In this document: positions 1-64,000 of the stretch, piece by piece
How the letters are laid out: every line of letters starts with the position of its first letter
How positions within the stretch are numbered: the stretch's first letter is position 1
Source of the DNA: Verrucomicrobiota bacterium
Lineage (GTDB): Bacteria; Verrucomicrobiota; Verrucomicrobiia; Limisphaerales; JBBRPK01
Assembly (NCBI GenBank): GCA_038228235.1
Contig: JBBRPK010000016.1
Span: 526 to 64,525, forward strand
Length of the DNA: 64,000 nt
Direction of reading: 5' to 3'
Notes under the pieces: generated by a model
What the model was told of the DNA's origin: nothing
The model's database searches: none
Seen by the model: only the letters and a program-made list of their open reading frames with translations
Program-made: the position numbers and the translations under genes

Positions 1-6
1 TCTTAT

Positions 7-801
7 TCAATACCCGCCGGCGCCAAGTGTGGCTGACTTGGCCTGATCGGCGGCTCCGGCTTTCTCCGCAGCCACGCGCTTTTTGTAATCTTCGAGCATC
101 GCTGCCGTGGCGGTGGCGCCGCAACGGGTGGCTCCCAGATCACGCACCAGAATCAAGCCATCGAGATCGCGCACACCGCCGGCGGCCTTCACCTGCACTT
201 TGGGGGAGCAACTCGACCGCATCAACTTCAGGTCGTGTTCGGTTGCGCCTTGATAGCTGTATTTGCCATCCGGGCCCTTGACGAACCCGTAGCCGGTCGA
301 GGTCTTCACCCAATCAGCCCCAGCGCGCTCAGCAATTTGGCAAAGTTTGCGTTTAAAATCGTCGCCGCTAAGTCCTGCGCCACCGCTGGTCAAATAATCA
401 TTTTCGAAGATCACCTTCACCTTGGCATTATGTTTGTGGGCCTCCTCGCAAACGGCTTTGATGTCACGCTCGACGTAGTCCCAATCTCCGCTGAGGGCCT
501 TGCCAATATTAATCACCATGTCGATTTCATCCGCCCCATCGTTGCAGGCCAGCTCCGTTTCATAGCGCTTCGATTCGGTCAAGCTATTGCCCTGTGGAAA
601 ACCAATCACGCAGCCGACCAGCACGTCGGTGGCTTTGAGCAGTTCCACGGCCCGTCTTACGGCATAGGGTTTGATACAGACAGAGGCGACACTGTATGTC
701 GCAGCCAGCTTGCAGCCTGCTTCCAATTCTTCATCCGTCATGGTGGGATGCAGAAGCGAGTGGTCAATCATCTTAGCCAGCTCCAGGTAGGTGTATTTCA
801 T
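7..801 (-). CDS. deoC: deoxyribose-phosphate aldolase (class I aldolase, DeoC family)
   Basis: 264-aa ORF. MIDHSLLHP near the N-terminus, SVCIKP, GADEIDMVINIG and the Schiff-base lysine context DWVKTSTGY are DeoC hallmarks. Confidence 0.85.
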   Translation of the reverse strand: MKYTYLELAKMIDHSLLHPTMTDEELEAGCKLAATYSVASVCIKPYAVRRAVELLKATDVLVGCVIGFPQGNSLTESKRYETELACNDGADEIDMVINIGKALSGDWDYVERDIKAVCEEAHKHNAKVKVIFENDYLTSGGAGLSGDDFKRKLCQIAERAGADWVKTSTGYGFVKGPDGKYSYQGATEHDLKLMRSSCSPKVQVKAAGGVRDLDGLILVRDLGATRCGATATAAMLEDYKKRVAAEKAGAADQAKSATLGAGGY

Positions 802-809
802 GAAAAATT

Positions 810-1817
810 TTATAGCGTGTTCACCGGGGGCAGTTTCGGGCGTTGCGAAGCGGTTGTCAAACTGCCCTTCGTGCCTGAGGACGTGCGCACTCCAGCGAAA
901 AAAGGCGCCAGCGCATTCCTTGCCAGGCCGAGGGCCCTTTTGCGCCCTTCGAGAGTTTTGCCAAAACTGGCATCTTCGATCTCAATGCACACAGGGCCAT
1001 CGTAACCGATTTCCCACAGCGCGGCCATGAAACGCGGCCAGTCGATGTCGCCAAATCCGGGAATGCGCGGCTTGTGCCATTCCTTGGGGAAGGAGAACCG
1101 GCCCACTTCATTGAGTCGGTCGGTCTGGATGGTCGCATCCTTCGCGTGGAGATGGAACAACTTGTCTTTAAATTCCCGCAAGGCATGCAAGGGATCTATT
1201 TGTTGCAAGAGAAAGTGCGATGGATCGTAATTGAGACCGAAATGTGTCGAAGGGATATCATTGAACATCCGACGCCAGATCGCAGGAGTGGTCGCCAGAT
1301 TTTTCCCGCCCGGCCATTCGTCGCGGCTAAAAAGCATCGGGCAGTTCTCGATCCCCACCTTGATGCCGAGGTCTTCGGCAAAGGCAATGAGCGGTTTCCA
1401 GATTGTGAGAAACCGCGGCCAATTCTCGTCCACCGTCTTGGTCCAATCGCGTCCGATGAAGGTGTTCGTATTGCTTAGTCCCAGTTTATGCGCCGCCTCG
1501 AAGACCTTCTTCAAATGGGCAACTGCTTTTTTGGAAACCGCCGGGTCCGGATCGAGCGGGTTCGGATAATAACTCAGCGCGGTCAGGCTGACGCGGTGTT
1601 TGGCGCAGAGGGCATTGACTTCATCGGCTCCTGTTTGAGTGAAGCCAGCAACGTCAATATGAGTGACGCCGGCAAACTTGCGTTCCGCTTTTCCCAAAGG
1701 CCAGCATGCCACCTCCACGCCGTCGAATTGATGGGCCGCCGCCAACTGCAAAACTTCATGCAGGGACAATTCCGGAAGAAAGGCGCTGAAAAAACCAAGT
1801 GTCATCGTTGAGTTCAT
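810..1817 (-). CDS. sugar phosphate isomerase/epimerase (xylose isomerase-like TIM barrel)
   Basis: 335-aa ORF. FDGVEV, KVGIENCP, HLHAKD and CIEIED stretches fit the xylose-isomerase-like barrel. It lies 8 bp from deoC on the same strand. Confidence 0.7.
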   Translation of the reverse strand: MNSTMTLGFFSAFLPELSLHEVLQLAAAHQFDGVEVACWPLGKAERKFAGVTHIDVAGFTQTGADEVNALCAKHRVSLTALSYYPNPLDPDPAVSKKAVAHLKKVFEAAHKLGLSNTNTFIGRDWTKTVDENWPRFLTIWKPLIAFAEDLGIKVGIENCPMLFSRDEWPGGKNLATTPAIWRRMFNDIPSTHFGLNYDPSHFLLQQIDPLHALREFKDKLFHLHAKDATIQTDRLNEVGRFSFPKEWHKPRIPGFGDIDWPRFMAALWEIGYDGPVCIEIEDASFGKTLEGRKRALGLARNALAPFFAGVRTSSGTKGSLTTASQRPKLPPVNTL

Positions 1818-1826
1818 GCCGCACGG

Positions 1827-3008
1827 TCATGCGTTTGCCGGAGGATGGTCGGTGCCTTGCACAGGCGTCCAGGCTTTGGCCTGATGACTTTTGAGGATAG
1901 CCTCGCACACGGCGACCTCGCCATGCCCGTCCTCGGCAGTGGCGAACAGGCCCTCGCCCTTGCCACCGGAGATGATCCTTCCGTAAACGGCGCGAAAAAG
2001 CATCTTGAACGTATCTGGAAAACCCTCGACATGTCCGGGGGGATAATCCATGAATCCCGCAGCGCCATCGCCAAATGCAGGCGTAGCGCGCACGATTACT
2101 TCGTTGGCGGTATCCCGATTGCCCAAACGAAGGAACTCCGGTTCCTCCGAACACCACGAGGCAGATTTCTTCGACCCGTAAATTTCCAACCGGATGCAAT
2201 TCTTGCGTCCGGCAGCGACCTGCGACACGCTCAGGTTTCCACGCGCTCCATTGCTAAAGTGCAGCAGCACGCTCGCGAAGTCCTCTGTTTCCACCGGATA
2301 AGAAATAAGGCTCATGCCGCCAGTGGCTTTGGAAAAAGTCTCCATCTCACCAGTTGGGCGCTGACGCGTTTTGTGCCAGGTGGCCAAATCGGCAAACACA
2401 GAGGTAATTTTGGCTCCCAGCACAAAAGACACAGTGTCCATCCAGTGTGTCCCGATGTCCGCCACTGCGCGCAGCTTGCCGCCCTCTTGGGGGAGCAGAC
2501 GCCAATTATAATCGGTGTCCCTGAAAAGCCAGTCTTGCAGATAAGAGCCGTTGACGTTGATGATCTCGCCGAGTTCGCCAAGCGCCACCAGTTTCCTAAG
2601 CTGCAGGACGGCGGGATAAAAACGAACATTATAGTTCACCGCAAACACCGTCCCACTCCCTTTCTCCAAGGCCAGGATTTGCGCGCTTTCCATACTATTC
2701 ATGGCCAGCGGTTTCTCGCAGACGCAGTGTTTGCCGGCCTGAAGGGCGGCCAGGGACATTTCACAGTGAAAGCGATTGGGCGCGGCGATATGGACGACGT
2801 CCACGTCGGGTGAACGCAACATTTCCCGATAATCGCTGAAGGCTTGAGGGATGCCATGTTTTGTGGCCGCCGCCTGGACCGATTTGGCAACCTCGCAAAG
2901 CGCGATCACCTGGACACCCAGGCGGCGCAGCGCTTCGATGTGGACGGGACCGATGAATCCGGTGCCGATGACGCCGGCCCGGAGTTGATTAATCTGTGTG
3001 TGTGACAT
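1827..3008 (-). CDS. Gfo/Idh/MocA family oxidoreductase
   Basis: 393 aa. N-terminal Rossmann GVIGTGFIGPVH and a CEKPLA motif. It lies 9 bp upstream of the isomerase gene. Confidence 0.85.
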   Translation of the reverse strand: MSHTQINQLRAGVIGTGFIGPVHIEALRRLGVQVIALCEVAKSVQAAATKHGIPQAFSDYREMLRSPDVDVVHIAAPNRFHCEMSLAALQAGKHCVCEKPLAMNSMESAQILALEKGSGTVFAVNYNVRFYPAVLQLRKLVALGELGEIINVNGSYLQDWLFRDTDYNWRLLPQEGGKLRAVADIGTHWMDTVSFVLGAKITSVFADLATWHKTRQRPTGEMETFSKATGGMSLISYPVETEDFASVLLHFSNGARGNLSVSQVAAGRKNCIRLEIYGSKKSASWCSEEPEFLRLGNRDTANEVIVRATPAFGDGAAGFMDYPPGHVEGFPDTFKMLFRAVYGRIISGGKGEGLFATAEDGHGEVAVCEAILKSHQAKAWTPVQGTDHPPANA

Positions 3009-3119
3009 TGAGGAAGGCAGTGGCGATTGGCCATGTTTGCTCGAGCGCGTCGAGGTCAGCGCGGCCCTGGAGTTCCATGGCGCGTGATTCGGTGAGTGAG
3101 GAATTGACTCTCGGCATAC

Positions 3120-4580
3120 TCATTCTCTCTGGAAGTCGATGAAACCTTCGGCCACGTCCACGGAGGTTAACCGCACTCGCACCTTATCACCGACGTCGAT
3201 TCCTTGCGTTCCGCGGATAACACGGCCTTCGGCAGGGAATTGGAGCAGGCGGACATAGGTGCCTTTGGGCGATACCCCCGTGATGATACCATCGAAAACC
3301 TCGTTGATGCGCTGGCTCAGCAAGCTGGCGGCGACTACTTTTCGCATCAGGCGTTCTACTTTCCGAGCGGCATCCTCCCGTTCGGTAGAATGGGCGGCGA
3401 TTCCACTCAATTCGGTTTCCGAGTATGGCGCGGAGGCGCCTTCAATGAGCGCTTTGAGCAAACGTTGAGTTATCAGATCGGCGTATCGGCGATTAGGCGC
3501 GGTGGAATGAGTATAGTCCTGCACGGCCAATCCAAAATGCCCTTCGTGTTCTGCGCCAGGAGGTTCGACAATATATTCTCCGGGACCGAGCAGTTTTACG
3601 ATCGACAACGAGAGGTCCGGAAAATGGGCGGGATCGGCAGCCTTGCGCTGCTCCAGAAATTCAGCCAGCGCCCGAGGATCAGGCAAGGTTGGAAGTTGGA
3701 CGCCGAGGCTGGAAGCAATGGCTTGAATGCGGTCCCAACGCTTTGGAGTCCTGACTACCCGCCGAATCGAGAGCGAACCTTTTTCTTTGAGGTATTGCGC
3801 CATGGCCACATTGGCGGCTACCATGAAGCTTTCAATGATGTCTTCGGCCACGTTGTGCTGATTGACCCTCAAGTCCTTCACCTCACCATTTTCGACGACT
3901 GGCGTCGCTTCGATGGACCCGAAGGTGAGCGCTCCGTGCTGCTTGCGAATCCCACGCAGGTTTTCCGAGGTTTCCAATTGCAACCGGAGCTGGGCTTCCA
4001 TTCCCGGCGCGCTCGCGACGGCTGGCGGCATGGGACCGCGTCCTTCAAGCCAGGCGCCCGTTGAACTGTAGGCCAATTTCGCCCGATTGCGAAGCAGAGC
4101 GGGATAGACTTCGTGACAGCTCACCTCCCCCGATTCGAGGATGCGCAACTCGATGATAATGGAAAGCCGGTCTTGCCCATCCAACAAGGAAGTCAGATCG
4201 GTGGAAAGGTCCGCCGGCAGCATGGGAAAAATCGTCACGCCCGTATAAACAGAAGTGCTCTCGGCGGCAGCGTAGCGATCGGCAGCGGAGCCTTTGGGGA
4301 CGAGTGAATCCACATCGGCAATTCCGACTAACAAACGCACAGCGCCATCGGCCAGCTTTTCGACATATTCGACCTGGTCCAAATCCCTCGAGCTGTCGTT
4401 GTCAATAGAGGACCAGAGCAGTGGGCGCAAATCACGAACCGACGTTCCTGCGTTTCGAGACGGTGCTTGTTTCAAGCGCCGCGCTTCATCGGCGACCTCG
4501 GCTGGAAATTCCGGCTGGAATCCCGCTTCCACTATAGCCTGGCGCGCGCGCGTTTTAAGATCGAAAGAGCCGATTGTCAT
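3120..4580 (-). CDS. RNB-domain exoribonuclease (RNase II/R family) with C-terminal S1-like domain
   Basis: 486 aa. RNB motif HFGLAVQDYTHSTAPNRRYADLITQR. C-terminal OB/S1-like FDGIITGVSPKGTYVRLLQFPAEGRV. Confidence 0.8.
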   Translation of the reverse strand: MTIGSFDLKTRARQAIVEAGFQPEFPAEVADEARRLKQAPSRNAGTSVRDLRPLLWSSIDNDSSRDLDQVEYVEKLADGAVRLLVGIADVDSLVPKGSAADRYAAAESTSVYTGVTIFPMLPADLSTDLTSLLDGQDRLSIIIELRILESGEVSCHEVYPALLRNRAKLAYSSTGAWLEGRGPMPPAVASAPGMEAQLRLQLETSENLRGIRKQHGALTFGSIEATPVVENGEVKDLRVNQHNVAEDIIESFMVAANVAMAQYLKEKGSLSIRRVVRTPKRWDRIQAIASSLGVQLPTLPDPRALAEFLEQRKAADPAHFPDLSLSIVKLLGPGEYIVEPPGAEHEGHFGLAVQDYTHSTAPNRRYADLITQRLLKALIEGASAPYSETELSGIAAHSTEREDAARKVERLMRKVVAASLLSQRINEVFDGIITGVSPKGTYVRLLQFPAEGRVIRGTQGIDVGDKVRVRLTSVDVAEGFIDFQRE

Positions 4581-5725
4581 AATTCCCTTATATAGAGATT
4601 CATAAACTCGACCGCTCCACCCGGATCGCGGAGGCCCAAAGCGCCGCGGGAGGGGATGTTGGGCGGAAGCTCTATCGCTTGTATTTCCTGGCCATTTCGT
4701 TTGATCACCACTTTCTGTCCTTGCATCGTGATGTTAAAACGCTGGTAACCACCCGGAGTCGAAGCTTTAAGTTTTATGGCCGGCCCATCCGGGCCGCGCA
4801 CGCTCAACTCTGGGGCGAAGACATCACTACCCGGCGCGAATTTGGCTGAACGGCAGTCCAAGATCAACTCGGCGTCCCCGAATTCCTTCTCGGTCCACAG
4901 CGTGGCTTCGGCCTGTTCCTCACCCTCTTGCAGAAGGAGGTGTTCGCCTTTGGCGCGCCAGCGAGCGGTCGTGGAAGCGTTAGTTTTCCAACCGCGGAGA
5001 TCCAGGCCGGTAAAGAGGGTACGCCAGCCCAGATCCAAAGGCGCAGTCAACCCGCTGGGCGCATTGCTGGAGGGAAGTTCCTGGATGCGGATGTTGCGAA
5101 AATCCGCCGGCGCGCCCTCGGATTCCAAGCCCACGTAACCTTTTCGATAATTGCAATCCTCGCCGCCCGAGACCTCCTTGCCGTTGACGTGGAGACGGAT
5201 GACGCCATTGCTGCAAACGACGCGGTAGTGGTTCCATTCCGGAGAGCCTTTGCTTCGGTCCTCGGAGGGAAAACTGCGCATGCCATTATGGCGCCCGAAC
5301 GGTTTCATCTCCGCGCCGTGGATGGGGAAGACATCCCCGTGGGTGGTGTACCACTCGTTCTTGCCTTTTACGTCGAAGCCGTGATCGAGCACCTGCACTT
5401 CGATGCCACGCAGGAACGGCACGCCGGGCGCAGCGAGAGGGGAAGCCCAGATGAATACCCCGGAATTGCCGCCCTTGCTCAAGTGTCGCCATTCGAGTTC
5501 CAGAATAAAATTCTCGTATTGGCGCGGGGTGCGCAACGCTCCGGTGGGCAAGCCGGTGCAATGAATCAAGCCATCGCGCACGCTCCATGTCTCGGGCGCG
5601 CAATTGACGTTCACCCAGCCAGTCAAATCGCGTCCATTAAAAAGCGAGACGAACCCATCCCCATCAGCCGCCAATGCAGGCCCCGTTGTCAGCCCCAACA
5701 AAAGAACCACGCGCAATAGTTTCAT
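4577..5725 (-). CDS. secreted protein with two DUF1080 (3-keto-disaccharide hydrolase-like) domains
   Basis: Start taken at the internal ATG at 5725, which gives the signal peptide MKLLRVVLLLGLTTGPALAADG. Two repeats of the DUF1080 pattern (FVSLFNGRDLTGW...GNSGVF...EVQVLD and WRTLFTGLDLRGWK...). The stop overlaps the RNB start (ATGA). Confidence 0.75.
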   Translation of the reverse strand: MKLLRVVLLLGLTTGPALAADGDGFVSLFNGRDLTGWVNVNCAPETWSVRDGLIHCTGLPTGALRTPRQYENFILELEWRHLSKGGNSGVFIWASPLAAPGVPFLRGIEVQVLDHGFDVKGKNEWYTTHGDVFPIHGAEMKPFGRHNGMRSFPSEDRSKGSPEWNHYRVVCSNGVIRLHVNGKEVSGGEDCNYRKGYVGLESEGAPADFRNIRIQELPSSNAPSGLTAPLDLGWRTLFTGLDLRGWKTNASTTARWRAKGEHLLLQEGEEQAEATLWTEKEFGDAELILDCRSAKFAPGSDVFAPELSVRGPDGPAIKLKASTPGGYQRFNITMQGQKVVIKRNGQEIQAIELPPNIPSRGALGLRDPGGAVEFMNLYIREL

Positions 5726-5841
5726 GGCGGGACAATGCCACGCGACCGCAAAAAGAGCACGCCTAAAGGCTGGGACTGGAATAAAATAGATAATGATGTA
5801 TATTGAGAGGGATGAACCACGTCCGAACACAACCAACTAAA

Positions 5842-6060
5842 ATGGCTGCTCCCCTGGAAGAGGGGCAAATCTGGCTATTGAGGGACCAAAAGCTGGAGGT
5901 GAAGCACGTGGGGAAGTACCTCGTCGAGTTTCTGTTGACGAAAAAGGAAGTGCACCGCGCCGTTCAAAGACACATCCGGGTTGCCAAACAATTGGAATCG
6001 ATTAGAACGGTTTTAAAATTTCTCCACTCCCACAAGGCAGTTCTGCGCCGTCCGCGTTAG
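5842..6060 (+). CDS. small hypothetical protein (72 aa), member of a two-copy family in this window
   Basis: Start taken at the ATG at 5842 inside ORF 5803..6060. The segment PLEEGQIWLLRDQKLEVKHVGKYLVEF is 17/27 identical to a second small ORF at 62657..62812. Confidence 0.45.
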   Translation: MAAPLEEGQIWLLRDQKLEVKHVGKYLVEFLLTKKEVHRAVQRHIRVAKQLESIRTVLKFLHSHKAVLRRPR

Positions 6061-6090
6061 CTGTTTCCCTTTTTAGAGGGAAGGCCGGCG

Positions 6091-7467
6091 TTATCCCACC
6101 TTGGGGCTATTCTGAAACACACACTGCACCAGTCCGAAAGCCTGATCGAGGCGCTTCAGGACTCGCTCTTTGCCCAGGACTTCCATCAAGTGATAAAGGC
6201 TGGGTCCGATAGTCCTGCCGGTGCAGGCCAGGCGAGTCGGATGAACCAGCATCCCCGGTTTGATGCCTAGTTCTGCGGCCAGGGTTTGAAGGGTGATGCC
6301 GAGGGAGTCGGCGTCAAAGGAGGTGAGCCTGGCGAGGGCCTCCCGCAATTTGAGCAGGCGCGGCATGTTCTCTGGCGAGAAGTCTTTCTGGATGATTGCG
6401 GGATCGAGCGCCACCTGTTCTTTAAAATAAAAATCAGTAAACTGCGGGACGTCCGTGAAAAGTTTTACTTTCTCCTTACAGGTATCCAGGGCAGCTTTTA
6501 CGTACTCGACCGGGCTTTGTTGCGTTTCAATGCCGGCCTTCGCCAATGCGCGAATGGCCAGTTCATAAAACCGATCTGGACTCATCTCCCGGATATATTC
6601 CGTGTTGAGCCAACGCAGCTTGGTTAAATCAAATCGGGCATTGTGCCGCAGAATCTGGGGCAGATCGAACAGTTCCATGACTTCCGGCCGCGAAATTTTT
6701 TCCCGATTCCCCTTGGGCGACCAGCCAAGCAGACACAGGTAATTTACCACCGCTTCGGGCACGTAGCTTTCCTCGATGTAAGTGTTCAGCGAGGCTCCCT
6801 GGTCGCGCTTGCTCATCTTGGCGCCGTCGGGAGTGAGGATGAGAGGGATATGGGCGTATTTGGGCGGGTCCACCCCAAAGGCACGAAAAAGCGCGATATG
6901 TTTGGGCGTATTGCTCAGATGATCTTCCCCTCGAATCACATGGGTAATCCCCATTTCCAGATCATCCACGACATTGACCAAGTGGAACACAGGCTGGCCA
7001 TCGGAACGGACAATGACGAAATCCGGGTCTAGTTGCTCGCGATCCGTTAGTTCCCGTGTGACGCTGCCTACTACTAAATCGGGAACGACAATCGGTTCCC
7101 GAGGCATCTTAAACTTGACCGCGCCCTCATGCTCGTACGCGAGGCCGCGCGCGAGGAGGGCCTCGACTCTCCGGCTGTAGTTTTCCTTTCGTTGACTCTG
7201 GAAATAGGGACCGGAATCTCCTCGGCTGGGATCTGTGGCGTTCCCGGTAATTGGCCCTTCGTCCCAGTCCAATCCGAGCCAGCGCATTCCCTGAAGGATG
7301 ACCTCGACGGCCTCCTGACTGTTCCGGGCCACATCTGTGTCTTCGATGCGGAGAATAAAAGTGCCACCGGTATGGCGCGCATAGAGCCAGTTGAACAACG
7401 CCGTGCGGGCGCCACCAATGTGCAAGAACCCGGTAGGACTCGGTGCGAAGCGTACTCGGACTTTCAT
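6091..7467 (-). CDS. gltX: glutamate--tRNA ligase
   Basis: Start at MKVRVRFAPSPTGFLHIGGARTALFNW (HIGH motif) and a KMSKR (KMSKS) motif. The upstream 50 codons of the tracked ORF run through a palindromic repeat and are unlikely to be coding. Confidence 0.9.
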   Translation of the reverse strand: MKVRVRFAPSPTGFLHIGGARTALFNWLYARHTGGTFILRIEDTDVARNSQEAVEVILQGMRWLGLDWDEGPITGNATDPSRGDSGPYFQSQRKENYSRRVEALLARGLAYEHEGAVKFKMPREPIVVPDLVVGSVTRELTDREQLDPDFVIVRSDGQPVFHLVNVVDDLEMGITHVIRGEDHLSNTPKHIALFRAFGVDPPKYAHIPLILTPDGAKMSKRDQGASLNTYIEESYVPEAVVNYLCLLGWSPKGNREKISRPEVMELFDLPQILRHNARFDLTKLRWLNTEYIREMSPDRFYELAIRALAKAGIETQQSPVEYVKAALDTCKEKVKLFTDVPQFTDFYFKEQVALDPAIIQKDFSPENMPRLLKLREALARLTSFDADSLGITLQTLAAELGIKPGMLVHPTRLACTGRTIGPSLYHLMEVLGKERVLKRLDQAFGLVQCVFQNSPKVG

Positions 7468-7526
7468 ACCGTAGGCGCGGTGAGACCAGTTAAACAGAAG
7501 GTATGTGTTTAGCGCCGTCGTGCGCG

Positions 7527-7650
7527 CCTTCTCTCCCATCGGATGGGAGAGGGCTGGGGGGAGGGTCGGCATTCTCGCATTGCGAGCGAATCGACGGTTC
7601 TGAAGAAAACCCCTCACCAGGACCCTCTCCCATCCGATGGGAGAGGGAGA
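7527..7650. repeat. nested palindromic (REP-like) intergenic element with two CTCTCCCA-N5-TGGGAGAG hairpins
   Basis: Hairpin 1: ctctccca tcgga tgggagag (7531-7551). Hairpin 2: ccctctccca tccga tgggagaggg (7623-7647, 10-bp perfect stem). Central palindrome ctcgcattgcgag (7574-7586). The two halves are an imperfect inverted repeat of each other. Confidence 0.6.
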
Positions 7651-7841
7651 GCCGCCAACTGCGCGCCGCTAAATCCATCCCAACTCTCAAGCCGCAGGCG
7701 TTTTGGCCTTGGCCTTCGTCTTTACCAACTGTTTCTTGCGCTTTAAATACCGGGCGCGGCGTGTGCGCTTCTCGACTTTGTTGCTTTGCATGCCCATAAA
7801 GTGTCTTTACTTTGACAACCTGTTTCGGTTGGTTAGGCACT

Positions 7842-8390
7842 ATGACGATTCGAGGCGCTCGACTCAACACCTATTTATTTTTGCTCCTGGGGATTGCCCT
7901 GGGGTCTGGATGTCAAAGCGACAAAAACCAAAAGAAAGCGCCAAAGAAGGGATACAACCTCTTGCGCCTCCACATCGAGGTCAATCCTGATGGGGCTGAC
8001 AAAAGCACCCTGGTCAGCGTCGGGAGGCATGCTTCCTTTCCGGTCAATATCACGACGGCAGCTTTTGTCGATGAGGGGCATCTGACCAAAGTGAGTTTGT
8101 TCGAAGATGCGGTGGGAGGGTTTAAAATCATGCTCCAGCTTAATCGTCAGGGCGCTTGGCTGTTGGAACAATACACCGTATCCAACAAGGGTCGCCGGAT
8201 CGTCGTTTCCGCAGAGTTGGAGGGGCTTCGTTGGGTGGCCGCGCCGCTCATCACCAAACGCATCACTGACGGTATATTCACGTTCACCCCCGACGCCACC
8301 CGCGAGGAATCGGAAAAGCTCGTTCTAGGTCTGAACCACACAATCAAAAAGCTGCGCAGTAGAAACACATTCAACGATCCGGAACCCTGA
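7842..8390 (+). CDS. hypothetical lipoprotein
   Basis: ATG at 7842 gives MTIRGARLNTYLFLLLGIALGSGC with the lipobox LGSGC. No recognisable catalytic motif. The stop overlaps the next start (TGATG). Confidence 0.6.
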   Translation: MTIRGARLNTYLFLLLGIALGSGCQSDKNQKKAPKKGYNLLRLHIEVNPDGADKSTLVSVGRHASFPVNITTAAFVDEGHLTKVSLFEDAVGGFKIMLQLNRQGAWLLEQYTVSNKGRRIVVSAELEGLRWVAAPLITKRITDGIFTFTPDATREESEKLVLGLNHTIKKLRSRNTFNDPEP

Positions 8391-9391
8391 TGAGGGGCCT
8401 AATCGTTATTCTCTGTTTGACAACCATGGTGGGGGCCTTTGCGGAGCCTTTTCATTTGCCTACTGCCAATCGGGCGTTGTTTGAGCGAGGCCACGAGGAA
8501 AAATTCTTTGTGGGCACGGCAGGCAAACCCTGGACGAGCGGCGCGTTCGGCTGCGTAAGGACGGAAGGATGGCAAATGCATGAGGGCTTGGACATCCGAT
8601 GCCTTCAACGCGACCACCGCGGGGAGCCGATCGATCCGGTCCTTGCCACGGCGGAGGGGGCCGTAGCCTATATCAACACTCACCCCGGCTTGTCCAATTA
8701 TGGCAACTATATTGTGCTTCGCCATCAAATCGAAGGCCTGGAGATTTTTTCACTTTACGCCCATTTGCGGGAAGTCCGGGCCGGACTAAAAATTGGGCAG
8801 GCCATCAAAACGGGCGAGCAAATTGCGGTGATGGGGCGCACTTCCAATACCCGCCAGGCCATCTCTCGAGACCGTGCTCACGTTCATTTCGAATTGAACT
8901 TTCTGGTCAACGAACGTTTTGCCGATTGGCACAGATCAACGCGGCCAACCGAGCGGAACGACCACGGCGAATGGAACGGGCAAAATCTGGTCGGCATCGA
9001 TCCGCTGGTTGTCCTGCTGGGGCAGCAGGCCCAGGGGAGTAAATTCAGCTTGCTGGATTTTGTCCGTCATCAAACTGAGCTTTGCCGCGTCCTCATCCGC
9101 GGCTCAAAATTCTCCTGGGTGAAGCGCTATCCCCAGTTGATGGTCCCGAACCCTCGCGTGGAGAAAGAAGGCACCGCTGGTTATGAAATCGTGTTAAACT
9201 TCAATGGCGTGGCTTTCCAAACAACGCCGCGCACCCCGGCCGAAATGAGCAGCAAGACTCCCTTTCAATTGCTTTCGGTCAATGAGACCGAGCAACAGAA
9301 AAATCCCTGCCGCCGGCTCGTAGCCCGCCGGGGTCAACACTGGGAACTGACCGGCCACGGATTGCAATTGCTTGAGCTCTTGAGGTATTGA
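8390..9391 (+). CDS. M23 family metallopeptidase
   Basis: 333 aa. HEGLDI, GNYIVLRH, SLYAHL and RAHVHFE match the HxxxD / HxH zinc-site pattern of M23 (LytM-type) peptidases. N-terminal signal peptide. Confidence 0.8.
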   Translation: MRGLIVILCLTTMVGAFAEPFHLPTANRALFERGHEEKFFVGTAGKPWTSGAFGCVRTEGWQMHEGLDIRCLQRDHRGEPIDPVLATAEGAVAYINTHPGLSNYGNYIVLRHQIEGLEIFSLYAHLREVRAGLKIGQAIKTGEQIAVMGRTSNTRQAISRDRAHVHFELNFLVNERFADWHRSTRPTERNDHGEWNGQNLVGIDPLVVLLGQQAQGSKFSLLDFVRHQTELCRVLIRGSKFSWVKRYPQLMVPNPRVEKEGTAGYEIVLNFNGVAFQTTPRTPAEMSSKTPFQLLSVNETEQQKNPCRRLVARRGQHWELTGHGLQLLELLRY

Positions 9392-9413
9392 GGAATGGAT
9401 TGCTCTCATTGGG

Positions 9414-10225
9414 TTGGCGGGAGTGTTGCTGCCGCTGCCAACCTGGCTCGGTTGCAATTCCAGCCGGCGCATCGGGGTCGTTTACGCCTCGCAGGACCAG
9501 GTCTATGCCGAACCCATTTTGCAGGACTTCACAAAACAAACCCGGATCAGAGTCCGCGCGGTCTATGACAGTGAAGCGGTCAAGACGGTGGATCTCGCGA
9601 ATCGGCTTTTGGCGGAGCGCCCTGATCCTCAGTGCGACCTTTTCTGGAACAACGAGGAAATTCTGCACGCGGCAACTCGACGCGCGGAACGCTCTCCGCG
9701 AAACAAACGCCTGGGCTGCCATGGGCTATCGAAGCCGCCGCCTGGTCATAAACACAAACCTGCTGAAGGGAATGCCCGCCCCACGCAGTGTGGGCGAATT
9801 GACGAATCAGATCTGGCGGGGAAAAGTGGCCCTGGCCTACCTTTTATTTGGCACCACCGCTACGCATTTTCTGGCGTTGCGGCAGCACTGGGGGGAGGAA
9901 AAATGGCAGGCTGGTGCCGCGGTTTGAACTCCAATAAACCATTTCTGGTGGATGGGAATTCGGCCGTGGTCAAACAGGTGGCCCGCGGTGAAGCTTGGAT
10001 TGGCCTGACCGATTCCGATGACATCGCCGCAGAGCAAAGCGAAGGCTCGCCCGTGATAGCAATGCCAATGACGGAGGAAACGCTTCTGATTCCTAACACG
10101 ATGGCGATACTGCAGGGCGCTCGCACCCGGAGGAGGCACAACAATTATTTGATTACCTGCAGCGCCGGGAGGTTTGCGAACGGCTGAGTTTGGCCAAGGC
10201 CCTGGGGAGGAGTCTCAACCAGTGA
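9414..10225 (+). pseudogene. frame-shifted ABC-transporter (iron/solute family 1-like) substrate-binding lipoprotein gene
   Basis: Substrate-binding-protein (SBP)-like sequence is spread over three frames. Frame 0, 9414 to about 9670: RIGVVYASQDQVYAEPILQDFTKQTRIRVRAVYDSEAV...DLFWNNEEIL. Frame 1, to about 9910: WAAMGYRSRRLVINTNLL...GKVALAYLLFGTTATHFLALRQHWGEEKW. Frame 0, to about 10127: NKPFLVDGNSAVVKQVARGEAWIGLTDSDD...LIPNTMAILQGA. Frame 2, to the stop at 10225: PEEAQQLFDYLQRREVCERL. No permease or ATPase gene is adjacent. Confidence 0.6.
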
Positions 10226-10356
10226 AGCGAAGACCCGCACGCTTGAGCCAGATTGGGCCATCCTCCTCCGCGACCTGGAGTCAACCACCGCGATGGCTTG
10301 GGGAGTTGAAGAAATTCGCTGTCCAACCGCGGAGACTTCTGTTAAGCCTTTTTGTC

Positions 10357-11142
10357 ATGCCCTCATCACTGGCGAATAAATGGGTTTTAATCACGGGCGC
10401 TTCCAGCGGGTTCGGCGCGGCGGCCGCAAAGGCCTTTGGCGCGGAAGGAGCAAAGCTTTTGTTGGGCGCGCGCCGCGTCGATCGGCTGGAAGAGACCGCC
10501 ACTGTGGCGAAGAAATCGGGCGCGCCCGCCGCTCATCTTCATGCCCTCGATGTCACCAAAACCAGCAGCGTCGAAGAATTTGTGAAGTGGGCGCGCAGCC
10601 TCACGGAAAATCTGGACGTGTTAGTGAACAACGCGGGCGGGGCGCATGGCATGGATTCTGTGGCCACGGGCAGGGATGAAGATTGGGAAGCAATGTTCCA
10701 ATCCAATGTGTTGGGACTGCTGCGGATGACCCGCGCCTGTTTGCCGATGCTGATGAGCAATCCGGGCAGTTCCATCCTCAACATTGGCTCCGTAGCTGGC
10801 CACACGGCTTATGAAGGGGGCGCAGCTTACTGCGGCGCAAAATCAGCGGAACTGCAAATTACCCGTGCCCTGCGACTCGAACTTTGCGGCACGGGGGTGC
10901 GGGTAGGCACCATCGATCCGGGAATGGCCGAAACCGAATTCTCCAAGGTCCGGTTCAAAGGTGACGAGGCGCGTTCAAAAAAGGTGTATGAAGGTGTAAT
11001 CCCTCTAACCGCCGAAGATATCGCCCAAACGCTGGTTTGGGTCGCAAGTCGCCCCGCACACGTCAATATCGATGAACTCATTATCAAGTGCACCGATCAA
11101 GCGGCCATTCACAAAGTCCATCGCAGGACCACCAAGCCATGA
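10357..11142 (+). CDS. short-chain dehydrogenase/reductase (SDR)
   Basis: Start at MPSSLANKWVLITGASSGFG (TGxxxGxG). NNAG motif and the catalytic YCGAK (YxxxK). Confidence 0.85.
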   Translation: MPSSLANKWVLITGASSGFGAAAAKAFGAEGAKLLLGARRVDRLEETATVAKKSGAPAAHLHALDVTKTSSVEEFVKWARSLTENLDVLVNNAGGAHGMDSVATGRDEDWEAMFQSNVLGLLRMTRACLPMLMSNPGSSILNIGSVAGHTAYEGGAAYCGAKSAELQITRALRLELCGTGVRVGTIDPGMAETEFSKVRFKGDEARSKKVYEGVIPLTAEDIAQTLVWVASRPAHVNIDELIIKCTDQAAIHKVHRRTTKP

Positions 11143-14100
11143 ACTCAATTCTGTCTCACCCGTCCCCCCGAAGGAGAGGCAACGGTGACGCTCACGTCCC
11201 GCGTGGTCTTGTAGTCCAAGCTGCCGCCTATTTGGTAATTCTTCTGCCGTTAGCTGTGCTTGGGCTCGGCGGGCGCCTCAACGCCGCCGATCCTTTCGAG
11301 GACTTTATCCGCACGACGGACCCGCGCTCGCCGCGGGAGGAGTTGAAGGGATTTCATGTGCCCCCTGGCTTTGAAGTGCAATTGGTTGCTGCCGAGCCAG
11401 ACATCGGCAAGCCCATGAATATGGCTTTCGATGAGAAGGGGCGCCTCTGGATCACCCAATCACGCGAGTACCCATTCCCTGTGCCGCTCGATAAAAAAGG
11501 CCGCGACAAAGTGATGATCCTGGACAAGTTCAACGCGGAAGGCCGCGCGGAAAAAGTCACCACGTTTACCGAGGGGCTGAACATCCCCATCGGTCTCGCA
11601 CCCTATAAGGGCGGGGCTATCGCTTTCAGCATCCCCTACATTCGTTATTTTCAGGACACCGATAGAGACGGGCGAGCCGACCAGGAGAAGATGATCCTTG
11701 GGCGGTTCGGTTTTGAAAAAGACACGCACGGTTTGACGGGGGCGTTCCGGCGCGGATTTGATGGCTGGCTTTACGCCGATCATGGCTACAACAACGACAC
11801 CACCCTTACGGCCCGCGATGGCAGCAGCATCAAAATGAATTCCGGCAATTGTTACCGGTTCAAGCCCGACGGCTCTCGCGTTGAGCAATATTCCTGGGGC
11901 CAGGTCAATCCATTCGGGCTGATGTTTGATCCGCTGGGAGATTTGTGGTCCGCTGATTGCCACAGCTCTCCCGTGTATGTTTTGTTGCGCGGAGCTTATT
12001 ATCCGAGCTTCGGCAAGCCCCATGACGGGCTGGGTTTTGCCCCCAACATTTGCGACCACAGCCACGGATCTACCGCCATCGCCGGCATGGTCTATTATGC
12101 GGCCGAAGATTTCCCAGCTGAGTACCGCGGCAATACTTTTGTGGGCAATGTGATGACCTGCCGCATCAACCGCGATTCCTTTGCCGTCCACGGTTCGACC
12201 CGCATTGCGAAGGAAGAACCGGATTTTTTGCGCAGCGATGACTCGTGGTTTCGCCCGGTCGATCTGCAACTCGGGCCGGATGGGGCCATTTATATAGCGG
12301 ACTTTTACAATCGCATCATCGGCCATTACGAAGTGCGATTGGATCATCCGGGCCGAGACCGTGAACGCGGGCGCATCTGGCGGATTGTCTATCGAGGCGG
12401 CGCCGGGATTGCGCGTGCCACGTTGTCCACATCCCTGACCGAAGGAGTCGAGGGGCTTGTGGCGGAACTGGGCAGCGTTAACATCACGCGCCGGATGCTG
12501 GCCATGAATTCATTGGCGGATGACATCGGCCCCTCTGCCATAGAACCGCTCAAGAAAATATTCAATACGCACACCAGCCCGTTTCAGAAAGCCCATGGGC
12601 TTTGGATCCTCCACCGGTTGGGGAGTCTGGATGAAACAATTCTGCAGGGGGCAGCCAAGGACAACGACCGGCTGGTGCGCGTCCACGCCATGAGAGTTCT
12701 TTCTGAAATTGAAAGTTGGTCGGCCGCGCAACGAACCCTGGCTTTGGCTGGGTTACAGGACCGGGACGCCTTTGTGCAACGAGCCGCCAGCGATGCCCTG
12801 GGCCGCCATCCCGCTTTGGAGAACCTCCGACCTTTGCTACATCTCCGGCAGACGGCATCCCCAGACGATACGGAATTGGTTTATAAGGTCCGGCAAGCCT
12901 TGCGGGACCAATTACGAATCACGGAAATATTCGGCCAGCTTCCCCTGCCCAATTGGAGTGAGAAGGATGGCCGAGCCATCGCTGACGTGGCTCTAGGAGT
13001 GCATTCCCTGGCCTCCGGTTCCTTTCTGCTGGACCATATTCAAAAATTCACCGAAGACCGCGAAACCATGACCCGTTACCTACAACATGCTGTTCGTTAT
13101 CTCCCCGAAAAGGACTTGGACGCGCTGGCCAATTTTACCCGCGCGAAGTTTAGCGGGGATGTGGATTTGCAGTTGGCCTTGTTTAAGTCCGTGCAAGACG
13201 GAACGGGGCAGCGAGGCGCGAAGCTAAGTGAGGACACGCGGGCGTGGGGGGGCGAGCTTGCGGAAAAGCTTCTCGCTTCGGGTCAGGACACCACCAATAG
13301 CTGGCATAATACCCCGGTGGAGGGGATGAAGGAAACGAAAAACCCTTGGTTCGTGCAGCGGCGCGCCTCGGCTGATGGCGACAAAGCTTCTCCGTTTCTT
13401 TGCAGCTTGCCCCCAGCAGGTGAGCAACTGACCGGTATTCTTCGCTCGGAAATTTTCACCGTTCCGCCCCGCTTGCAATTTTTTCTGGCGGGTCATGATG
13501 GAACTCCCGATCAGCAACCGCAGAAGCGAAATGTGGTGCGTTTACGGGGCGTTAACACCCAGGAGATTCTGGCGGAGAAATTTCCACCGCGCAATGATTT
13601 GGCGCAGCCGGTCACCTGGGATCTGACCGCGCAAGCCGGCAAACAAGCCTACGTCGAAGTTGTGGATGCCGACAATGGGACGGCTTACGCCTGGTTGGCG
13701 GTGGGGCGTTTTGAGCCGCCGGTGATTTCCGTTCCTTCGCTCGACCCAAGCCAGCTCGCCAAACGAGAGGAAACGGCGGCGGATTTGGCGAGTTCCCTCT
13801 CTTTGACAAAGCTGGAGCCGCAACTGACCCATTTGCTGCTGAATCCGGCGGCCGAGCTCGACACGCGTTCAGCCGCCGCGCGAGCCTTGCTCTCTTTTCA
13901 CCCCGATGACCAAGTGGCACCCTTGGCTGCATTGGTGGGTGATCCGGGCGTTTCTTCATATTTGCGCGAGAAAATCTGCCGGGCGCTGGTGGTGAATGAT
14001 CCGTCGTCCGCGCGCACGAATCTAATTGAGGCTATGCAGACATCACCGCGCCGCCTCCAGGTAAAGCTGGCTCAAACCATGGCTGGGACTGCCAGCGGGG

Positions 14101-14726
14101 CGGAAGAGTTGCTGCAGATGACCGCGGCCGGGCAAGCTCCCCCCGGATTGCTCCAGGAGCGCGCCGTCCGGGACAAACTGCTCGCGGCCAAACCGATCAA
14201 CGCCGCCGCGCGCCTTGAGCAGTTGACCAAAGGGCTGACACCCCTGAACGACGGGTTGCAAAAGCTGATCGACCAGCGACGCAAAAATTATGCTCCGGCC
14301 CAGGCTTCTTTGGTGAAGGGTGAGCAATCTTTTACCCAAAACTGCCGCCCCTGTCATCAGCTCGACCGCACTGGAAATGTTATCGGGCCACAACTGGATG
14401 GAGTGGGGAACCGCGGCTTGGAACGGCTATGCGAAGATGTGCTCGACCCCAACCGCAGCGTCGATCCTGCCTTCCGCTCGACGCTTCTCATCCTCAAAGA
14501 TGGGGATGTGGTTTCGGGGCTGCTGCGCCGCGAGGAAACGGAAATGGTTGTGCTGGCCGATTCCACCGGCAAAGAGGTTTCCATTCCCAAAAAGCAAATC
14601 CAGGAACGCCGGCAGTCCGAGACCTCTCTGATGCCCGAGAATTTTGGCGAAATCATTTCACCGGAGGATTTCAACAGCCTCATGGCCTTTTTGCTTTCCA
14701 AATCAAGCAAGCCCTCGTCGCCGTGA
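11139..14726 (+). CDS. PVC-type heme-binding CxxCH protein (membrane-bound dehydrogenase-like beta-propeller + HEAT repeats + C-terminal cytochrome c domain)
   Basis: ATG at 11139 overlaps the SDR stop (ATGA). N-terminal TM/signal segment. Dehydrogenase-domain stretch FHVPPGFEVQLVAAEPDIGKPMNMAFDEKGRLW. HEAT-like repeats. C-terminal CRPCHQLDRTGNVIGPQLDGVG...SLMPENF, typical of the Pirellula/Verrucomicrobium heme-binding domain. Confidence 0.85.
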   Translation: MNSILSHPSPRRRGNGDAHVPRGLVVQAAAYLVILLPLAVLGLGGRLNAADPFEDFIRTTDPRSPREELKGFHVPPGFEVQLVAAEPDIGKPMNMAFDEKGRLWITQSREYPFPVPLDKKGRDKVMILDKFNAEGRAEKVTTFTEGLNIPIGLAPYKGGAIAFSIPYIRYFQDTDRDGRADQEKMILGRFGFEKDTHGLTGAFRRGFDGWLYADHGYNNDTTLTARDGSSIKMNSGNCYRFKPDGSRVEQYSWGQVNPFGLMFDPLGDLWSADCHSSPVYVLLRGAYYPSFGKPHDGLGFAPNICDHSHGSTAIAGMVYYAAEDFPAEYRGNTFVGNVMTCRINRDSFAVHGSTRIAKEEPDFLRSDDSWFRPVDLQLGPDGAIYIADFYNRIIGHYEVRLDHPGRDRERGRIWRIVYRGGAGIARATLSTSLTEGVEGLVAELGSVNITRRMLAMNSLADDIGPSAIEPLKKIFNTHTSPFQKAHGLWILHRLGSLDETILQGAAKDNDRLVRVHAMRVLSEIESWSAAQRTLALAGLQDRDAFVQRAASDALGRHPALENLRPLLHLRQTASPDDTELVYKVRQALRDQLRITEIFGQLPLPNWSEKDGRAIADVALGVHSLASGSFLLDHIQKFTEDRETMTRYLQHAVRYLPEKDLDALANFTRAKFSGDVDLQLALFKSVQDGTGQRGAKLSEDTRAWGGELAEKLLASGQDTTNSWHNTPVEGMKETKNPWFVQRRASADGDKASPFLCSLPPAGEQLTGILRSEIFTVPPRLQFFLAGHDGTPDQQPQKRNVVRLRGVNTQEILAEKFPPRNDLAQPVTWDLTAQAGKQAYVEVVDADNGTAYAWLAVGRFEPPVISVPSLDPSQLAKREETAADLASSLSLTKLEPQLTHLLLNPAAELDTRSAAARALLSFHPDDQVAPLAALVGDPGVSSYLREKICRALVVNDPSSARTNLIEAMQTSPRRLQVKLAQTMAGTASGAEELLQMTAAGQAPPGLLQERAVRDKLLAAKPINAAARLEQLTKGLTPLNDGLQKLIDQRRKNYAPAQASLVKGEQSFTQNCRPCHQLDRTGNVIGPQLDGVGNRGLERLCEDVLDPNRSVDPAFRSTLLILKDGDVVSGLLRREETEMVVLADSTGKEVSIPKKQIQERRQSETSLMPENFGEIISPEDFNSLMAFLLSKSSKPSSP

Positions 14727-14849
14727 TTTTAAAATTAAGAGCCGGGCATTTTCCCGTTGACAGCGAGCGCGGACAATGGCGTTAATGCGCCTATTGCCGT
14801 TGAAGTTGCTTCCATTAGCATTGTTTAAGCTTCGACGGATGCGGCCATT

Positions 14850-15974
14850 ATGAGCGATCGGAAACTAAATATTGCGATTGTCGGGCTCGGATTCGGAGCC
14901 GAATTTATCCCCATTTACCAACGCCATCCCAATGCCGGGATGTACGCCATTTGTCAGCGCACGGGGGCAAAGCTGGATGCCATCGGGGATGCGTTTGGAG
15001 TGGAGAAGCGTTACACCGATTTTAAGGAGCTGCTTAAAGATCCGAAGGTCGATATCGTCCACATCAACTCCCCGATTCCCGATCACGCCTGGCAATCCAT
15101 AGCGGCCCTTAAAGCCGGCAAACATGTGGCCTGCACGGTGCCCATGGCCACGAGTGTGGAAGATTGCAAGAAAATCGTGGAATTAGTGAAGAAAACCGGG
15201 CTGAAATACATGATGATGGAGACGGTGGTGTATGCGCGCGAATTTCTCTATATCAAGGAGCTGGCCGATAACGGAACGCTCGGCAAGATCCAATTCCTCC
15301 AGGCGAGTCATCAGCAGGACATGGACGGCTGGCCCAATTACTGGCCTGGGCTTCCCCCAATGTGGTATGCGACACATTGTGTAGGACCGGTCTGCGCGCT
15401 GGCCAATGGGACAGCGGAGTATGTCTCTTGTTTTGGTTCGGGCACCATCCGGAAGGAGTTGATCGCGAAATATAATTCTCCTTTTGCCGTCGAAACGACC
15501 CACATCAAATTCAAAGATTCGGACTTGAGCGCGCGCATTTATCGCTCGCTGTTTGACACGGCGCGCCAATATCGGGAGAGCATCGACGTCTATGGTTCGA
15601 AGGCTTCCGTCGAATGGCCGCTCGTCGAGCATCAGCCGCTTATCCTGCACCGCGCGAAATTGCCCGAGGCAAAGATCCCCATGCCGGTCAAAGCGCCTGA
15701 TTTCGCCAAGCGTTTGCCTAAACCGATCCAGCGATTCACGACTCGGGGCGTCTATGATTTGGGAAAAAAGACGCATCTCAGCTTTACCCAAGGCGCGGGT
15801 CATGGTGGATCGCATCCCCATTTAGTGCACGAGTTTCTGAGCGCGATCATACAAGAGCGAGAGCCTTTCCCGAATGCGAGACAGTCGGCGAACTGGACTT
15901 GTGTGGGGCTTTGCGCGCATCAATCGGCGCTGAAGGGCGGGGCCATCACAAAATTGCCAGCGTTTACCATTTGA
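14850..15974 (+). CDS. Gfo/Idh/MocA family oxidoreductase
   Basis: 374 aa. N-terminal Rossmann LNIAIVGLGFGAEFIPIY. The family-typical layout follows. Confidence 0.85.
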   Translation: MSDRKLNIAIVGLGFGAEFIPIYQRHPNAGMYAICQRTGAKLDAIGDAFGVEKRYTDFKELLKDPKVDIVHINSPIPDHAWQSIAALKAGKHVACTVPMATSVEDCKKIVELVKKTGLKYMMMETVVYAREFLYIKELADNGTLGKIQFLQASHQQDMDGWPNYWPGLPPMWYATHCVGPVCALANGTAEYVSCFGSGTIRKELIAKYNSPFAVETTHIKFKDSDLSARIYRSLFDTARQYRESIDVYGSKASVEWPLVEHQPLILHRAKLPEAKIPMPVKAPDFAKRLPKPIQRFTTRGVYDLGKKTHLSFTQGAGHGGSHPHLVHEFLSAIIQEREPFPNARQSANWTCVGLCAHQSALKGGAITKLPAFTI

Positions 15975-15980
15975 GCCGGC

Positions 15981-17336
15981 ATGAGCGCATTGTCCAACGT
16001 CGATCGACACGCCGGATATAACAAGCCGAAGCTCTTTCTCCTTAGCGTGGTTGCGCTGGCTACTGCCGGGATTGGTTTCAGCATTCGCGGCGATATCGGA
16101 AGCGCCTTGCAGGGACATTTTTTCGATCCGATTGACCGGCTCCATTCAACTGAGATGACGGGGAGTGTGCTGGGGATTGTTTTCATGGGGTTCGCAGTGG
16201 CCATTGCAGTTGGCAGTCCGTTGCTGGATTTTTTTGGGATGGGCCGGCTGCTCGGAGTTTCGAGCATCTGCTTCGTCATGGGCAATCTGATTGTGCTTTT
16301 TGCCGATCATTTACACGTTGGATTGCCCATTTTCTGGGTGATTTGGACAGGCATGTTGCTGATCGGCGTCGGACAGGGGCTAGTCGAGACAGTCATCAAC
16401 CCGCTGGCGGCCACACTCTATCCCGACGACAAAACCCACAAGCTCAATGTGCTGCACGCCTGGTGGCCCGGCGGCATCATCATTGGCGGAGTGATCAGCC
16501 TTATGCTCGGATACTTCGACGTCGGCTGGCAGGGCAAAATGGCGGTGGTGCTGCTGCCGGCGGCGCTCTACGGAATTATGATCCTCGGCACAAAGTTCCC
16601 CCCCACGGAGCGTGTCGCGGCGGGCGTGCCAGCCCGCCAAATGTTCAAAGAATTGGCGCGCCCGCTCTTCATCATTTTGTGGTTGTCGATGTTTCTAACT
16701 GCCGCTTCCGAACTGGCGCCTGGCCAGTGGGTGGATGTGGCGCTGACACGCACCGTGGGCATGAAGGGGATCATTCTCCTAATCTACGTCAGCGGCTTGA
16801 TGTTCGTGATGCGGCATTTCGCCGGAACCCTGGCGCACAAGCTCTCTCCGATTGGGCTGTTGTGGCTCTCTTGTTTTCTCGCTTCCGCTGGTTTGCTCCT
16901 GTTAAGCATTGCAAACTCGCCCCTGACCGGATTGTTGGCGGCAACGGTTTGGGGAATAGGAGTTTGCTACATGTGGCCCACTATGCTGGCTTCGGCTTCA
17001 GAGCGCTTTCCGCGCGGCGGAGCGTTGCTGATTGGCTTGATGGGCACGGCGGGGACACTTTCCATCAAGTTCGTGCTGCCTTGGATGGGAAATATTTTCG
17101 ATAGGACAAAAATCACCGTGGCCGGCGGCGAAGATGCTTTCAAGGCGCTGACCGGGGACAAGCTCAATGAAGTGCTCAGTCTAGCCGCTCAGAAATCATT
17201 TCAGATGGTGGCGATCCTGCCGGCCATTCTGCTGGTGGTGTTCGGAGCCATCTGGCTTCATGACCGATCCCGCGGCGGTTACAAGGCTGAGAAGATCGTT
17301 TCCGACGAAGAAGGGGTGGCGCTGGCCGGCAAGTAA
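15981..17336 (+). CDS. MFS transporter (sugar-type, paralog 1)
   Basis: 451 aa and about 12 hydrophobic segments. [33 protein letters not shown] is shared with the next gene. Confidence 0.8.
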
Positions 17337-17373
17337 ATTTCGTGAAACACCAAAACCAAAACAGCACAAAACT

Positions 17374-19014
17374 ATGAGTAATGGAAGCAACAACGCTATT
17401 GCACCCAACGCAAAACGGCTCCTCTGGGCTGGCTTCGCCGCCATTCTAGCTGCGGGCATCGGCTTCGGAATTCGAGGCGGCATTCTCGCCAATTGGGGGA
17501 CAGACTTCGGCTTCACTGCCGCCCAACTTGGTGATATCAATGGCGCTAGTTTCACTAGTTTCTGTTTTGGGATTATAATTGGCGGGCTGCTCTGTGATAA
17601 AATCGGCTATGGGAAGCTGGTCATCGCAGCGTTTGCCTTTCACGTGCTGTCCGCCGTTGTCACGTTCAGCGCGACCACGGCGATGCCCAAGGAAACCGCC
17701 TATATCCTGCTTTATATGGGAACGTTTATCTTCGGCCTGGCGAATGGCACGCTGGAAGCAGTCGCGAACCCGCTCGTGGCCACACTTTTTCCCAATAACC
17801 GCACTCATTACCTGAACATCCTGCACGCGAGTTGGCCGGCTGGTCTGGTTCTGGGGGGATTTGCGGGAGCCCTTCTTGGCGGCAGCTGGTCCTGGAAAGC
17901 TCAATTGGCGTTATTCCTAATCCCGACGGTTGGTTACGGCCTTATGTTCTTCGGACAAAAGATGCCGAAATCTGAAGCTTCAGAGAAAGGCCTGAGCCTG
18001 GGCGAGATGATGAAGGACGTTGGCCTGCTCGGGGGAGCAGTGGTCTGCTTGTTAATTGTGCTGTTTTGCAAAGAGGCGCTCGGCGGGATGCTGGCGCTGC
18101 TCTCCGGAAACTCTTTCTTTACCAGTTCCACTTGGAGCTATCTCTCTTGGGGCGTGGGCATCGTCTTATGGCTCTCCGTTGGGGGGTTGACCCGCGGTTC
18201 CATTGGCGCCTGGTTGATCTTCGTCTTGTTTATGGTCCATGCCCTCGTCGGAGCGGTGGAACTCGGCACGGACAGTTGGATTCAAAACATCACGGGTAAT
18301 ATCCTGACTCCCACGCAGGGCAAGGTCCTCTTCGTCTTTACCTCCGCCGTTATGTTCGGGCTGCGATTCTGCGCCCATTTCATCGAAAAGAACCTCAAAT
18401 TCTCGCCTGTCGGCATCCTGTTGACGTGTGCCATTCTCGCCTGTGTCGGGTTAAACTTGGTCAGCGGTTTGGTGACTTTCGGAGGAGCGATGGGTGCCCT
18501 TCTGGTTTATGCGGTTGGCAAGACTTTCTTCTGGCCGACGATGCTTGCCGTGACGAGTGATCGATTCCCCCGGACGGGAGCCGTGGCCATCAGCATCATG
18601 GGAGGCATCGGAATGATGTCCGCCGGACTTATAGGATCGAAAGGTCTTGGCTATGCCAAAGATCGCTTTGCGGGCGAAGAATTACAGAAAGCGGACCCAG
18701 CGGTCTTCGCGGAATTTAAAGCGGAGAAGCCCAGCCAGTTCCTTTTCTTTAAGGGCGCCTTTGGTTTGGACGGGGCCAAGCTCGGAGCGATAAACGCCAT
18801 TCCTCAGGATCAGCGTGATCCGAAACAGAAGCTTGTAGGCGAAGCAAACATGAGAGGGGATCGTCACACTCTGGTGGCTGATTCTTTCATTCCCGCCACT
18901 ATGGCCGTGATCTACCTTCTTATTCTGCTCTATTTCAAAGCCATTGGCGGCTACAAACCGGTCCACATCCAACCCTCCAGCAAGGAGGAAAGACGAGTCC
19001 CTGAAACGGTCTAA
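17374..19014 (+). CDS. MFS transporter (sugar-type, paralog 2, longer)
   Basis: Start at ATG 17374 ([12 protein letters not shown]...). [33 protein letters not shown] is paralogous to the upstream gene. It carries an extra soluble insert near the C-terminus. Confidence 0.8.
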
Positions 19015-19037
19015 TATGCCTTGGAATTTATCAGTCT

Positions 19038-19073
19038 GGAGCGTGCGAGAGCGCCTATGCGCTCTGACGTTCC
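19038..19073. terminator. hairpin between the convergent MFS and cinA genes (possible bidirectional terminator)
   Basis: ggagcgtgcgagagcgc ctat gcgctctgacgttcc. Perfect 7-bp core agagcgc/gcgctct plus flanking partial pairing. Built from the same GAGCGT-type units as the element at 23729-23851. No clear U-tract. Confidence 0.35.
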
Positions 19074-20362
19074 GGGCCCAAAGTACGGCGCAATAACTCT
19101 AAGGCTTGTTGGGAGGTAACCTGCTTAAAGGTTTCCCGATCGTACGGGTTCATCGGGCTTAAGACTACGGTTTCTCGCCCGCTGGCGAGCGCAATAAAGA
19201 CAGTTCCCGCCGGTTTTTCAGCGGTGCCGCCAGAGGGGCCGGCGATGCCGGTGACCGCCAAGGCGTAATTGGCCCCGCTGCGGTGGCGGGCGCCCTCCGC
19301 CATCTCGCGGGCCACTGGCTTACTGACCGCTCCATGTGCTGCCAAAGTTTCTGAACGAACGCCCAGCAGAGTCACTTTTGCTTCGTTGCTGTAGGTGACA
19401 AAACCGCAGATAAAAACTGCCGAGGCCCCTGGGACATCGGTGAGGAGGTCGGCAATGCGGCCACCAGTGCATGATTCGGCCGCCGCCAATGTCACCTTAT
19501 GTTCCGTGAGTTGGCGAATGAGTACAGTCTGGACATCGTCATCGTCGGCGCCAAAAATATAGTGTCCCATGATCGCTCGAATAATTCGTTCCGCCTCGCT
19601 CACCATTTCCTTCGCATTCTGGTGTTGCGCGGCCACCCGGACATCCACTGCTCCAACACGGGCGCAGTAACCAATCTCCAGGCCAGCGTCGGTAAGAGAT
19701 TTTAAAGGACTTGCGATTTTTTCTTGAACCACCGATTCTCCCATCCCCATCGTCTTAAGCGTTCGACAAATAAAAGGAGTTGCCAGTGGGTACTTAATGG
19801 AGAGCAATGCAGGGAGTTGTTCCAAGAACATGGGGCGCAATTCCCGCGGTGGGCCGGGAAGCATGATCAGGCAGCTTGCCTCGTGATCCGGGCGGAATGG
19901 ATTGGGCTTCACCTCGATCACCAGTCCAGGGGCAGTCCCATGCAAATTGGGCAACACCAAAGCGCCTTCGGGCACCAGGGCTTGGACTCTGGTGAGGGCC
20001 GGCATAGGGCGCCCCCGCATGCTAAAAAATCCCTCGATCAATGCCAGAACCCGGGCATCTTCGCGGAGTTCGCGCTTCAACAGATCCGCCACCATCTCAC
20101 GCGTCCTGTCATCACTCGTGGGGCCGAGACCGCCAGTGATGATGATCAAATCGGCGATAGCCAGGGCTTCTCGCACCGCCTGGCGGATAGCATCAGCAGA
20201 ATCATCCACAGTCAATTGACGATTGACCACATAGCCCAAGTCCGAAAGTTTGCGGCAGAGCCATTGCTGATGGGTGTTGAGGACGCGTCCCAACATAAGC
20301 TCGCTGCCGGTGTTAATGATTTGGATATTCAAAGCAAAGCCAGATCTCTCCCACTTAGCCAA
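19055..20362 (-). CDS. cinA: CinA family protein (competence/damage-inducible; MoCF-like N-domain + nicotinamide-nucleotide amidase C-domain)
   Basis: IINTGSELMLGRVLNTH start region, ITGGLGPTSDDRTRE, and C-terminal AAESCTGGRIADLLT...LAVTGIAGPSGG. The start is uncertain: TTG at 20362 or TTG at 20332. Confidence 0.85.
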   Translation of the reverse strand: MAKWERSGFALNIQIINTGSELMLGRVLNTHQQWLCRKLSDLGYVVNRQLTVDDSADAIRQAVREALAIADLIIITGGLGPTSDDRTREMVADLLKRELREDARVLALIEGFFSMRGRPMPALTRVQALVPEGALVLPNLHGTAPGLVIEVKPNPFRPDHEASCLIMLPGPPRELRPMFLEQLPALLSIKYPLATPFICRTLKTMGMGESVVQEKIASPLKSLTDAGLEIGYCARVGAVDVRVAAQHQNAKEMVSEAERIIRAIMGHYIFGADDDDVQTVLIRQLTEHKVTLAAAESCTGGRIADLLTDVPGASAVFICGFVTYSNEAKVTLLGVRSETLAAHGAVSKPVAREMAEGARHRSGANYALAVTGIAGPSGGTAEKPAGTVFIALASGRETVVLSPMNPYDRETFKQVTSQQALELLRRTLGPERQSA

Positions 20363-22946
20363 ACAAATCCATCTGCGGCGCAGGCCCGAGTTGTTTCAGC
20401 TTCTCTCGTTCGGCGCGTTGACGGGCTTGCTGACGAACCGTGCCTTCGGGCGTCAGTTCGGACTCTTCGAGGTTGCGCAGGATTTCTTTGGCGCGTTCCA
20501 GCACCGCTTTCGGCACCCCCGCCAGGCGGGCGACCTGGATGCCATAGCTTTTGTCCGTGCCGCCGGGAACGATCTTTCTTAAAAAAACAATTTGCTCGTT
20601 CCATTCTCGCACTGCCACGTTGAAGTTGCGCAGGCGGGGCAGGCGACCGGCCAATTCACTCAGCTCGTGATAGTGTGTAGCGAACAGAGTTTTCGCGCCG
20701 ACCTGGTTGTGAAGGTATTCAAGGATCGACCAGGCCAGGCTCAGCCCGTCGAACGTGCTGGTGCCCCGGCCAATTTCGTCGAGGATAATCAGGCTGCGGG
20801 AGGTGGCGTTATTGAGGATGTTAGCCGTCTCGCTCATCTCGACCATAAAGGTGGATTGCCCACGCGCCAAATCATCACTGGCGCCAATGCGGGTGAAAAT
20901 GCGGTCCACCAAATCGATGCGCGCCTCTGCGGCCGGGATGAATGAACCGGTGTGCGCCAGCAGCACGAGCAAGGCCACCTGCCGTATGTAAGTGCTTTTG
21001 CCTGCCATATTCGGTCCGGTGATAAGGGCGATTTGGACCGCGCCCTCGAGCTCGACATCATTGGGCACAAACCGCTCGTCGCTCAAGGTTTGCTCCAGCA
21101 CCGGATGGCGTCCATCGCGGATGAAGAGCGAGCCATGTTCAGCGATCTGCGGTCGGGAATAGTTGGAGAGCCGCGCCGTCTCGGCAAAGGAGGCGAGGAC
21201 GTCGAGTTGGGCCAGGGCGGTGGCGTTTTGCTGAATCTGCTTCAGCCAGGCCAAAACCTCTTCGCGAACTTTCAGGAACAACTCGTACTCCAGCTTGACG
21301 CTGCGCTCCTCCGCGCCGAGAATTTTGCCTTCCATCTCCTTCAGCTCGGGCGTAATGAAACGCTCGGCGTTCGCGACGGTCTGTTTGCGAATGTAACCCC
21401 CCGGCACCTTGTCCAGGTTGGACTTGGTCACTTCAATGTAATAACCGAAGACCGAATTGAACCGAACCTTAAGCGAAGTGATGCCCGTCCGCTCAATTTC
21501 CTGTTGCTGCAGTCTGGCGATCCAATCCTTGCCCTCGCGATTCGCTCGATGCAATTCGTCAAGGCCCGCATCAAAACCATCACGGATCAATCCGCCCTCC
21601 TTCAACCCGAGAGGGGGTTCCTCCACAATAGCACGCGCGATTAATTCAACCATGGCGGGCAGCTCGGCAATTTGGGATTCCAGCTCACAAAGGAGCATGG
21701 GCGGCTCATCCACGTTTTTTTGTGACGAGGCCGAGGCAGCGGCGAACACTTCCTCACTCAGACTCTCAACGGAGGGATGCTCCGTCCCTTGGCCCAGCTC
21801 GCGCACAGTCTTTTTGAGCCCCGGGAGCTGCTCCAGCGCCGTGCGTAACACCAGCAAATCGCGCGCATTCCCCGAACCGACACTGAGCCGGCCAATCGTC
21901 CTTTCCAGGTCGCGTACTTCGGCAAGTTGGCGCCGGAATTTCTGCAAGGGCTCGGTATTTGCAATCCAGCTTTGCACCGCTTCTTGTCGCCGGCGAATGG
22001 CGCTGGCATCGGCCAGCGGCTGTGATAGCCAATCGCGCAACCGCCGCGCTCCCATGGGGGTAGCGGTGCGATTGAGCGCGCCGTACAGAGTAGCATTCCG
22101 CGGCGCATCTCGATGTAGCGGCTCCAGGATTTCCAAATGGCGCAGCGTCGTTAGATCGAGGTAGAGAAAGTCCGACGTTTGATAGCAGGAAAGCGTGGTG
22201 AGGTGTCCGGCATCCCGCCGCAGATGTTGTGTGAGGTAATGCAGGATGGCTCCGGCGGCGCCGACCGCGGCCATTTTGTCTTTGAGGCCGAACCCGTCCA
22301 AGGTGGCCACTTTAAAATGTTCGCGCACGGTGAACTGGGCCGTTTCCGGCGCAAATACCCAATCCTCGTAGCCATTAAGAATCGGGAAAGCTCCCTTGAG
22401 CAGAGCCTGAAGTGCAGTGGCCCCGGCCGGAAAAACAATCTCGGCCGGGCGCAACCGCTCCAGTTCGCCAAGCAATGCCGATTCACTTTCGAGTTCCGTC
22501 GTTTTGAAACTGCCCGTGGTCAGATCGGCCACTGCGAGACCGAAGCTCTTGCCCAGCGCATAAACTGCCGCAAGAAAGTTGTTCCGCTCCGCGTTGAGCA
22601 TCCGTTCATCGAAATGCGTGCCGGGGGTGAGGATTTGTGTTACCTCCCGTTTAACGAGTTGGCCGGGGCGGGCCTCTTCCATCTGGTCGCAGATGGCCAC
22701 CTTCCGTCCGGCTCTGAGCAGGCGGGCAATATAATTGTTGGCCGCATGGAAGGGGATGCCGCACATCGGCACCGTCCCCCGGTGAGTCAAAGCTACGTTC
22801 AACAACTGCGCGCCCATCTGCGCATCCTCGAAAAACATCTCATAAAAATCACCGAGCCGGAAGAAAAGCAAAGCATCCTTGGGCAGTTCGCTTTTGATGC
22901 GGCGGTATTGCGCCATCATGGGTGTGAGTTGGGCATCGCTCGACAT
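20355..22946 (-). CDS. mutS: DNA mismatch repair protein MutS
   Basis: 863 aa. TPMMAQYRRIK, GDFYEMFFEDA, Walker A GPNMAGKSTYIRQ, STFMVEM and DEIGRGTSTFDG. Confidence 0.95.
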   Translation of the reverse strand: MSSDAQLTPMMAQYRRIKSELPKDALLFFRLGDFYEMFFEDAQMGAQLLNVALTHRGTVPMCGIPFHAANNYIARLLRAGRKVAICDQMEEARPGQLVKREVTQILTPGTHFDERMLNAERNNFLAAVYALGKSFGLAVADLTTGSFKTTELESESALLGELERLRPAEIVFPAGATALQALLKGAFPILNGYEDWVFAPETAQFTVREHFKVATLDGFGLKDKMAAVGAAGAILHYLTQHLRRDAGHLTTLSCYQTSDFLYLDLTTLRHLEILEPLHRDAPRNATLYGALNRTATPMGARRLRDWLSQPLADASAIRRRQEAVQSWIANTEPLQKFRRQLAEVRDLERTIGRLSVGSGNARDLLVLRTALEQLPGLKKTVRELGQGTEHPSVESLSEEVFAAASASSQKNVDEPPMLLCELESQIAELPAMVELIARAIVEEPPLGLKEGGLIRDGFDAGLDELHRANREGKDWIARLQQQEIERTGITSLKVRFNSVFGYYIEVTKSNLDKVPGGYIRKQTVANAERFITPELKEMEGKILGAEERSVKLEYELFLKVREEVLAWLKQIQQNATALAQLDVLASFAETARLSNYSRPQIAEHGSLFIRDGRHPVLEQTLSDERFVPNDVELEGAVQIALITGPNMAGKSTYIRQVALLVLLAHTGSFIPAAEARIDLVDRIFTRIGASDDLARGQSTFMVEMSETANILNNATSRSLIILDEIGRGTSTFDGLSLAWSILEYLHNQVGAKTLFATHYHELSELAGRLPRLRNFNVAVREWNEQIVFLRKIVPGGTDKSYGIQVARLAGVPKAVLERAKEILRNLEESELTPEGTVRQQARQRAEREKLKQLGPAPQMDLFG

Positions 22947-23087
22947 TAAGGGGAAATTTTAGAGGGGAAGTGGCCTCAGGTCGAAAGGAATCTTTTATGC
23001 CTGGGGCAGACCAGACCCCACGTCAATCCAAGAATGCGGCCCTTTAAGATTTAGTTTTTAGCGTAAGGGATTGACAGCGTCCATTTT

Positions 23088-23105
23088 GGTGTATATTTAT
23101 ACACC
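23088..23105. promoter_or_regulatory. candidate LexA operator (SOS box-like palindrome) overlapping the putative lexA promoter
   Basis: Perfect palindrome GGTGTATA-TT-TATACACC that ends 1 nt before the lexA ATG (23107). The inner 16-mer GTGTATATTTATACAC matches the E. coli CTGT-N8-ACAG consensus CTGTATATATATACAG at 13/16. TTGACA at 23071-23076 lies upstream, with TATATT/TATTTA inside the palindrome. Confidence 0.5.
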
Positions 23106-23106
23106 T

Positions 23107-23733
23107 ATGGCCGAGTTGACCAAGAGACAGCAACAAATTGTGAATTTTATTCTCCATTGCCAGCAAGCGGGCGGCGCGATGGCCAGTTTTCAAGACATCG
23201 CCGATCATTTTGGCTTTCACAGTCCCAATGCGGTAATGGGGCATATTAAAAGGCTTCGAGCCAAGGGGGCGCTGGCCAGCGAGCCCGGGCGAGCGCGCTC
23301 ACTGCGTGTCCTTTCGCCCTTCCATGCGTTGCGTAAGCGGGTGGTGGACATTCCGGTCTATGGTTCCATTCCGGCCGGGTTTGCCCAGGAGCAGCAGCAG
23401 GAGGCCAAAGGATGCGTCACGATCGATATTGAGACCCTGGGCGTGAAGCCAAGTCCTCTGGCTTTTGCGCTGGAAGTGAGAGGGGATTCGATGGTTGGGA
23501 AGCACATTTTTGAGGGAGACGTGGTTATAGTAGAGCCGCGAACGCAGCCCAAAAACGGTGATGTAGTGGCGGCTTTGATCGATGGGGAATCGACGTTGAA
23601 AACCTTGATGGCTCGGAACGGCAAACCGTATCTGCGGGCCGAGAATCCAAAATACCCCAACCTGGTCCCGGCAGGGGAATTGGTTATCCAAGGGGTGGTG
23701 GTCACGGTGATTCGTAAACTGAAGGGAACGTGA
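23107..23733 (+). CDS. lexA: LexA repressor (S24 peptidase)
   Basis: Start at MAELTKRQQQIVNFI (winged-helix N-domain). Ala-Gly cleavage context SIPAGFA. Ser-Lys dyad VRGDSM ... ESTLKTL. Confidence 0.9.
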   Translation: MAELTKRQQQIVNFILHCQQAGGAMASFQDIADHFGFHSPNAVMGHIKRLRAKGALASEPGRARSLRVLSPFHALRKRVVDIPVYGSIPAGFAQEQQQEAKGCVTIDIETLGVKPSPLAFALEVRGDSMVGKHIFEGDVVIVEPRTQPKNGDVVAALIDGESTLKTLMARNGKPYLRAENPKYPNLVPAGELVIQGVVVTVIRKLKGT

Positions 23734-23851
23734 GAGCGTGGAGCGTGAGAGCGTGAGAACGCAGTTACCAGTTATTAATGAAGCCGATGGATGGATTACG
23801 GGGGAGAAGCCGGCGCCGAGTTCACGCTCCGACGCTCTGACGCTCCCACAC
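23729..23851. repeat. long imperfect inverted repeat built from 8-nt-periodic GAGCGT / ACGCTC units
   Basis: Left arm cgtgagagcgtggagcgtgagagcgtgagaac (23729-23760, overlaps the lexA stop). Right arm gttcacgctccgacgctctgacgctcccacac (23820-23851, ends 7 nt before the polymerase ATG). The intervening loop is about 59 nt. Confidence 0.55.
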
Positions 23852-23858
23852 ACAACCC

Positions 23859-26800
23859 ATGCGCATCATCGTCCATCTCGATGCGGACGCTTTCTTTGCT
23901 TCGGTGGAGCAAGCGGCTGACCCGCGCTTGCGGGGCAAGCCTTTGGCCGTGGGCGGCGAGAAGCGCGGCATTATCGCATCGGCCTCCTATGAAGCTCGCA
24001 AATTTGGCGTTTACACCCCCATGCCCACCTCACGGGCTCGCAAGTTATGTCCGAAGCTGATTATCCTGCCGGGCGACTTCGACAAATATGAGCACTTCTC
24101 GCGCTGGATGTTCAGCTATGCGCAGGACTTTACGCCAGATGTGGAAATCGCTTCCATTGACGAAGGTTATTTTGACCTGAGCGCCGTGCGGAAGCCGCCG
24201 TTGGATGTGGCGGAAATTATTCGCACTGCTATCCGGCAGTCTCTTAAGATTTCTGTCAGTGAAGGCATTGCCAGCAACAAGCTGGTCAGCCAGATTGCCT
24301 CGAAGTTAAGGAAGCCAGCCGCTTTCACTCATGTCCTCCCGGGAGGAGAAATTTCTTTTCTGCATCCGCTGCCTAACTGCTGGTTGCCAGGTATTGGACC
24401 GCAGACGGGGCATCGTTTGAATGCGGCGGGATTGGCCTCCATCCGTCACGTGGCGGCCACGCCGGTGGAGATGCTGCAATTGCTGGTGGGCAAAATGGCT
24501 GGCTTGCTCCGCTCCCATGCCAACGGCATCGACGACCGGCCCGTGATGCCGATGAGCGCGCCTGCCAAATCCTACAGCCAGCAGCAGACTTTTGACGCCG
24601 ACATCACCGATGAGGAGTACGCCGAGGCTGTGCTGCGCCGGATGGCGGACGAACTGATGGCGAAAGTGCGGACTGAAAATAAAAGCATCCGCACGTTCAC
24701 TGTCAAAGTGCGCTACAACGACATGGCCGAAGACCAATGCGGAGAAAGCTTGCTGGAGCCAACCGATCTTGAAACTGATCTGTATGGGCGCCTCCACCTG
24801 CTTTTCCGGCAGGCCTGGAAACGGCGGGTGAGCCTGCGGATGGTGTCCTTGAAATTCTCGAATGTTTATGACGGCCTCTGTCGTCTGGAATTGGCGCTGC
24901 AACGTCCGGCCCAGGAACACGAAGCTCGCCGGCGCCTGGCTGATTCCGTGGACGCTTTGCGCCGGGTTCACGGCCCTCAGGTGATTCTGCGTGGCCACGA
25001 TTTGCGCTTACGCGACCGCCCTGTTGAGAGCGTGGCGGCGAACTTGGGGGGTATTAGTCATATCGGCTCTATCCGTCCGATCCGCTCATCTATTCCGCTG
25101 GCCATGCACAGTTACTATTCATTTCTCAACTCCACATTGTCCATCGAGGCCATCGTGCAACTTGCCAAGGTTCATGAACTTCCTGCGGTCGCCCTGACCG
25201 ATGAAGGTAATTTGCATGGCGCGGTGGAGTTCACGCAAGCGGCGCGCGCCGCCGGCATCAAACCTATCCTGGGCGCGGAATTGCTGGTCGAAGGCCGCCT
25301 GCTGCGGCTCTATGTGGAGAATGCCAGAGGCTATGCCAATCTCTGTCGCCTACTGTCGCGCGCCGCATCCTTGAATAGTAGCAGCCGGCGTGAGCCGGCT
25401 CATTATTCTCCTGGAAAAGAGTACGCCGATAAATTAGGCACGCCAGCGGTTGCGAGGCTTGCCTGCCTTCGCTTCCAACAATTAGAAGGGTTGACTGATG
25501 GTCTGCTCGCAGTCGGCGCTGATTCACGCCTTTCGTTGTTCTTTCCGGGCCGGTTTTATCTTGGAATTAGCGAGGCAGAAGTTCCTCCTGCCTCATTAAG
25601 CTGCCCGAGGGTGGCGGTGTGGCCGATTCGATACGCCCAGCGCAGCGACCGTTGGAAATTTGATGTCGTGCAGTCCATCCGCACACGCACGCTGTTGCGA
25701 CAGGCGCATCCGGAAAAGGTTTTAACCGGCGAGTTCCATTTCCCTCAGCCGGCAGAAATGTCCGCGCTGTTTGGCGATCACCCGGAGCTTCTGGCTAACA
25801 CCTTCGAACTGGCTGGCCGTTGCGCCTTCGAATTGCCGTTGGGTGCTCCGCAGTTTCCCGCATTTGCTTGTCCGGCTAGCTCCACGCCCCACACTTTTTT
25901 GCGCCAACTCGTGCTGGAAGGACTGCGCCGCCGCTATCCGGATCGCGCCACCCGACTGCAATCGCAACTCGAGGAAGAGTTGAGCATCATCTGCGAAGTG
26001 GGTTACGAGGAGTATTTTCTGGTGGTCTGGGACATTCTGCAAGAGTGCCGGCGGCGCGGCATCGACTGGATAACCCGCGGCAGCGCGGCGGATTCACTGG
26101 TCTGCTATTGCCTGGGCATCAGCGATGTTTGTCCGATTCGGTTCGACCTGGACTTCCGGCGCTTCCTGAACAAGGAGCGGATGAAATTGAACAAACTTCC
26201 GGACATCGACGTGGACTTTCCACACGACCGCAAGGACGATGTGGTCGATCTAATTTTCGAGAAATATGGCGCGGAGCAGGCGGCGGTGGTGGGCGGTTTT
26301 TCCACCTTTCAGGCCCGCAGCGCGGTGGCAGACGTGGCCAAGGTGCTCGGGGTTTCGGAATACCAAATCCGCCGCTTCACCGAGCACTTTCCCTGGACAG
26401 GCGCGCGTGGCATTGGCAGCGCGGTTTTGGAAAGTCAGGAATGCCGCGATTTGCCGGTGAACGAAGAGCCTTATCGCTCCGCTTTGGAGATGGCGGAGTT
26501 TCTGGACGGTTTCCCGCGCTATCCGAAGATGCATCCTTGCGGGGTGGTGCTCTCGCGCCAGCCAATGTTGGAATTAACACCGACATTTATCTCGAACAAA
26601 GGCTACCCCACTACCCATTTCGACATGGATGCGGTGGAAGTGATTGGACTGGTGAAGATGGATATTTTGGCGCAGGGGGGCCTGGCCGTCATGCGCGATG
26701 CGAAGGAGTCGATTGCTCGAAAAAATTCGGGCCAGGATCTCGATTTGAACCGGCTGGAACCCTGGGAAGACCCGGCGGTGTGGGAAATGATTGCCAGCGG

Positions 26801-28250
26801 CGGTTCACGCGCGGTTCACCACATCGAGTCCCCCGCCATGGTTGGTCTTTGCCGGCAGAGTAATGTGCGCGACATCGACGGGCTCATTGCCATCGTGAGC
26901 GTCATCCGGCCCGGCGCGGCCAATGAGCAGAAAAAATTAAAATTCACCCGCCGCTATCAAGGGCTTGAACCCGTCACTTATCCGCATCCGTCTTTGGAGC
27001 GATGCCTCAAGAGCACGTTCGGCCTGGTCGTGTATGAGGAACACATACTGCAAATCTGCGAGGCCTTTGCCGGTCTGGCGCCCGGGCGGGCGGACGTGTT
27101 GCGGCGGGCCTTGGGCAAGCAGAAGCAAGACGTGATCGAGGAAATTCGGCGCGAGTTCATGGGCTGTGCCAGGTCACGCGGCCATTCCTATGACAAAATG
27201 GTGGAAGTCTGGGAGTTGGTAAGCGGTTTTGCGGGGTATGCTTTCTGCAAAGCGCATTCCACGGCCTATGGCGTTGAGGCCTATCAAAGCGCATGGCTCA
27301 AACGCTACCATCCCGTCGAATTCATGGCGGCAGTCCTCTCGAACGGGAAAGGCTTTTATCATCCGTTGGTTTACGTGCTGGAATGTCATCGGCTCGGCAT
27401 TCCGCTGCTGCCGCCTTTTGTTAATCAGCCCGGCCCAATGTTCACCGTCGAAGGCCAATCCATCCGCGTCCCATTGACTCGTATCAAAGGGCTGACCGAC
27501 CGCGCCAAAAGCCGCATTGTGGCGGAGCGGCAAAACCAGGAGTTCACCTCGCTGGCAGATTTCTATCGCCGTGTGGATCCAGCGCCGGAAGAAATGGAGT
27601 CAATGATTCGGGCCGGGGCTTTCGACAGCTTTGGCAAAGCGCGCCCCGCGCAATTTTGGGAAGCGCAACATCTTTACCGAGCAGAAACCCAAGGCTTCTA
27701 TCTGCGAGATTCACCGACTCCAGTTCAATGCAAGACAGGCAATGTTCGGGATGGCCCCATCGACAAGAAGACAGAATATGTGCGCTCCTCCTTGCAAGGC
27801 TGGCTGCTGCCGCCCCCCGAAACCGATCGTCTGCCGGGTGTGCCATTACAAGAGCCTACGCGCCGCCAATGTCTGGAATGGGAAACCGAACTGTTCGACT
27901 TTGCCGTAAGGGGCCATCCGCTGGAAGTCCATAGCCATGTCGCGTGGGACACCTACTGTCCCGTTGCAAAGCTGGGTGAGCACATTGGCGAACAAGTCGT
28001 CACCTGCGGACTGATCATCGAACAGCGCACCCACCATCAAGTCACGGGTGAGCCGATGAAATTTCTCACGTTGGCGGATTGGACAGGCATGGTCGAAACC
28101 GAACTATTCGCGGCGACCTATCGCAGCTACGGCCTGGCAACGGTGCGCTATCCAGTGCTGGAGGTCACCGCCACAGTCGAACCATTCGAGAATGGGCGCG
28201 GCTTTTCCCTGCGCGTCCACCGGGCTGGAAAGCCGCGAACCCGCAGTTAA
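23859..28250 (+). CDS. dnaE2: fusion protein: Y-family DNA polymerase (DinB/Pol IV-like, catalytic residues retained) + error-prone C-family polymerase alpha subunit (DnaE2-like)
   Basis: One uninterrupted 1,463-codon ORF. Residues 1 to about 395: HLDADAFFASVEQ, SIDEGYFDL, GIASNKLVSQIASKLRKP, LPGIGPQTG. Residues about 416-1463: AMHSYYSFLNSTLS...ALTDEGNLHG (degenerate PHP), DIDVDFPHDRKDDV, GYAFCKAHSTAYGVEAYQSAWLKRYHP. An in-frame ATG sits at 25104, at the module boundary. Confidence 0.85.
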   Translation: MRIIVHLDADAFFASVEQAADPRLRGKPLAVGGEKRGIIASASYEARKFGVYTPMPTSRARKLCPKLIILPGDFDKYEHFSRWMFSYAQDFTPDVEIASIDEGYFDLSAVRKPPLDVAEIIRTAIRQSLKISVSEGIASNKLVSQIASKLRKPAAFTHVLPGGEISFLHPLPNCWLPGIGPQTGHRLNAAGLASIRHVAATPVEMLQLLVGKMAGLLRSHANGIDDRPVMPMSAPAKSYSQQQTFDADITDEEYAEAVLRRMADELMAKVRTENKSIRTFTVKVRYNDMAEDQCGESLLEPTDLETDLYGRLHLLFRQAWKRRVSLRMVSLKFSNVYDGLCRLELALQRPAQEHEARRRLADSVDALRRVHGPQVILRGHDLRLRDRPVESVAANLGGISHIGSIRPIRSSIPLAMHSYYSFLNSTLSIEAIVQLAKVHELPAVALTDEGNLHGAVEFTQAARAAGIKPILGAELLVEGRLLRLYVENARGYANLCRLLSRAASLNSSSRREPAHYSPGKEYADKLGTPAVARLACLRFQQLEGLTDGLLAVGADSRLSLFFPGRFYLGISEAEVPPASLSCPRVAVWPIRYAQRSDRWKFDVVQSIRTRTLLRQAHPEKVLTGEFHFPQPAEMSALFGDHPELLANTFELAGRCAFELPLGAPQFPAFACPASSTPHTFLRQLVLEGLRRRYPDRATRLQSQLEEELSIICEVGYEEYFLVVWDILQECRRRGIDWITRGSAADSLVCYCLGISDVCPIRFDLDFRRFLNKERMKLNKLPDIDVDFPHDRKDDVVDLIFEKYGAEQAAVVGGFSTFQARSAVADVAKVLGVSEYQIRRFTEHFPWTGARGIGSAVLESQECRDLPVNEEPYRSALEMAEFLDGFPRYPKMHPCGVVLSRQPMLELTPTFISNKGYPTTHFDMDAVEVIGLVKMDILAQGGLAVMRDAKESIARKNSGQDLDLNRLEPWEDPAVWEMIASGGSRAVHHIESPAMVGLCRQSNVRDIDGLIAIVSVIRPGAANEQKKLKFTRRYQGLEPVTYPHPSLERCLKSTFGLVVYEEHILQICEAFAGLAPGRADVLRRALGKQKQDVIEEIRREFMGCARSRGHSYDKMVEVWELVSGFAGYAFCKAHSTAYGVEAYQSAWLKRYHPVEFMAAVLSNGKGFYHPLVYVLECHRLGIPLLPPFVNQPGPMFTVEGQSIRVPLTRIKGLTDRAKSRIVAERQNQEFTSLADFYRRVDPAPEEMESMIRAGAFDSFGKARPAQFWEAQHLYRAETQGFYLRDSPTPVQCKTGNVRDGPIDKKTEYVRSSLQGWLLPPPETDRLPGVPLQEPTRRQCLEWETELFDFAVRGHPLEVHSHVAWDTYCPVAKLGEHIGEQVVTCGLIIEQRTHHQVTGEPMKFLTLADWTGMVETELFAATYRSYGLATVRYPVLEVTATVEPFENGRGFSLRVHRAGKPRTRS

Positions 28251-28522
28251 TTACTGATGAAACTGCAAGATACGCTACAAGACTGCCGAAGCTTCTCCCT
28301 CGGCCGTGGGCGAAGCGCACAAGCAAACCTGTTGTTCTGGATTCCGGATGGTGCTTTGGTGGAGTCCCAATTTAAGATAGGCGCGACACTAAAAATACAT
28401 TCTTTGCCTCGGAAAGGTTCGGAACGCCTCTGAAAGGTGAGAAAGGCCGTGGATAGGCCCGGGAGGAGAGGACCGAGGACTGGTTCCATTCCCCGAGGGG
28501 GACACACACCCTCTCATTTACC

Positions 28523-28613
28523 CGTCAGGTCGTCAGGAGGCCTGTAAACATTGGCTTTTCCCCACCTTCAGGTCGTCAGGTTAGCCGTCAGGAGCCGTCA
28601 GGAGGGCGTCAAG
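28523..28613. repeat. cluster of CGTCAGG heptamer repeats
   Basis: Five perfect CGTCAGG copies (28523, 28531, 28574, 28586, 28596) plus the variant CGTCAAG (28607). The 13-mer tcaggtcgtcagg occurs twice (28525, 28568). Perfect tandem 10-mer agccgtcagg x2 (28583-28602). Confidence 0.6.
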
Positions 28614-28623
28614 TTGGCGGGCA

Positions 28624-28743
28624 TTGAACATAAGGTAACGAAGTTAACGAAGAGAGTCCCGACGAGTCGGGAGGAGAACAGTTCTGGCACCCGGCGGGAG
28701 AGGGGGTAAAGAATTTGAACATAAGGCAACGAAGTTAACGAAG
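28624..28743. repeat. 29-bp direct repeat pair flanking a short hairpin
   Basis: ttgaacataaggTaacgaagttaacgaag (28624-28652) and ttgaacataaggCaacgaagttaacgaag (28715-28743), 28/29 identical. The palindrome tcccgac-ga-gtcggga (28657-28672) lies between them. Confidence 0.6.
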
Positions 28744-28862
28744 GGAGGAGGAGACAGGCATGCATACTCCGTTTTACCTGCAAACCCGCAAGGACCCGCA
28801 TATCCATTGGGTTCTTTGCACGCTCATCCCGTCACAATTGATTCTGTCGCAAGACTTGCGCT

Positions 28863-29336
28863 TCAGGCTGTGGCTCCTTTTGTTGCATGCTTTGATCCAC
28901 AATTCGCAACGTTGAGGGCCTCGCCCGTTTCGAGGAACGATTTCAAGCTGGAGAGCACGCGCGGCCAGCCGCCGGAAACCTTGTTCACCATGTCCGAACC
29001 AGGCTTGAAGTCGCCGTGGACGACATCGAGCCGCACCGAGTCATCGACGGGCTCGATTTCAAACGTGACGCGGGAAACGTCGGCTTCGTTGGCCGGATCG
29101 GCCCAGGTCAGCACCAGCCGTTTCGGCGGCACGCTTTCCACCACTTTGCCGGTAATCCGGATGGCGCGCTCTTCGTCGCCGGCGACATGCATCCATTTCG
29201 AGCCGGGTTTCCAATCCGAAACATTTTCGTTGCCGCCCCAATACTGGCGCGCGAATTCGGGGTTCGTAATGGCGTTCCACAGTTTTTCCGGCGTGGTCCG
29301 GATATAGGTCGTGTAGATAAGTTCAGGTTTTGTCAT
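28863..29336 (-). CDS. SRPBCC-fold protein (Aha1/activator of Hsp90 ATPase homolog-like)
   Basis: 157 aa. TYIRTTPEKLWNAITNPEFARQYW start and overall AHSA1-type pattern. It overlaps the upstream ArsR gene by 14 nt, which is the usual pairing. Confidence 0.8.
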   Translation of the reverse strand: MTKPELIYTTYIRTTPEKLWNAITNPEFARQYWGGNENVSDWKPGSKWMHVAGDEERAIRITGKVVESVPPKRLVLTWADPANEADVSRVTFEIEPVDDSVRLDVVHGDFKPGSDMVNKVSGGWPRVLSSLKSFLETGEALNVANCGSKHATKGATA

Positions 29337-29658
29337 AATCGTTCTCTTTCAATGCTTGTTTTAGGTTAAAGAGCGCTTGAACCTGCTGCCGCTCGAACTT
29401 GCCTATCCAACGCATATAGATCTCGTTGATCGGAACAGGATTGAGATAGTGCAGTTTCTCGCGCCCCCGTTTTACCGAGACGACAAGATTTGCCGCCTCC
29501 AGTAAAACAAGATGCTTGGTTACCGCCTGACGGCTCATGTCGTGTTTCTTGCACAGATCGCCCAGGGTCAGGCCGCCTTTGAGGCGCAGCCTGTCCAGCA
29601 ACTGCCTTCGGCTGGCATCGGCAAGAGCTTTGAACACTTTGTCTTCATCAGCAACCAT
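29323..29658 (-). CDS. ArsR/SmtB family transcriptional regulator
   Basis: 111 aa. FKALADASRRQLLDRL...LTLGDLCKKHDMSRQAVTKHLVLLEAANLV is a winged helix-turn-helix of ArsR type. Confidence 0.85.
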   Translation of the reverse strand: MVADEDKVFKALADASRRQLLDRLRLKGGLTLGDLCKKHDMSRQAVTKHLVLLEAANLVVSVKRGREKLHYLNPVPINEIYMRWIGKFERQQVQALFNLKQALKENDYDKT

Positions 29659-29759
29659 ACTCCTCTATTATGCAACCATAAGGTTGCATGTCAAGGGCGA
29701 TTTTACAAAAAATTGCAAATTTATGAGGTCGCCGGTCAACACCGATCTTTGAGGACGAT

Positions 29760-31946
29760 TTATTCCAAAACCAACTCGATGGACCGCGCCTTTTGAATGG
29801 ATTCTAGAACGGCAAAGGTCAACAACATGCTCACGCGAGACTGCTCGTACGGTAATGGATGTTCGGCTTGCCCGCGGAGGAAAGACAGCCATGCAGCCAT
29901 CTGCTCGGCGTGTCCCTTGGAAGTGTAGGAAAAGTTTGATTCCTTCCGCCCGCCATACACGCTGAGCTTCTGGAAATTTACTATTTCTGCCACTAACCCG
30001 GCGCCGAAAACCGTCACGGTCTCCTTCGGGAAACTGGAGTCTCCTTCCGCCGTGTAAATCAGTTGTCCGCAGGAGCCATCCCCAAACTCCACCTGGGCAG
30101 CGACGCTATCGGGGAAGGGTAATCGGCCTAAAGCCGGCCAGGTGGTTTGGGCCGCTACTCGCACGGGTTTGGCGTCGAACAAAAAACAGAAGTAGTCAAG
30201 GAAATGGCAGGCCTCGCCCAGCACGCGCCCGCCGCTTTCGGCGTAATTCGCGTACCAATGTTGAGGATCAAGTTTGCCGGCAAGGACTCGATAGGTAGCT
30301 GATTTCGGTCCTGCTGAGGCTGCCAAATACCTTTTCAATTCCACGCTGGCGGGAGCGAACCGGCGGTTAAAGCCTACTTGCACAGTGCCCTCACTTTTCG
30401 ACAATGCGGCATCGATTTCTGCCAGTTCCTTCTGCGAAAGGCAGAGGGGCTTCTCCACGAAGATATGCCGGTTGGACTCCAACGCAGTCTCAATGAAAGG
30501 AGCGTGCAAGTGATGCCGTGTGGCGATCAAGAGCGCTGCCGGCTCGGGGTCGCTGAAAAGTTCCCCAGGGTCGGCTTCCGCCGATTGGAAGCCAAATTTA
30601 GTTTTGACATGCTTCGCGCTCAAGGCGGTTTGATTTACCACCGTACCGAAAGGAATTTGTCCTTTCAAATGCGGCAGCAGCATGGTGCGCGCGAAGTTTC
30701 CAGCGCCAATGACATCAAGGCGAGTGATGGGGGCGGTGAGTTTTCCCCGTTCCGCTTTGGATTTCCAATCAGCAGCCGGGAGCTTTGTAGCTGACTCAAC
30801 CTTGCTTGAAGGCTGATTGTTTTCCAAAACATCGTATTCGAGCACCACGCCAATGTCCTGGGCGCCATCTGCCATTAAATCGTGGTACACCTTCAAAGCA
30901 TCCGCGAATGGAGCGGTCCTCGTAGTAATGCCCGCCAGATTTATTTGGCCTGCCGCTATTAAATGCAGACAGGCCTGAAAATTTCTCTGCTCGGTCCAGC
31001 GCACGTAGCCGATGGGGTAATCGTTTCCGCCCCATTCATAGTTGGGATCATAGCGGCCGGGCCCATAAGAACGGGAGAAGCGGACGTCCAGTTCCTTTTC
31101 GTAGAACATTTTCCAAGGCAGTTCGATTTTGGTGATGCCTACATCCACCAACCGCCCGCGATCCCGGAGCGATTCCGCGGCTTGTTCAACCGGCGTGTTG
31201 CTTTGCGTCGCGGTGCAGAGGACCACAGCGTCCACACCGAAACCGTCCGTCCAGGCGCGCACTTCGTCGGACAAGTTTTGCTGGCCCAGGATGACGACCT
31301 TCTCCGCCCCCATGGCTTCGCAAAACGGGCGGCGGGAGGCCTGGAGATCCACCGCCATCACACGAGCGCCGTTCGCTCTTAAGATATTTGTCACCAAAAG
31401 CCCGACCAATCCTTGGCCCATCACCAGCACGCGGTCGCCGAGGCAGGGTTCGGTTTGCCGTACTGCCTGGAGGGCGATTGCGCAGAGTGTCGTGTAGGCC
31501 GCTTGCCAGTTTTTCACGCCCTCGGGCACCGGCGCCACTAACAAATCCGGCAGCGCCAGGTATTCCGCATGGAAAGCGCATTCCGCGCCGGCGCAAGCCA
31601 CCCGGTCACCGACACGAAAACGAGTATTGGCGGGGTCCACTTCCGCAATGACACCGGCGGCGCTGTAGCCAAGCGGAGTGGGGGTCTGCAGGCGGTTGCG
31701 GACTTTTTCCAAGGCACTGCGCCAGCCCAGAGTTTTGGCCGTATCCAAAACTTTCCTAACTTGCTCGGGCCTGGCACGAGCCTTTTGGAGCAGATTCATT
31801 CTCGCCTGCTCCACTTTCATTTTCTCAGTGCCGATGCTGATGACCGAGTGAGTGGTTTGGACGAGCACTCCTCCAGGCGGCGCAACGGGCCGGGGCAGCT
31901 CTTGCAACTCCAAACGCCCATCCTGATATTGCGCAATTTGCTTCAC
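29760..31946 (-). CDS. bi-domain oxidoreductase (zinc-type alcohol dehydrogenase/MDR N-half + Gfo/Idh/MocA C-half)
   Basis: 728 aa. GTG start overlaps the upstream stop (GTGA). MDR-like N-half with VLVMGQGLVGLL Rossmann. C-half with LDVIGAGNFARTMLLPHL Rossmann and VEKPL motif. Confidence 0.8.
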   Translation of the reverse strand: MKQIAQYQDGRLELQELPRPVAPPGGVLVQTTHSVISIGTEKMKVEQARMNLLQKARARPEQVRKVLDTAKTLGWRSALEKVRNRLQTPTPLGYSAAGVIAEVDPANTRFRVGDRVACAGAECAFHAEYLALPDLLVAPVPEGVKNWQAAYTTLCAIALQAVRQTEPCLGDRVLVMGQGLVGLLVTNILRANGARVMAVDLQASRRPFCEAMGAEKVVILGQQNLSDEVRAWTDGFGVDAVVLCTATQSNTPVEQAAESLRDRGRLVDVGITKIELPWKMFYEKELDVRFSRSYGPGRYDPNYEWGGNDYPIGYVRWTEQRNFQACLHLIAAGQINLAGITTRTAPFADALKVYHDLMADGAQDIGVVLEYDVLENNQPSSKVESATKLPAADWKSKAERGKLTAPITRLDVIGAGNFARTMLLPHLKGQIPFGTVVNQTALSAKHVKTKFGFQSAEADPGELFSDPEPAALLIATRHHLHAPFIETALESNRHIFVEKPLCLSQKELAEIDAALSKSEGTVQVGFNRRFAPASVELKRYLAASAGPKSATYRVLAGKLDPQHWYANYAESGGRVLGEACHFLDYFCFLFDAKPVRVAAQTTWPALGRLPFPDSVAAQVEFGDGSCGQLIYTAEGDSSFPKETVTVFGAGLVAEIVNFQKLSVYGGRKESNFSYTSKGHAEQMAAWLSFLRGQAEHPLPYEQSRVSMLLTFAVLESIQKARSIELVLE

Positions 31947-33055
31947 TGCGCGAGGAAGCCAGCGATCCCTTGAACGAGCCGCTGGTTTTCTTCCGGCAGG
32001 TTGGTTCCCACCCGGATGAACTTATCAGAAAGGCCCAGCTTGCGGCTGCAGTCCCGGACATACAGCCCCAATTTTTGCAGCAGGAAATCGCGCAATTCCA
32101 CGGAGGTAAACCGTTCATCCTGGAGTTTAAAAAGAATGAAATTGGAGAACGTCTCGAAAACTTTGAGTGAATTGATGGCCGAGAGCTTCTTGGCCAGTGC
32201 CTGGGTCTCCTGGATGCAAGTGATACGGGCCTTTTCGTAATCAGCAAGATGGTGGACGCAGAGGCGGAGAAATTTTTCGGCCAGCGGGCTGATATTCCAG
32301 ATGGGCAGAAATCGTTGGATTTGCTTCAAACAATCCTTGTTCGCGGTCGCCATCAACCCGAGTCGCAGACCGCAGACTCCGAAATCCTTGCCAAGACTTC
32401 GCATAATGATGAGCTGAGGAAAGCGGTCCAGGAAAGGGCGCAGCGTCGGGATGCTCTCGCGGCGAGTGGAAGTGAATTCGATGAAGGACTCATCTATCAC
32501 CACAGTTTTGAGCTGCCGGGCTTTGGTGAGAATCGCCAGCAAATCCTCCGGCGAAACTTTTTGCCCCGTCGGGCTGTTGGGATTGGGCAATACCAGGGCG
32601 TCGATTTGGTGATGGCTTATTTCCCAGAGGAGCCGGTCCACGTTCACCTGAAAATTTTCGCTCTCCTGGAGCGGAAAGGAATGGATCTCCTTTTTGAAAT
32701 CTCGGATGACGTTCTCATATTCCATGTAAGATGGGAAAGGCATGAGCCAGCGCTGGCCGAGCCGGGCCGTCACTAGATGGATCAATTCAGAAGCGCCGTT
32801 GCCCACCAGAATCTGCTCCGGCGCGAAACCCGTCAATGCCCCCGCCAGGCGGCACTGTTCGGGTTGCATGGAGGGATAATTGCGAACTAGGCTTTCGAAG
32901 TCCTCAGCGAGGAAGGCGAGCATTTCCCGGGTGGGGAAAAACTTGTTCGAGAGATAACAAAAATCGACCACTTTTTTCCCGGGCGTCATTTCCGCGACTT
33001 GGAAGACAGAGGGACTATGCTGGCGCTCTTCCGATCCAAAAATAGGCAATGCCAT
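31943..33055 (-). CDS. PLP-dependent aminotransferase/decarboxylase, class I/II (HisC/CobD-like)
   Basis: 370 aa. LPNPNSPTGQ and the PLP-lysine context MRSLGKDFGVCGLRLGLM. Confidence 0.75.
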   Translation of the reverse strand: MALPIFGSEERQHSPSVFQVAEMTPGKKVVDFCYLSNKFFPTREMLAFLAEDFESLVRNYPSMQPEQCRLAGALTGFAPEQILVGNGASELIHLVTARLGQRWLMPFPSYMEYENVIRDFKKEIHSFPLQESENFQVNVDRLLWEISHHQIDALVLPNPNSPTGQKVSPEDLLAILTKARQLKTVVIDESFIEFTSTRRESIPTLRPFLDRFPQLIIMRSLGKDFGVCGLRLGLMATANKDCLKQIQRFLPIWNISPLAEKFLRLCVHHLADYEKARITCIQETQALAKKLSAINSLKVFETFSNFILFKLQDERFTSVELRDFLLQKLGLYVRDCSRKLGLSDKFIRVGTNLPEENQRLVQGIAGFLAQ

Positions 33056-33074
33056 AACGCGAGACTGATCTGAG

Positions 33075-34442
33075 CTAAGTAGGCTCTCCTGTTTTCATCG
33101 GCGCATGGCCGGAAGAGTTAAGCGCAAAGGCGCGCAGGAAGGTCGGCGTCTTGCCTTCCCCGCTGCGCAGAAAGTCATCGGACAGGTCGATTCTCAGGGA
33201 CAAGCCAGGACCCAGGCGCTTGCTCACCTCACCCCGCACCGAGGCGACCAGGGCGTCGGTTTTTGTCGCGGTGGGACGAAAAGAAATCTTCATGGTGACA
33301 TTATTGAGATCAGTTTGAATGAATTGAAAGCGCAGAATATCGGTGTAGCTTTGGAGGAGCGAATAAAAGTTGAGCGAAGGGAGGCGGGCTCCGTCCGGGG
33401 TGAGGATGCACTCGTCTTTGCGGCCAGAGATGGCTTCAATTTTGGGATAAATCCGCTCAGGGCCAGCGGCGTGGCCTTCCGCCAAGGTCGCGATGTCTTC
33501 GGTCTCGTAACGGATGAACGGCATGACCGGGTTGTGCAAGCTGGTGGCGATAAGCTTGCGCTGGTTGGCCGGCAAACCGGCGTCGGGGACAAATTCTGGA
33601 TAGCCATATTCCCAATTAACCTCCATCCCGTCATGGTTTAATCCCTCGGTAATGACAACCGCGGGTTCCGTCATGCCATACCAATCAAACAGTTTCTTCC
33701 CGAAAGTCCTTTCAATGTTGGCCCTCTCCGTGGGCAGGACGGTTTCCGAGGCAGTGAAGACACCACGCAGGAAATGAAATTTCTCCCGCTGAGGATACGC
33801 GAACTCAGCCAGCACGTTGATAGAGGAGGGGTAACCTCGGAGATAAAGCGGTTTGAACTTGAGCAAGGTCTCCAAATAGCCGTCGCAGTTGGATGGCTTG
33901 AGATGGTAAGCGGACATGTAGAGAGTATTCTGCCAGTAATTGCGCTTCCAGAGCGGATGCGCCGAGGACGGGGGAACATAACTCCGGATGGCGGCAAAAC
34001 GTGAACGGAAGGTATAACCGGCTTGCGCCCAATGACGAAACATGCAGGCGTAATCGAAGGCGATGTAGGATTCATTCAGGCGCATCGACATCGGCTGGCC
34101 AGTCGTCCCGCTGGTGTTGGCAACGACGCTGCCCATCAGAAAACGCCTGTCGATCATCTGGTGGAGATGAGTTCGGACCTCATCTTTGGTAAGGACCGGC
34201 ACCCGCGCTAAGTCGGAGACGGATTGGAAATCGCGATGCGGATTGAACCCAGCTCTTTGGAATCGCTCCCGATAAAATGGAACGCCTTCGGAGGCCAGGA
34301 TGAGCGTGCGCTTGAGTTTATCCAAAACCCAGGCCTGCTGCTTGGGCAAGGGCCACGTCTGGGTTTGGGTTAGAAAGCGCTTGTAGAGCCAATACCCATG
34401 CACCCGTGCCAGCGGACGGATTTGCTTTTTATGGATGAGCAT
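33075..34442 (-). CDS. adenylate-forming enzyme, phenylacetate-CoA ligase / coenzyme F390 synthetase (CapK)-like
   Basis: 455 aa. AMP-binding motif NTSGTTGQPM, later YGMTEP and RYETEDI stretches. Confidence 0.75.
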   Translation of the reverse strand: MLIHKKQIRPLARVHGYWLYKRFLTQTQTWPLPKQQAWVLDKLKRTLILASEGVPFYRERFQRAGFNPHRDFQSVSDLARVPVLTKDEVRTHLHQMIDRRFLMGSVVANTSGTTGQPMSMRLNESYIAFDYACMFRHWAQAGYTFRSRFAAIRSYVPPSSAHPLWKRNYWQNTLYMSAYHLKPSNCDGYLETLLKFKPLYLRGYPSSINVLAEFAYPQREKFHFLRGVFTASETVLPTERANIERTFGKKLFDWYGMTEPAVVITEGLNHDGMEVNWEYGYPEFVPDAGLPANQRKLIATSLHNPVMPFIRYETEDIATLAEGHAAGPERIYPKIEAISGRKDECILTPDGARLPSLNFYSLLQSYTDILRFQFIQTDLNNVTMKISFRPTATKTDALVASVRGEVSKRLGPGLSLRIDLSDDFLRSGEGKTPTFLRAFALNSSGHAPMKTGEPT

Positions 34443-35226
34443 AAACCTCCACTAATGGTTTGCGCCCGACCCCATGCTTGTGGTTTCGGTACCAGCGATA
34501 GCATTGCTTGGCCAGGGGCAGAAAGGGCCTCGGCACCTTCATGAACTTCTTAAACCGATAATACAGCGGCGCGTATGCTCGCTCGGAAGCGCCTTCCAAT
34601 TGGGCTTTGCCGAGAATTCGAAACGGCGCTTTCCGTTGCAGCATGCGCTGAAGACTGGTTTTTAAATTTCCTTCCCACGTGATGACGTTAAGGCTCTCCC
34701 CCAAATCAGATTCATAGTGGGCATCACTGCCGCCAAACGGCGAGAGGGACGTCGCCAACAGCTCACCCGCCCGGCGGTTCTCGGCGTAAGAACACTTGGC
34801 GCTAAAAAGCTCAAAGCCGGCAGTTCGGCCCTGGAACAGATGCAGGCGTTCCAAATCTGTCCGCAGGAGGCCGTCCGATTTTCGGAAGGGGTGTGGGACC
34901 AGACAAATTCCACCCTGTGCTTCGATTTCGGCGATGGCTGCCTTGATTTCTCCCGATTCAATATGCTTTTGCAAAAAGAGACCGATCAGATGACTTCCGT
35001 CAGACAACGTCTTTTCCTCTCCGACTATAATCTGCAACGGCAGTCCTTTGGCCTGCGCGCGTTCGCCAAAATCTTTGGCGCCCTCAATGGTATCGTGATC
35101 GGTGATCGCAAGCGCGTCCAAACCGAGGGTTTGCGCGGTTCGGCTTAACGACTCAAATGTCATCAGGCCGTCTTTGGAAAAGACGGTGTGGCAGTGCAAT
35201 TCGAGGTTAAGGAAGCGCGGAGTCAT
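34429..35226 (-). CDS. PHP-domain metal-dependent phosphoesterase
   Basis: ATG at 35226 overlaps the asnB stop (ATGA). LELHCHTVFSKDG, LAITDHDTIEGA, VPHPF and GGSDAHY metal-ligand motifs. Confidence 0.75.
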   Translation of the reverse strand: MTPRFLNLELHCHTVFSKDGLMTFESLSRTAQTLGLDALAITDHDTIEGAKDFGERAQAKGLPLQIIVGEEKTLSDGSHLIGLFLQKHIESGEIKAAIAEIEAQGGICLVPHPFRKSDGLLRTDLERLHLFQGRTAGFELFSAKCSYAENRRAGELLATSLSPFGGSDAHYESDLGESLNVITWEGNLKTSLQRMLQRKAPFRILGKAQLEGASERAYAPLYYRFKKFMKVPRPFLPLAKQCYRWYRNHKHGVGRKPLVEVYAHP

Positions 35227-37157
35227 CCGATTCCTCCTTCGCTTGTTTGGTCCAGATAGACGCGACACCACAGTTCAAAGCTCAACAGAACGTAGATTAA
35301 ATAATTGTGATCGTGAAATCCTTCGGCATTTTCGCGAAGCAATTGCCGCACATAAGCAGGATCAAAAAAGCCGCGCTTCCGGAGGTTTGTTTCGCAGAGC
35401 AGATCGCCGATCATCTCTTTGAGATCGGAGACGATCCAGGTGCGGATGGGAGCGCCAAAACCCGCTTTTTTGCGATGCAAAATATGGGGGGGAAGCAGGC
35501 CGTGGAGCGCTTGTTTGAATAAATATTTTCGAGAGGCGCCCTTGATTTTCAACTCCGGTGGAACAGACGCCATAAAATCCACGACCTGGTTGTCCAGCAG
35601 CGGGACCCGGACCTCGACACCAAACGCCATGCTGGTCTTGTCTGTGTACATCAAGTTGAGCGAAGGCAGGAACGTGCCCATATCCAGGTGCAACATACGC
35701 TGGATATAATTCCAATCTTTGGATTGTCGCAGCAGTTGCAGATGGGCGTGTTCGGCCACGCCGGCCTGAATCCGCTCTGAATAGGCAGGGCCGAAGAGAC
35801 CGTGCAGATGCTCGTTATAAGCGTAGCTGAGGAAGCCAATTAACTGCGTTTCAAAATCGAAGGGCGCGTTGCTGCTGAATTTGCGCAGCCGCCGGAAGGT
35901 GCCGGTGAGCGGGCCCCCTTTCGCTGCCGGCAAGCGTTTAAGAATGCCCCCAACCAGGTCGCGCGCAGGCTTAGGCAAGGCATTGAAGTAGCGCGAAAGC
36001 TGCACCGCCAGATGCCACGGGTAGCCGCAAAACACTTCGTCCCCTCCTTGTCCACTCAGCAAAACCTTCGTGTTCTCGCTCCGGGCGGCCTGGCAAACCA
36101 GATAACTGGTGATCGCCGCCGGGTCGGCAATCGGATCGTCCAGATGCCAGATAATTTTCGGGAGCAAATCCACAATGCGAGGCTCGAGAATGATCTCCTT
36201 GTGGTCAGTTCCGTACAGGTGCGCCAGTTCCCGGGCGTAACGAACATCATCCGGTTGCCGCTCAAACCGCTGATCCTCCCGGCGGAAACCGATGGTGAAG
36301 GTCTTCAGCGGTTCAGGATTGAAAGATTTGGCCATCGCCAACAGCGCGCCGGAATCTACTCCCCCACTCAGGAATAAACCCACTGGCACATCGCTGATCA
36401 TTTGCCGCCGGACTGATTCAAAAAGAATCTCTCGCAGCGATCCCGCAAGGGCCTTCGGATTCTCTCCTCGGAGACTTTCGTTGAACACTAACTCGTAAAA
36501 GCGCCAGGCGGAACCCTTACCCTTGTTGAAAGTCATGACGTGGCCCGGCAGAACTTTTCGGACTCGTTTGAACAAAGTGAGCGGTTCCGGACAATAGCGG
36601 AATTTAACGTAGGCCAGCAGCGTGTCCCGATCAATTTCCCGGTTCAGAGTTGGATCACAGAGGAGGGACTTGATTTCAGAGCCGAAGAGCACTCGCGAGC
36701 CCTCCTGCCAGTAATAGAGTGGCTTGACTCCGTAACGATCGCGCGCCAGGTGGAATAACTGCCGCCGGGCGTCCCAAAGCCCAAACGCAAAAATACCGTT
36801 CAGCCTTTTAACAAACTCAATACCCCATTCCTCATAGCCGTGGATTAAAACCTCGGTGTCGGTCCGCGAGCGAAAACGATGTCCTTTTGTCAACAGTTGT
36901 TCGCGCAGCTCGGGAAAATTGTAAATCTCCCCGTTAAAAGTAATCCAGATGGTTTCGTCTTCATTCGCCATGGGTTGGTGGCCGGCGCTACTCAAGTCGA
37001 TGATGCTGAGCCGCCGGTGCCCCAGCGAGACGGGTGTGCCGCCGTTCTGGAAAATCTTGATGCCGGAATCATCGGGCCCGCGGTGCGCAATGATGTCGGT
37101 CATGCGGCGGACCAACCCCTCATTCGCCTCACCTACGATGCCAGCAATACCGCACAT
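35223..37157 (-). CDS. asnB: asparagine synthase (glutamine-hydrolysing) family amidotransferase
   Basis: 644 aa. MCGIAG N-terminal nucleophile and the PP-loop LSGGVDSGAL. Confidence 0.9.
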   Translation of the reverse strand: MCGIAGIVGEANEGLVRRMTDIIAHRGPDDSGIKIFQNGGTPVSLGHRRLSIIDLSSAGHQPMANEDETIWITFNGEIYNFPELREQLLTKGHRFRSRTDTEVLIHGYEEWGIEFVKRLNGIFAFGLWDARRQLFHLARDRYGVKPLYYWQEGSRVLFGSEIKSLLCDPTLNREIDRDTLLAYVKFRYCPEPLTLFKRVRKVLPGHVMTFNKGKGSAWRFYELVFNESLRGENPKALAGSLREILFESVRRQMISDVPVGLFLSGGVDSGALLAMAKSFNPEPLKTFTIGFRREDQRFERQPDDVRYARELAHLYGTDHKEIILEPRIVDLLPKIIWHLDDPIADPAAITSYLVCQAARSENTKVLLSGQGGDEVFCGYPWHLAVQLSRYFNALPKPARDLVGGILKRLPAAKGGPLTGTFRRLRKFSSNAPFDFETQLIGFLSYAYNEHLHGLFGPAYSERIQAGVAEHAHLQLLRQSKDWNYIQRMLHLDMGTFLPSLNLMYTDKTSMAFGVEVRVPLLDNQVVDFMASVPPELKIKGASRKYLFKQALHGLLPPHILHRKKAGFGAPIRTWIVSDLKEMIGDLLCETNLRKRGFFDPAYVRQLLRENAEGFHDHNYLIYVLLSFELWCRVYLDQTSEGGIG

Positions 37158-37160
37158 GCG

Positions 37161-38111
37161 CTAGGATTGGATGGGGATTCGAGAGGAGGGGTTTTCCTTT
37201 TCCGCGAAGATGAACAGATACCAGCCGATTTTGCCGGCCAGGAATCTCTCTAATCCGAGCGGAAACCAGGCGCAATATTTCTTCAACGGAAAATGAGCCA
37301 CCTTCATTTCCACGTCATGGAATTTGCCAAAAAGCTTGCGCGCCTCCTTTCTGCTGAAGGTATAGGCGATGGGGCATTCCGGACCATCCGTGCAGTGATG
37401 CACGAAATTGCTGGCTTTCAGATAGCTCCAGCCTGCCTGGAGGAAATTGCGATAATGGATGTCCCAGAGCTGGCGATCTTGATTCCCCCGCAAACCTGTC
37501 AGTTCCTGCGAGCGGGCTTTCTCTGCATCGGCTTTCCACGATCCCAGGCGAGAGAGAATCTTGAGCAGCACGCGCCCGCGCATGTAGGAGAGGATGCGGA
37601 TATAATAGTTGAAGCTGCGCTTGTGGTAGAGCATTATAATGGCCCGCCCCTTGGGCTTGAGGACACGATAAACTTCATCGAAAGCGGCTTGGATGTTCGG
37701 GGTATGGTGGAGCACGCCATGAGAATAAACGATATCGAAACTTTCGTTGGCAAAGCTCAGCTGCTCCGCATTTTCTTTGTGGAAGCTTCCCTGAAGACGC
37801 ATTACCTCGAAGTGTTTTCGGGTCGCCTCAAGGGCCGCCTCCGTCAGATCAGCTCCAGTATAGCTTCCCCCATTTAACGCGAACATCACGCCATCGGCCC
37901 CATTCCCGATCCCGATTTCAAGGACCTGTTTTCCCTTCGCCTCCGCAAACGGGACGAGCAGGGGAATGTGCCATTGAGTACGATAGCGATGTTCGCGGAA
38001 CCGCGCGTAAAAGTCCGCGTCCCCGGCGGCATCCTTGACCACATGAGTGTCGCAAGCTTCCGTATTCCAAAAAGAATGGACGTTATTTACTGTTGGTTTA
38101 GCGCTGTGCAC
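37161..38111 (-). CDS. class I SAM-dependent methyltransferase
   Basis: 316 aa. Motif I VLEIGIGNGADG, post-I GADLT, FDIVYSHGVLHH and LKPKGRAIIM. Confidence 0.8.
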   Translation of the reverse strand: MHSAKPTVNNVHSFWNTEACDTHVVKDAAGDADFYARFREHRYRTQWHIPLLVPFAEAKGKQVLEIGIGNGADGVMFALNGGSYTGADLTEAALEATRKHFEVMRLQGSFHKENAEQLSFANESFDIVYSHGVLHHTPNIQAAFDEVYRVLKPKGRAIIMLYHKRSFNYYIRILSYMRGRVLLKILSRLGSWKADAEKARSQELTGLRGNQDRQLWDIHYRNFLQAGWSYLKASNFVHHCTDGPECPIAYTFSRKEARKLFGKFHDVEMKVAHFPLKKYCAWFPLGLERFLAGKIGWYLFIFAEKENPSSRIPIQS

Positions 38112-38274
38112 CGCGATTTAGAGGGGCTGGAGCGTGCCCCGTTCAAGATTACTCAAATTGGGACACCAATTCACCCAGGATAGGAGAGCAGAGTTCATAC
38201 CGCAAGCCCCTGCGCTTGAATGGGATAAGCAACGGGTGCCGCGACGGTCGCATGGAAAGAGGTCCGAAACCGAG

Positions 38275-39579
38275 CTACTCGGTCTCGCACTCCTGCAAGA
38301 CCGTCTCCATCCTCTTTGCAAACCGAGCCTCCCGGAAATTCTCCAGAAAGGTCTCGCGGAACGAGTTGCCCTGATCCACTTCAATAAATTTGTTGAGGAT
38401 GCCAGCGATCTGCTCGGGCGAGCGCGGTTCGACGAGCCCCGGATACCCGGCGGGGAATAACTCCGGCACTGCGCGCCAGCGCGTCGCAATAATCGGCAGA
38501 TCATAAGCCATTGCTTCTACCAGACTCACTGGGTGTCCCTCCATCGCATAGTAAGTTGGGAAACAAAAGCAGTCGCTCTCCCGAAAAAGCAGGTCCTTTT
38601 CTGTGCCCGAAATAAACCCCCGAAAGCCTATGACAGGCTCCTCCCTCTCACGGGACCCGGACCCATTCAAGTCCCGCTGAGCGACGCGCTCGTCGAATTC
38701 AAGTCGCTCTGACTCCTGCCAGAATTTGCCAGCCACCGTGAGATGGATGCGCAGAGGTGAGTTAGTGGCAAAAAGCTTCTGGTTTGCCAAAGCCACGGCT
38801 TCCAATGTGTCAAAGAGCCCCTTCTCGCGCGTGCACAAGCTCATGTATAGCACGCGGAAAATCTGCGGCTCCTTTCCCGACGTCTCCAAATCCGGCTTCA
38901 ACGACACTTCCCCCGCCAACAACCTGGCCCGCGTCGCGCGACGGGCCAATCTGCGAGGCAGAATTTCCTTTTCGAAGCCTGGACAAGGGTCGGGGATGGC
39001 GTTAGGGATGACTTCGATGCGTTTGGGCGCCAGTTTGGCAGCATCCGCTCGGTAGAATGGACCCAGCACAATGCTGAGGTCCGCATTGCCAAGCAATCGG
39101 CGCGTCATCCAGCGTTCAAACGGTTTGGCCTCCGTTTCCAGCCAGCCCCCTAAACCGACTGCTTCCCAATGCAGCACCAGCTTCCGAAAAAAAGGACGGC
39201 AGAGCGCCATTACAATCCAATCTCGATAAACCGCTGAGCGGACCCCCGGTGCGGGCACATAATAGAAAGCAGTCGTCCCATGGCGAAACCGGCACCAAAC
39301 CGCTTCCAGGCAATACTTGAAAATCCGAAAAAACTTGCCCCATCGTATGCGCCCGATGTCTTGGATGTCTTCCGAAAGGCGGGAGTCCACATGGTAACAG
39401 GCAATGGGTGAATTTTTCGGAGTGTAAGCACTCGCAAGTTGTTTAGGCTCAATCACTTTAGGCTTTTGTCGCAAGTCCCCGCCCAGAACTTTAATCAGTA
39501 GTTGCACCATGTAGCTTTGGCCATGGTGCGGCGGGGGCTTATGAGCAAAAACCAGAAGTTTCACAATTTGCAGACGCAC
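38275..39579 (-). CDS. glycosyltransferase family 1 (GT4-type, GT-B fold)
   Basis: 434 aa. C-terminal sugar-donor region FCFPTYYAMEGHPVSLVEAMAYDLPIIATRWRAVPE. Confidence 0.8.
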   Translation of the reverse strand: MRLQIVKLLVFAHKPPPHHGQSYMVQLLIKVLGGDLRQKPKVIEPKQLASAYTPKNSPIACYHVDSRLSEDIQDIGRIRWGKFFRIFKYCLEAVWCRFRHGTTAFYYVPAPGVRSAVYRDWIVMALCRPFFRKLVLHWEAVGLGGWLETEAKPFERWMTRRLLGNADLSIVLGPFYRADAAKLAPKRIEVIPNAIPDPCPGFEKEILPRRLARRATRARLLAGEVSLKPDLETSGKEPQIFRVLYMSLCTREKGLFDTLEAVALANQKLFATNSPLRIHLTVAGKFWQESERLEFDERVAQRDLNGSGSREREEPVIGFRGFISGTEKDLLFRESDCFCFPTYYAMEGHPVSLVEAMAYDLPIIATRWRAVPELFPAGYPGLVEPRSPEQIAGILNKFIEVDQGNSFRETFLENFREARFAKRMETVLQECETE

Positions 39580-39790
39580 AACTACGCCATTTTGGGGCAG
39601 AAGGAAACTTCTTTTTTCCGGCGGACAAAGGTCATGTTGTGTTCACGCGCCATACAGGGGGAGGCACCGCCCGACCCTTCCCGGAAAGTGAATATATTTT
39701 ACGAAAAATTTAAGCAAAAAACAATGGTAACGTGACACGAGTTCTGCTATAAAGGCAATGGTCCCTGAAAAATGCTCAAAACGACGTATC

Positions 39791-42700
39791 ATGAAGACTG
39801 AAAAACTTTACCAGCTTGCCATTGGCATTCTCCTCGGATTCTTGCTGGTGGCGCTATCCGCCACCGCCCAGGAGAACCTTTTGATCACTGAATTCATGGC
39901 GAATAACACCCATACTCTTGTCGATGAGGATGGACAGTTCTCAGATTGGATCGAAATCCATAACGCCGACACTAATGCCGTCAATCTGAATGGCTGGTTT
40001 TTGACGGATAGCCCATCGGTGCTGAACAAATGGAGTTTTCCAAACACTAATTTAGCCGCCAACGGTTACCTGGTCGTATTTGCCTCGAACAAAAACCGAC
40101 GCGTTCCCGGCGCTCCGCTGCACACGAATTTCAGGCTTGGCAACAATGGCGAGTACTTGGCTTTGGTCCATCCAGATGGCGTGACCGTCGCTTTCTCTTA
40201 CGCTCCAAAATACCCCGTCCAAGTGGCCGATATTTCCTATGGCATCCCCAGCCATGAAGTCGTGTCGACCCTCATCGCCAGCGGAGCGGTCGCCAGAGTG
40301 TTGGTGCCGTCGGATGGTTCGCTGGGCACAAGCTGGATTGGTCCCGATTTCGACGATTCGGGCTGGATCAGCCTGGGGACGGGCATCGGCTACGAAACCG
40401 ATGTCCAAACCAACTTTGCGACAATTCAGATCGCAGACTCGGTGGCCGAGTTTTCCGGAGTTCAAGGGTCGAACAACTGGTTTTACGGTTATTGGAACAA
40501 ATCGGCTGACAATGACGGCGTGTACTCTGACGCGGAATTTATTCCCTTCGCAAATAGTCTTTGGAGAGGAACCGGCGGAGGTTGGGATTTGGCGGTGGGG
40601 ATTGCGCCCTGGACGCAATTAACGGGCAATGGCGGACGTCCCAATGGCCTTAATAATGGGGAAGAACACTGGGCTATTCGCCGCTATGTCAGCGAAGTCA
40701 CAGGATCCATCCGAATTTCCGGCACCCTGCTCCATCGGGTCGGCACCTGCGGCGACGGAGCGACGGTGCGAATTGTGGTCGATGGCTCCGAGATTTATCG
40801 CCGGGCGGTCTTCCAGACCAGCGCTGGATATTCGCTGATCGCAAAGGTTAATCTTGGCTCCCATGTAGATTTCGTGATCGACCCGGGCCCGGCCAGTGAT
40901 GACAATTGTGATATCATCACGTTTACCGCCACCATCCGAACCGCAGACCCGGCTATCGCCATCGTGGCGGACACGATGGCCGACTGGTCTTATTCCGGCC
41001 ATCAGGGGGAGAAGAATTGGTTTTACGGGAATTATAACCTCACCTGGGACGCGATTCCTAATTACCAGACGACTAACTTCGCGGCTTTCCCCAGTGACAG
41101 TGGACCGCCGAGCGCCTCGAACTTTTGGGATGGAGAGAAGTGGGTATGGTATAATGGCAACCCCCCTCGTGACGTCATCGGTCAACTCTATTGTTTTCCT
41201 AATGGAAACAATGTGAACGTCGGGCAAATACATTGGGTGATTCGTCGCTGGGTCAGCCAGGTGAGCGGCACCCTCACAGTGGACTGGCATCTGGCCAAAC
41301 AGGATACCTCGGCGCAAGGGGGAAGCGGGGTAACGGGCCGTATTTTTCAGAATGGCGCGCAAAAGGACTTCGCGACGGTGGGGAACGGCGACTCTAATGG
41401 CGTGTCCCGCACGGTTAGCATCCAAAATGTTCAAAGGGGTGACATGATTGATTTTGCTCTCGACCCCACGGGCGTCGGGGGCGCGACGGACGATTTTTCC
41501 GATGGAGCCTTCCTGAACGCCACCATTTATGGATTCGCGAACTTGTCCAATCAAATCACGTCCAACATCCAGGCCTTGATGCAAAGTAATAATGCCAGCG
41601 CCTATATTCGCATTCCTTTCACCGTCACCGATCCGGCCGCCTTCAATTTTTTAACGCTACGGATGAAATATGATGACGGATTCATCGCTTTAATTAACGG
41701 CGGAGTGGTGACCACTCGCAATGCCCCGCTCACGCCCGATTGGAATAGCAGCGCCACGGCCACCCGGTCCGACGCCGATGCCGCGCAGTATGAAGACATC
41801 GACATCTCGGAATGGCTGGGACTGCTCCACCCCGGCACCAACGTCCTGGCGATCCAGGGATTGAACGTGAGTCCAAATGATTCGGACTTTCTTATCCTTC
41901 CAGAGTTGCGCGCCACCGCGCTGATTCAGGACACCTCGGTTCGAAGCTATTTTGCAACGCCGACCCCCGGGGCGGCAAACGGGCCTGGAAACACTAACCT
42001 TGGCCCGCTGATCGTCGAGGTCACCCATATTCCCGCTGTTCCGTTCGTGAATCAAAATCTAGTGGTCACGGCCATGGTCGCGCCCTCCTTTCGTCCGGTG
42101 CAATCGGTCACATTGATTTATCGAATCCTTTTCGGTCCCGAAGTGAGCCTGCCGATGTTGGACGATGGCCTTCACGGAGATGGGCTGGCCAATGATGGAG
42201 TTTATGGAGCCAGCATTTCAGCAACCAATTTCACTCCCGGCCAGATGATTCGCTACTACATCGTGGCCAGAGATACGAATAGCAATCTCTCGCGCCTGCC
42301 CTTGTTCCAAAATCCCATCACCACCCCGCAATATCTGGGCACCATCGTCTATTTGGAGCAGACAAATAATTTGCCCATTTTTCATTGGTTCGTCCAGAAT
42401 CCTTCCCAGGCCGATCAGGTCACTGGCGCGCGGTGTTCGATTTTTTATGAGGGCATTTTTCACGACAATATTTCCGCGGCGTTGCATGGCCAGTCCAGCT
42501 CGGGGTTCCCGCAAAAGAGCTATGGCTTTGACACCAATCCAGGTTTTCAGTTCAAATACGCTCCGGATCAGCATCCCGTCAGCGGCTGGGACTTGCTTAC
42601 TATTTACGCCGATAAATCGCACCTGCGTAACATGCTTGCCTACGGCACATTCCGCGACGCCAACTCCCCCTACCATATTGTCTTCCCCATCCGCGTTCAA

Positions 42701-45700
42701 CAGAATGGCGCTTTCTTTAGTGATGCCAATTTTTGCGAGCGGGGGGACAATACATTCCTTTCGCGTCTGGGATTGGACCCGCAAGGGGCCCTCTACAAAA
42801 TGTACAATACCTTCAGCAGCCTGGCCGATACCATCATCGGCTCCAGCCAACTCGGGGCATATGCCGAAAAGAAAACGCGCAAAAACGAAGGAAATGCTGA
42901 TCTGGTTGCGCTTTTGAAAGGGGTGCAACTCACGGGCACGGACCAGGCGAAATACCTTTATGATAACGTCGATGTCCCTGAAGTGATCAATTTTTTGGCG
43001 GGGATGATTATTATCGCCGACGTGGACTGCTGCCACAAGAATTATTACTTCTATCGCGACACCGACCACACTGGCGAATGGCAAATGTTTCCGTGGGACC
43101 TCGATTTAAGTTTTGGACGAGTCTGGAGTAACGGCCCGACCTACTGGGATGAGGTGCTCCATCCGGATACCGGCCTCTACGTGGGAAATAACAACTCATT
43201 GCCTGTGGCGCTGTTTGGCAGGCCCGAGATCAAGCAGATGTATCTTCGGCGCATAAGGACGTTGATGGAGGAGTTAATGCAGGCCCCCGGCGTCCCCAGC
43301 GCGCAATTGAGGTATGAAGCGCAAATGGACCAACTGGCGGCCCAGATCGCGCCGGACGCCGCCCTCTACTCGCAGAAGTGGCCGTCCTGGGGCCAAGGCT
43401 CGGCCACGTCAACCTGTTGCACTCAAACGCTGGCCCAGGCGGTGAGTATTCTTAAAACGAATTACCTGCCGGCGCGGCGTCTTTTCTTATTCACGAACCA
43501 GGTAGCCAGCGCTGGCATTCCTCAGTCGCAGCCTACCAACACCGTGATCAACTTTGGAGCCATCGAATTTAATCCTGCTTCCGCAAATCAGGCTCAAGAA
43601 TATCTTCAGCTCCTCAATACCAATTCCTACAGCGTGGATATCTCCGGCTGGAGGATCACCGGCGGTGGCATCGATTATACTTTCAAAGGCGGGGTTGTCG
43701 TCCCGACCAACGGGGTGCTTTATCTCACCCCCGACCCAGTGGCATTTCGAGCGCGGCCCGTGGCCCCGAAAGGGGGGGGCGGCCTGTTTCTGCAAGGGAG
43801 CTACAAGGGGCAACTGTCTGCTCGAGGAGGCACTTTGCAATTGATCGACAAGGGCGGACGAGTCGTCCTTGGCACCAATTATCTGGGCAACCCAAGCTTG
43901 CCTCAGCTTTATCTGCGCATTACTGAGATCATGTACCATCCGCCGCCTCCTCCCCCTGGGACATTGTATCTCACGGAGGATTTTGAGTACATTGAGTTGA
44001 AGAACATTGGCCCCGTCTCGCTGGATTTAACAGGCGTCCATTTCACCAATGGAATAGATTTCAATTTCACGGGCAGCAGCCTGGTTAACCTTGCCGCCGG
44101 ACAAACAGTCCTGATCGTGAGGAATCTCGCGGCTTTCACCTCTCGTTACGGCAGCGGTCTGAGCATCGCCGGCCAGTACGGCGGCCACTTAAGTGATAGC
44201 GGCGAAAAGCTGGAGCTGGATGATGCGGTGGGTGAAATCATCCTCGCTTTCTCCTACTCTAACACCTGGTATCCCATTACAGATGGGGCCGGCGCGTCCC
44301 TCGTCATCGTGGATGAAAATGCTCCATGGCACACTTGGGGTCATATGTCCAGTTGGCGTCCAAGCGCCTACGACGGAGGTTCGCCAGGGGTGACCGATCC
44401 GCCGCCCATCTTCGTCGAACCCATCCTCATCAATGAATTGTTGAGTCATAGCGCCGCCCCGCTCGTCGATACAGTCGAACTCTATAATCCCAATCCTGAT
44501 GATGTGAACATTGGTGGCTGGTTTCTCACGGACGATTTGACCAGCGCTAAAAAATTCCGTGTCCCGGATGGGTTCATGATCCCCGCGGGGGGTTACGCCG
44601 TCTTTGATGAAACTCAGTTCAATCCCTTTCCTGGCGTGCCGCCGAGCTTCTCCTTTAGCGCGAAAGGCTCCCAGGTTTACTTGTTCTCAGGTGATGCCCG
44701 TACGAACCTGACTGGTTATTTCCATGGTTTCCAATTCGGCGCCGCCGAGAGTGACGTCTCTTTTGGCCGTTACGTCACGAGCCTCGGAGTGGAACATTTC
44801 ATTGCCCAGAGCCAGCGCACTTTCGGCGCCGTGAATGCCGGACCCAAGGTCGGCCCTGTGGTGGTCACCGAAATCATGTATCACCCGCCGGATCTGCCCG
44901 GCAACAATGACAATCAAGTCGATGAATACATTGAACTCTATAATGTGACCGCCAATGCGGTCCCGCTCTTTGACCCCGCGTTTCCGGGTAATACATGGCA
45001 TCTGCGTGGGGACGTGAATTTTGACTTTCCGCTCAACACCTCCATTCCAGCCAGTAACTACTCGATCGTGGTCAGCTTTAATCCGACTGATCAGACGTTG
45101 CTCAACAATTTTCAGAACAAATATGGAATTCCTATCAATGTGCCGGTCTTGGGACCCTATAGCGGCAGCCTGAGCAACACAGGCGGCAGCATTGAGTTGT
45201 CTAAACCTGACCCGCCCTCCGGAGGCCAGGCACCGTACATTTTGGTGGATAATTTTGATTATGCAAACTCTGCCGCCTGGGCGATTGCCGATGGCCTCGG
45301 AGGTTCTTTGCACCGGTTGCATGCTTCTGAATATGGGAATGATCCGATCAATTGGACTGCAGCGGCCCCCAACCCGGGCGCGCCCTACGTGGCCGGTGGC
45401 ACCCTGCCGACCATCACCAGCCAGCCGGGTAATTTTGCTGTGCCCACAGGCTTCGATCGATTGTTGTCGGTCAGCGCCACCGGCACCCCGCCTTTGCGGT
45501 ATCAATGGCGTTTTAACGGCCAAAACCTTTTTGGCGCCAACAGCTCCACTTTGCTGCTATCCAATTTCCAGTCCAGCCAGGCCGGAGTTTATAATATCTT
45601 CGTTTTCAACAGCGCGGGCTCTGCCCTCGGAACCAATTTTACGCTCACAGCCCGGACCGGGTTGAAGATCACCTCCCAACCGCTGAACCACATCGCCACC

Positions 45701-46612
45701 GTTGGAGCCACCACCAATTTCACGGTGTCCGCCGTCGGCACCGGCACGTTGCGCTACCAATGGCGCTTCAATGGCGTCAACATTCCCAATGCGACTAACG
45801 CCTCGGCTTCCAACCCGGGAGTTAGCGTCCTTCTCCTCACAAATATCTCCGTCGCGAGCCAGGGAACCTACGATTGCCTCGTCAGCGCTGATTATGATCC
45901 GACAGTAATCAGTCAACCTGCCACTCTGACCATCGTTTACAAGCCCTTCTACACCCTGATGCCTTCGAGCACAGCGGTTGGTGTCGTCGGCCAAAGCGTC
46001 AGCTCCTCCCTGTCAGTTACCGGCACGCCGCCCATGACCTATCTTTGGCGCAAATTGGGTGCCGGCATTTTAAACCCAGGGGCCTTCAGCGGTTACATCG
46101 TCTCGACCCCGACATATTCTTCTCTGATTTTGACCAACCTCACTACCAACAATGCGGGCACCTATTTTGCCTTAGTGACCAACAGCGTCGGCCTTGCGTT
46201 GGGTGGGGGACCTAACGGCCTAAGCTACAGCAATGTTCTGACAGTACTCGCCGACACCGATCTCGATGGCCTGCCAGACGTGTTTCAAGCTGCACACCCA
46301 GGCGTTGTGGGCGCCGGAGACGAAGACCATGACGGCATGAGCAACGCCGCGGAGTATTTTGCCGGCACCGATCCTTTTGACCCCGCCAGCAACTTAAAAC
46401 TCAACACGGTCGGAATCGCAGGGGGAACACTCCAATTTAGCGCCGTGTCCAACCGGACCTATACCGTGCAATATACCGATCGTCTCGGCTCTGGGCCCTG
46501 GAAGAAGTTGGCCGATGTTTTGGCCAGGAATAGCACGCGCATCGAAGCGGTGACGGATCCCAGCCCAGTCACGAATCGGCTTTATCGAATTGTGACGCCC
46601 ATACAGCCCTGA
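39791..46612 (+). CDS. giant secreted multidomain protein: lamin-tail domains (LTD) + CotH kinase-like domain + Ig-like repeats + Ca-binding TSP3-like motifs + C-terminal beta-sandwich
   Basis: ATG at 39791 gives the signal peptide MKTEKLYQLAIGILLGFLLVALSATAQE. LTD patterns recur (LLITEFMANN...SDWIEIHN...LNGWFLTD; LRITEIMYHPP...YIELKN; ILINELLSH...VELYNP...IGGWFLTDD; VVVTEIMYHPP...YIELYN). CotH stretch DVDCCHKNYYFYRDTDHTGEWQMFPWDLDLSFG. Three to four Ig repeats with (L/T)RYQWRFNG. DTDLDGLPD...DEDHDGMSNAAEYFAGTDPFDP. Confidence 0.85.
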   Translation: MKTEKLYQLAIGILLGFLLVALSATAQENLLITEFMANNTHTLVDEDGQFSDWIEIHNADTNAVNLNGWFLTDSPSVLNKWSFPNTNLAANGYLVVFASNKNRRVPGAPLHTNFRLGNNGEYLALVHPDGVTVAFSYAPKYPVQVADISYGIPSHEVVSTLIASGAVARVLVPSDGSLGTSWIGPDFDDSGWISLGTGIGYETDVQTNFATIQIADSVAEFSGVQGSNNWFYGYWNKSADNDGVYSDAEFIPFANSLWRGTGGGWDLAVGIAPWTQLTGNGGRPNGLNNGEEHWAIRRYVSEVTGSIRISGTLLHRVGTCGDGATVRIVVDGSEIYRRAVFQTSAGYSLIAKVNLGSHVDFVIDPGPASDDNCDIITFTATIRTADPAIAIVADTMADWSYSGHQGEKNWFYGNYNLTWDAIPNYQTTNFAAFPSDSGPPSASNFWDGEKWVWYNGNPPRDVIGQLYCFPNGNNVNVGQIHWVIRRWVSQVSGTLTVDWHLAKQDTSAQGGSGVTGRIFQNGAQKDFATVGNGDSNGVSRTVSIQNVQRGDMIDFALDPTGVGGATDDFSDGAFLNATIYGFANLSNQITSNIQALMQSNNASAYIRIPFTVTDPAAFNFLTLRMKYDDGFIALINGGVVTTRNAPLTPDWNSSATATRSDADAAQYEDIDISEWLGLLHPGTNVLAIQGLNVSPNDSDFLILPELRATALIQDTSVRSYFATPTPGAANGPGNTNLGPLIVEVTHIPAVPFVNQNLVVTAMVAPSFRPVQSVTLIYRILFGPEVSLPMLDDGLHGDGLANDGVYGASISATNFTPGQMIRYYIVARDTNSNLSRLPLFQNPITTPQYLGTIVYLEQTNNLPIFHWFVQNPSQADQVTGARCSIFYEGIFHDNISAALHGQSSSGFPQKSYGFDTNPGFQFKYAPDQHPVSGWDLLTIYADKSHLRNMLAYGTFRDANSPYHIVFPIRVQQNGAFFSDANFCERGDNTFLSRLGLDPQGALYKMYNTFSSLADTIIGSSQLGAYAEKKTRKNEGNADLVALLKGVQLTGTDQAKYLYDNVDVPEVINFLAGMIIIADVDCCHKNYYFYRDTDHTGEWQMFPWDLDLSFGRVWSNGPTYWDEVLHPDTGLYVGNNNSLPVALFGRPEIKQMYLRRIRTLMEELMQAPGVPSAQLRYEAQMDQLAAQIAPDAALYSQKWPSWGQGSATSTCCTQTLAQAVSILKTNYLPARRLFLFTNQVASAGIPQSQPTNTVINFGAIEFNPASANQAQEYLQLLNTNSYSVDISGWRITGGGIDYTFKGGVVVPTNGVLYLTPDPVAFRARPVAPKGGGGLFLQGSYKGQLSARGGTLQLIDKGGRVVLGTNYLGNPSLPQLYLRITEIMYHPPPPPPGTLYLTEDFEYIELKNIGPVSLDLTGVHFTNGIDFNFTGSSLVNLAAGQTVLIVRNLAAFTSRYGSGLSIAGQYGGHLSDSGEKLELDDAVGEIILAFSYSNTWYPITDGAGASLVIVDENAPWHTWGHMSSWRPSAYDGGSPGVTDPPPIFVEPILINELLSHSAAPLVDTVELYNPNPDDVNIGGWFLTDDLTSAKKFRVPDGFMIPAGGYAVFDETQFNPFPGVPPSFSFSAKGSQVYLFSGDARTNLTGYFHGFQFGAAESDVSFGRYVTSLGVEHFIAQSQRTFGAVNAGPKVGPVVVTEIMYHPPDLPGNNDNQVDEYIELYNVTANAVPLFDPAFPGNTWHLRGDVNFDFPLNTSIPASNYSIVVSFNPTDQTLLNNFQNKYGIPINVPVLGPYSGSLSNTGGSIELSKPDPPSGGQAPYILVDNFDYANSAAWAIADGLGGSLHRLHASEYGNDPINWTAAAPNPGAPYVAGGTLPTITSQPGNFAVPTGFDRLLSVSATGTPPLRYQWRFNGQNLFGANSSTLLLSNFQSSQAGVYNIFVFNSAGSALGTNFTLTARTGLKITSQPLNHIATVGATTNFTVSAVGTGTLRYQWRFNGVNIPNATNASASNPGVSVLLLTNISVASQGTYDCLVSADYDPTVISQPATLTIVYKPFYTLMPSSTAVGVVGQSVSSSLSVTGTPPMTYLWRKLGAGILNPGAFSGYIVSTPTYSSLILTNLTTNNAGTYFALVTNSVGLALGGGPNGLSYSNVLTVLADTDLDGLPDVFQAAHPGVVGAGDEDHDGMSNAAEYFAGTDPFDPASNLKLNTVGIAGGTLQFSAVSNRTYTVQYTDRLGSGPWKKLADVLARNSTRIEAVTDPSPVTNRLYRIVTPIQP

Positions 46613-46913
46613 TGTAGAACTCGTCCCTTCAACATCATTGCAGGAGCCGACGCAGGCAGGCTTTTCCGTTTTGCCTTCAGTCATGGCCTTCTCGGCAGCT
46701 TCAGCAGGATAAACTGATGCGGATGAATGCCGAAGCCGGCACAGGCCCAGCGGACTGGCATTAAAGTGGCGAGCTGGGCACGGGCCGTTGCACATCATTT
46801 GGAGTGCCGCCGCGGCTCAGCAGTGTAACACAATCGTAACACTTTCGACCTTTGGTCGTAACATATGCCATTTAGTCTGCCACCCGGAAACCAGCAAACA
46901 TAAACTGAAACTT

Positions 46914-48380
46914 ATGAAGCAAAAATGCACAATTTGGGCAACGCTGGCGGCGAGCATCTTCGTCGGCGGGGCTCTGGCCACCAGCACGCAGGGGCAGACT
47001 TCAGATGCATTGATGAACACACTGCTGAAGAAGGGAATCATTACCGAAAAGGAAGCGCAGGACATCAAGGCTGAAGCGAGCAAGGAAAACCAGAAACAAT
47101 TTAACCAGGCCTTCTCTGCCAAGACCGGCATGCCCGCGTGGGTTAACAGCTATAAGCTTTACGGCGATTTTCGAGGGCGCTTCGAAGAAGATTATTCAGA
47201 CAACTTGATTTATCACGAAAGGGACCGCTACCGCTTTCGCCTTCGCCTGGGGCTGAATGTTTCGATGGTGGACAATTTCGATGTCGGTTTCCGGCTGGCG
47301 ACGGGCAACCCACAGTTTAATAACGGCGGTTTCCTGGTCGGAGGCCAATCCATCACTGCCAATCAGGACTTGAACTCGCTGGAATCGCGCAAATTTGTTT
47401 GGATTGATGCGGCTTACGGGAAATGGACTCCCATCAAAAACGGCAATTGGACCGTTTCGGCCACCATTGGGAAGATGGATAATCCGTTTCAACTTTCCAA
47501 TATGGTTTGGGATTCCGACATCAATCCCGAAGGGGCTGCGCTGCAGATCGCTTACAACCTCAACGATCATCATGCCATTAAGCTTAACAGCGGCATTTTC
47601 GTCCTTGACGAATTTAACCAGGGAAATCCCTCGGGTAGCACCGTGCCGGCGGCCTTTCCTGTGAAGGCGAGTCATGACCCCTACCTCTATGGGAACCAAC
47701 TCTTGTTCGAATCCAAGTGGAATAAGAACCTTGAAACGTCCGTGGGCCTGGCGCAATTCAACATAGTCCACAAAGAATCTCTGAGCGGATTGGTGCAGCC
47801 CCTTTACAATGCGGGCAATAGCCGCGATCTCAACGGCTATCTGATCCACCATTATAACCCTTTCATCGCTAGTGCCTGGGCGACTTATAAGATTGATACT
47901 GGCCCCTCAGTCCAATTCCCGATCAAAGCAGGGGGTGAATATATGCATAACCCCTCCGCCCCCTCGGATCGAAACACCGGCTATCGAGTTGGGGTCACCC
48001 TGGGCAAGGCAGGACGCAAGAATACGTGGGAAGTGAATTACCGGTATCAACGCTTGGAGGCTGATGCCTGGTATGATGCGCTGGTGGACGATGATAACCG
48101 CATTTTCTTTGCCCCGGGGGCTTACAGCGCCGCAAATTACAACCCGCTGCGCTTTAGAGGGCTTGGTTCAGGCACCTTGGGGAGCCGGAAAGACTATGGA
48201 ACCTTCGGCGGCACCAATGTTAAGGGTCACCAAATTGTAGCTACCTATTCTTTCACTGACTTCCTGAACTTTACTTTCATTTATTACATAAATGATGCGA
48301 TCTTTAGTTCCAACGGGGCTGGCTTTGACGATCGCTCCCATGCCGGCCACTTCATGGCCGACTTGAACTGGAAGTTTTAA
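46914..48380 (+). CDS. outer-membrane beta-barrel, porin-like protein
   Basis: ATG at 46914 gives the signal peptide MKQKCTIWATLAASIFVGGALATSTQG. Charged N-terminal helix, then alternating amphipathic aromatic-rich strands. The C-terminal ...DLNWKF ends in Phe, typical of OM barrels. Confidence 0.6.
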   Translation: MKQKCTIWATLAASIFVGGALATSTQGQTSDALMNTLLKKGIITEKEAQDIKAEASKENQKQFNQAFSAKTGMPAWVNSYKLYGDFRGRFEEDYSDNLIYHERDRYRFRLRLGLNVSMVDNFDVGFRLATGNPQFNNGGFLVGGQSITANQDLNSLESRKFVWIDAAYGKWTPIKNGNWTVSATIGKMDNPFQLSNMVWDSDINPEGAALQIAYNLNDHHAIKLNSGIFVLDEFNQGNPSGSTVPAAFPVKASHDPYLYGNQLLFESKWNKNLETSVGLAQFNIVHKESLSGLVQPLYNAGNSRDLNGYLIHHYNPFIASAWATYKIDTGPSVQFPIKAGGEYMHNPSAPSDRNTGYRVGVTLGKAGRKNTWEVNYRYQRLEADAWYDALVDDDNRIFFAPGAYSAANYNPLRFRGLGSGTLGSRKDYGTFGGTNVKGHQIVATYSFTDFLNFTFIYYINDAIFSSNGAGFDDRSHAGHFMADLNWKF

Positions 48381-48652
48381 GCCGTCCGAAGCGAACGCTT
48401 TTTGATCGGCAGTGAAAAGAACGCCCTTCCAGGGTTAGCGTGTTAGGGCGCGCCTGGCTGCCCAAACTTCTCTATCTGCCGACTTGGAGGTCGCGCCACA
48501 GGCGTTCGGAGTTCTGGCTCACAGGAGGTGCCATTCCTTGGGATGGTGGCAGTGGCCAGATGCGCCCGAAGAGCTGGGTCAAGACGAGATAAGCTTTACA
48601 ATAAAGTTTAACCTGTTATTTGAACGGGGTTCATTCATCGCAATTCACTGAT

Positions 48653-51600
48653 ATGAAAGCAAAAGCAATTTCTTCGGTAATAGCCTTCATCACTTTAGTC
48701 TCCGGCTCTCGGGCGAGCGATCCGACCACAGCAGCTTTGACTTCCGGAGGGCAAACGCGGATTGCCGTTTGCTTTCCTGTGTGTGTTGACTCCAGCGCGG
48801 TGGATTTCCACAATTACACTCTCCACGCCGGAGCGGCCTCGATCACCCCGCCAGGCGCTTTGCTGGCGGACGGTCGAACCGTGTTGCTGAACGTGAGCGG
48901 GTTGACCGCAAATACTTACACCTTGGATGTTGCTGGCAGCCAGATTCAGACTTGTGAGGGCGCATTGCTCGCAGATGTCACCCTCACCGGCGCCGTCGAA
49001 AGCAGATTCACCATTGAGGATGTCGGCAGCCCGACCATCGCCAGCATTTCCTTCAGTTGCGGCGCGGGCAACCTCAGTTTGATTGCCGGAGGCAACGCCT
49101 TCACCAACATCTCGGACCAGCTTGCCTTTGCTTACGAATCGGTGCTGGGCGATTTCGACAAAAAGGTGCAACTGGCCGGCCTGCTGGCCTCGGATGCCAC
49201 CGATGGGTTTGCTCGCGCCGGCCTCATGGTGCGCACGTCCATCGACCCGGGCGTGTTGGACCTGGAATTACTGGCCAGCAATCCCATGGGCGACAACGCT
49301 GTCCGATGTGTGTTTCGCGCCGATGTTGGGAACAGTTATGACGAAATGGACCGCCCTTATTTCGGTGTGGCTACCAATCTTCCCAATCAGTGGCTGCGGG
49401 TAAAGCGCGTGGGAGACGACTTTCAAATGTTTGTCGGGCTTGACGGAGTTCATTGGTCCATGGTGGCCCAACGGTGGCAGGAACTGCCGTCTGCGCTGCT
49501 GGTAGGCTGCTACGCCGCCGCCAGCAAAGAGGGCGCGACCGCCAGCGCGCAATTCATGAATTACACAAATGTCGATCTGGCGGATCACACCCCGCCGAGG
49601 TTGGTGTCGGCCGGGACTCTGGACAAGAAAGTGGTGGGGGTGAAATTTTCTGAAACCATCAGATCAACAACCGCGTCGGTGCTGGCCAATTATACCGTGC
49701 TTAATTCCAATAACAGTCCTGCTACAGTTACGGCCGCTAAAGTTGGCATCGAAGGGGATGCCGCCTATCTGGCCGTTAGCGGCTTGCTGAGCGACACCTT
49801 CACGGTCCGCGTCAATGGCGGGATCAGCGACAGCGCAGGAAACGTCATCGTGGCGTCCACATCAGTGACCGGGAAAGTTTCACTGTGGGTTTCGGAAGAC
49901 ATCGGCTTCTTCCAGGACCCCGCCAACCGGCCTTCCGTCGGGGATGACCCCATCAGAGTAGGCCAGGCGGTGGCCGTGTCTTCGGATGAGAACCCGGAGA
50001 TTGAAATTGTCGGCGGCGGTTCCAATCTGCGGGATGCAGGCGATTACGGCCACTATCTGAATCAAACCATGACGGGCGATTTTGACGTGTCGGTGGAGGT
50101 GACTCGCTACGACCGATGCTACCAAACGGGAGGATTTGCCAACGCTGGGATTATGGCCCGGAACAGTTTTTATAACGTTGGCTACGAATATACCCCGATT
50201 GGAACGAGAGTTCCCTACTATGCGAATCTCACCTACGCAGAAGACAATCAGGCCATCGGGTCCCTGGCAGTTTGGCGTGATACTCCCTTTGGGACCAGGG
50301 ACGATTCGCTGGCGAGGAAAGGCCTGGCGTTGTCCACTGCAACCCTGATCGACGGGATGATTGGCACCTTCGGGAATCTCAGAGCTGCCAACGCCAGAGG
50401 CGACGCTCTCCCAAACTCCTCAACCAATGCCAGCCGCTGGCTTCGATTACAACGGGTGGGCGATCACTTCACGTCTTATGCTTCGTGGGATGGCCGAGTT
50501 TGGCAAAAAGTCGAAGAGGGCGATCATCCCCTGGATTCGACTGTGGACGTTGGTTTTTTCACCTCTAATGATAGCGGCAACACGGCGCCCACAGGCAATG
50601 CTTACGATGGCGACAACCAACGGCCCTCGATGTACTCAGTTGTGCACCTGCGTCATTTAGGCGTCACGCCTCTGCCTGGCCAAGTTATGAGCGACCCACC
50701 CCCAGGTCCAGTTTTCGCGATCGGCAGCACCAATGGGATGCCTGGAGATGATGTCGTGATTCCGGTTCAACTGAGCGGATGCTTTAGCATTGTTACTTTG
50801 CAATTCTCCCTCCACTGGGACCCAACTATGGCCACGTTTGTGGACGTGGAACAGTTCGGGCTGACAGGGATGTCGGCTGGGAATTTCACGACTAACAATG
50901 GGCTGCTTACTATCATGTGGAATGCGCCTTCCACCAATGGCCTGTATCTCCCGATTACGAGCACGATTTTTGCGGTTCGGCTCCACTTGATTGGAGCCCT
51001 CGGCGCCTCGAGTGAGCTGTTCATCGACGGAAACCCGACCGTTGTGGAAGTCTCATCGGATCAGGCAATCCTGGCTCCCAATTTTCTTCCGGGAAATTTA
51101 ACGATCGGCCCACAAACCGGTCTTCCACCGGTCTTCCAACCGTTAAACAATTTTTTGGCTGAGGTGTTGCTGCCGCTGAAAGTCACCAATGTTGCCACCG
51201 ATCCCAATGTCCCTCCTAATCATCTGACGTTCCAAATCGTGGGTGGGCCAAAAGGGTCCCATATCAATACAAATGGGGTGGTGGTTTGGGTACCCTCGCG
51301 AAGCCAAGGGCGAAGCACCAACTGCATCACCATCCTTGCGACTGACGATGGAAATCCGCCCCGGAGCACTGTCAGGACCTTTGCGGTATTCGTCGATGAT
51401 TACCTGGAGTTGAGCTTGGGAAGATCTGTCGTGCGCAGTGGGGACACCGGGAGCGTATTTATTACTGCAACCACTACCACGGGAGTGACTAATATCAGCT
51501 CCTCCCTTTTCGTGCCAGTGAATGGTCTGACGGGTTTGGGATTATCCGGTATCGCGCCCGGAATCCAATCTGCCACTTTGACCGACCAAGGGGGAGGTCT

Positions 51601-52021
51601 TTCCAGCCTGCGCTTCAGTCCTGCCAACGGTCAAAGTATTCAGACCACCCAAACGCTCGCCCACTTGGACTTCACCGCCGTGGCCACCGAATCTATGTTC
51701 GTGCCTCTGATAATTTCCAACGTAGTTGGCACGCGGCCAAGCGGGGGCGCGCTGATGAGGACCCTGGCTGACGCTGGGCGAGTGGCGGTGGTGGCCAATG
51801 AACCCTTGTTGGAGGTTTTAACTTCGACCAATCTGCAGCCTCTCTTAATTCTCTACGGGCAAAATGGATCGAATTACGTGGTGCAATCGACGACCGACCC
51901 AGAGGGAAAACCCGGCAGTTGGCAAACTGTGTGGCAGGGCCAGCTCACCAATCTTACCCAAATAGTTCCCCTCACAATCACGAACAACCACAATGTTCTG
52001 TTTTTCCGATCCGTTAAGTGA
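48653..52021 (+). CDS. large secreted protein: two ConA-like (DUF1349/LamG-type) modules, SbsA-Ig-like, cohesin-like and cadherin-like Ig domains
   Basis: ATG at 48653 gives the signal peptide MKAKAISSVIAFITLVSGSRA. Two copies of GDFD..V......AGLM(I)(V/A)R...WLR(V/L)(K/Q)RVGD.F...(G/S).DG..W. Cohesin-like block GMPGDDVVIPVQL...LQFSLHWDP. Cadherin-like LTFQIVGGPKGSHINTNGVVVWVP. Confidence 0.6.
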   Translation: MKAKAISSVIAFITLVSGSRASDPTTAALTSGGQTRIAVCFPVCVDSSAVDFHNYTLHAGAASITPPGALLADGRTVLLNVSGLTANTYTLDVAGSQIQTCEGALLADVTLTGAVESRFTIEDVGSPTIASISFSCGAGNLSLIAGGNAFTNISDQLAFAYESVLGDFDKKVQLAGLLASDATDGFARAGLMVRTSIDPGVLDLELLASNPMGDNAVRCVFRADVGNSYDEMDRPYFGVATNLPNQWLRVKRVGDDFQMFVGLDGVHWSMVAQRWQELPSALLVGCYAAASKEGATASAQFMNYTNVDLADHTPPRLVSAGTLDKKVVGVKFSETIRSTTASVLANYTVLNSNNSPATVTAAKVGIEGDAAYLAVSGLLSDTFTVRVNGGISDSAGNVIVASTSVTGKVSLWVSEDIGFFQDPANRPSVGDDPIRVGQAVAVSSDENPEIEIVGGGSNLRDAGDYGHYLNQTMTGDFDVSVEVTRYDRCYQTGGFANAGIMARNSFYNVGYEYTPIGTRVPYYANLTYAEDNQAIGSLAVWRDTPFGTRDDSLARKGLALSTATLIDGMIGTFGNLRAANARGDALPNSSTNASRWLRLQRVGDHFTSYASWDGRVWQKVEEGDHPLDSTVDVGFFTSNDSGNTAPTGNAYDGDNQRPSMYSVVHLRHLGVTPLPGQVMSDPPPGPVFAIGSTNGMPGDDVVIPVQLSGCFSIVTLQFSLHWDPTMATFVDVEQFGLTGMSAGNFTTNNGLLTIMWNAPSTNGLYLPITSTIFAVRLHLIGALGASSELFIDGNPTVVEVSSDQAILAPNFLPGNLTIGPQTGLPPVFQPLNNFLAEVLLPLKVTNVATDPNVPPNHLTFQIVGGPKGSHINTNGVVVWVPSRSQGRSTNCITILATDDGNPPRSTVRTFAVFVDDYLELSLGRSVVRSGDTGSVFITATTTTGVTNISSSLFVPVNGLTGLGLSGIAPGIQSATLTDQGGGLSSLRFSPANGQSIQTTQTLAHLDFTAVATESMFVPLIISNVVGTRPSGGALMRTLADAGRVAVVANEPLLEVLTSTNLQPLLILYGQNGSNYVVQSTTDPEGKPGSWQTVWQGQLTNLTQIVPLTITNNHNVLFFRSVK

Positions 52022-52036
52022 GGAGCGAGTCTGCGT

Positions 52037-54643
52037 GTGATGCAGTTTGATCGATTCACGATTAAAGCGCAGGAGGCTATTCAGGGAGCCCAGGCCATCG
52101 CTCAACGTCTCTCCCATCAGCAAATTGAGGGCGAACATTTGATGTTGGCGCTGCTCGAACAGCCCGAGGGTTTATTGCTTCCTTTGCTCCAAAAATTGGG
52201 CGCTTCCCCGGCCCTTCTTAACGCTGACCTCACCCGAGACTTGGATGGGCGCTCCAAGGTTCAGGGCGCCTCTGCCGACTCTTTCCTGAGCGCAGGACTC
52301 AAGAAAATTCTTGAGCGTGCCCAGTCCGAAGCCGCCAAACTTAAAGATGATTACACCAGCTCTGAACATCTCCTGCTAGGATTGGCCGAGGAGGGGGACG
52401 CCGCTCTCAAAAGAATCTTCCAGAAATATGGTCTGCGTCGCGATAACATTCTCAAGGCGCTCGTGGAATTGCGAGGCCATCAGCGGGTCACCGACCAAAA
52501 TCCCGAGGATAAATTTCAGGCCTTGGAGAAATATGGGCGCGACCTGACCGCCCTGGCGCGCGCCGGCAAAATAGATCCCGTCATTGGCCGGGACGAGGAA
52601 ATTCGCCGCGTCATGCAGGTGCTCACGAGGCGCACCAAAAATAATCCCGTTTTGATCGGCGAGCCAGGTGTGGGCAAAACCGCGATCGTAGAGGGCCTGG
52701 CCCGGCGCATTATCAGCGGAGATGTGCCGGAGTCCTTGAAGAACAAGCAATTGGTGGCCATGGATCTCGGGGCCATGATTGCCGGGGCCAAATACCGCGG
52801 TGAATTCGAGGATCGGCTCAAGGCTTTCCTTAAAGAGGTCACGGCTAGCGAAGGACGCGTCATTTTATTTATCGATGAATTGCATACCATCGTCGGCGCC
52901 GGCAAAGCGGAAGGGGCCATGGACGCCGGCAACATGCTCAAGCCGCCTCTGGCTCGCGGAGAGCTTCGCTGCATAGGCGCGACGACGCTCGACGAGTACC
53001 GCAAGCATATCGAAAAAGATCCTGCCCTGGAACGGCGGTTTCAGCCCGTGGTCGTGGAAGAGCCATCGGTGGAAGCGACCATTGCGATTTTGCGCGGGTT
53101 GAAGGAGCGTTACGAGGTTCATCACGGCATTCGCATTCAGGATGCGGCGCTGGTGGCCGCGGCCACGCTCTCGCACCGTTACATCACCGAACGCTTTTTG
53201 CCGGATAAGGCCGTGGATCTCATGGATGAAGCCGCTTCGCGTCTGCGGATGGAACTGGATTCCATGCCCACGGAAATCGATCAGTTGGAGCGGCAAATCA
53301 TGCAACTGGAAATCGAGCAAAGCGCGTTAAAGAAAGAAAAAGATGAGGCCTCGCGCGGGCGGTTAAAGAAGCTGGAGAAAAGCCTCGCCGAGCTCAAGGA
53401 GCAAGCCGTCAAGCTCAAAGCCCAGTGGCAGAATGAGAAAGCAGCGCTGAACGCGATCAGCGTCATTAATACCCAGATCGAAGCAGCCAAAATCGAATTG
53501 GAGAAGGCCGAACGAGCCGGCGATTTGAATCGAGCGGGACAAATCCAATACGGGCGTCTTCCGGAATTGCAGCAGAAACGCGCCGATGCCGAGAAGAGTT
53601 TGCAGGAACTTTCCGCCGGCAAACGTTTGCTGCGCCAGGAGGTCACGGAAGAAGACATCGCTCATGTGGTTTCAGCCTGGACCGGCATTCCTGTGACCCG
53701 GATGCTCGAAGGGGAGCGTCAGAAGCTCATCCACATGGAAGAGCGGTTGCATCAGCGCCTGGTGAATCAGCAAGAGGCCATCACAGCGGTGGCCAACGCG
53801 GTGCGGCGCGCCCGCAGTGGTTTGCAGGATCCCAACCGCCCTGTTGGCTCCTTCATTTTCCTTGGTCCTACCGGCGTTGGCAAAACGGAACTGGCCCGCG
53901 CCCTCGCTGAATTTCTTTTTGATGACGAAAACGCGATGATCCGCATCGACATGAGCGAATACATGGAGAAGCACTCCGTGGCCCGGCTCATCGGCGCGCC
54001 GCCCGGCTATGTGGGTTACGAGGAGGGCGGACAATTAAGCGAATCAGTGCGGCGTCGGCCTTACTGTGTGGTGCTTTTTGATGAGATCGAGAAAGCCCAC
54101 CACGCCGTGTTCAATGTTTTGCTGCAAGTGCTCGATGATGGCCGGCTGACGGATGGGCAAGGGAGAACCATTGATTTTAAGAATTCGCTCCTCATCATGA
54201 CCAGCAACATCGGCTCGCCCATTGTTCAGGAATATTTCAATGCCGGAAGTGTTGACCCGCGGGATCACGCCCAGATGGAGGAGCGCGTCAAACTCGAATT
54301 GCGCGGCCATTTCCGGCCGGAATTTCTTAACCGGGTCGATGACATCATTATTTTCCACAGCCTTAATGAAAAGCAATTGGCAGCCATTGTGGACATTCAG
54401 CTTCGCCGGTTGGACAAGCGCCTCGCGCAGCAGCAACTGAAACTGGACGTGGACAGCTCGGCCAAGCGATTCCTCGCCAAGGAAGGATATGATCCGCAAT
54501 TTGGGGCGCGCCCCCTCAAACGCGCCATTCAGGAGCATGTGCTCGATCCGCTCGCTATGAGACTCCTGGCCGGCGATTTCAAACCCGGCGACCATATTCG
54601 CGCCTCCGCTCAAGCCGCTCAGATCGTTTTCGAGAAGCTCTAG
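52037..54643 (+). CDS. clpB: ATP-dependent chaperone ClpB
   Basis: Two AAA+ modules (Walker A GEPGVGKT and GPTGVGKT) with a long coiled-coil middle domain. N-terminal (M)[14 protein letters not shown]. The start may be ATG 52040 rather than GTG 52037. Confidence 0.95.
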
Positions 54644-54661
54644 CAGGTCGCGGCTTGAGGC

Positions 54662-56371
54662 CTACTCGAGGAGGCCCGCCTGCTTCTGCTTCCCTTGGGC
54701 TAACAAAACCTCGGCGTGTTTTCGGGCCGCGTCGCTCTGGCCACCCAACATGCGGGCCAACTCGGTGATGCGCTCCTTTTTATCCAGAAGCGTGATTTCG
54801 GAAACGGTGCGCCCCGCCTTAAGTTGTTTCGTCACCACATAATGAGCGGATGCATGGGCAGCTACCTGGGGCAAATGAGTAATGCAAAGCACCTGCCGAT
54901 TTTGGGCAATCTGGAGCATCTTTTCCCCGACGGCATTGGCCGTCTCGCCCCCGACGTTGGCATCGACTTCATCAAAAACCAGCACCGGAATTTCATCCTC
55001 AGTGGCGAGCACGGTTTTGAGGGCCAACATGACCCGAGCCATCTCTCCGGAAGAAGCGATGGCGCGCAGCGGGTGGGCAGGCTCCCCTGGATTAGGCGCG
55101 AAAACGAATTCGAGCAAATCAAAGCCGGAGAAGGGGATTTGCGTTTTGAAACCGGCTGGCTCCAATTCCGTCGAGATGGCGGCGTCGAAATGGCTTTGCT
55201 GAAATCCTAGATCGCTGAGCTGCAGGATGACAGCCTTGCGCAACAGGGGAATGACTTTCCGGCGCTCCGAAGACAGCGCCTTCCCGCAACGCACAATCTC
55301 TCCTTCAAGCTTTTGCAATTCGGAACTGAGGCGGGCAACTTCTACATCGCGTTGTTCGAGACTCTGCAGCTTGCTTTGCGCCTCCTCACCAAAAGCGATG
55401 ATGTCGGCCAGGGTAGAACCGTATTTGCGCTTTAGAGATTGAACGAGGTTCAAGCGATCTTCCAGCTCCTGCAGCCGCTGTGTGTCGATGTCCAAATGGT
55501 CCGCGTAACGTGACAGATCGGTTTGTAGTTCCCTCAGTGCGCTCACGGTTTGCTCATGGGCGTCCGTGAGCAGAGACGCGCCGGGGTCTATACCCTGCAT
55601 TTCCTGCAAGGTTCGTCCGAGGGCGCCTGCTTGAGTGAGAAGCGATTGGTCTTCCTCACTCAAGAGGCGGAGTGCGCTTTGGGCTAGTTCGAGGAGTCGG
55701 GCCGCATGGTTGGCGCGATGGTAATCCTGTTCCATTTGGTGGTCCTCTTCCGGACGGAGTTTAGCGGCGGTGATTTCGTTTGACTGGAAGCGAAGCACGT
55801 CGAGTTGCTGAGCGTAGGTTTTCTCATCCACGATGAGAGAGGCTTTCTCGTCATGCAAGCCAGCTCGATGGCGGACCAGTTCAGCGAAGACATCGCGCGC
55901 CGGACGCAGGTTCCCGAACGCATCAAGAATTTCCAATTGTTTCGCGGGGCGGAGCAAGGATTGATGATCGTGGGGGCCATGAATATCCACGAGCCACTCC
56001 CCTAACGAACGGAGGATATTCAAGGTGGCTGGGGAGCCATTGATGAATTGGCGATTGGCGCCTCCGATAGTGAAGGTGCGCCTGAGGAAAAGTTGGTGGT
56101 CTTCGCAGGGTTCCAGCCCATTGGCATCCAGGAACTTTTTAAGGGGGACTTTAAGGTTTGAGGTATCAAAGAGGGCTTCCACAGAGCAACTGTCACTCCC
56201 ACTGCGAATGAGGGAACGGTCCGCGCGCTCGCCCAGGATGAGATTAAGGGCGCCAATCAAGATCGATTTGCCGGCCCCAGTTTCCCCGGTAATGATGACG
56301 AGGCCAGGTTGAAGTTCAAGCGTCAGGTCCGCGACCAGGGCCAGATTTTTGATGCGCAACGTCGTCAACAT
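54662..56371 (-). CDS. recN: DNA repair protein RecN
   Basis: 569 aa. [13 protein letters not shown], Walker A GETGAGKS, long coiled coil, signature [14 protein letters not shown], Walker B VLVFDEVD. Confidence 0.95.
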
Positions 56372-56430
56372 GTCTTTTTATTCGCGCTGAATGTGGCCTT
56401 TGTGGTAAGGTTGAGCAAAAGAAATTTGGA

Positions 56431-57213
56431 ATGTCGTTTTCCTTCATTTTCCTCGGGTCGGGAACTTCCCAAGGCGTGCCCATCATCGGCCATGAGTATC
56501 CGCCGGAGTTTTTGGCCAATCCGAAGAACCATCGGACTCGCCCCTCTCTCTTTATATCCACAGCGGAAGCCAAAGTGGTGCTCGATACGACGCCGGAGTT
56601 TCGTCTCCAATGCCTGCGCGAGAATATTCGATGGTTGGACGCGGTCATTTTCACTCACTCCCATGCAGACCATATCATGGGGCTGGATGATTGCCGCCGT
56701 TTTTGCGATCTGCGTGGTGGGAAGGCGCTGCCGATTTATGCCAACGAACAAACCATGAGCGATTTGCGAAGGGTTTTTGCCTTTGCTTTTCATGATGGCC
56801 CCTGGCCAAGAGGTTATTTTATCCCCGACCCGCATGTAATTACCGGGCCATTTGAAATTGGCGATTTGCAGATAAAAGCTTTTCCTTTACCACACGGCAA
56901 AACGATGACCAATGGTTATCTGTTTACCCAGGGCGGACGAAAACGGCTGGCCTATCTAAGCGATTGCAAAGAGGTGCCCCTGGCAGTCATTGGCGAGTTG
57001 GGCGGCGTCGAAGTTGCGGTGTTGGACGCCTTGCGCTACGCCCCACATCCCACCCACATGTGCCTTGATGAAGCACTAACGGCGGCGCGACGAATTGGCG
57101 CACTCCGAACGTATCTTACGCATCTGACCCACGATTACGATCATGACCGCGCACAGGAGGAATTGCCAGCGGGCGTGGAGTTGGCGTACGATGGCCTGCG
57201 AGTGGATCTCTGA
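56431..57213 (+). CDS. MBL-fold metallo-hydrolase (PhnP-like)
   Basis: 260 aa. [11 protein letters not shown] and [13 protein letters not shown] (HxHxDH). Confidence 0.8.
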
Positions 57214-57312
57214 TGAAAGCTGAATTCCGAGAGCAGAAATTTAGAAAAAGCGCCAAAACGGATGCGTGGTTGGCAGCCTCGTTCCGGCGGCTTCATCGGC
57301 TGATCTTCTCCA

Positions 57313-57396
57313 TGAACCTCTTGGCAGCCGACGTAAGTCAGCTCACTCTTTTCCTCCGAAAGATCAAAGCCGATTCACATCGGCTGCTACGGTTCA
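57313..57396. repeat. long imperfect inverted repeat with GCAGCCGA core
   Basis: Left arm tgaacctcttggcagccgacgtaagtcagc (57313-57342). Right arm gccgattcacatcggctgctacggttca (57369-57396). Shared tgaacc and gcagccga blocks. It lies just upstream of the ATG at 57405. Confidence 0.55.
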
Positions 57397-57404
57397 GGGT
57401 TTCA

Positions 57405-59048
57405 ATGCGCGAAATTACGTTTGGGAGAACTCTCATCCGGGCGCTCCTCGCAATATCCACTTCAATTGCTCCTCTCTGGGCCGCCGAATCGGGGTCTTCA
57501 GTGGTGGTGGTTTACAATTCAACGATGCCAGAGTCTAAACAGGTGGCGGAGCATTACGCGCAACGCCGTCAGGTGCCCGCCAGCCAGGTCTTCGGGTTTG
57601 AGCTTCCCGCGACAGAATCCATGACGCGGCTTGAGTTTTTGGAACAGCTCCAGAAGCCACTATTGAAAAATCTCCAGGCAAACAAACTGTTTACGGTTTC
57701 CGCGACATCGCGCCAGCCAGTTGATGCCTCCATCCGTTATGCCGTGCTCTGTTATGGGGTGCCGACGAAGATTCTTCGAGACCCCACCTTGGTGGAACCG
57801 CAGGCGGATAAACTTCCCGTGGAACTTCGGAGAAGCGAAGCCGCAGTGGATAGCCAGTTGGCGTGCCTGCCTTTGCCTCAAGAGAAGCAGTTATGGATCG
57901 GGCCGCTGATGAACCCGGGTTATCTTGCGACCAATGCCCACTTTCTGCACCCCACCAACGGCATCCTGCTGGTGGCAAGGTTGGACGGCCCCACATCCAG
58001 CATTGCGCGAGGATTGGTGGACAAAGCGATGGAAGCGGAAACAAACGGCCTGTGGGGCCGCGCTTATTTCGATGCGCGAGGGGTGACCAATAATGAATAT
58101 CGGCTCGGCGATGAATGGATTCGCGCCGCCGCCAACGTGACGCGCCGGATGGGATTCGACACTGAGCTGGACGAAAATCCAGGGACCTTCCCTGCCAGCT
58201 TTCCGATGAGCCAGATTGCTTTTTATGCGGGCTGGTATGATGCGAGTGTTTCCGGGCCATTTACTCGGCCAACGGTCGAGTTCATGCCGGGCGCGTTTGC
58301 TTATCACTTGCATTCCTTCAGCGCGCAAACCCTTCGCTCCGCCACTCAAAACTGGGTGGGACCTCTGCTCAGCAAAGGGGCCACCATCACTTTAGGCTGT
58401 GTCGATGAACCCTACTTGACGGGCACGCCGAACATCGCCGCTTTCATGGAGAGATTCCTTTTCGGTTTCAGTTTCGGAGAGGCGGCTTGCGCGGGGCAAA
58501 TTTGGTTGTCCTGGCAGACGACCGTGGTCGGTGATCCACTGTATCGGCCCTTCGGCCGGAGAGGCGATGAACAACATTTTGATTTGCAGAAACGGCAGAG
58601 CCCGTTGGTGGAATGGTCTCACCTGCGCGTGGTTGGTATGAACCAGGCTCTTGGCACGAGCACGGGCGAACTGATTGATTACCTGGAGAAGATCCCGGCC
58701 ACGAAAAGAAGCGCCGTGTTGAAAGAAAAGCTGGCCGATCTCTACTGGGCGAAGAAACAGTTCTCCGATGGCCTGGACACTTACGAGGAAGTTTTAAAAC
58801 TGGAGCCAACCCCGCAGCAACGGATTCGAGTCATGCTGGGCCTGGCGCAAAAGCGATCCGTTTTTGGCCCGCAACTCGCCGCGTTCGAGCTTTACGAGAA
58901 ATTCCTGCACGATTTTCCGGATTACCCCGACCACATCATGATCTTTCAGAAACTGCTTCCTCTGGCCCTAAAGCTGGGCAAAAAAGAAGAGGCCGAGCGC
59001 TGTCAGCAAGAAATCAAACGTCTCACGACCGGAAGCGTGAAGAGTTGA
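57405..59048 (+). CDS. secreted conserved hypothetical protein (resembles the TIGR03790 family) with C-terminal TPR-like repeats
   Basis: ATG at 57405 gives the signal peptide MREITFGRTLIRALLAISTSIAPLWAAES. VVVVYNSTMPESKQVAEHYAQRRQVPASQVFG resembles the TIGR03790 N-terminus as I recall it. C-terminal helical repeats (LADLYWAKKQFSDGLDTYEEVLKLEP...). Confidence 0.55.
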   Translation: MREITFGRTLIRALLAISTSIAPLWAAESGSSVVVVYNSTMPESKQVAEHYAQRRQVPASQVFGFELPATESMTRLEFLEQLQKPLLKNLQANKLFTVSATSRQPVDASIRYAVLCYGVPTKILRDPTLVEPQADKLPVELRRSEAAVDSQLACLPLPQEKQLWIGPLMNPGYLATNAHFLHPTNGILLVARLDGPTSSIARGLVDKAMEAETNGLWGRAYFDARGVTNNEYRLGDEWIRAAANVTRRMGFDTELDENPGTFPASFPMSQIAFYAGWYDASVSGPFTRPTVEFMPGAFAYHLHSFSAQTLRSATQNWVGPLLSKGATITLGCVDEPYLTGTPNIAAFMERFLFGFSFGEAACAGQIWLSWQTTVVGDPLYRPFGRRGDEQHFDLQKRQSPLVEWSHLRVVGMNQALGTSTGELIDYLEKIPATKRSAVLKEKLADLYWAKKQFSDGLDTYEEVLKLEPTPQQRIRVMLGLAQKRSVFGPQLAAFELYEKFLHDFPDYPDHIMIFQKLLPLALKLGKKEEAERCQQEIKRLTTGSVKS

Positions 59049-59307
59049 GGCGCCAAGGTTTTCCCGCGCTCCGGCAGATGAGTAAAGGTAAGCCTGCCAC
59101 CCACAGGGTTCAGCTTACGGCCAGCGCAATTGGTAAAACCGGCGACGATTGTTCGGTGTCGCTGTTAGATAGCTCGCTCGGAGGGAGGGACACGCGAGGA
59201 TGGTAAGCGCAACTTGCGGGCGTTGGACCTCCGGGCCCCGGCCTCATCTTCTGAACTGAAAAAATGCCGCGTTGCCTCAGCTTCCCTTTTCTGGCTAGAT
59301 CCATAGC

Positions 59308-61347
59308 ATGAACCCGATTTTAGAAATCGCACCATTCGCCAGGGTCGTTGGGGTCGCTGCCATCTCTCTCCTTTGCGTTTCCAGTCTCTGCGCGCAGGAG
59401 AGCGCAGTGCAACGGCAGGAGATGACGACCAACCACCTAAAGCGCATTGCCGCCGACATGTCTGCGCGCTGTTTGATCGAAATAAGAAGCCTGGATGATT
59501 GGAAGAAACAAAGGACTGAATTGCGCAGGCAACTACTGGAGATGCTTGGATTGGATCCGCTGCCCGCTCGGACGCCCTTGAAGGCGCACATTGCCGGACA
59601 ACTTGATCGCGAGACTTATCGCGTCGAGAAGGTGGTCTTCCAAAGTATGCCGGGCCTCTATGTCACGGGTAATTTTTATGTGCCGAACGATTCCGCCAAG
59701 CAGCTCCCGACGATCCTTTATCTGTGCGGACATTCGCCACACCCATTGGGAGCCAAATTTCAGTATCAGGACCGCGCTATCTGGTTCGCTTCGCATGGGT
59801 TCGCCTGTCTGGTGCTCGACACCCTGGAATTCGCAGAAATTGCCGGGATACATCACGGCACCCATGACTTGAACATGTGGCATTGGCTATCGCTGGGCTA
59901 TACCCCCGCCGGGGTGGAAGTCTGGAACGCGATTCGGGCGCTCGATTATCTTGAAACGCGCCCCGAGGTGGACGCGACGCGCTTTGGACTCACAGGCATC
60001 TCCGGCGGCGGGGCGATGACCTGGTACACGGCGGCGGTCGACGAGCGCATCAAGGTCGCGGCTCCCGTCTGCTCCACGTTCACGTTTGGTTCGCAGGCCG
60101 CGCATTGGGTGGCCCGCGGGCAATGTGACTGCATTTACTTTCATAACACTTACGCTTGGGATTTTCCGATCGTGGCCGCGCTCATTGCGCCGCGCCCGCT
60201 GCTCATGATCAGCGGACAAAAGGACACCATCTTTCCGCCCGACGGTTACCACCAGGTTTTTCAGCGCGCCAGGAAAGTTTATGATCTTTACGCCGGGAAT
60301 GACTCGGAGCGCATTCGTGAACTGGATGATAGCGTGGAGCACAGCGACCCGCCTCTATTTCTCCGCGAAGCCCGGCAATGGATGCAGCGCTGGCTGAAAG
60401 GGGACGCTACGCCGCTGCCGGAAGCAACTAACAGTCCGCCAAAAGAAAGGGCGGAGGATTTGGCCTGTCTGAGCCATGTCCCAGCCGACGCCATTAACTT
60501 CAAGGTCCAGAACCAATTCGTGGCAACCGCGTCGAGAAAGGTGGAGTCACGCGCGGGCTGGCAACAACGCCGTCCCGAGTTAATCGCCCAACTGAAAGAG
60601 AAAGTGTTCCGTTGGTTCCCCACTACACCGATCCCATTTGAGGCGAAGGCCAAGAGCGGCGGAGGCTGGGGGACGCGCGAGGGTTACGCCGCCTACAAGG
60701 AGGTATCCTTCCAAAGTGAGGAAGGGGTGCGGATTCGCGCCCAACTCTTTATGCCAAAAAACGGCCCTAGGCATGCTCCGTTACTGATTTACGTGAAACG
60801 AGCCGCGGATTCCGTTTCTTCGTCGGACATGGACGAATTGCTGCCGCTGTTGGGCCGGTACACGGTAATGATTCTCAAACCCCGCTTTACCGAGCAATTA
60901 ATGGGTCCCGCCGAATATGCGGACATTGAACGCACAGCAGTATGGGTTGGCCGCACCACCGCCGCCATGCAGATCTGGGACATTCTCCGCGGGCTGAACT
61001 GGGCGGTGGAAGAAGAGAAGCTTTCCGCCGCCTCCATTTCAATTTACGGCAAAGGGGAGATGGGAATCCTCGCCATGTATGCGGCGCTGTTCGACGAACG
61101 GGTCAAGCAAGTGATCGTGAACGATCCGCCTGCATCGCACTGGCAAGGCCCGGCGCTGCTCAACGTCCTCCGGGTGACCGATATCCCGGAAGTTGCGGGC
61201 GCGCTTGCGCCCCGGCGGCTAGTCTCCCTGACGAAGCTGCCGGAGAGCTTTGCCTACACCAAAAACGTTTTCCGAGTGCCGCGCGCACCCAAGCAATTCC
61301 TCCAGTACGGCAGTTTGCCGGAAGCTTTGGAAGTGTGGAAATATTGA
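59308..61347 (+). CDS. secreted alpha/beta hydrolase (acetylxylan esterase / dienelactone hydrolase-like)
   Basis: 679 aa. Signal peptide ...LLCVSSLCAQES. Nucleophile elbow GLTGISGGGAMTW (GxSxG). LYLCGHS oxyanion-region-like stretch. Confidence 0.75.
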   Translation: MNPILEIAPFARVVGVAAISLLCVSSLCAQESAVQRQEMTTNHLKRIAADMSARCLIEIRSLDDWKKQRTELRRQLLEMLGLDPLPARTPLKAHIAGQLDRETYRVEKVVFQSMPGLYVTGNFYVPNDSAKQLPTILYLCGHSPHPLGAKFQYQDRAIWFASHGFACLVLDTLEFAEIAGIHHGTHDLNMWHWLSLGYTPAGVEVWNAIRALDYLETRPEVDATRFGLTGISGGGAMTWYTAAVDERIKVAAPVCSTFTFGSQAAHWVARGQCDCIYFHNTYAWDFPIVAALIAPRPLLMISGQKDTIFPPDGYHQVFQRARKVYDLYAGNDSERIRELDDSVEHSDPPLFLREARQWMQRWLKGDATPLPEATNSPPKERAEDLACLSHVPADAINFKVQNQFVATASRKVESRAGWQQRRPELIAQLKEKVFRWFPTTPIPFEAKAKSGGGWGTREGYAAYKEVSFQSEEGVRIRAQLFMPKNGPRHAPLLIYVKRAADSVSSSDMDELLPLLGRYTVMILKPRFTEQLMGPAEYADIERTAVWVGRTTAAMQIWDILRGLNWAVEEEKLSAASISIYGKGEMGILAMYAALFDERVKQVIVNDPPASHWQGPALLNVLRVTDIPEVAGALAPRRLVSLTKLPESFAYTKNVFRVPRAPKQFLQYGSLPEALEVWKY

Positions 61348-61582
61348 GGGAAGCGCAGCTTAGAAGCCGGCAGGTTCGCTGGAAAATTCCCGTCGCCCCT
61401 GCTTGGGCGAAATTGGAATTGGGGTGGCCGTCCGGGGGCTGCGCAAACTCCCCTCCCCCGGCTAAGCTCCTGCATCCCTCCGGGATGGCGCTGTTCACCA
61501 GTTAGGGGCATTTGGGTTTGGAAACCCGCGCCACGTTCATCTTAAGATTGAGCTCCCGAATCGACGCTGGTAAGGTGACCGG

Positions 61583-62458
61583 ATGAATTGTGCCTGGCCT
61601 TTGACTCTCGCTGGTTGGCGGCCGCTCCTTTTGCTTTGCGCGAGCGTGATTGGCGAGGGCCATCTGCTGGCGGATGGGCAGCTTGATCAAATGTTGGACC
61701 AGGCCCAGGCGCTCCATCGCCAAGGCAACCTCGCAGAGGCCTTAATTCTGGCCAGCAAAGCCGTCACCGCCGACCCCAAGAATCCCCAGTGCTATTATGT
61801 CCGAGGACGTCTTTACGCCGAGGATCGCGAGCATGGCAAAGCAGTGGCAGATTTCGATCAGGCCCTCGCAATGGAGCCGCGCGGCATTGAGATTTATCAA
61901 TTGCGAGGCATCGAGCAGTTCAAGCTGGCCCACTTTAAGGAGTCCTGCGCCGATTTCGACAGGTTCGTGGAAAGGAGGCCGCAGAGCGCGGCCCAGCATT
62001 GGCAACGGGGGATTGCTTATTACTATGCCGGGCGCTATGAGGATGGCCGCAAACAATTCGAGCTGCATCAAACTGTTAATCCAAACGATGTTGAAAACGC
62101 CGTCTGGCATTTTCTGTGCGTGGCCCGCCTTTCCGGATTGGCCAAAGCCCGCGGTTCGCTGATCCCGATCAAAGACGACGCGCGCGCACCGATGATGCAG
62201 ATTTATGCCGTGTTCGCCGGCAAAGCAAAACCAGAAGACGTGCTGGCGGCTGCTAAAGGCGGCTACTCCTCCATCGCCCAACTCAACCACCAACTCTTCT
62301 ATGCCCATTTTTACATGGGTTTGTTCTACGAAGCGTCCGGCAATGAAAAGCTCGCCGCCAAACACCTTGCCGAGGCCGCAGGAGCCTATAAGGTGGAAGA
62401 TTACATGGGAGAAGTAGCCCGGGTTCATCTGGAATGGCGCAGGCAACAGGGTAAATAA
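61583..62458 (+). CDS. TPR-repeat protein (NlpI-like architecture)
   Basis: 291 aa. Hydrophobic N-terminus. Repeated 34-residue TPR-like units (ALILASKAVTADPKNPQCYYVRGRLY..., AVADFDQALAMEPRGIEIY...). Confidence 0.7.
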   Translation: MNCAWPLTLAGWRPLLLLCASVIGEGHLLADGQLDQMLDQAQALHRQGNLAEALILASKAVTADPKNPQCYYVRGRLYAEDREHGKAVADFDQALAMEPRGIEIYQLRGIEQFKLAHFKESCADFDRFVERRPQSAAQHWQRGIAYYYAGRYEDGRKQFELHQTVNPNDVENAVWHFLCVARLSGLAKARGSLIPIKDDARAPMMQIYAVFAGKAKPEDVLAAAKGGYSSIAQLNHQLFYAHFYMGLFYEASGNEKLAAKHLAEAAGAYKVEDYMGEVARVHLEWRRQQGK

Positions 62459-62656
62459 TCCCGACGCCAGTCCCTTCGTTGTTCGTGCAGGGTTTCACCC
62501 GCTTGGTGACTCCTGTGGCGATGGTAAGATTCCGCAATGCAAAATAAGCTATTATTTAAAATGATGCGAAACGAAACGGCTGCCGGCTAACAAAGCGGCG
62601 CCTGAGCGCAGACCAAAACGCTCGCCAGAGTTAATATTTTCATAGTCGCTTGGCGG

Positions 62657-62812
62657 ATGAAGAACCAAATTAAAGAGGACAATGTCATTCCCCCGCTTAA
62701 GGAAGGGCAGGTTTGGACTCTTAAAGATAAGTGCGTGGAGATAAAACGGGTGGGAAAGCATCTGGTTGAGTTTTTTATTTCGCACCATCAACGGGGAATG
62801 GCGCTTACATAG
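62657..62812 (+). CDS. small ORF (51 aa), shorter paralog of the 5842..6060 product
   Basis: Hand-translated because it is below the ORF-track length cut-off: MKNQIKEDNVIPPLKEGQVWTLKDKCVEIKRVGKHLVEFFISHHQRGMALT*. It shares 17/27 residues with the other copy. Its 3-prime end overlaps the convergent DUF6788 gene by 8 nt. Confidence 0.4.
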   Translation: MKNQIKEDNVIPPLKEGQVWTLKDKCVEIKRVGKHLVEFFISHHQRGMALT

Positions 62813-63140
62813 TCCCTAAAACCTTCTTACCCAGTCTCTTGCGTCGTGGCGGATGAGGCACGGTTTCAAACAAGACTTGACGGCTGAGGCGTTGCATTTC
62901 CTTTAGTGTCGCTTGCACCTCGCGCCACTGGGCAATAGCTGTTCGCAACCACTCAAACTGCTCTTTGGACAAGGCCACGCTGAGGGTTTTGCCTTTGACC
63001 TTGCGAGTCCACTGGTAGCAGGGGCCGCCCGCCCCGGGCCCGCGGTTCTGCACGTAACCCTCGCTCATCCAACCGACCTTGCCCAAGCGTTTGCGCAAAC
63101 GAACGTACTGGGTCTGCGCCGTCTTTTTTTGAATTTGCAT
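62805..63140 (-). CDS. DUF6788-like small protein (transposase-associated)
   Basis: 111 aa. GPCYQWTRKVKGKTLSVALSKEQFEWL resembles the DUF6788 pattern as I recall it. Divergent from the IS4 transposase gene, 50 bp away. Confidence 0.55.
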   Translation of the reverse strand: MQIQKKTAQTQYVRLRKRLGKVGWMSEGYVQNRGPGAGGPCYQWTRKVKGKTLSVALSKEQFEWLRTAIAQWREVQATLKEMQRLSRQVLFETVPHPPRRKRLGKKVLGTM

Positions 63141-63170
63141 GAATATAAATCTAGCAGACCTGTCAATAGA

Positions 63171-63188
63171 GGCGGTATATATACCGCC
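63171..63188. promoter_or_regulatory. perfect 18-bp palindrome between the divergent DUF6788 and transposase genes
   Basis: ggcggtatatataccgcc equals its own reverse complement. It ends 2 nt before the transposase ATG (63191). Confidence 0.45.
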
Positions 63189-63190
63189 CT

Positions 63191-64000
63191 ATGCGCAATA
63201 CGCCTTTCTTCCCCGCCTGGCTCCCTCGCTTGGCCCCCATGGGTTCCCGCACCGCCCAAGTCCCCTCTCAGGTGCGCGCCTATACTCTCTGCCAACTGGA
63301 AAGTTGCTTCGCCCTCTGGGTGCCCAACCAACTCTTCCCCAAGGCCACAGAGAAACAAAACAGCCGCGACAGCGATTACACCCGCTGGCGCACCTTTTGG
63401 TGCATGCTCTGGCAATCCTTCAATCCTGAGGCTTCCTGCCGAGAGGTCGTCCGCCAGCTCCAGGCCCTCTTCGGCTTGGAAAACGGCCCCAAAATCTCTC
63501 CAGAGGATGGTGCCTATTGCCGCGCCAAAGCGCGCCTGCCCCTCAGTGAATTTCCCAAGGCGCTGGCCGCCACAGCCCAAGCCGCCGACCAGCAGGTCGC
63601 CCCCATGACCCAACTCCAGGGCCGGCCCCTCAAGGCCGTCGATGGTTCTGCCCTCACTTTGTCGGATACCCCCAAGAACCGAAAAGCCTACCCGCCCTTG
63701 CAGTGCCCCAACAAACCCAGCTTTCCGATGATGCGCCTGGTAGTCTTCTTTTCTTTCTTGAGCGGGGCCATCTTCTGCGCGGCCCAAGGCAGTTTGGGAG
63801 TTTCAGAACTCTCCCTCTTGAGTTCGCTGGTGAGCCATTTGGCCGCCAGGGACATTGTTTTAGGCGACCGGGGTTTCGGCAATTACCCGCTCATCGCTTG
63901 GCTGCACTGCACCTTAGGCCTCGATTTTATTGGCCGGACTACCCGCTCAATCGACGGTCGGCGTCGTCTCAAACGGCTGGCCAAAAACGACTGGCTCCTC
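63191..64000 (+). CDS. IS4-family DDE transposase (N-terminal 270 codons; continues past the window end)
   Basis: Open frame with no stop to the window edge, so it is absent from the ORF track; hand-translated. MRNTPFFPAWLP...DSDYTRWRTFWCMLWQSFNPEASCREVVRQL...EDGAYCRAKARLP...LKAVDGSALTLSDTPKN...IVLGDRGFGNYPLIAWL. The DGS and GDRGF stretches are the first two DDE blocks of IS4-type enzymes. Confidence 0.85.
   Translation, partial: MRNTPFFPAWLPRLAPMGSRTAQVPSQVRAYTLCQLESCFALWVPNQLFPKATEKQNSRDSDYTRWRTFWCMLWQSFNPEASCREVVRQLQALFGLENGPKISPEDGAYCRAKARLPLSEFPKALAATAQAADQQVAPMTQLQGRPLKAVDGSALTLSDTPKNRKAYPPLQCPNKPSFPMMRLVVFFSFLSGAIFCAAQGSLGVSELSLLSSLVSHLAARDIVLGDRGFGNYPLIAWLHCTLGLDFIGRTTRSIDGRRRLKRLAKNDWLL

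What the first reader, a model, noticed from the sequence alone, without database searches (positions are those of the whole stretch)
39580..52021. Surface module: giant LTD/CotH kinase-like protein, porin-like barrel, giant ConA-like/cohesin-like protein
Three consecutive plus-strand genes (12.2 kb) all carry signal peptides. The first combines at least five lamin-tail domains, a CotH domain, Ig repeats and Ca-binding DxDxDG-type motifs. The CotH domain has apparently intact catalytic-loop and metal-binding stretches (DVDCCHKNYYFY, PWDLDLSFG). CotH is an atypical protein kinase in Bacillus spore coats, and its role in non-sporulating PVC bacteria is unknown. The third gene has two lectin-like modules plus cohesin-like domains. 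An outer-membrane barrel encoded between two very large secreted proteins suggests a dedicated export, anchoring or uptake partner. Together with the divergent glycan operon this forms a 22-kb candidate cell-surface system with no described function.
Basis: partly seen in the sequence, partly recalled or inferred. Interest (0 to 1): 0.65.

Follow-up and report, generated by a model that had tools for sequence, protein, structure and literature searches.

The report
Three unlinked envelope genes, not a module
The three genes and their domains are real (a giant secreted protein with an apparently intact CotH kinase domain, a porin, and a lectin/cohesin protein), but they sit together only in this one species, so they are three independent envelope genes and not a dedicated surface system.

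Summary
The sequence observation holds. Three plus-strand genes encode P1 (39791-46612, 2273 aa: LTD, three jelly-roll domains, Ig, CotH, four LTDs, three Ig, a TSP3-like repeat and a C-terminal domain), P2 (46914-48380, Porin_5 barrel) and P3 (48653-52021: two DUF1349 modules, Big_5, one cohesin). The CotH catalytic residues are present and invariant in 63 homologues.

- None of 80 loci carrying P1 homologues (37-78% identity) has a porin nearby.
- None of 20 loci carrying porin homologues (42-78% identity) has a CotH/LTD or P3-like gene nearby.
- No flanking gene family recurs in more than 6 of the 80 P1 loci.
- The adjacency is seen only in relatives at 90% identity or more.

The barrel belongs to a large Verrucomicrobiota porin family. 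Its closest solved fold is the general diffusion porin OmpM/OmpF. It is not a protein exporter.

P1 belongs to a large family of about 2,300-aa proteins in Verrucomicrobiota. It is probably an extracytoplasmic CotH-type kinase carried with glycan-binding-like modules, but its substrate is unknown. P3 is a mosaic protein.

Verdict: ordinary members of known kinds, and low-to-moderate interest. The residual interest is the unstudied P1 family and its widespread, uncatalogued C-terminal domain.

The parts
39791..46612 (+). P1: 2273-aa secreted multidomain protein (an alternative ATG at 39758 would give 2284 aa). It belongs to a large Verrucomicrobiota family of LTD/CotH/Ig proteins.
   Evidence: ORF; Pfam LTD x5, CotH, Ig x3; gene called from 39791 in public assemblies; more than 100 full-length homologues at 44-60% identity with the same Pfam set.
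39860..40192 (+). P1 LTD 1 (aa 24-134), directly after the signal peptide (aa 1-27)
   Evidence: Pfam LTD 57.1 bits, E 2.6e-15; signal-peptide heuristic.
40370..41560 (+). P1 duplicated jelly-roll domains A1 (about aa 194-394) and A2 (about aa 395-590). Neither has a Pfam or NCBIfam model.
   Evidence: No family hit at E<=1. A1 and A2 are 32% identical, E 2e-16. The AF2 model gives all-beta domains at pLDDT about 90. Foldseek finds CBM51, GH2 sugar-binding and C1q-type jelly rolls.
41585..42352 (+). P1 third beta-sandwich (about aa 599-724), followed by an Ig-like domain carrying the choice-of-anchor X motif (aa 787-813)
   Evidence: AF2 secondary structure; NCBIfam choice_anch_X 40.9 bits, E 1.3e-10.
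42482..43408 (+). P1 CotH kinase-like domain (Pfam aa 898-1206; about aa 859-1244 in the model)
   Evidence: Pfam CotH 107.7 bits against a cut-off of 23.8; phmmer hit to 5JD9 at E 2.2e-6; Foldseek hit to 5JD9 at E 1.7e-15, TM 0.79.
43019..43120 (+). CotH catalytic core: D1077-D1090 (DVDCCHKNYYFYRD) and P1101-R1110 (PWDLDLSFGR). The proposed residues are catalytic Asp D1079, Asn N1084 and metal-binding Asp D1103.
   Evidence: Alignment to B. cereus CotH. These residues are invariant in 34 and in 63 homologues. B. subtilis CotH D228Q and D251A are inactive (PMC7821199). The equivalence to D228 and D251 is inferred from the 23-residue spacing.
43565..45088 (+). P1 LTDs 2-5 (aa 1259-1359, 1375-1489, 1544-1611, 1687-1766)
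   Evidence: Pfam LTD on separate pieces scores 35.9, 40.0, 39.9 and 24.6 bits. The fifth LTD, taken alone, is below the 34.3-bit cut-off.
45413..46210 (+). P1 three Ig (I-set/Ig_3) domains
   Evidence: Pfam Ig_3 E 2.6e-24 in 3 stretches.
46253..46609 (+). P1 tail: TSP3-like Ca-binding repeats (DTDLDG, DEDHDG) followed by a 70-aa C-terminal domain
   Evidence: TSP3_bac E 4.6e-4. D2155/2157/2159 and D2177/2179/2181 are invariant. The C-terminal domain is found in 2,362 representative clusters. In 124 of the 149 best hits it ends within 5 aa of the protein's C-terminus. It occurs on proteins with different N-terminal parts.
46914..48380 (+). P2: 488-aa outer-membrane porin (Porin_5), with signal peptide, N-terminal helices at aa 30-71 and a beta-barrel at aa 77-488
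   Evidence: Pfam 122.4 bits against a cut-off of 22; AF2 pLDDT 83.6, pTM 0.82; Foldseek best hit OmpM1 8BYM at E 2.5e-16, followed by OmpK35/OmpF/OmpC, OprP, OprB and AlgE.
48653..52021 (+). P3: 1122-aa secreted mosaic protein. It has DUF1349 (ConA-like) modules at about aa 120-310 and 410-670, Big_5 at 327-401, cohesin at 688-774, a cadherin-like stretch at about 855-916, and an unassigned C-terminal 200 aa.
   Evidence: Pfam. The cohesin matches solved cohesins 5NRK (E 2.9e-4), 2VN5 and 1G1K, and the cadherin-like stretch matches 7JGZ at E 0.014. Homologues cover only the N-terminal 41-64% of P3. No relative of aa 675-1122 was found in 1.58 Mb of fetched loci.
46613..46913 (.). 301-bp intergenic gap between P1 and P2. 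The gap between P2 and P3 (48381-48652) is 272 bp.
   Evidence: Sequence. No terminator-like or promoter-like site falls in either gap, and counts over the whole region are not above the shuffled controls. Operon structure is therefore undetermined.

Best explanation
The region holds three independent envelope or surface genes that are adjacent by chance of genome arrangement in one species of Verrucomicrobiota (Limisphaerales-like, judged from the titles of the homologues' records).

P1 is one member, often one of several per genome, of a large family of about 2,300-aa secreted proteins. Its order of domains is: N-terminal LTD, three glycan-binding-like jelly rolls, an Ig/choice-of-anchor X domain, a CotH-type kinase domain with an intact and invariant catalytic core, four more LTDs, three Ig domains, Ca-binding TSP3-like repeats, and a C-terminal domain shared with many other proteins.

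Most likely mechanism for P1 (inferred, not shown): it is exported by Sec and held at or beyond the envelope by its Ig-TSP3-C-terminal-domain tail. The beta-sandwich and LTD modules bind a polymer, either a glycan or another surface macromolecule. The CotH domain then phosphorylates an extracytoplasmic substrate.

P2 is a small-solute diffusion porin of the OmpM/OmpF structural type with a short periplasmic helical N-terminus. It is not a translocator for the giant proteins.

P3 is a species-specific mosaic. It consists of a conserved [Big_5-DUF1349]x2 lectin-like core to which a cohesin-containing C-terminal half has been added.
For: No conserved linkage:
- None of 80 P1 loci has a P2 homologue, by tblastn or by a porin HMM.
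- Only 4 of 80 have a weak P3-N-terminus-like ORF, and it lies upstream, not downstream.
- No flanking family occurs in more than 6 of 80 loci.
- The 60%-identical P1 homologue (L024) lies between rpoN and a modABC-like transporter. The 78%-identical one (L023) follows an M24 peptidase.
- Porin homologues at 78%, 64% and 64% identity, plus 14 GTDB loci, lack P1, P3 and all flanking genes. The only P1-HMM hits there are generic Ig domains.
- The adjacency is retained only at 90% identity or more.

P1 family and kinase core. There are two paralogues in one MAG, with locus tags QOF48_807 and QOF48_1160.

Porin type: and OmpM biology from PMC10628300.

P3 mosaic.

The surrounding genes are housekeeping genes, including MutS, GltX, RNase II, ClpB and RecN, with no secretion-system genes.
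Against: - The three genes share a strand and are consecutive, and co-transcription was not excluded. No terminator was found in the 301-bp and 272-bp gaps.
- Many metagenome contigs are short. Only 34 of 80 P1 loci have at least 5 kb downstream.
- Kinase activity, surface location and the glycan-binding role of the jelly rolls are all inferred.
- ATP availability outside the cytoplasm is an unsolved problem for any secreted CotH protein.
- The N-lobe ATP-binding residues were not checked one by one.
Confidence: 0.8

Rival explanations
1. One reading: the three genes, plus the divergent glycan operon, form a dedicated surface system in which the barrel exports, anchors or serves the two giant proteins.
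For: The three genes are consecutive on one strand and all carry signal peptides. The adjacency is kept in three contigs from near-identical relatives.
Against: Gene order is absent from all 80 P1 loci, all 20 porin loci and 3 P3-homologue loci. The barrel is an OmpM/OmpF-like general porin fold. It gave no hit to POTRA, ShlB, autotransporter or secretin families in Pfam. The glycosyltransferase, methyltransferase and AsnB genes never accompany P1 homologues.
Confidence: 0.04
2. A species-specific coupling: the cohesin acquired by P3 binds a dockerin-like Ca-binding element, so that P3 scaffolds P1 on the surface. The candidate element is the TSP3-like repeats of P1. This would resemble the CotH-dockerin proteins of cellulosomes.
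For: P3 has a true cohesin (38.4 bits; matches to solved cohesins). CotH and LTD-CotH proteins with dockerins are known cellulosome components (PMC6083626; PMC12484212). The P1 tail has two invariant DxDxDG loops.
Against: No dockerin family hit in the P1 tail at E<=1. The TSP3 plus C-terminal-domain tail occurs on thousands of proteins whose genomes were not shown to have a partner cohesin. The P3 cohesin half has no detectable relative among the P3 homologues found or in the fetched loci, which include the 80 P1 loci.
Confidence: 0.06
3. The CotH domain of P1 is not an enzyme here. Instead it is a binding or structural module, as proposed for the Mucorales CotH invasins, and P1 is simply a giant adhesin.
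For: CotH proteins of Mucorales act as ligands for host receptors (PMC9973265). P1 is dominated by adhesin-like Ig, LTD and beta-sandwich modules. Extracellular ATP is scarce (general knowledge).
Against: The catalytic Asp, the Asn at +5 and the metal-binding Asp are invariant in 63 homologues, in an alignment whose mean column identity is 44%. That pattern is expected for a conserved catalytic function.
Confidence: 0.25

Closest known systems
Bacillus CotH spore-coat kinase (PDB 5JD9/5JDA; Pfam PF08757)
   Same: Same fold (Foldseek E 1.7e-15, TM 0.79). The catalytic loop D-x4-N and the PWD metal-binding stretch align. The Pfam match is well above the cut-off.
   Different: About 19% identity. 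In P1 the domain is embedded in a 2273-aa secreted protein of a non-sporulating diderm. There are no CotB/CotG-like neighbours. The substrate and the ATP source are unknown.
Cellulosomal CotH proteins of Clostridium thermocellum (CseP = CotH + dockerin; Cthe_0239 = LTD, LTD, Fn3, CotH)
   Same: Both are extracellular and combine LTD with CotH in one secreted protein (PMC6083626). Their role is likewise unresolved (PMC12484212).
   Different: P1 has no dockerin. It is far larger and has three jelly rolls, five LTDs and an Ig-TSP3-C-terminal-domain tail. The host is a Verrucomicrobiota bacterium with no cellulosome context in the window.
OmpM1 of Veillonella parvula (PDB 8BYM) and the OmpF/OmpC/OmpK general porins
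   Same: Best structural matches to the P2 barrel (E 2.5e-16 and about 1e-10). Like OmpM, P2 has helices N-terminal to the barrel.
   Different: P2 has no SLH domain. Its helical segment is only about 40 residues. No solved relative is detectable by sequence. It belongs to Pfam Porin_5.
Verrucomicrobiota [Big_5-DUF1349]x2 proteins (about 730 or 1,300 aa, annotated 'hypothetical' or 'regulation of enolase protein 1, ConA-like')
   Same: 40-67% identity to the N-terminal 41-64% of P3.
   Different: None of them carries the cohesin-containing C-terminal half. They lie at unrelated loci.

Membership tests
CotH kinase family (PF08757) | Profile match above the curated cut-off | tested here: met
   107.7 bits against 23.8, E 1.1e-30, profile positions 3-300 of 322.
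CotH kinase family (PF08757) | Atypical kinase fold like B. cereus CotH | tested here: met
   AF2 model (pLDDT 88.4) against 5JD9: E 1.7e-15, TM 0.79 normalised to the target.
CotH kinase family (PF08757) | Catalytic Asp (B. subtilis D228), Asn five residues later, and metal-binding Asp (B. subtilis D251) | tested here: met
   D1079, N1084 and D1103 align to the corresponding D, N and D of 5JD9. They are invariant in 63 homologues. D228Q and D251A are inactive in B. subtilis (PMC7821199). The mapping from B. subtilis to B. cereus rests on the identical 23-residue spacing.
CotH kinase family (PF08757) | N-lobe nucleotide-binding residues; ATP binding and phosphotransfer | not testable with these tools
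This needs biochemistry.
Lamin tail domain (PF00932) | Profile match, repeated | tested here: met
   Five stretches, 170.9 bits in total. Taken singly they score 57.1, 35.9, 40.0, 39.9 and 24.6 bits against a cut-off of 34.3. Four pass alone; the fifth passes only in context.
Porin_5 (PF16930) | Profile match, and a beta-barrel fold | tested here: met
   122.4 bits against 22. The model is a beta-barrel with about 16-18 predicted strands and pTM 0.82. Porin folds are the top matches.
OmpM-type tethering porin | N-terminal SLH domain that binds peptidoglycan | tested here: not met
   No SLH hit in Pfam. Only about 45 residues lie between the signal peptide and the barrel.
OmpM-type tethering porin | Coiled-coil stalk preceding a general-porin barrel | tested here: inconclusive
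   Helices at aa 30-39 and 45-71 are predicted in a monomer model. The motif D31/L33/L37/K40/G41/E47/A48 is conserved. Trimeric coiled-coil formation was not modelled.
Dedicated protein-export barrel (two-partner secretion TpsB/Omp85, autotransporter, secretin) | POTRA, ShlB, autotransporter or secretin domains, and conserved adjacency to the cargo gene | tested here: not met
   Porin_5 is the only significant P2 hit in Pfam. Adjacency to P1 or P3 is absent from 20 porin loci and 80 P1 loci.
Cohesin (PF00963) / cohesin-dockerin system | Cohesin profile match | tested here: met
   38.4 bits against 24.1, E 1.7e-9. Matches to solved cohesins 5NRK, 5NRM, 2VN5 and 1G1K.
Cohesin (PF00963) / cohesin-dockerin system | A dockerin-bearing partner | tested here: not met
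   No dockerin family hit in P1, P2 or P3, and none in the P1 tail at E<=1. The rest of the genome is unavailable, so a partner encoded elsewhere was not tested.
Conserved gene cluster / operon | Gene order conserved across related genomes | tested here: not met
   The order is conserved only at 90% identity or more.
DUF1349 (PF07081, ConA-like) | Profile match | tested here: met
   42.6 bits against 32.4 for the whole protein, in two stretches. Each stretch alone scores about 26 bits, below the cut-off.

The most novel reading that the evidence does not exclude
The P1 family is a large Verrucomicrobiota family of surface-tethered, catalytically active extracytoplasmic CotH kinases. Its three uncatalogued jelly-roll modules target a glycan or envelope polymer, which the kinase then phosphorylates. 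Its Ig-TSP3-C-terminal-domain tail, shared by more than 2,000 protein clusters, is a previously undescribed sorting or anchoring signal of this phylum. In this species P3's cohesin might additionally dock such tails.
Probability: 0.2. Interest if true: 0.65.

Novelty: new member of a known kind. Interest (0 to 1): 0.27.

Why it matters
As submitted, the finding does not stand as a dedicated three-gene surface system, and this check prevents a chance adjacency from being catalogued as a new system.

Three things remain of value.
1. P1 documents a very large, architecturally stable family of giant secreted proteins in soil and freshwater Verrucomicrobiota. They carry an invariant CotH catalytic core. 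The role of CotH kinases outside spores is an open question, and this family offers many natural sequences and a confident model for designing constructs.
2. About 765 residues of P1 are unassigned in Pfam, yet the model folds them confidently into beta-sandwich domains.
3. A 70-aa C-terminal domain is found at the extreme end of thousands of otherwise different proteins and is absent from Pfam and NCBIfam. It could be a sorting or anchoring signal.

Tried and rejected
- Synteny from the porin side: 14 GTDB loci and 3 context look-ups, with no P1, P3 or flanking genes.
- Synteny from the P1 side: 80 metagenome loci, tested with tblastn, clustering of all flanking ORFs, and a porin HMM. All negative.
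- Synteny from the P3 side: two look-ups (three loci), negative.
- The P1-HMM hits in two porin loci turned out to be generic Ig and F5/8-type domains.
- Shared C-terminal domain between P1 and P3: rejected. BLASTP found nothing, and an HMM built from 149 C-terminal domains does not match P3.
- Second cohesin in P3: rejected.
- Dockerin in P1: none.
- Terminators and promoters in the intergenic gaps: not above shuffled controls, so uninformative.
- Sequence search of the PDB with the porin profile: nothing significant.


Full report
**1. What is in the sequence**

Three consecutive + strand ORFs occupy 39758-52021. With the most plausible ATG starts they are:
- P1, 39791-46612, 2273 aa. This is the start called in public assemblies.
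- P2, 46914-48380, 488 aa.
- P3, 48653-52021, 1122 aa.

ClpB follows at 52037 and RecN lies on the minus strand after it. Upstream, on the minus strand, are a GT1 glycosyltransferase, a methyltransferase, AsnB, a PHP protein, an adenylate-forming-like protein, an aminotransferase and an ADH-GFO fusion. The rest of the window is housekeeping: DeoC, RNase II, GltX, MutS, CinA, MFS transporters and similar genes. All three proteins have Sec-type N-termini by a simple heuristic.

- P1 has five LTD stretches, CotH (107.7 bits) and three Ig domains.
- P2 is Porin_5 (122.4 bits).
- P3 has two DUF1349 stretches, Big_5 and one cohesin.

The quoted motifs DVDCCHKNYYFY and PWDLDLSFG are present. The one correction is that a second cohesin is not supported.

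**2. Is it a module?**

I tested gene-order conservation from all three genes.

*Porin side.* The family is large: 807 hits at E<1e-5, mostly Verrucomicrobiota.
- In 14 loci from GTDB representative genomes (42-61% identity, up to 10 kb of flank on each side), tblastn found no homologue of P1, P3 or any flanking gene.
- The closest porins, at 78%, 64% and 64% identity, sit respectively next to a response regulator and a molybdenum oxidoreductase, next to FtsH and an epimerase/glycosyltransferase pair, and next to an RND efflux operon with LptF/G further downstream.
- One MAG carries two paralogues.

*P1 side.* I examined 80 metagenome loci carrying homologues at 37-78% identity.
- None has a P2 homologue by tblastn or by an HMM built from 111 porins. 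Of these loci, 47 have at least 2 kb downstream and 34 have at least 5 kb.
- Only 4 have a weak DUF1349-like ORF, and it lies upstream.
- After clustering all 766 ORFs called in these loci, no flanking-gene family occurs in more than 6 loci.
- The 60%-identical homologue lies between rpoN and a modABC-like transporter. The 78%-identical one follows an M24 peptidase.

*P3 side.* Homologues at 67% and 44% identity lie at unrelated loci.

The arrangement recurs only in contigs that are 90-100% identical, which means the same species.

**3. The barrel**

An AF2 model built from 111 sequences has pLDDT 83.6 and pTM 0.82. It shows N-terminal helices (aa 30-39 and 45-71) followed by a beta-barrel with about 16-18 predicted strands.

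The best solved match is OmpM1 of Veillonella parvula (E 2.5e-16, TM 0.71 normalised to the target). After it come OmpK35, OmpF, OmpC, OprP, OprB and AlgE. OmpM is a 16-stranded general diffusion porin with a coiled-coil stalk and an SLH domain (PMC10628300).

P2 has no SLH domain or any protein-translocation domain. It does have an invariant arginine cluster (R89, R103, R105, R107, R109, R111, R127) and an acidic stretch (D392, D394, with D393 nearly invariant). I interpret these, by inference, as a porin eyelet. A small-solute channel is the best reading. A barrel of this kind is not expected to pass 120-250 kDa folded proteins (general knowledge). About half of the porin loci (9 of 20, 7 of them independent) have an RND efflux pump nearby. 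This shows that the family's recurrent neighbour, if it has one, is not P1.

**4. P1**

More than 100 full-length homologues (2,046-2,630 aa, 44-60% identity) share the same Pfam set. Where they are named, the name is 'lamin tail domain-containing protein' from Verrucomicrobiota. Two come from one MAG, with locus tags QOF48_807 and QOF48_1160.

Residues 135-900 have no Pfam or NCBIfam model apart from a choice-of-anchor X motif. An AF2 model of aa 135-1250 (63 sequences, mean pLDDT 88.4) resolves them into three beta-sandwich/jelly-roll domains, an Ig-like domain and the CotH domain.
- The first two jelly rolls are a true duplication (32% identity, E 2e-16).
- Several family members appear to lack one or both, because their matches to P1 begin at about aa 307, 385 or 590.
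- Foldseek matches the jelly rolls only generically, to CBM51, GH2 sugar-binding and C1q-type domains. It matches the CotH part specifically to B. cereus CotH (E 1.7e-15, TM 0.79).

In the phmmer alignment to 5JD9, P1 VDCCHKN lies over FDGFVHN and PWD lies over PWD. The two aspartates in 5JD9 are 23 residues apart, as are D228 and D251 of B. subtilis CotH. The D228Q and D251A mutants of that protein are inactive (PMC7821199). D1079, K1083, N1084, D1103 and D1105 are invariant in 63 homologues whose alignment has a mean column identity of 44%. The catalytic core is therefore intact and under constraint. Activity, substrate and ATP source remain untested.

Secreted LTD-CotH proteins are already known in cellulosomes: C. 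thermocellum Cthe_0239 and CseP (PMC6083626). Their role is unclear (PMC12484212).

**5. The tail of P1**

The last 89 aa hit 2,362 clusters at 50% identity (649 of them at E<=1e-10). In 124 of the 149 best hits the domain ends within 5 aa of the protein's C-terminus. Eight carriers that I scanned have different N-terminal parts (Laminin_G_3 with He_PIG, a NosD beta-helix, DUF6242, LTD, or CotH with CHB_HEX_C), and most of them share an Ig and TSP3-like region before it. Neither Pfam nor NCBIfam models this domain.

This is the signature of a shared C-terminal sorting or anchoring cassette. That function is inference only. The C-terminus of P3 is not of this type.

**6. P3**

Homologues cover only the N-terminal 41-64% of P3, the [Big_5-DUF1349]x2 core. 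The closest ones (56-67% identity) are only 730-857 aa long. The C-terminal half carries a real cohesin (matches to solved cohesins) and a cadherin-like stretch. It has no relative among the hits or in 1.58 Mb of fetched loci. The word-index search could have missed distant relatives. P3 is best read as a mosaic protein particular to this lineage.

Because CotH-dockerin proteins exist in cellulosomes, I considered a cohesin-P1 interaction. P1 has no dockerin, and the pairing is not conserved. I rate this possibility at about 6%.

**7. Verdict**

- Observation: confirmed.
- Domain-level interpretation, including the intact CotH core: supported.
- 'Dedicated surface module' and '22-kb system': not supported.

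Each gene is a new member of a known kind. Interest is low to moderate. What remains worth following is the unstudied P1 family, as a candidate extracytoplasmic CotH kinase, and its widespread, uncatalogued C-terminal domain.

Noticed in passing
window 23859-28250 (+): A single 1463-aa ORF joins a Y-family/ImuB-like N-terminus (IMS and IMS_C, aa 7-336) to a DnaE2-like polymerase (PHP, DNA_pol3_alpha, finger and HHH_6, aa 415-1262). In the described mutasomes these are separate proteins.
   Followed up: no
window 46343-46609 (P1 aa 2185-2273): An uncatalogued C-terminal domain of about 70 aa, preceded by TSP3-like repeats. It is found in 2,362 representative clusters, almost always at the very end of the protein, and on proteins with unrelated N-terminal domains. 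It may be a sorting or anchoring signal.
   Followed up: partly
window 40193-42490 (P1 aa 135-900): About 765 residues with no Pfam model fold confidently into three jelly rolls plus an Ig domain. The first two jelly rolls are a duplication, and several family members appear to lack one or both.
   Followed up: partly
L003, L004, L005, L007, L015, L016, L020-L022 (porin homologue loci): Porin_5 homologues lie close to an RND efflux pump gene, and in L020 to a full OEP-MFP-RND operon. This holds in 9 of 20 loci, 7 of them independent. It is a more recurrent neighbour than anything in the window.
   Followed up: partly
window 47001-47126 (P2 aa 30-71): A conserved helical N-terminal segment precedes the barrel, with D31, L33, L37, K40, G41, E47 and A48 nearly or fully invariant. 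It recalls the OmpM stalk but has no SLH domain. A tethering role is possible but untested.
   Followed up: no
window 29760-31946 (-): A 727-aa fusion of a zinc-type alcohol dehydrogenase (ADH_N/ADH_zinc_N) with a GFO/IDH/MocA oxidoreductase lies at the far end of the divergent sugar-modification gene row.
   Followed up: no
window 50675-52018 (P3 aa 675-1122): The cohesin-bearing C-terminal half of P3 has no detected relative, while the N-terminal half has 56-67%-identical homologues that stop right after the second DUF1349. This suggests a recent domain accretion.
   Followed up: partly
window 11088-14726 (+): A 1212-aa DUF7133/HEAT-repeat protein. A DUF7133 protein also neighbours a P3 homologue in L103. 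This is probably coincidental.
   Followed up: no
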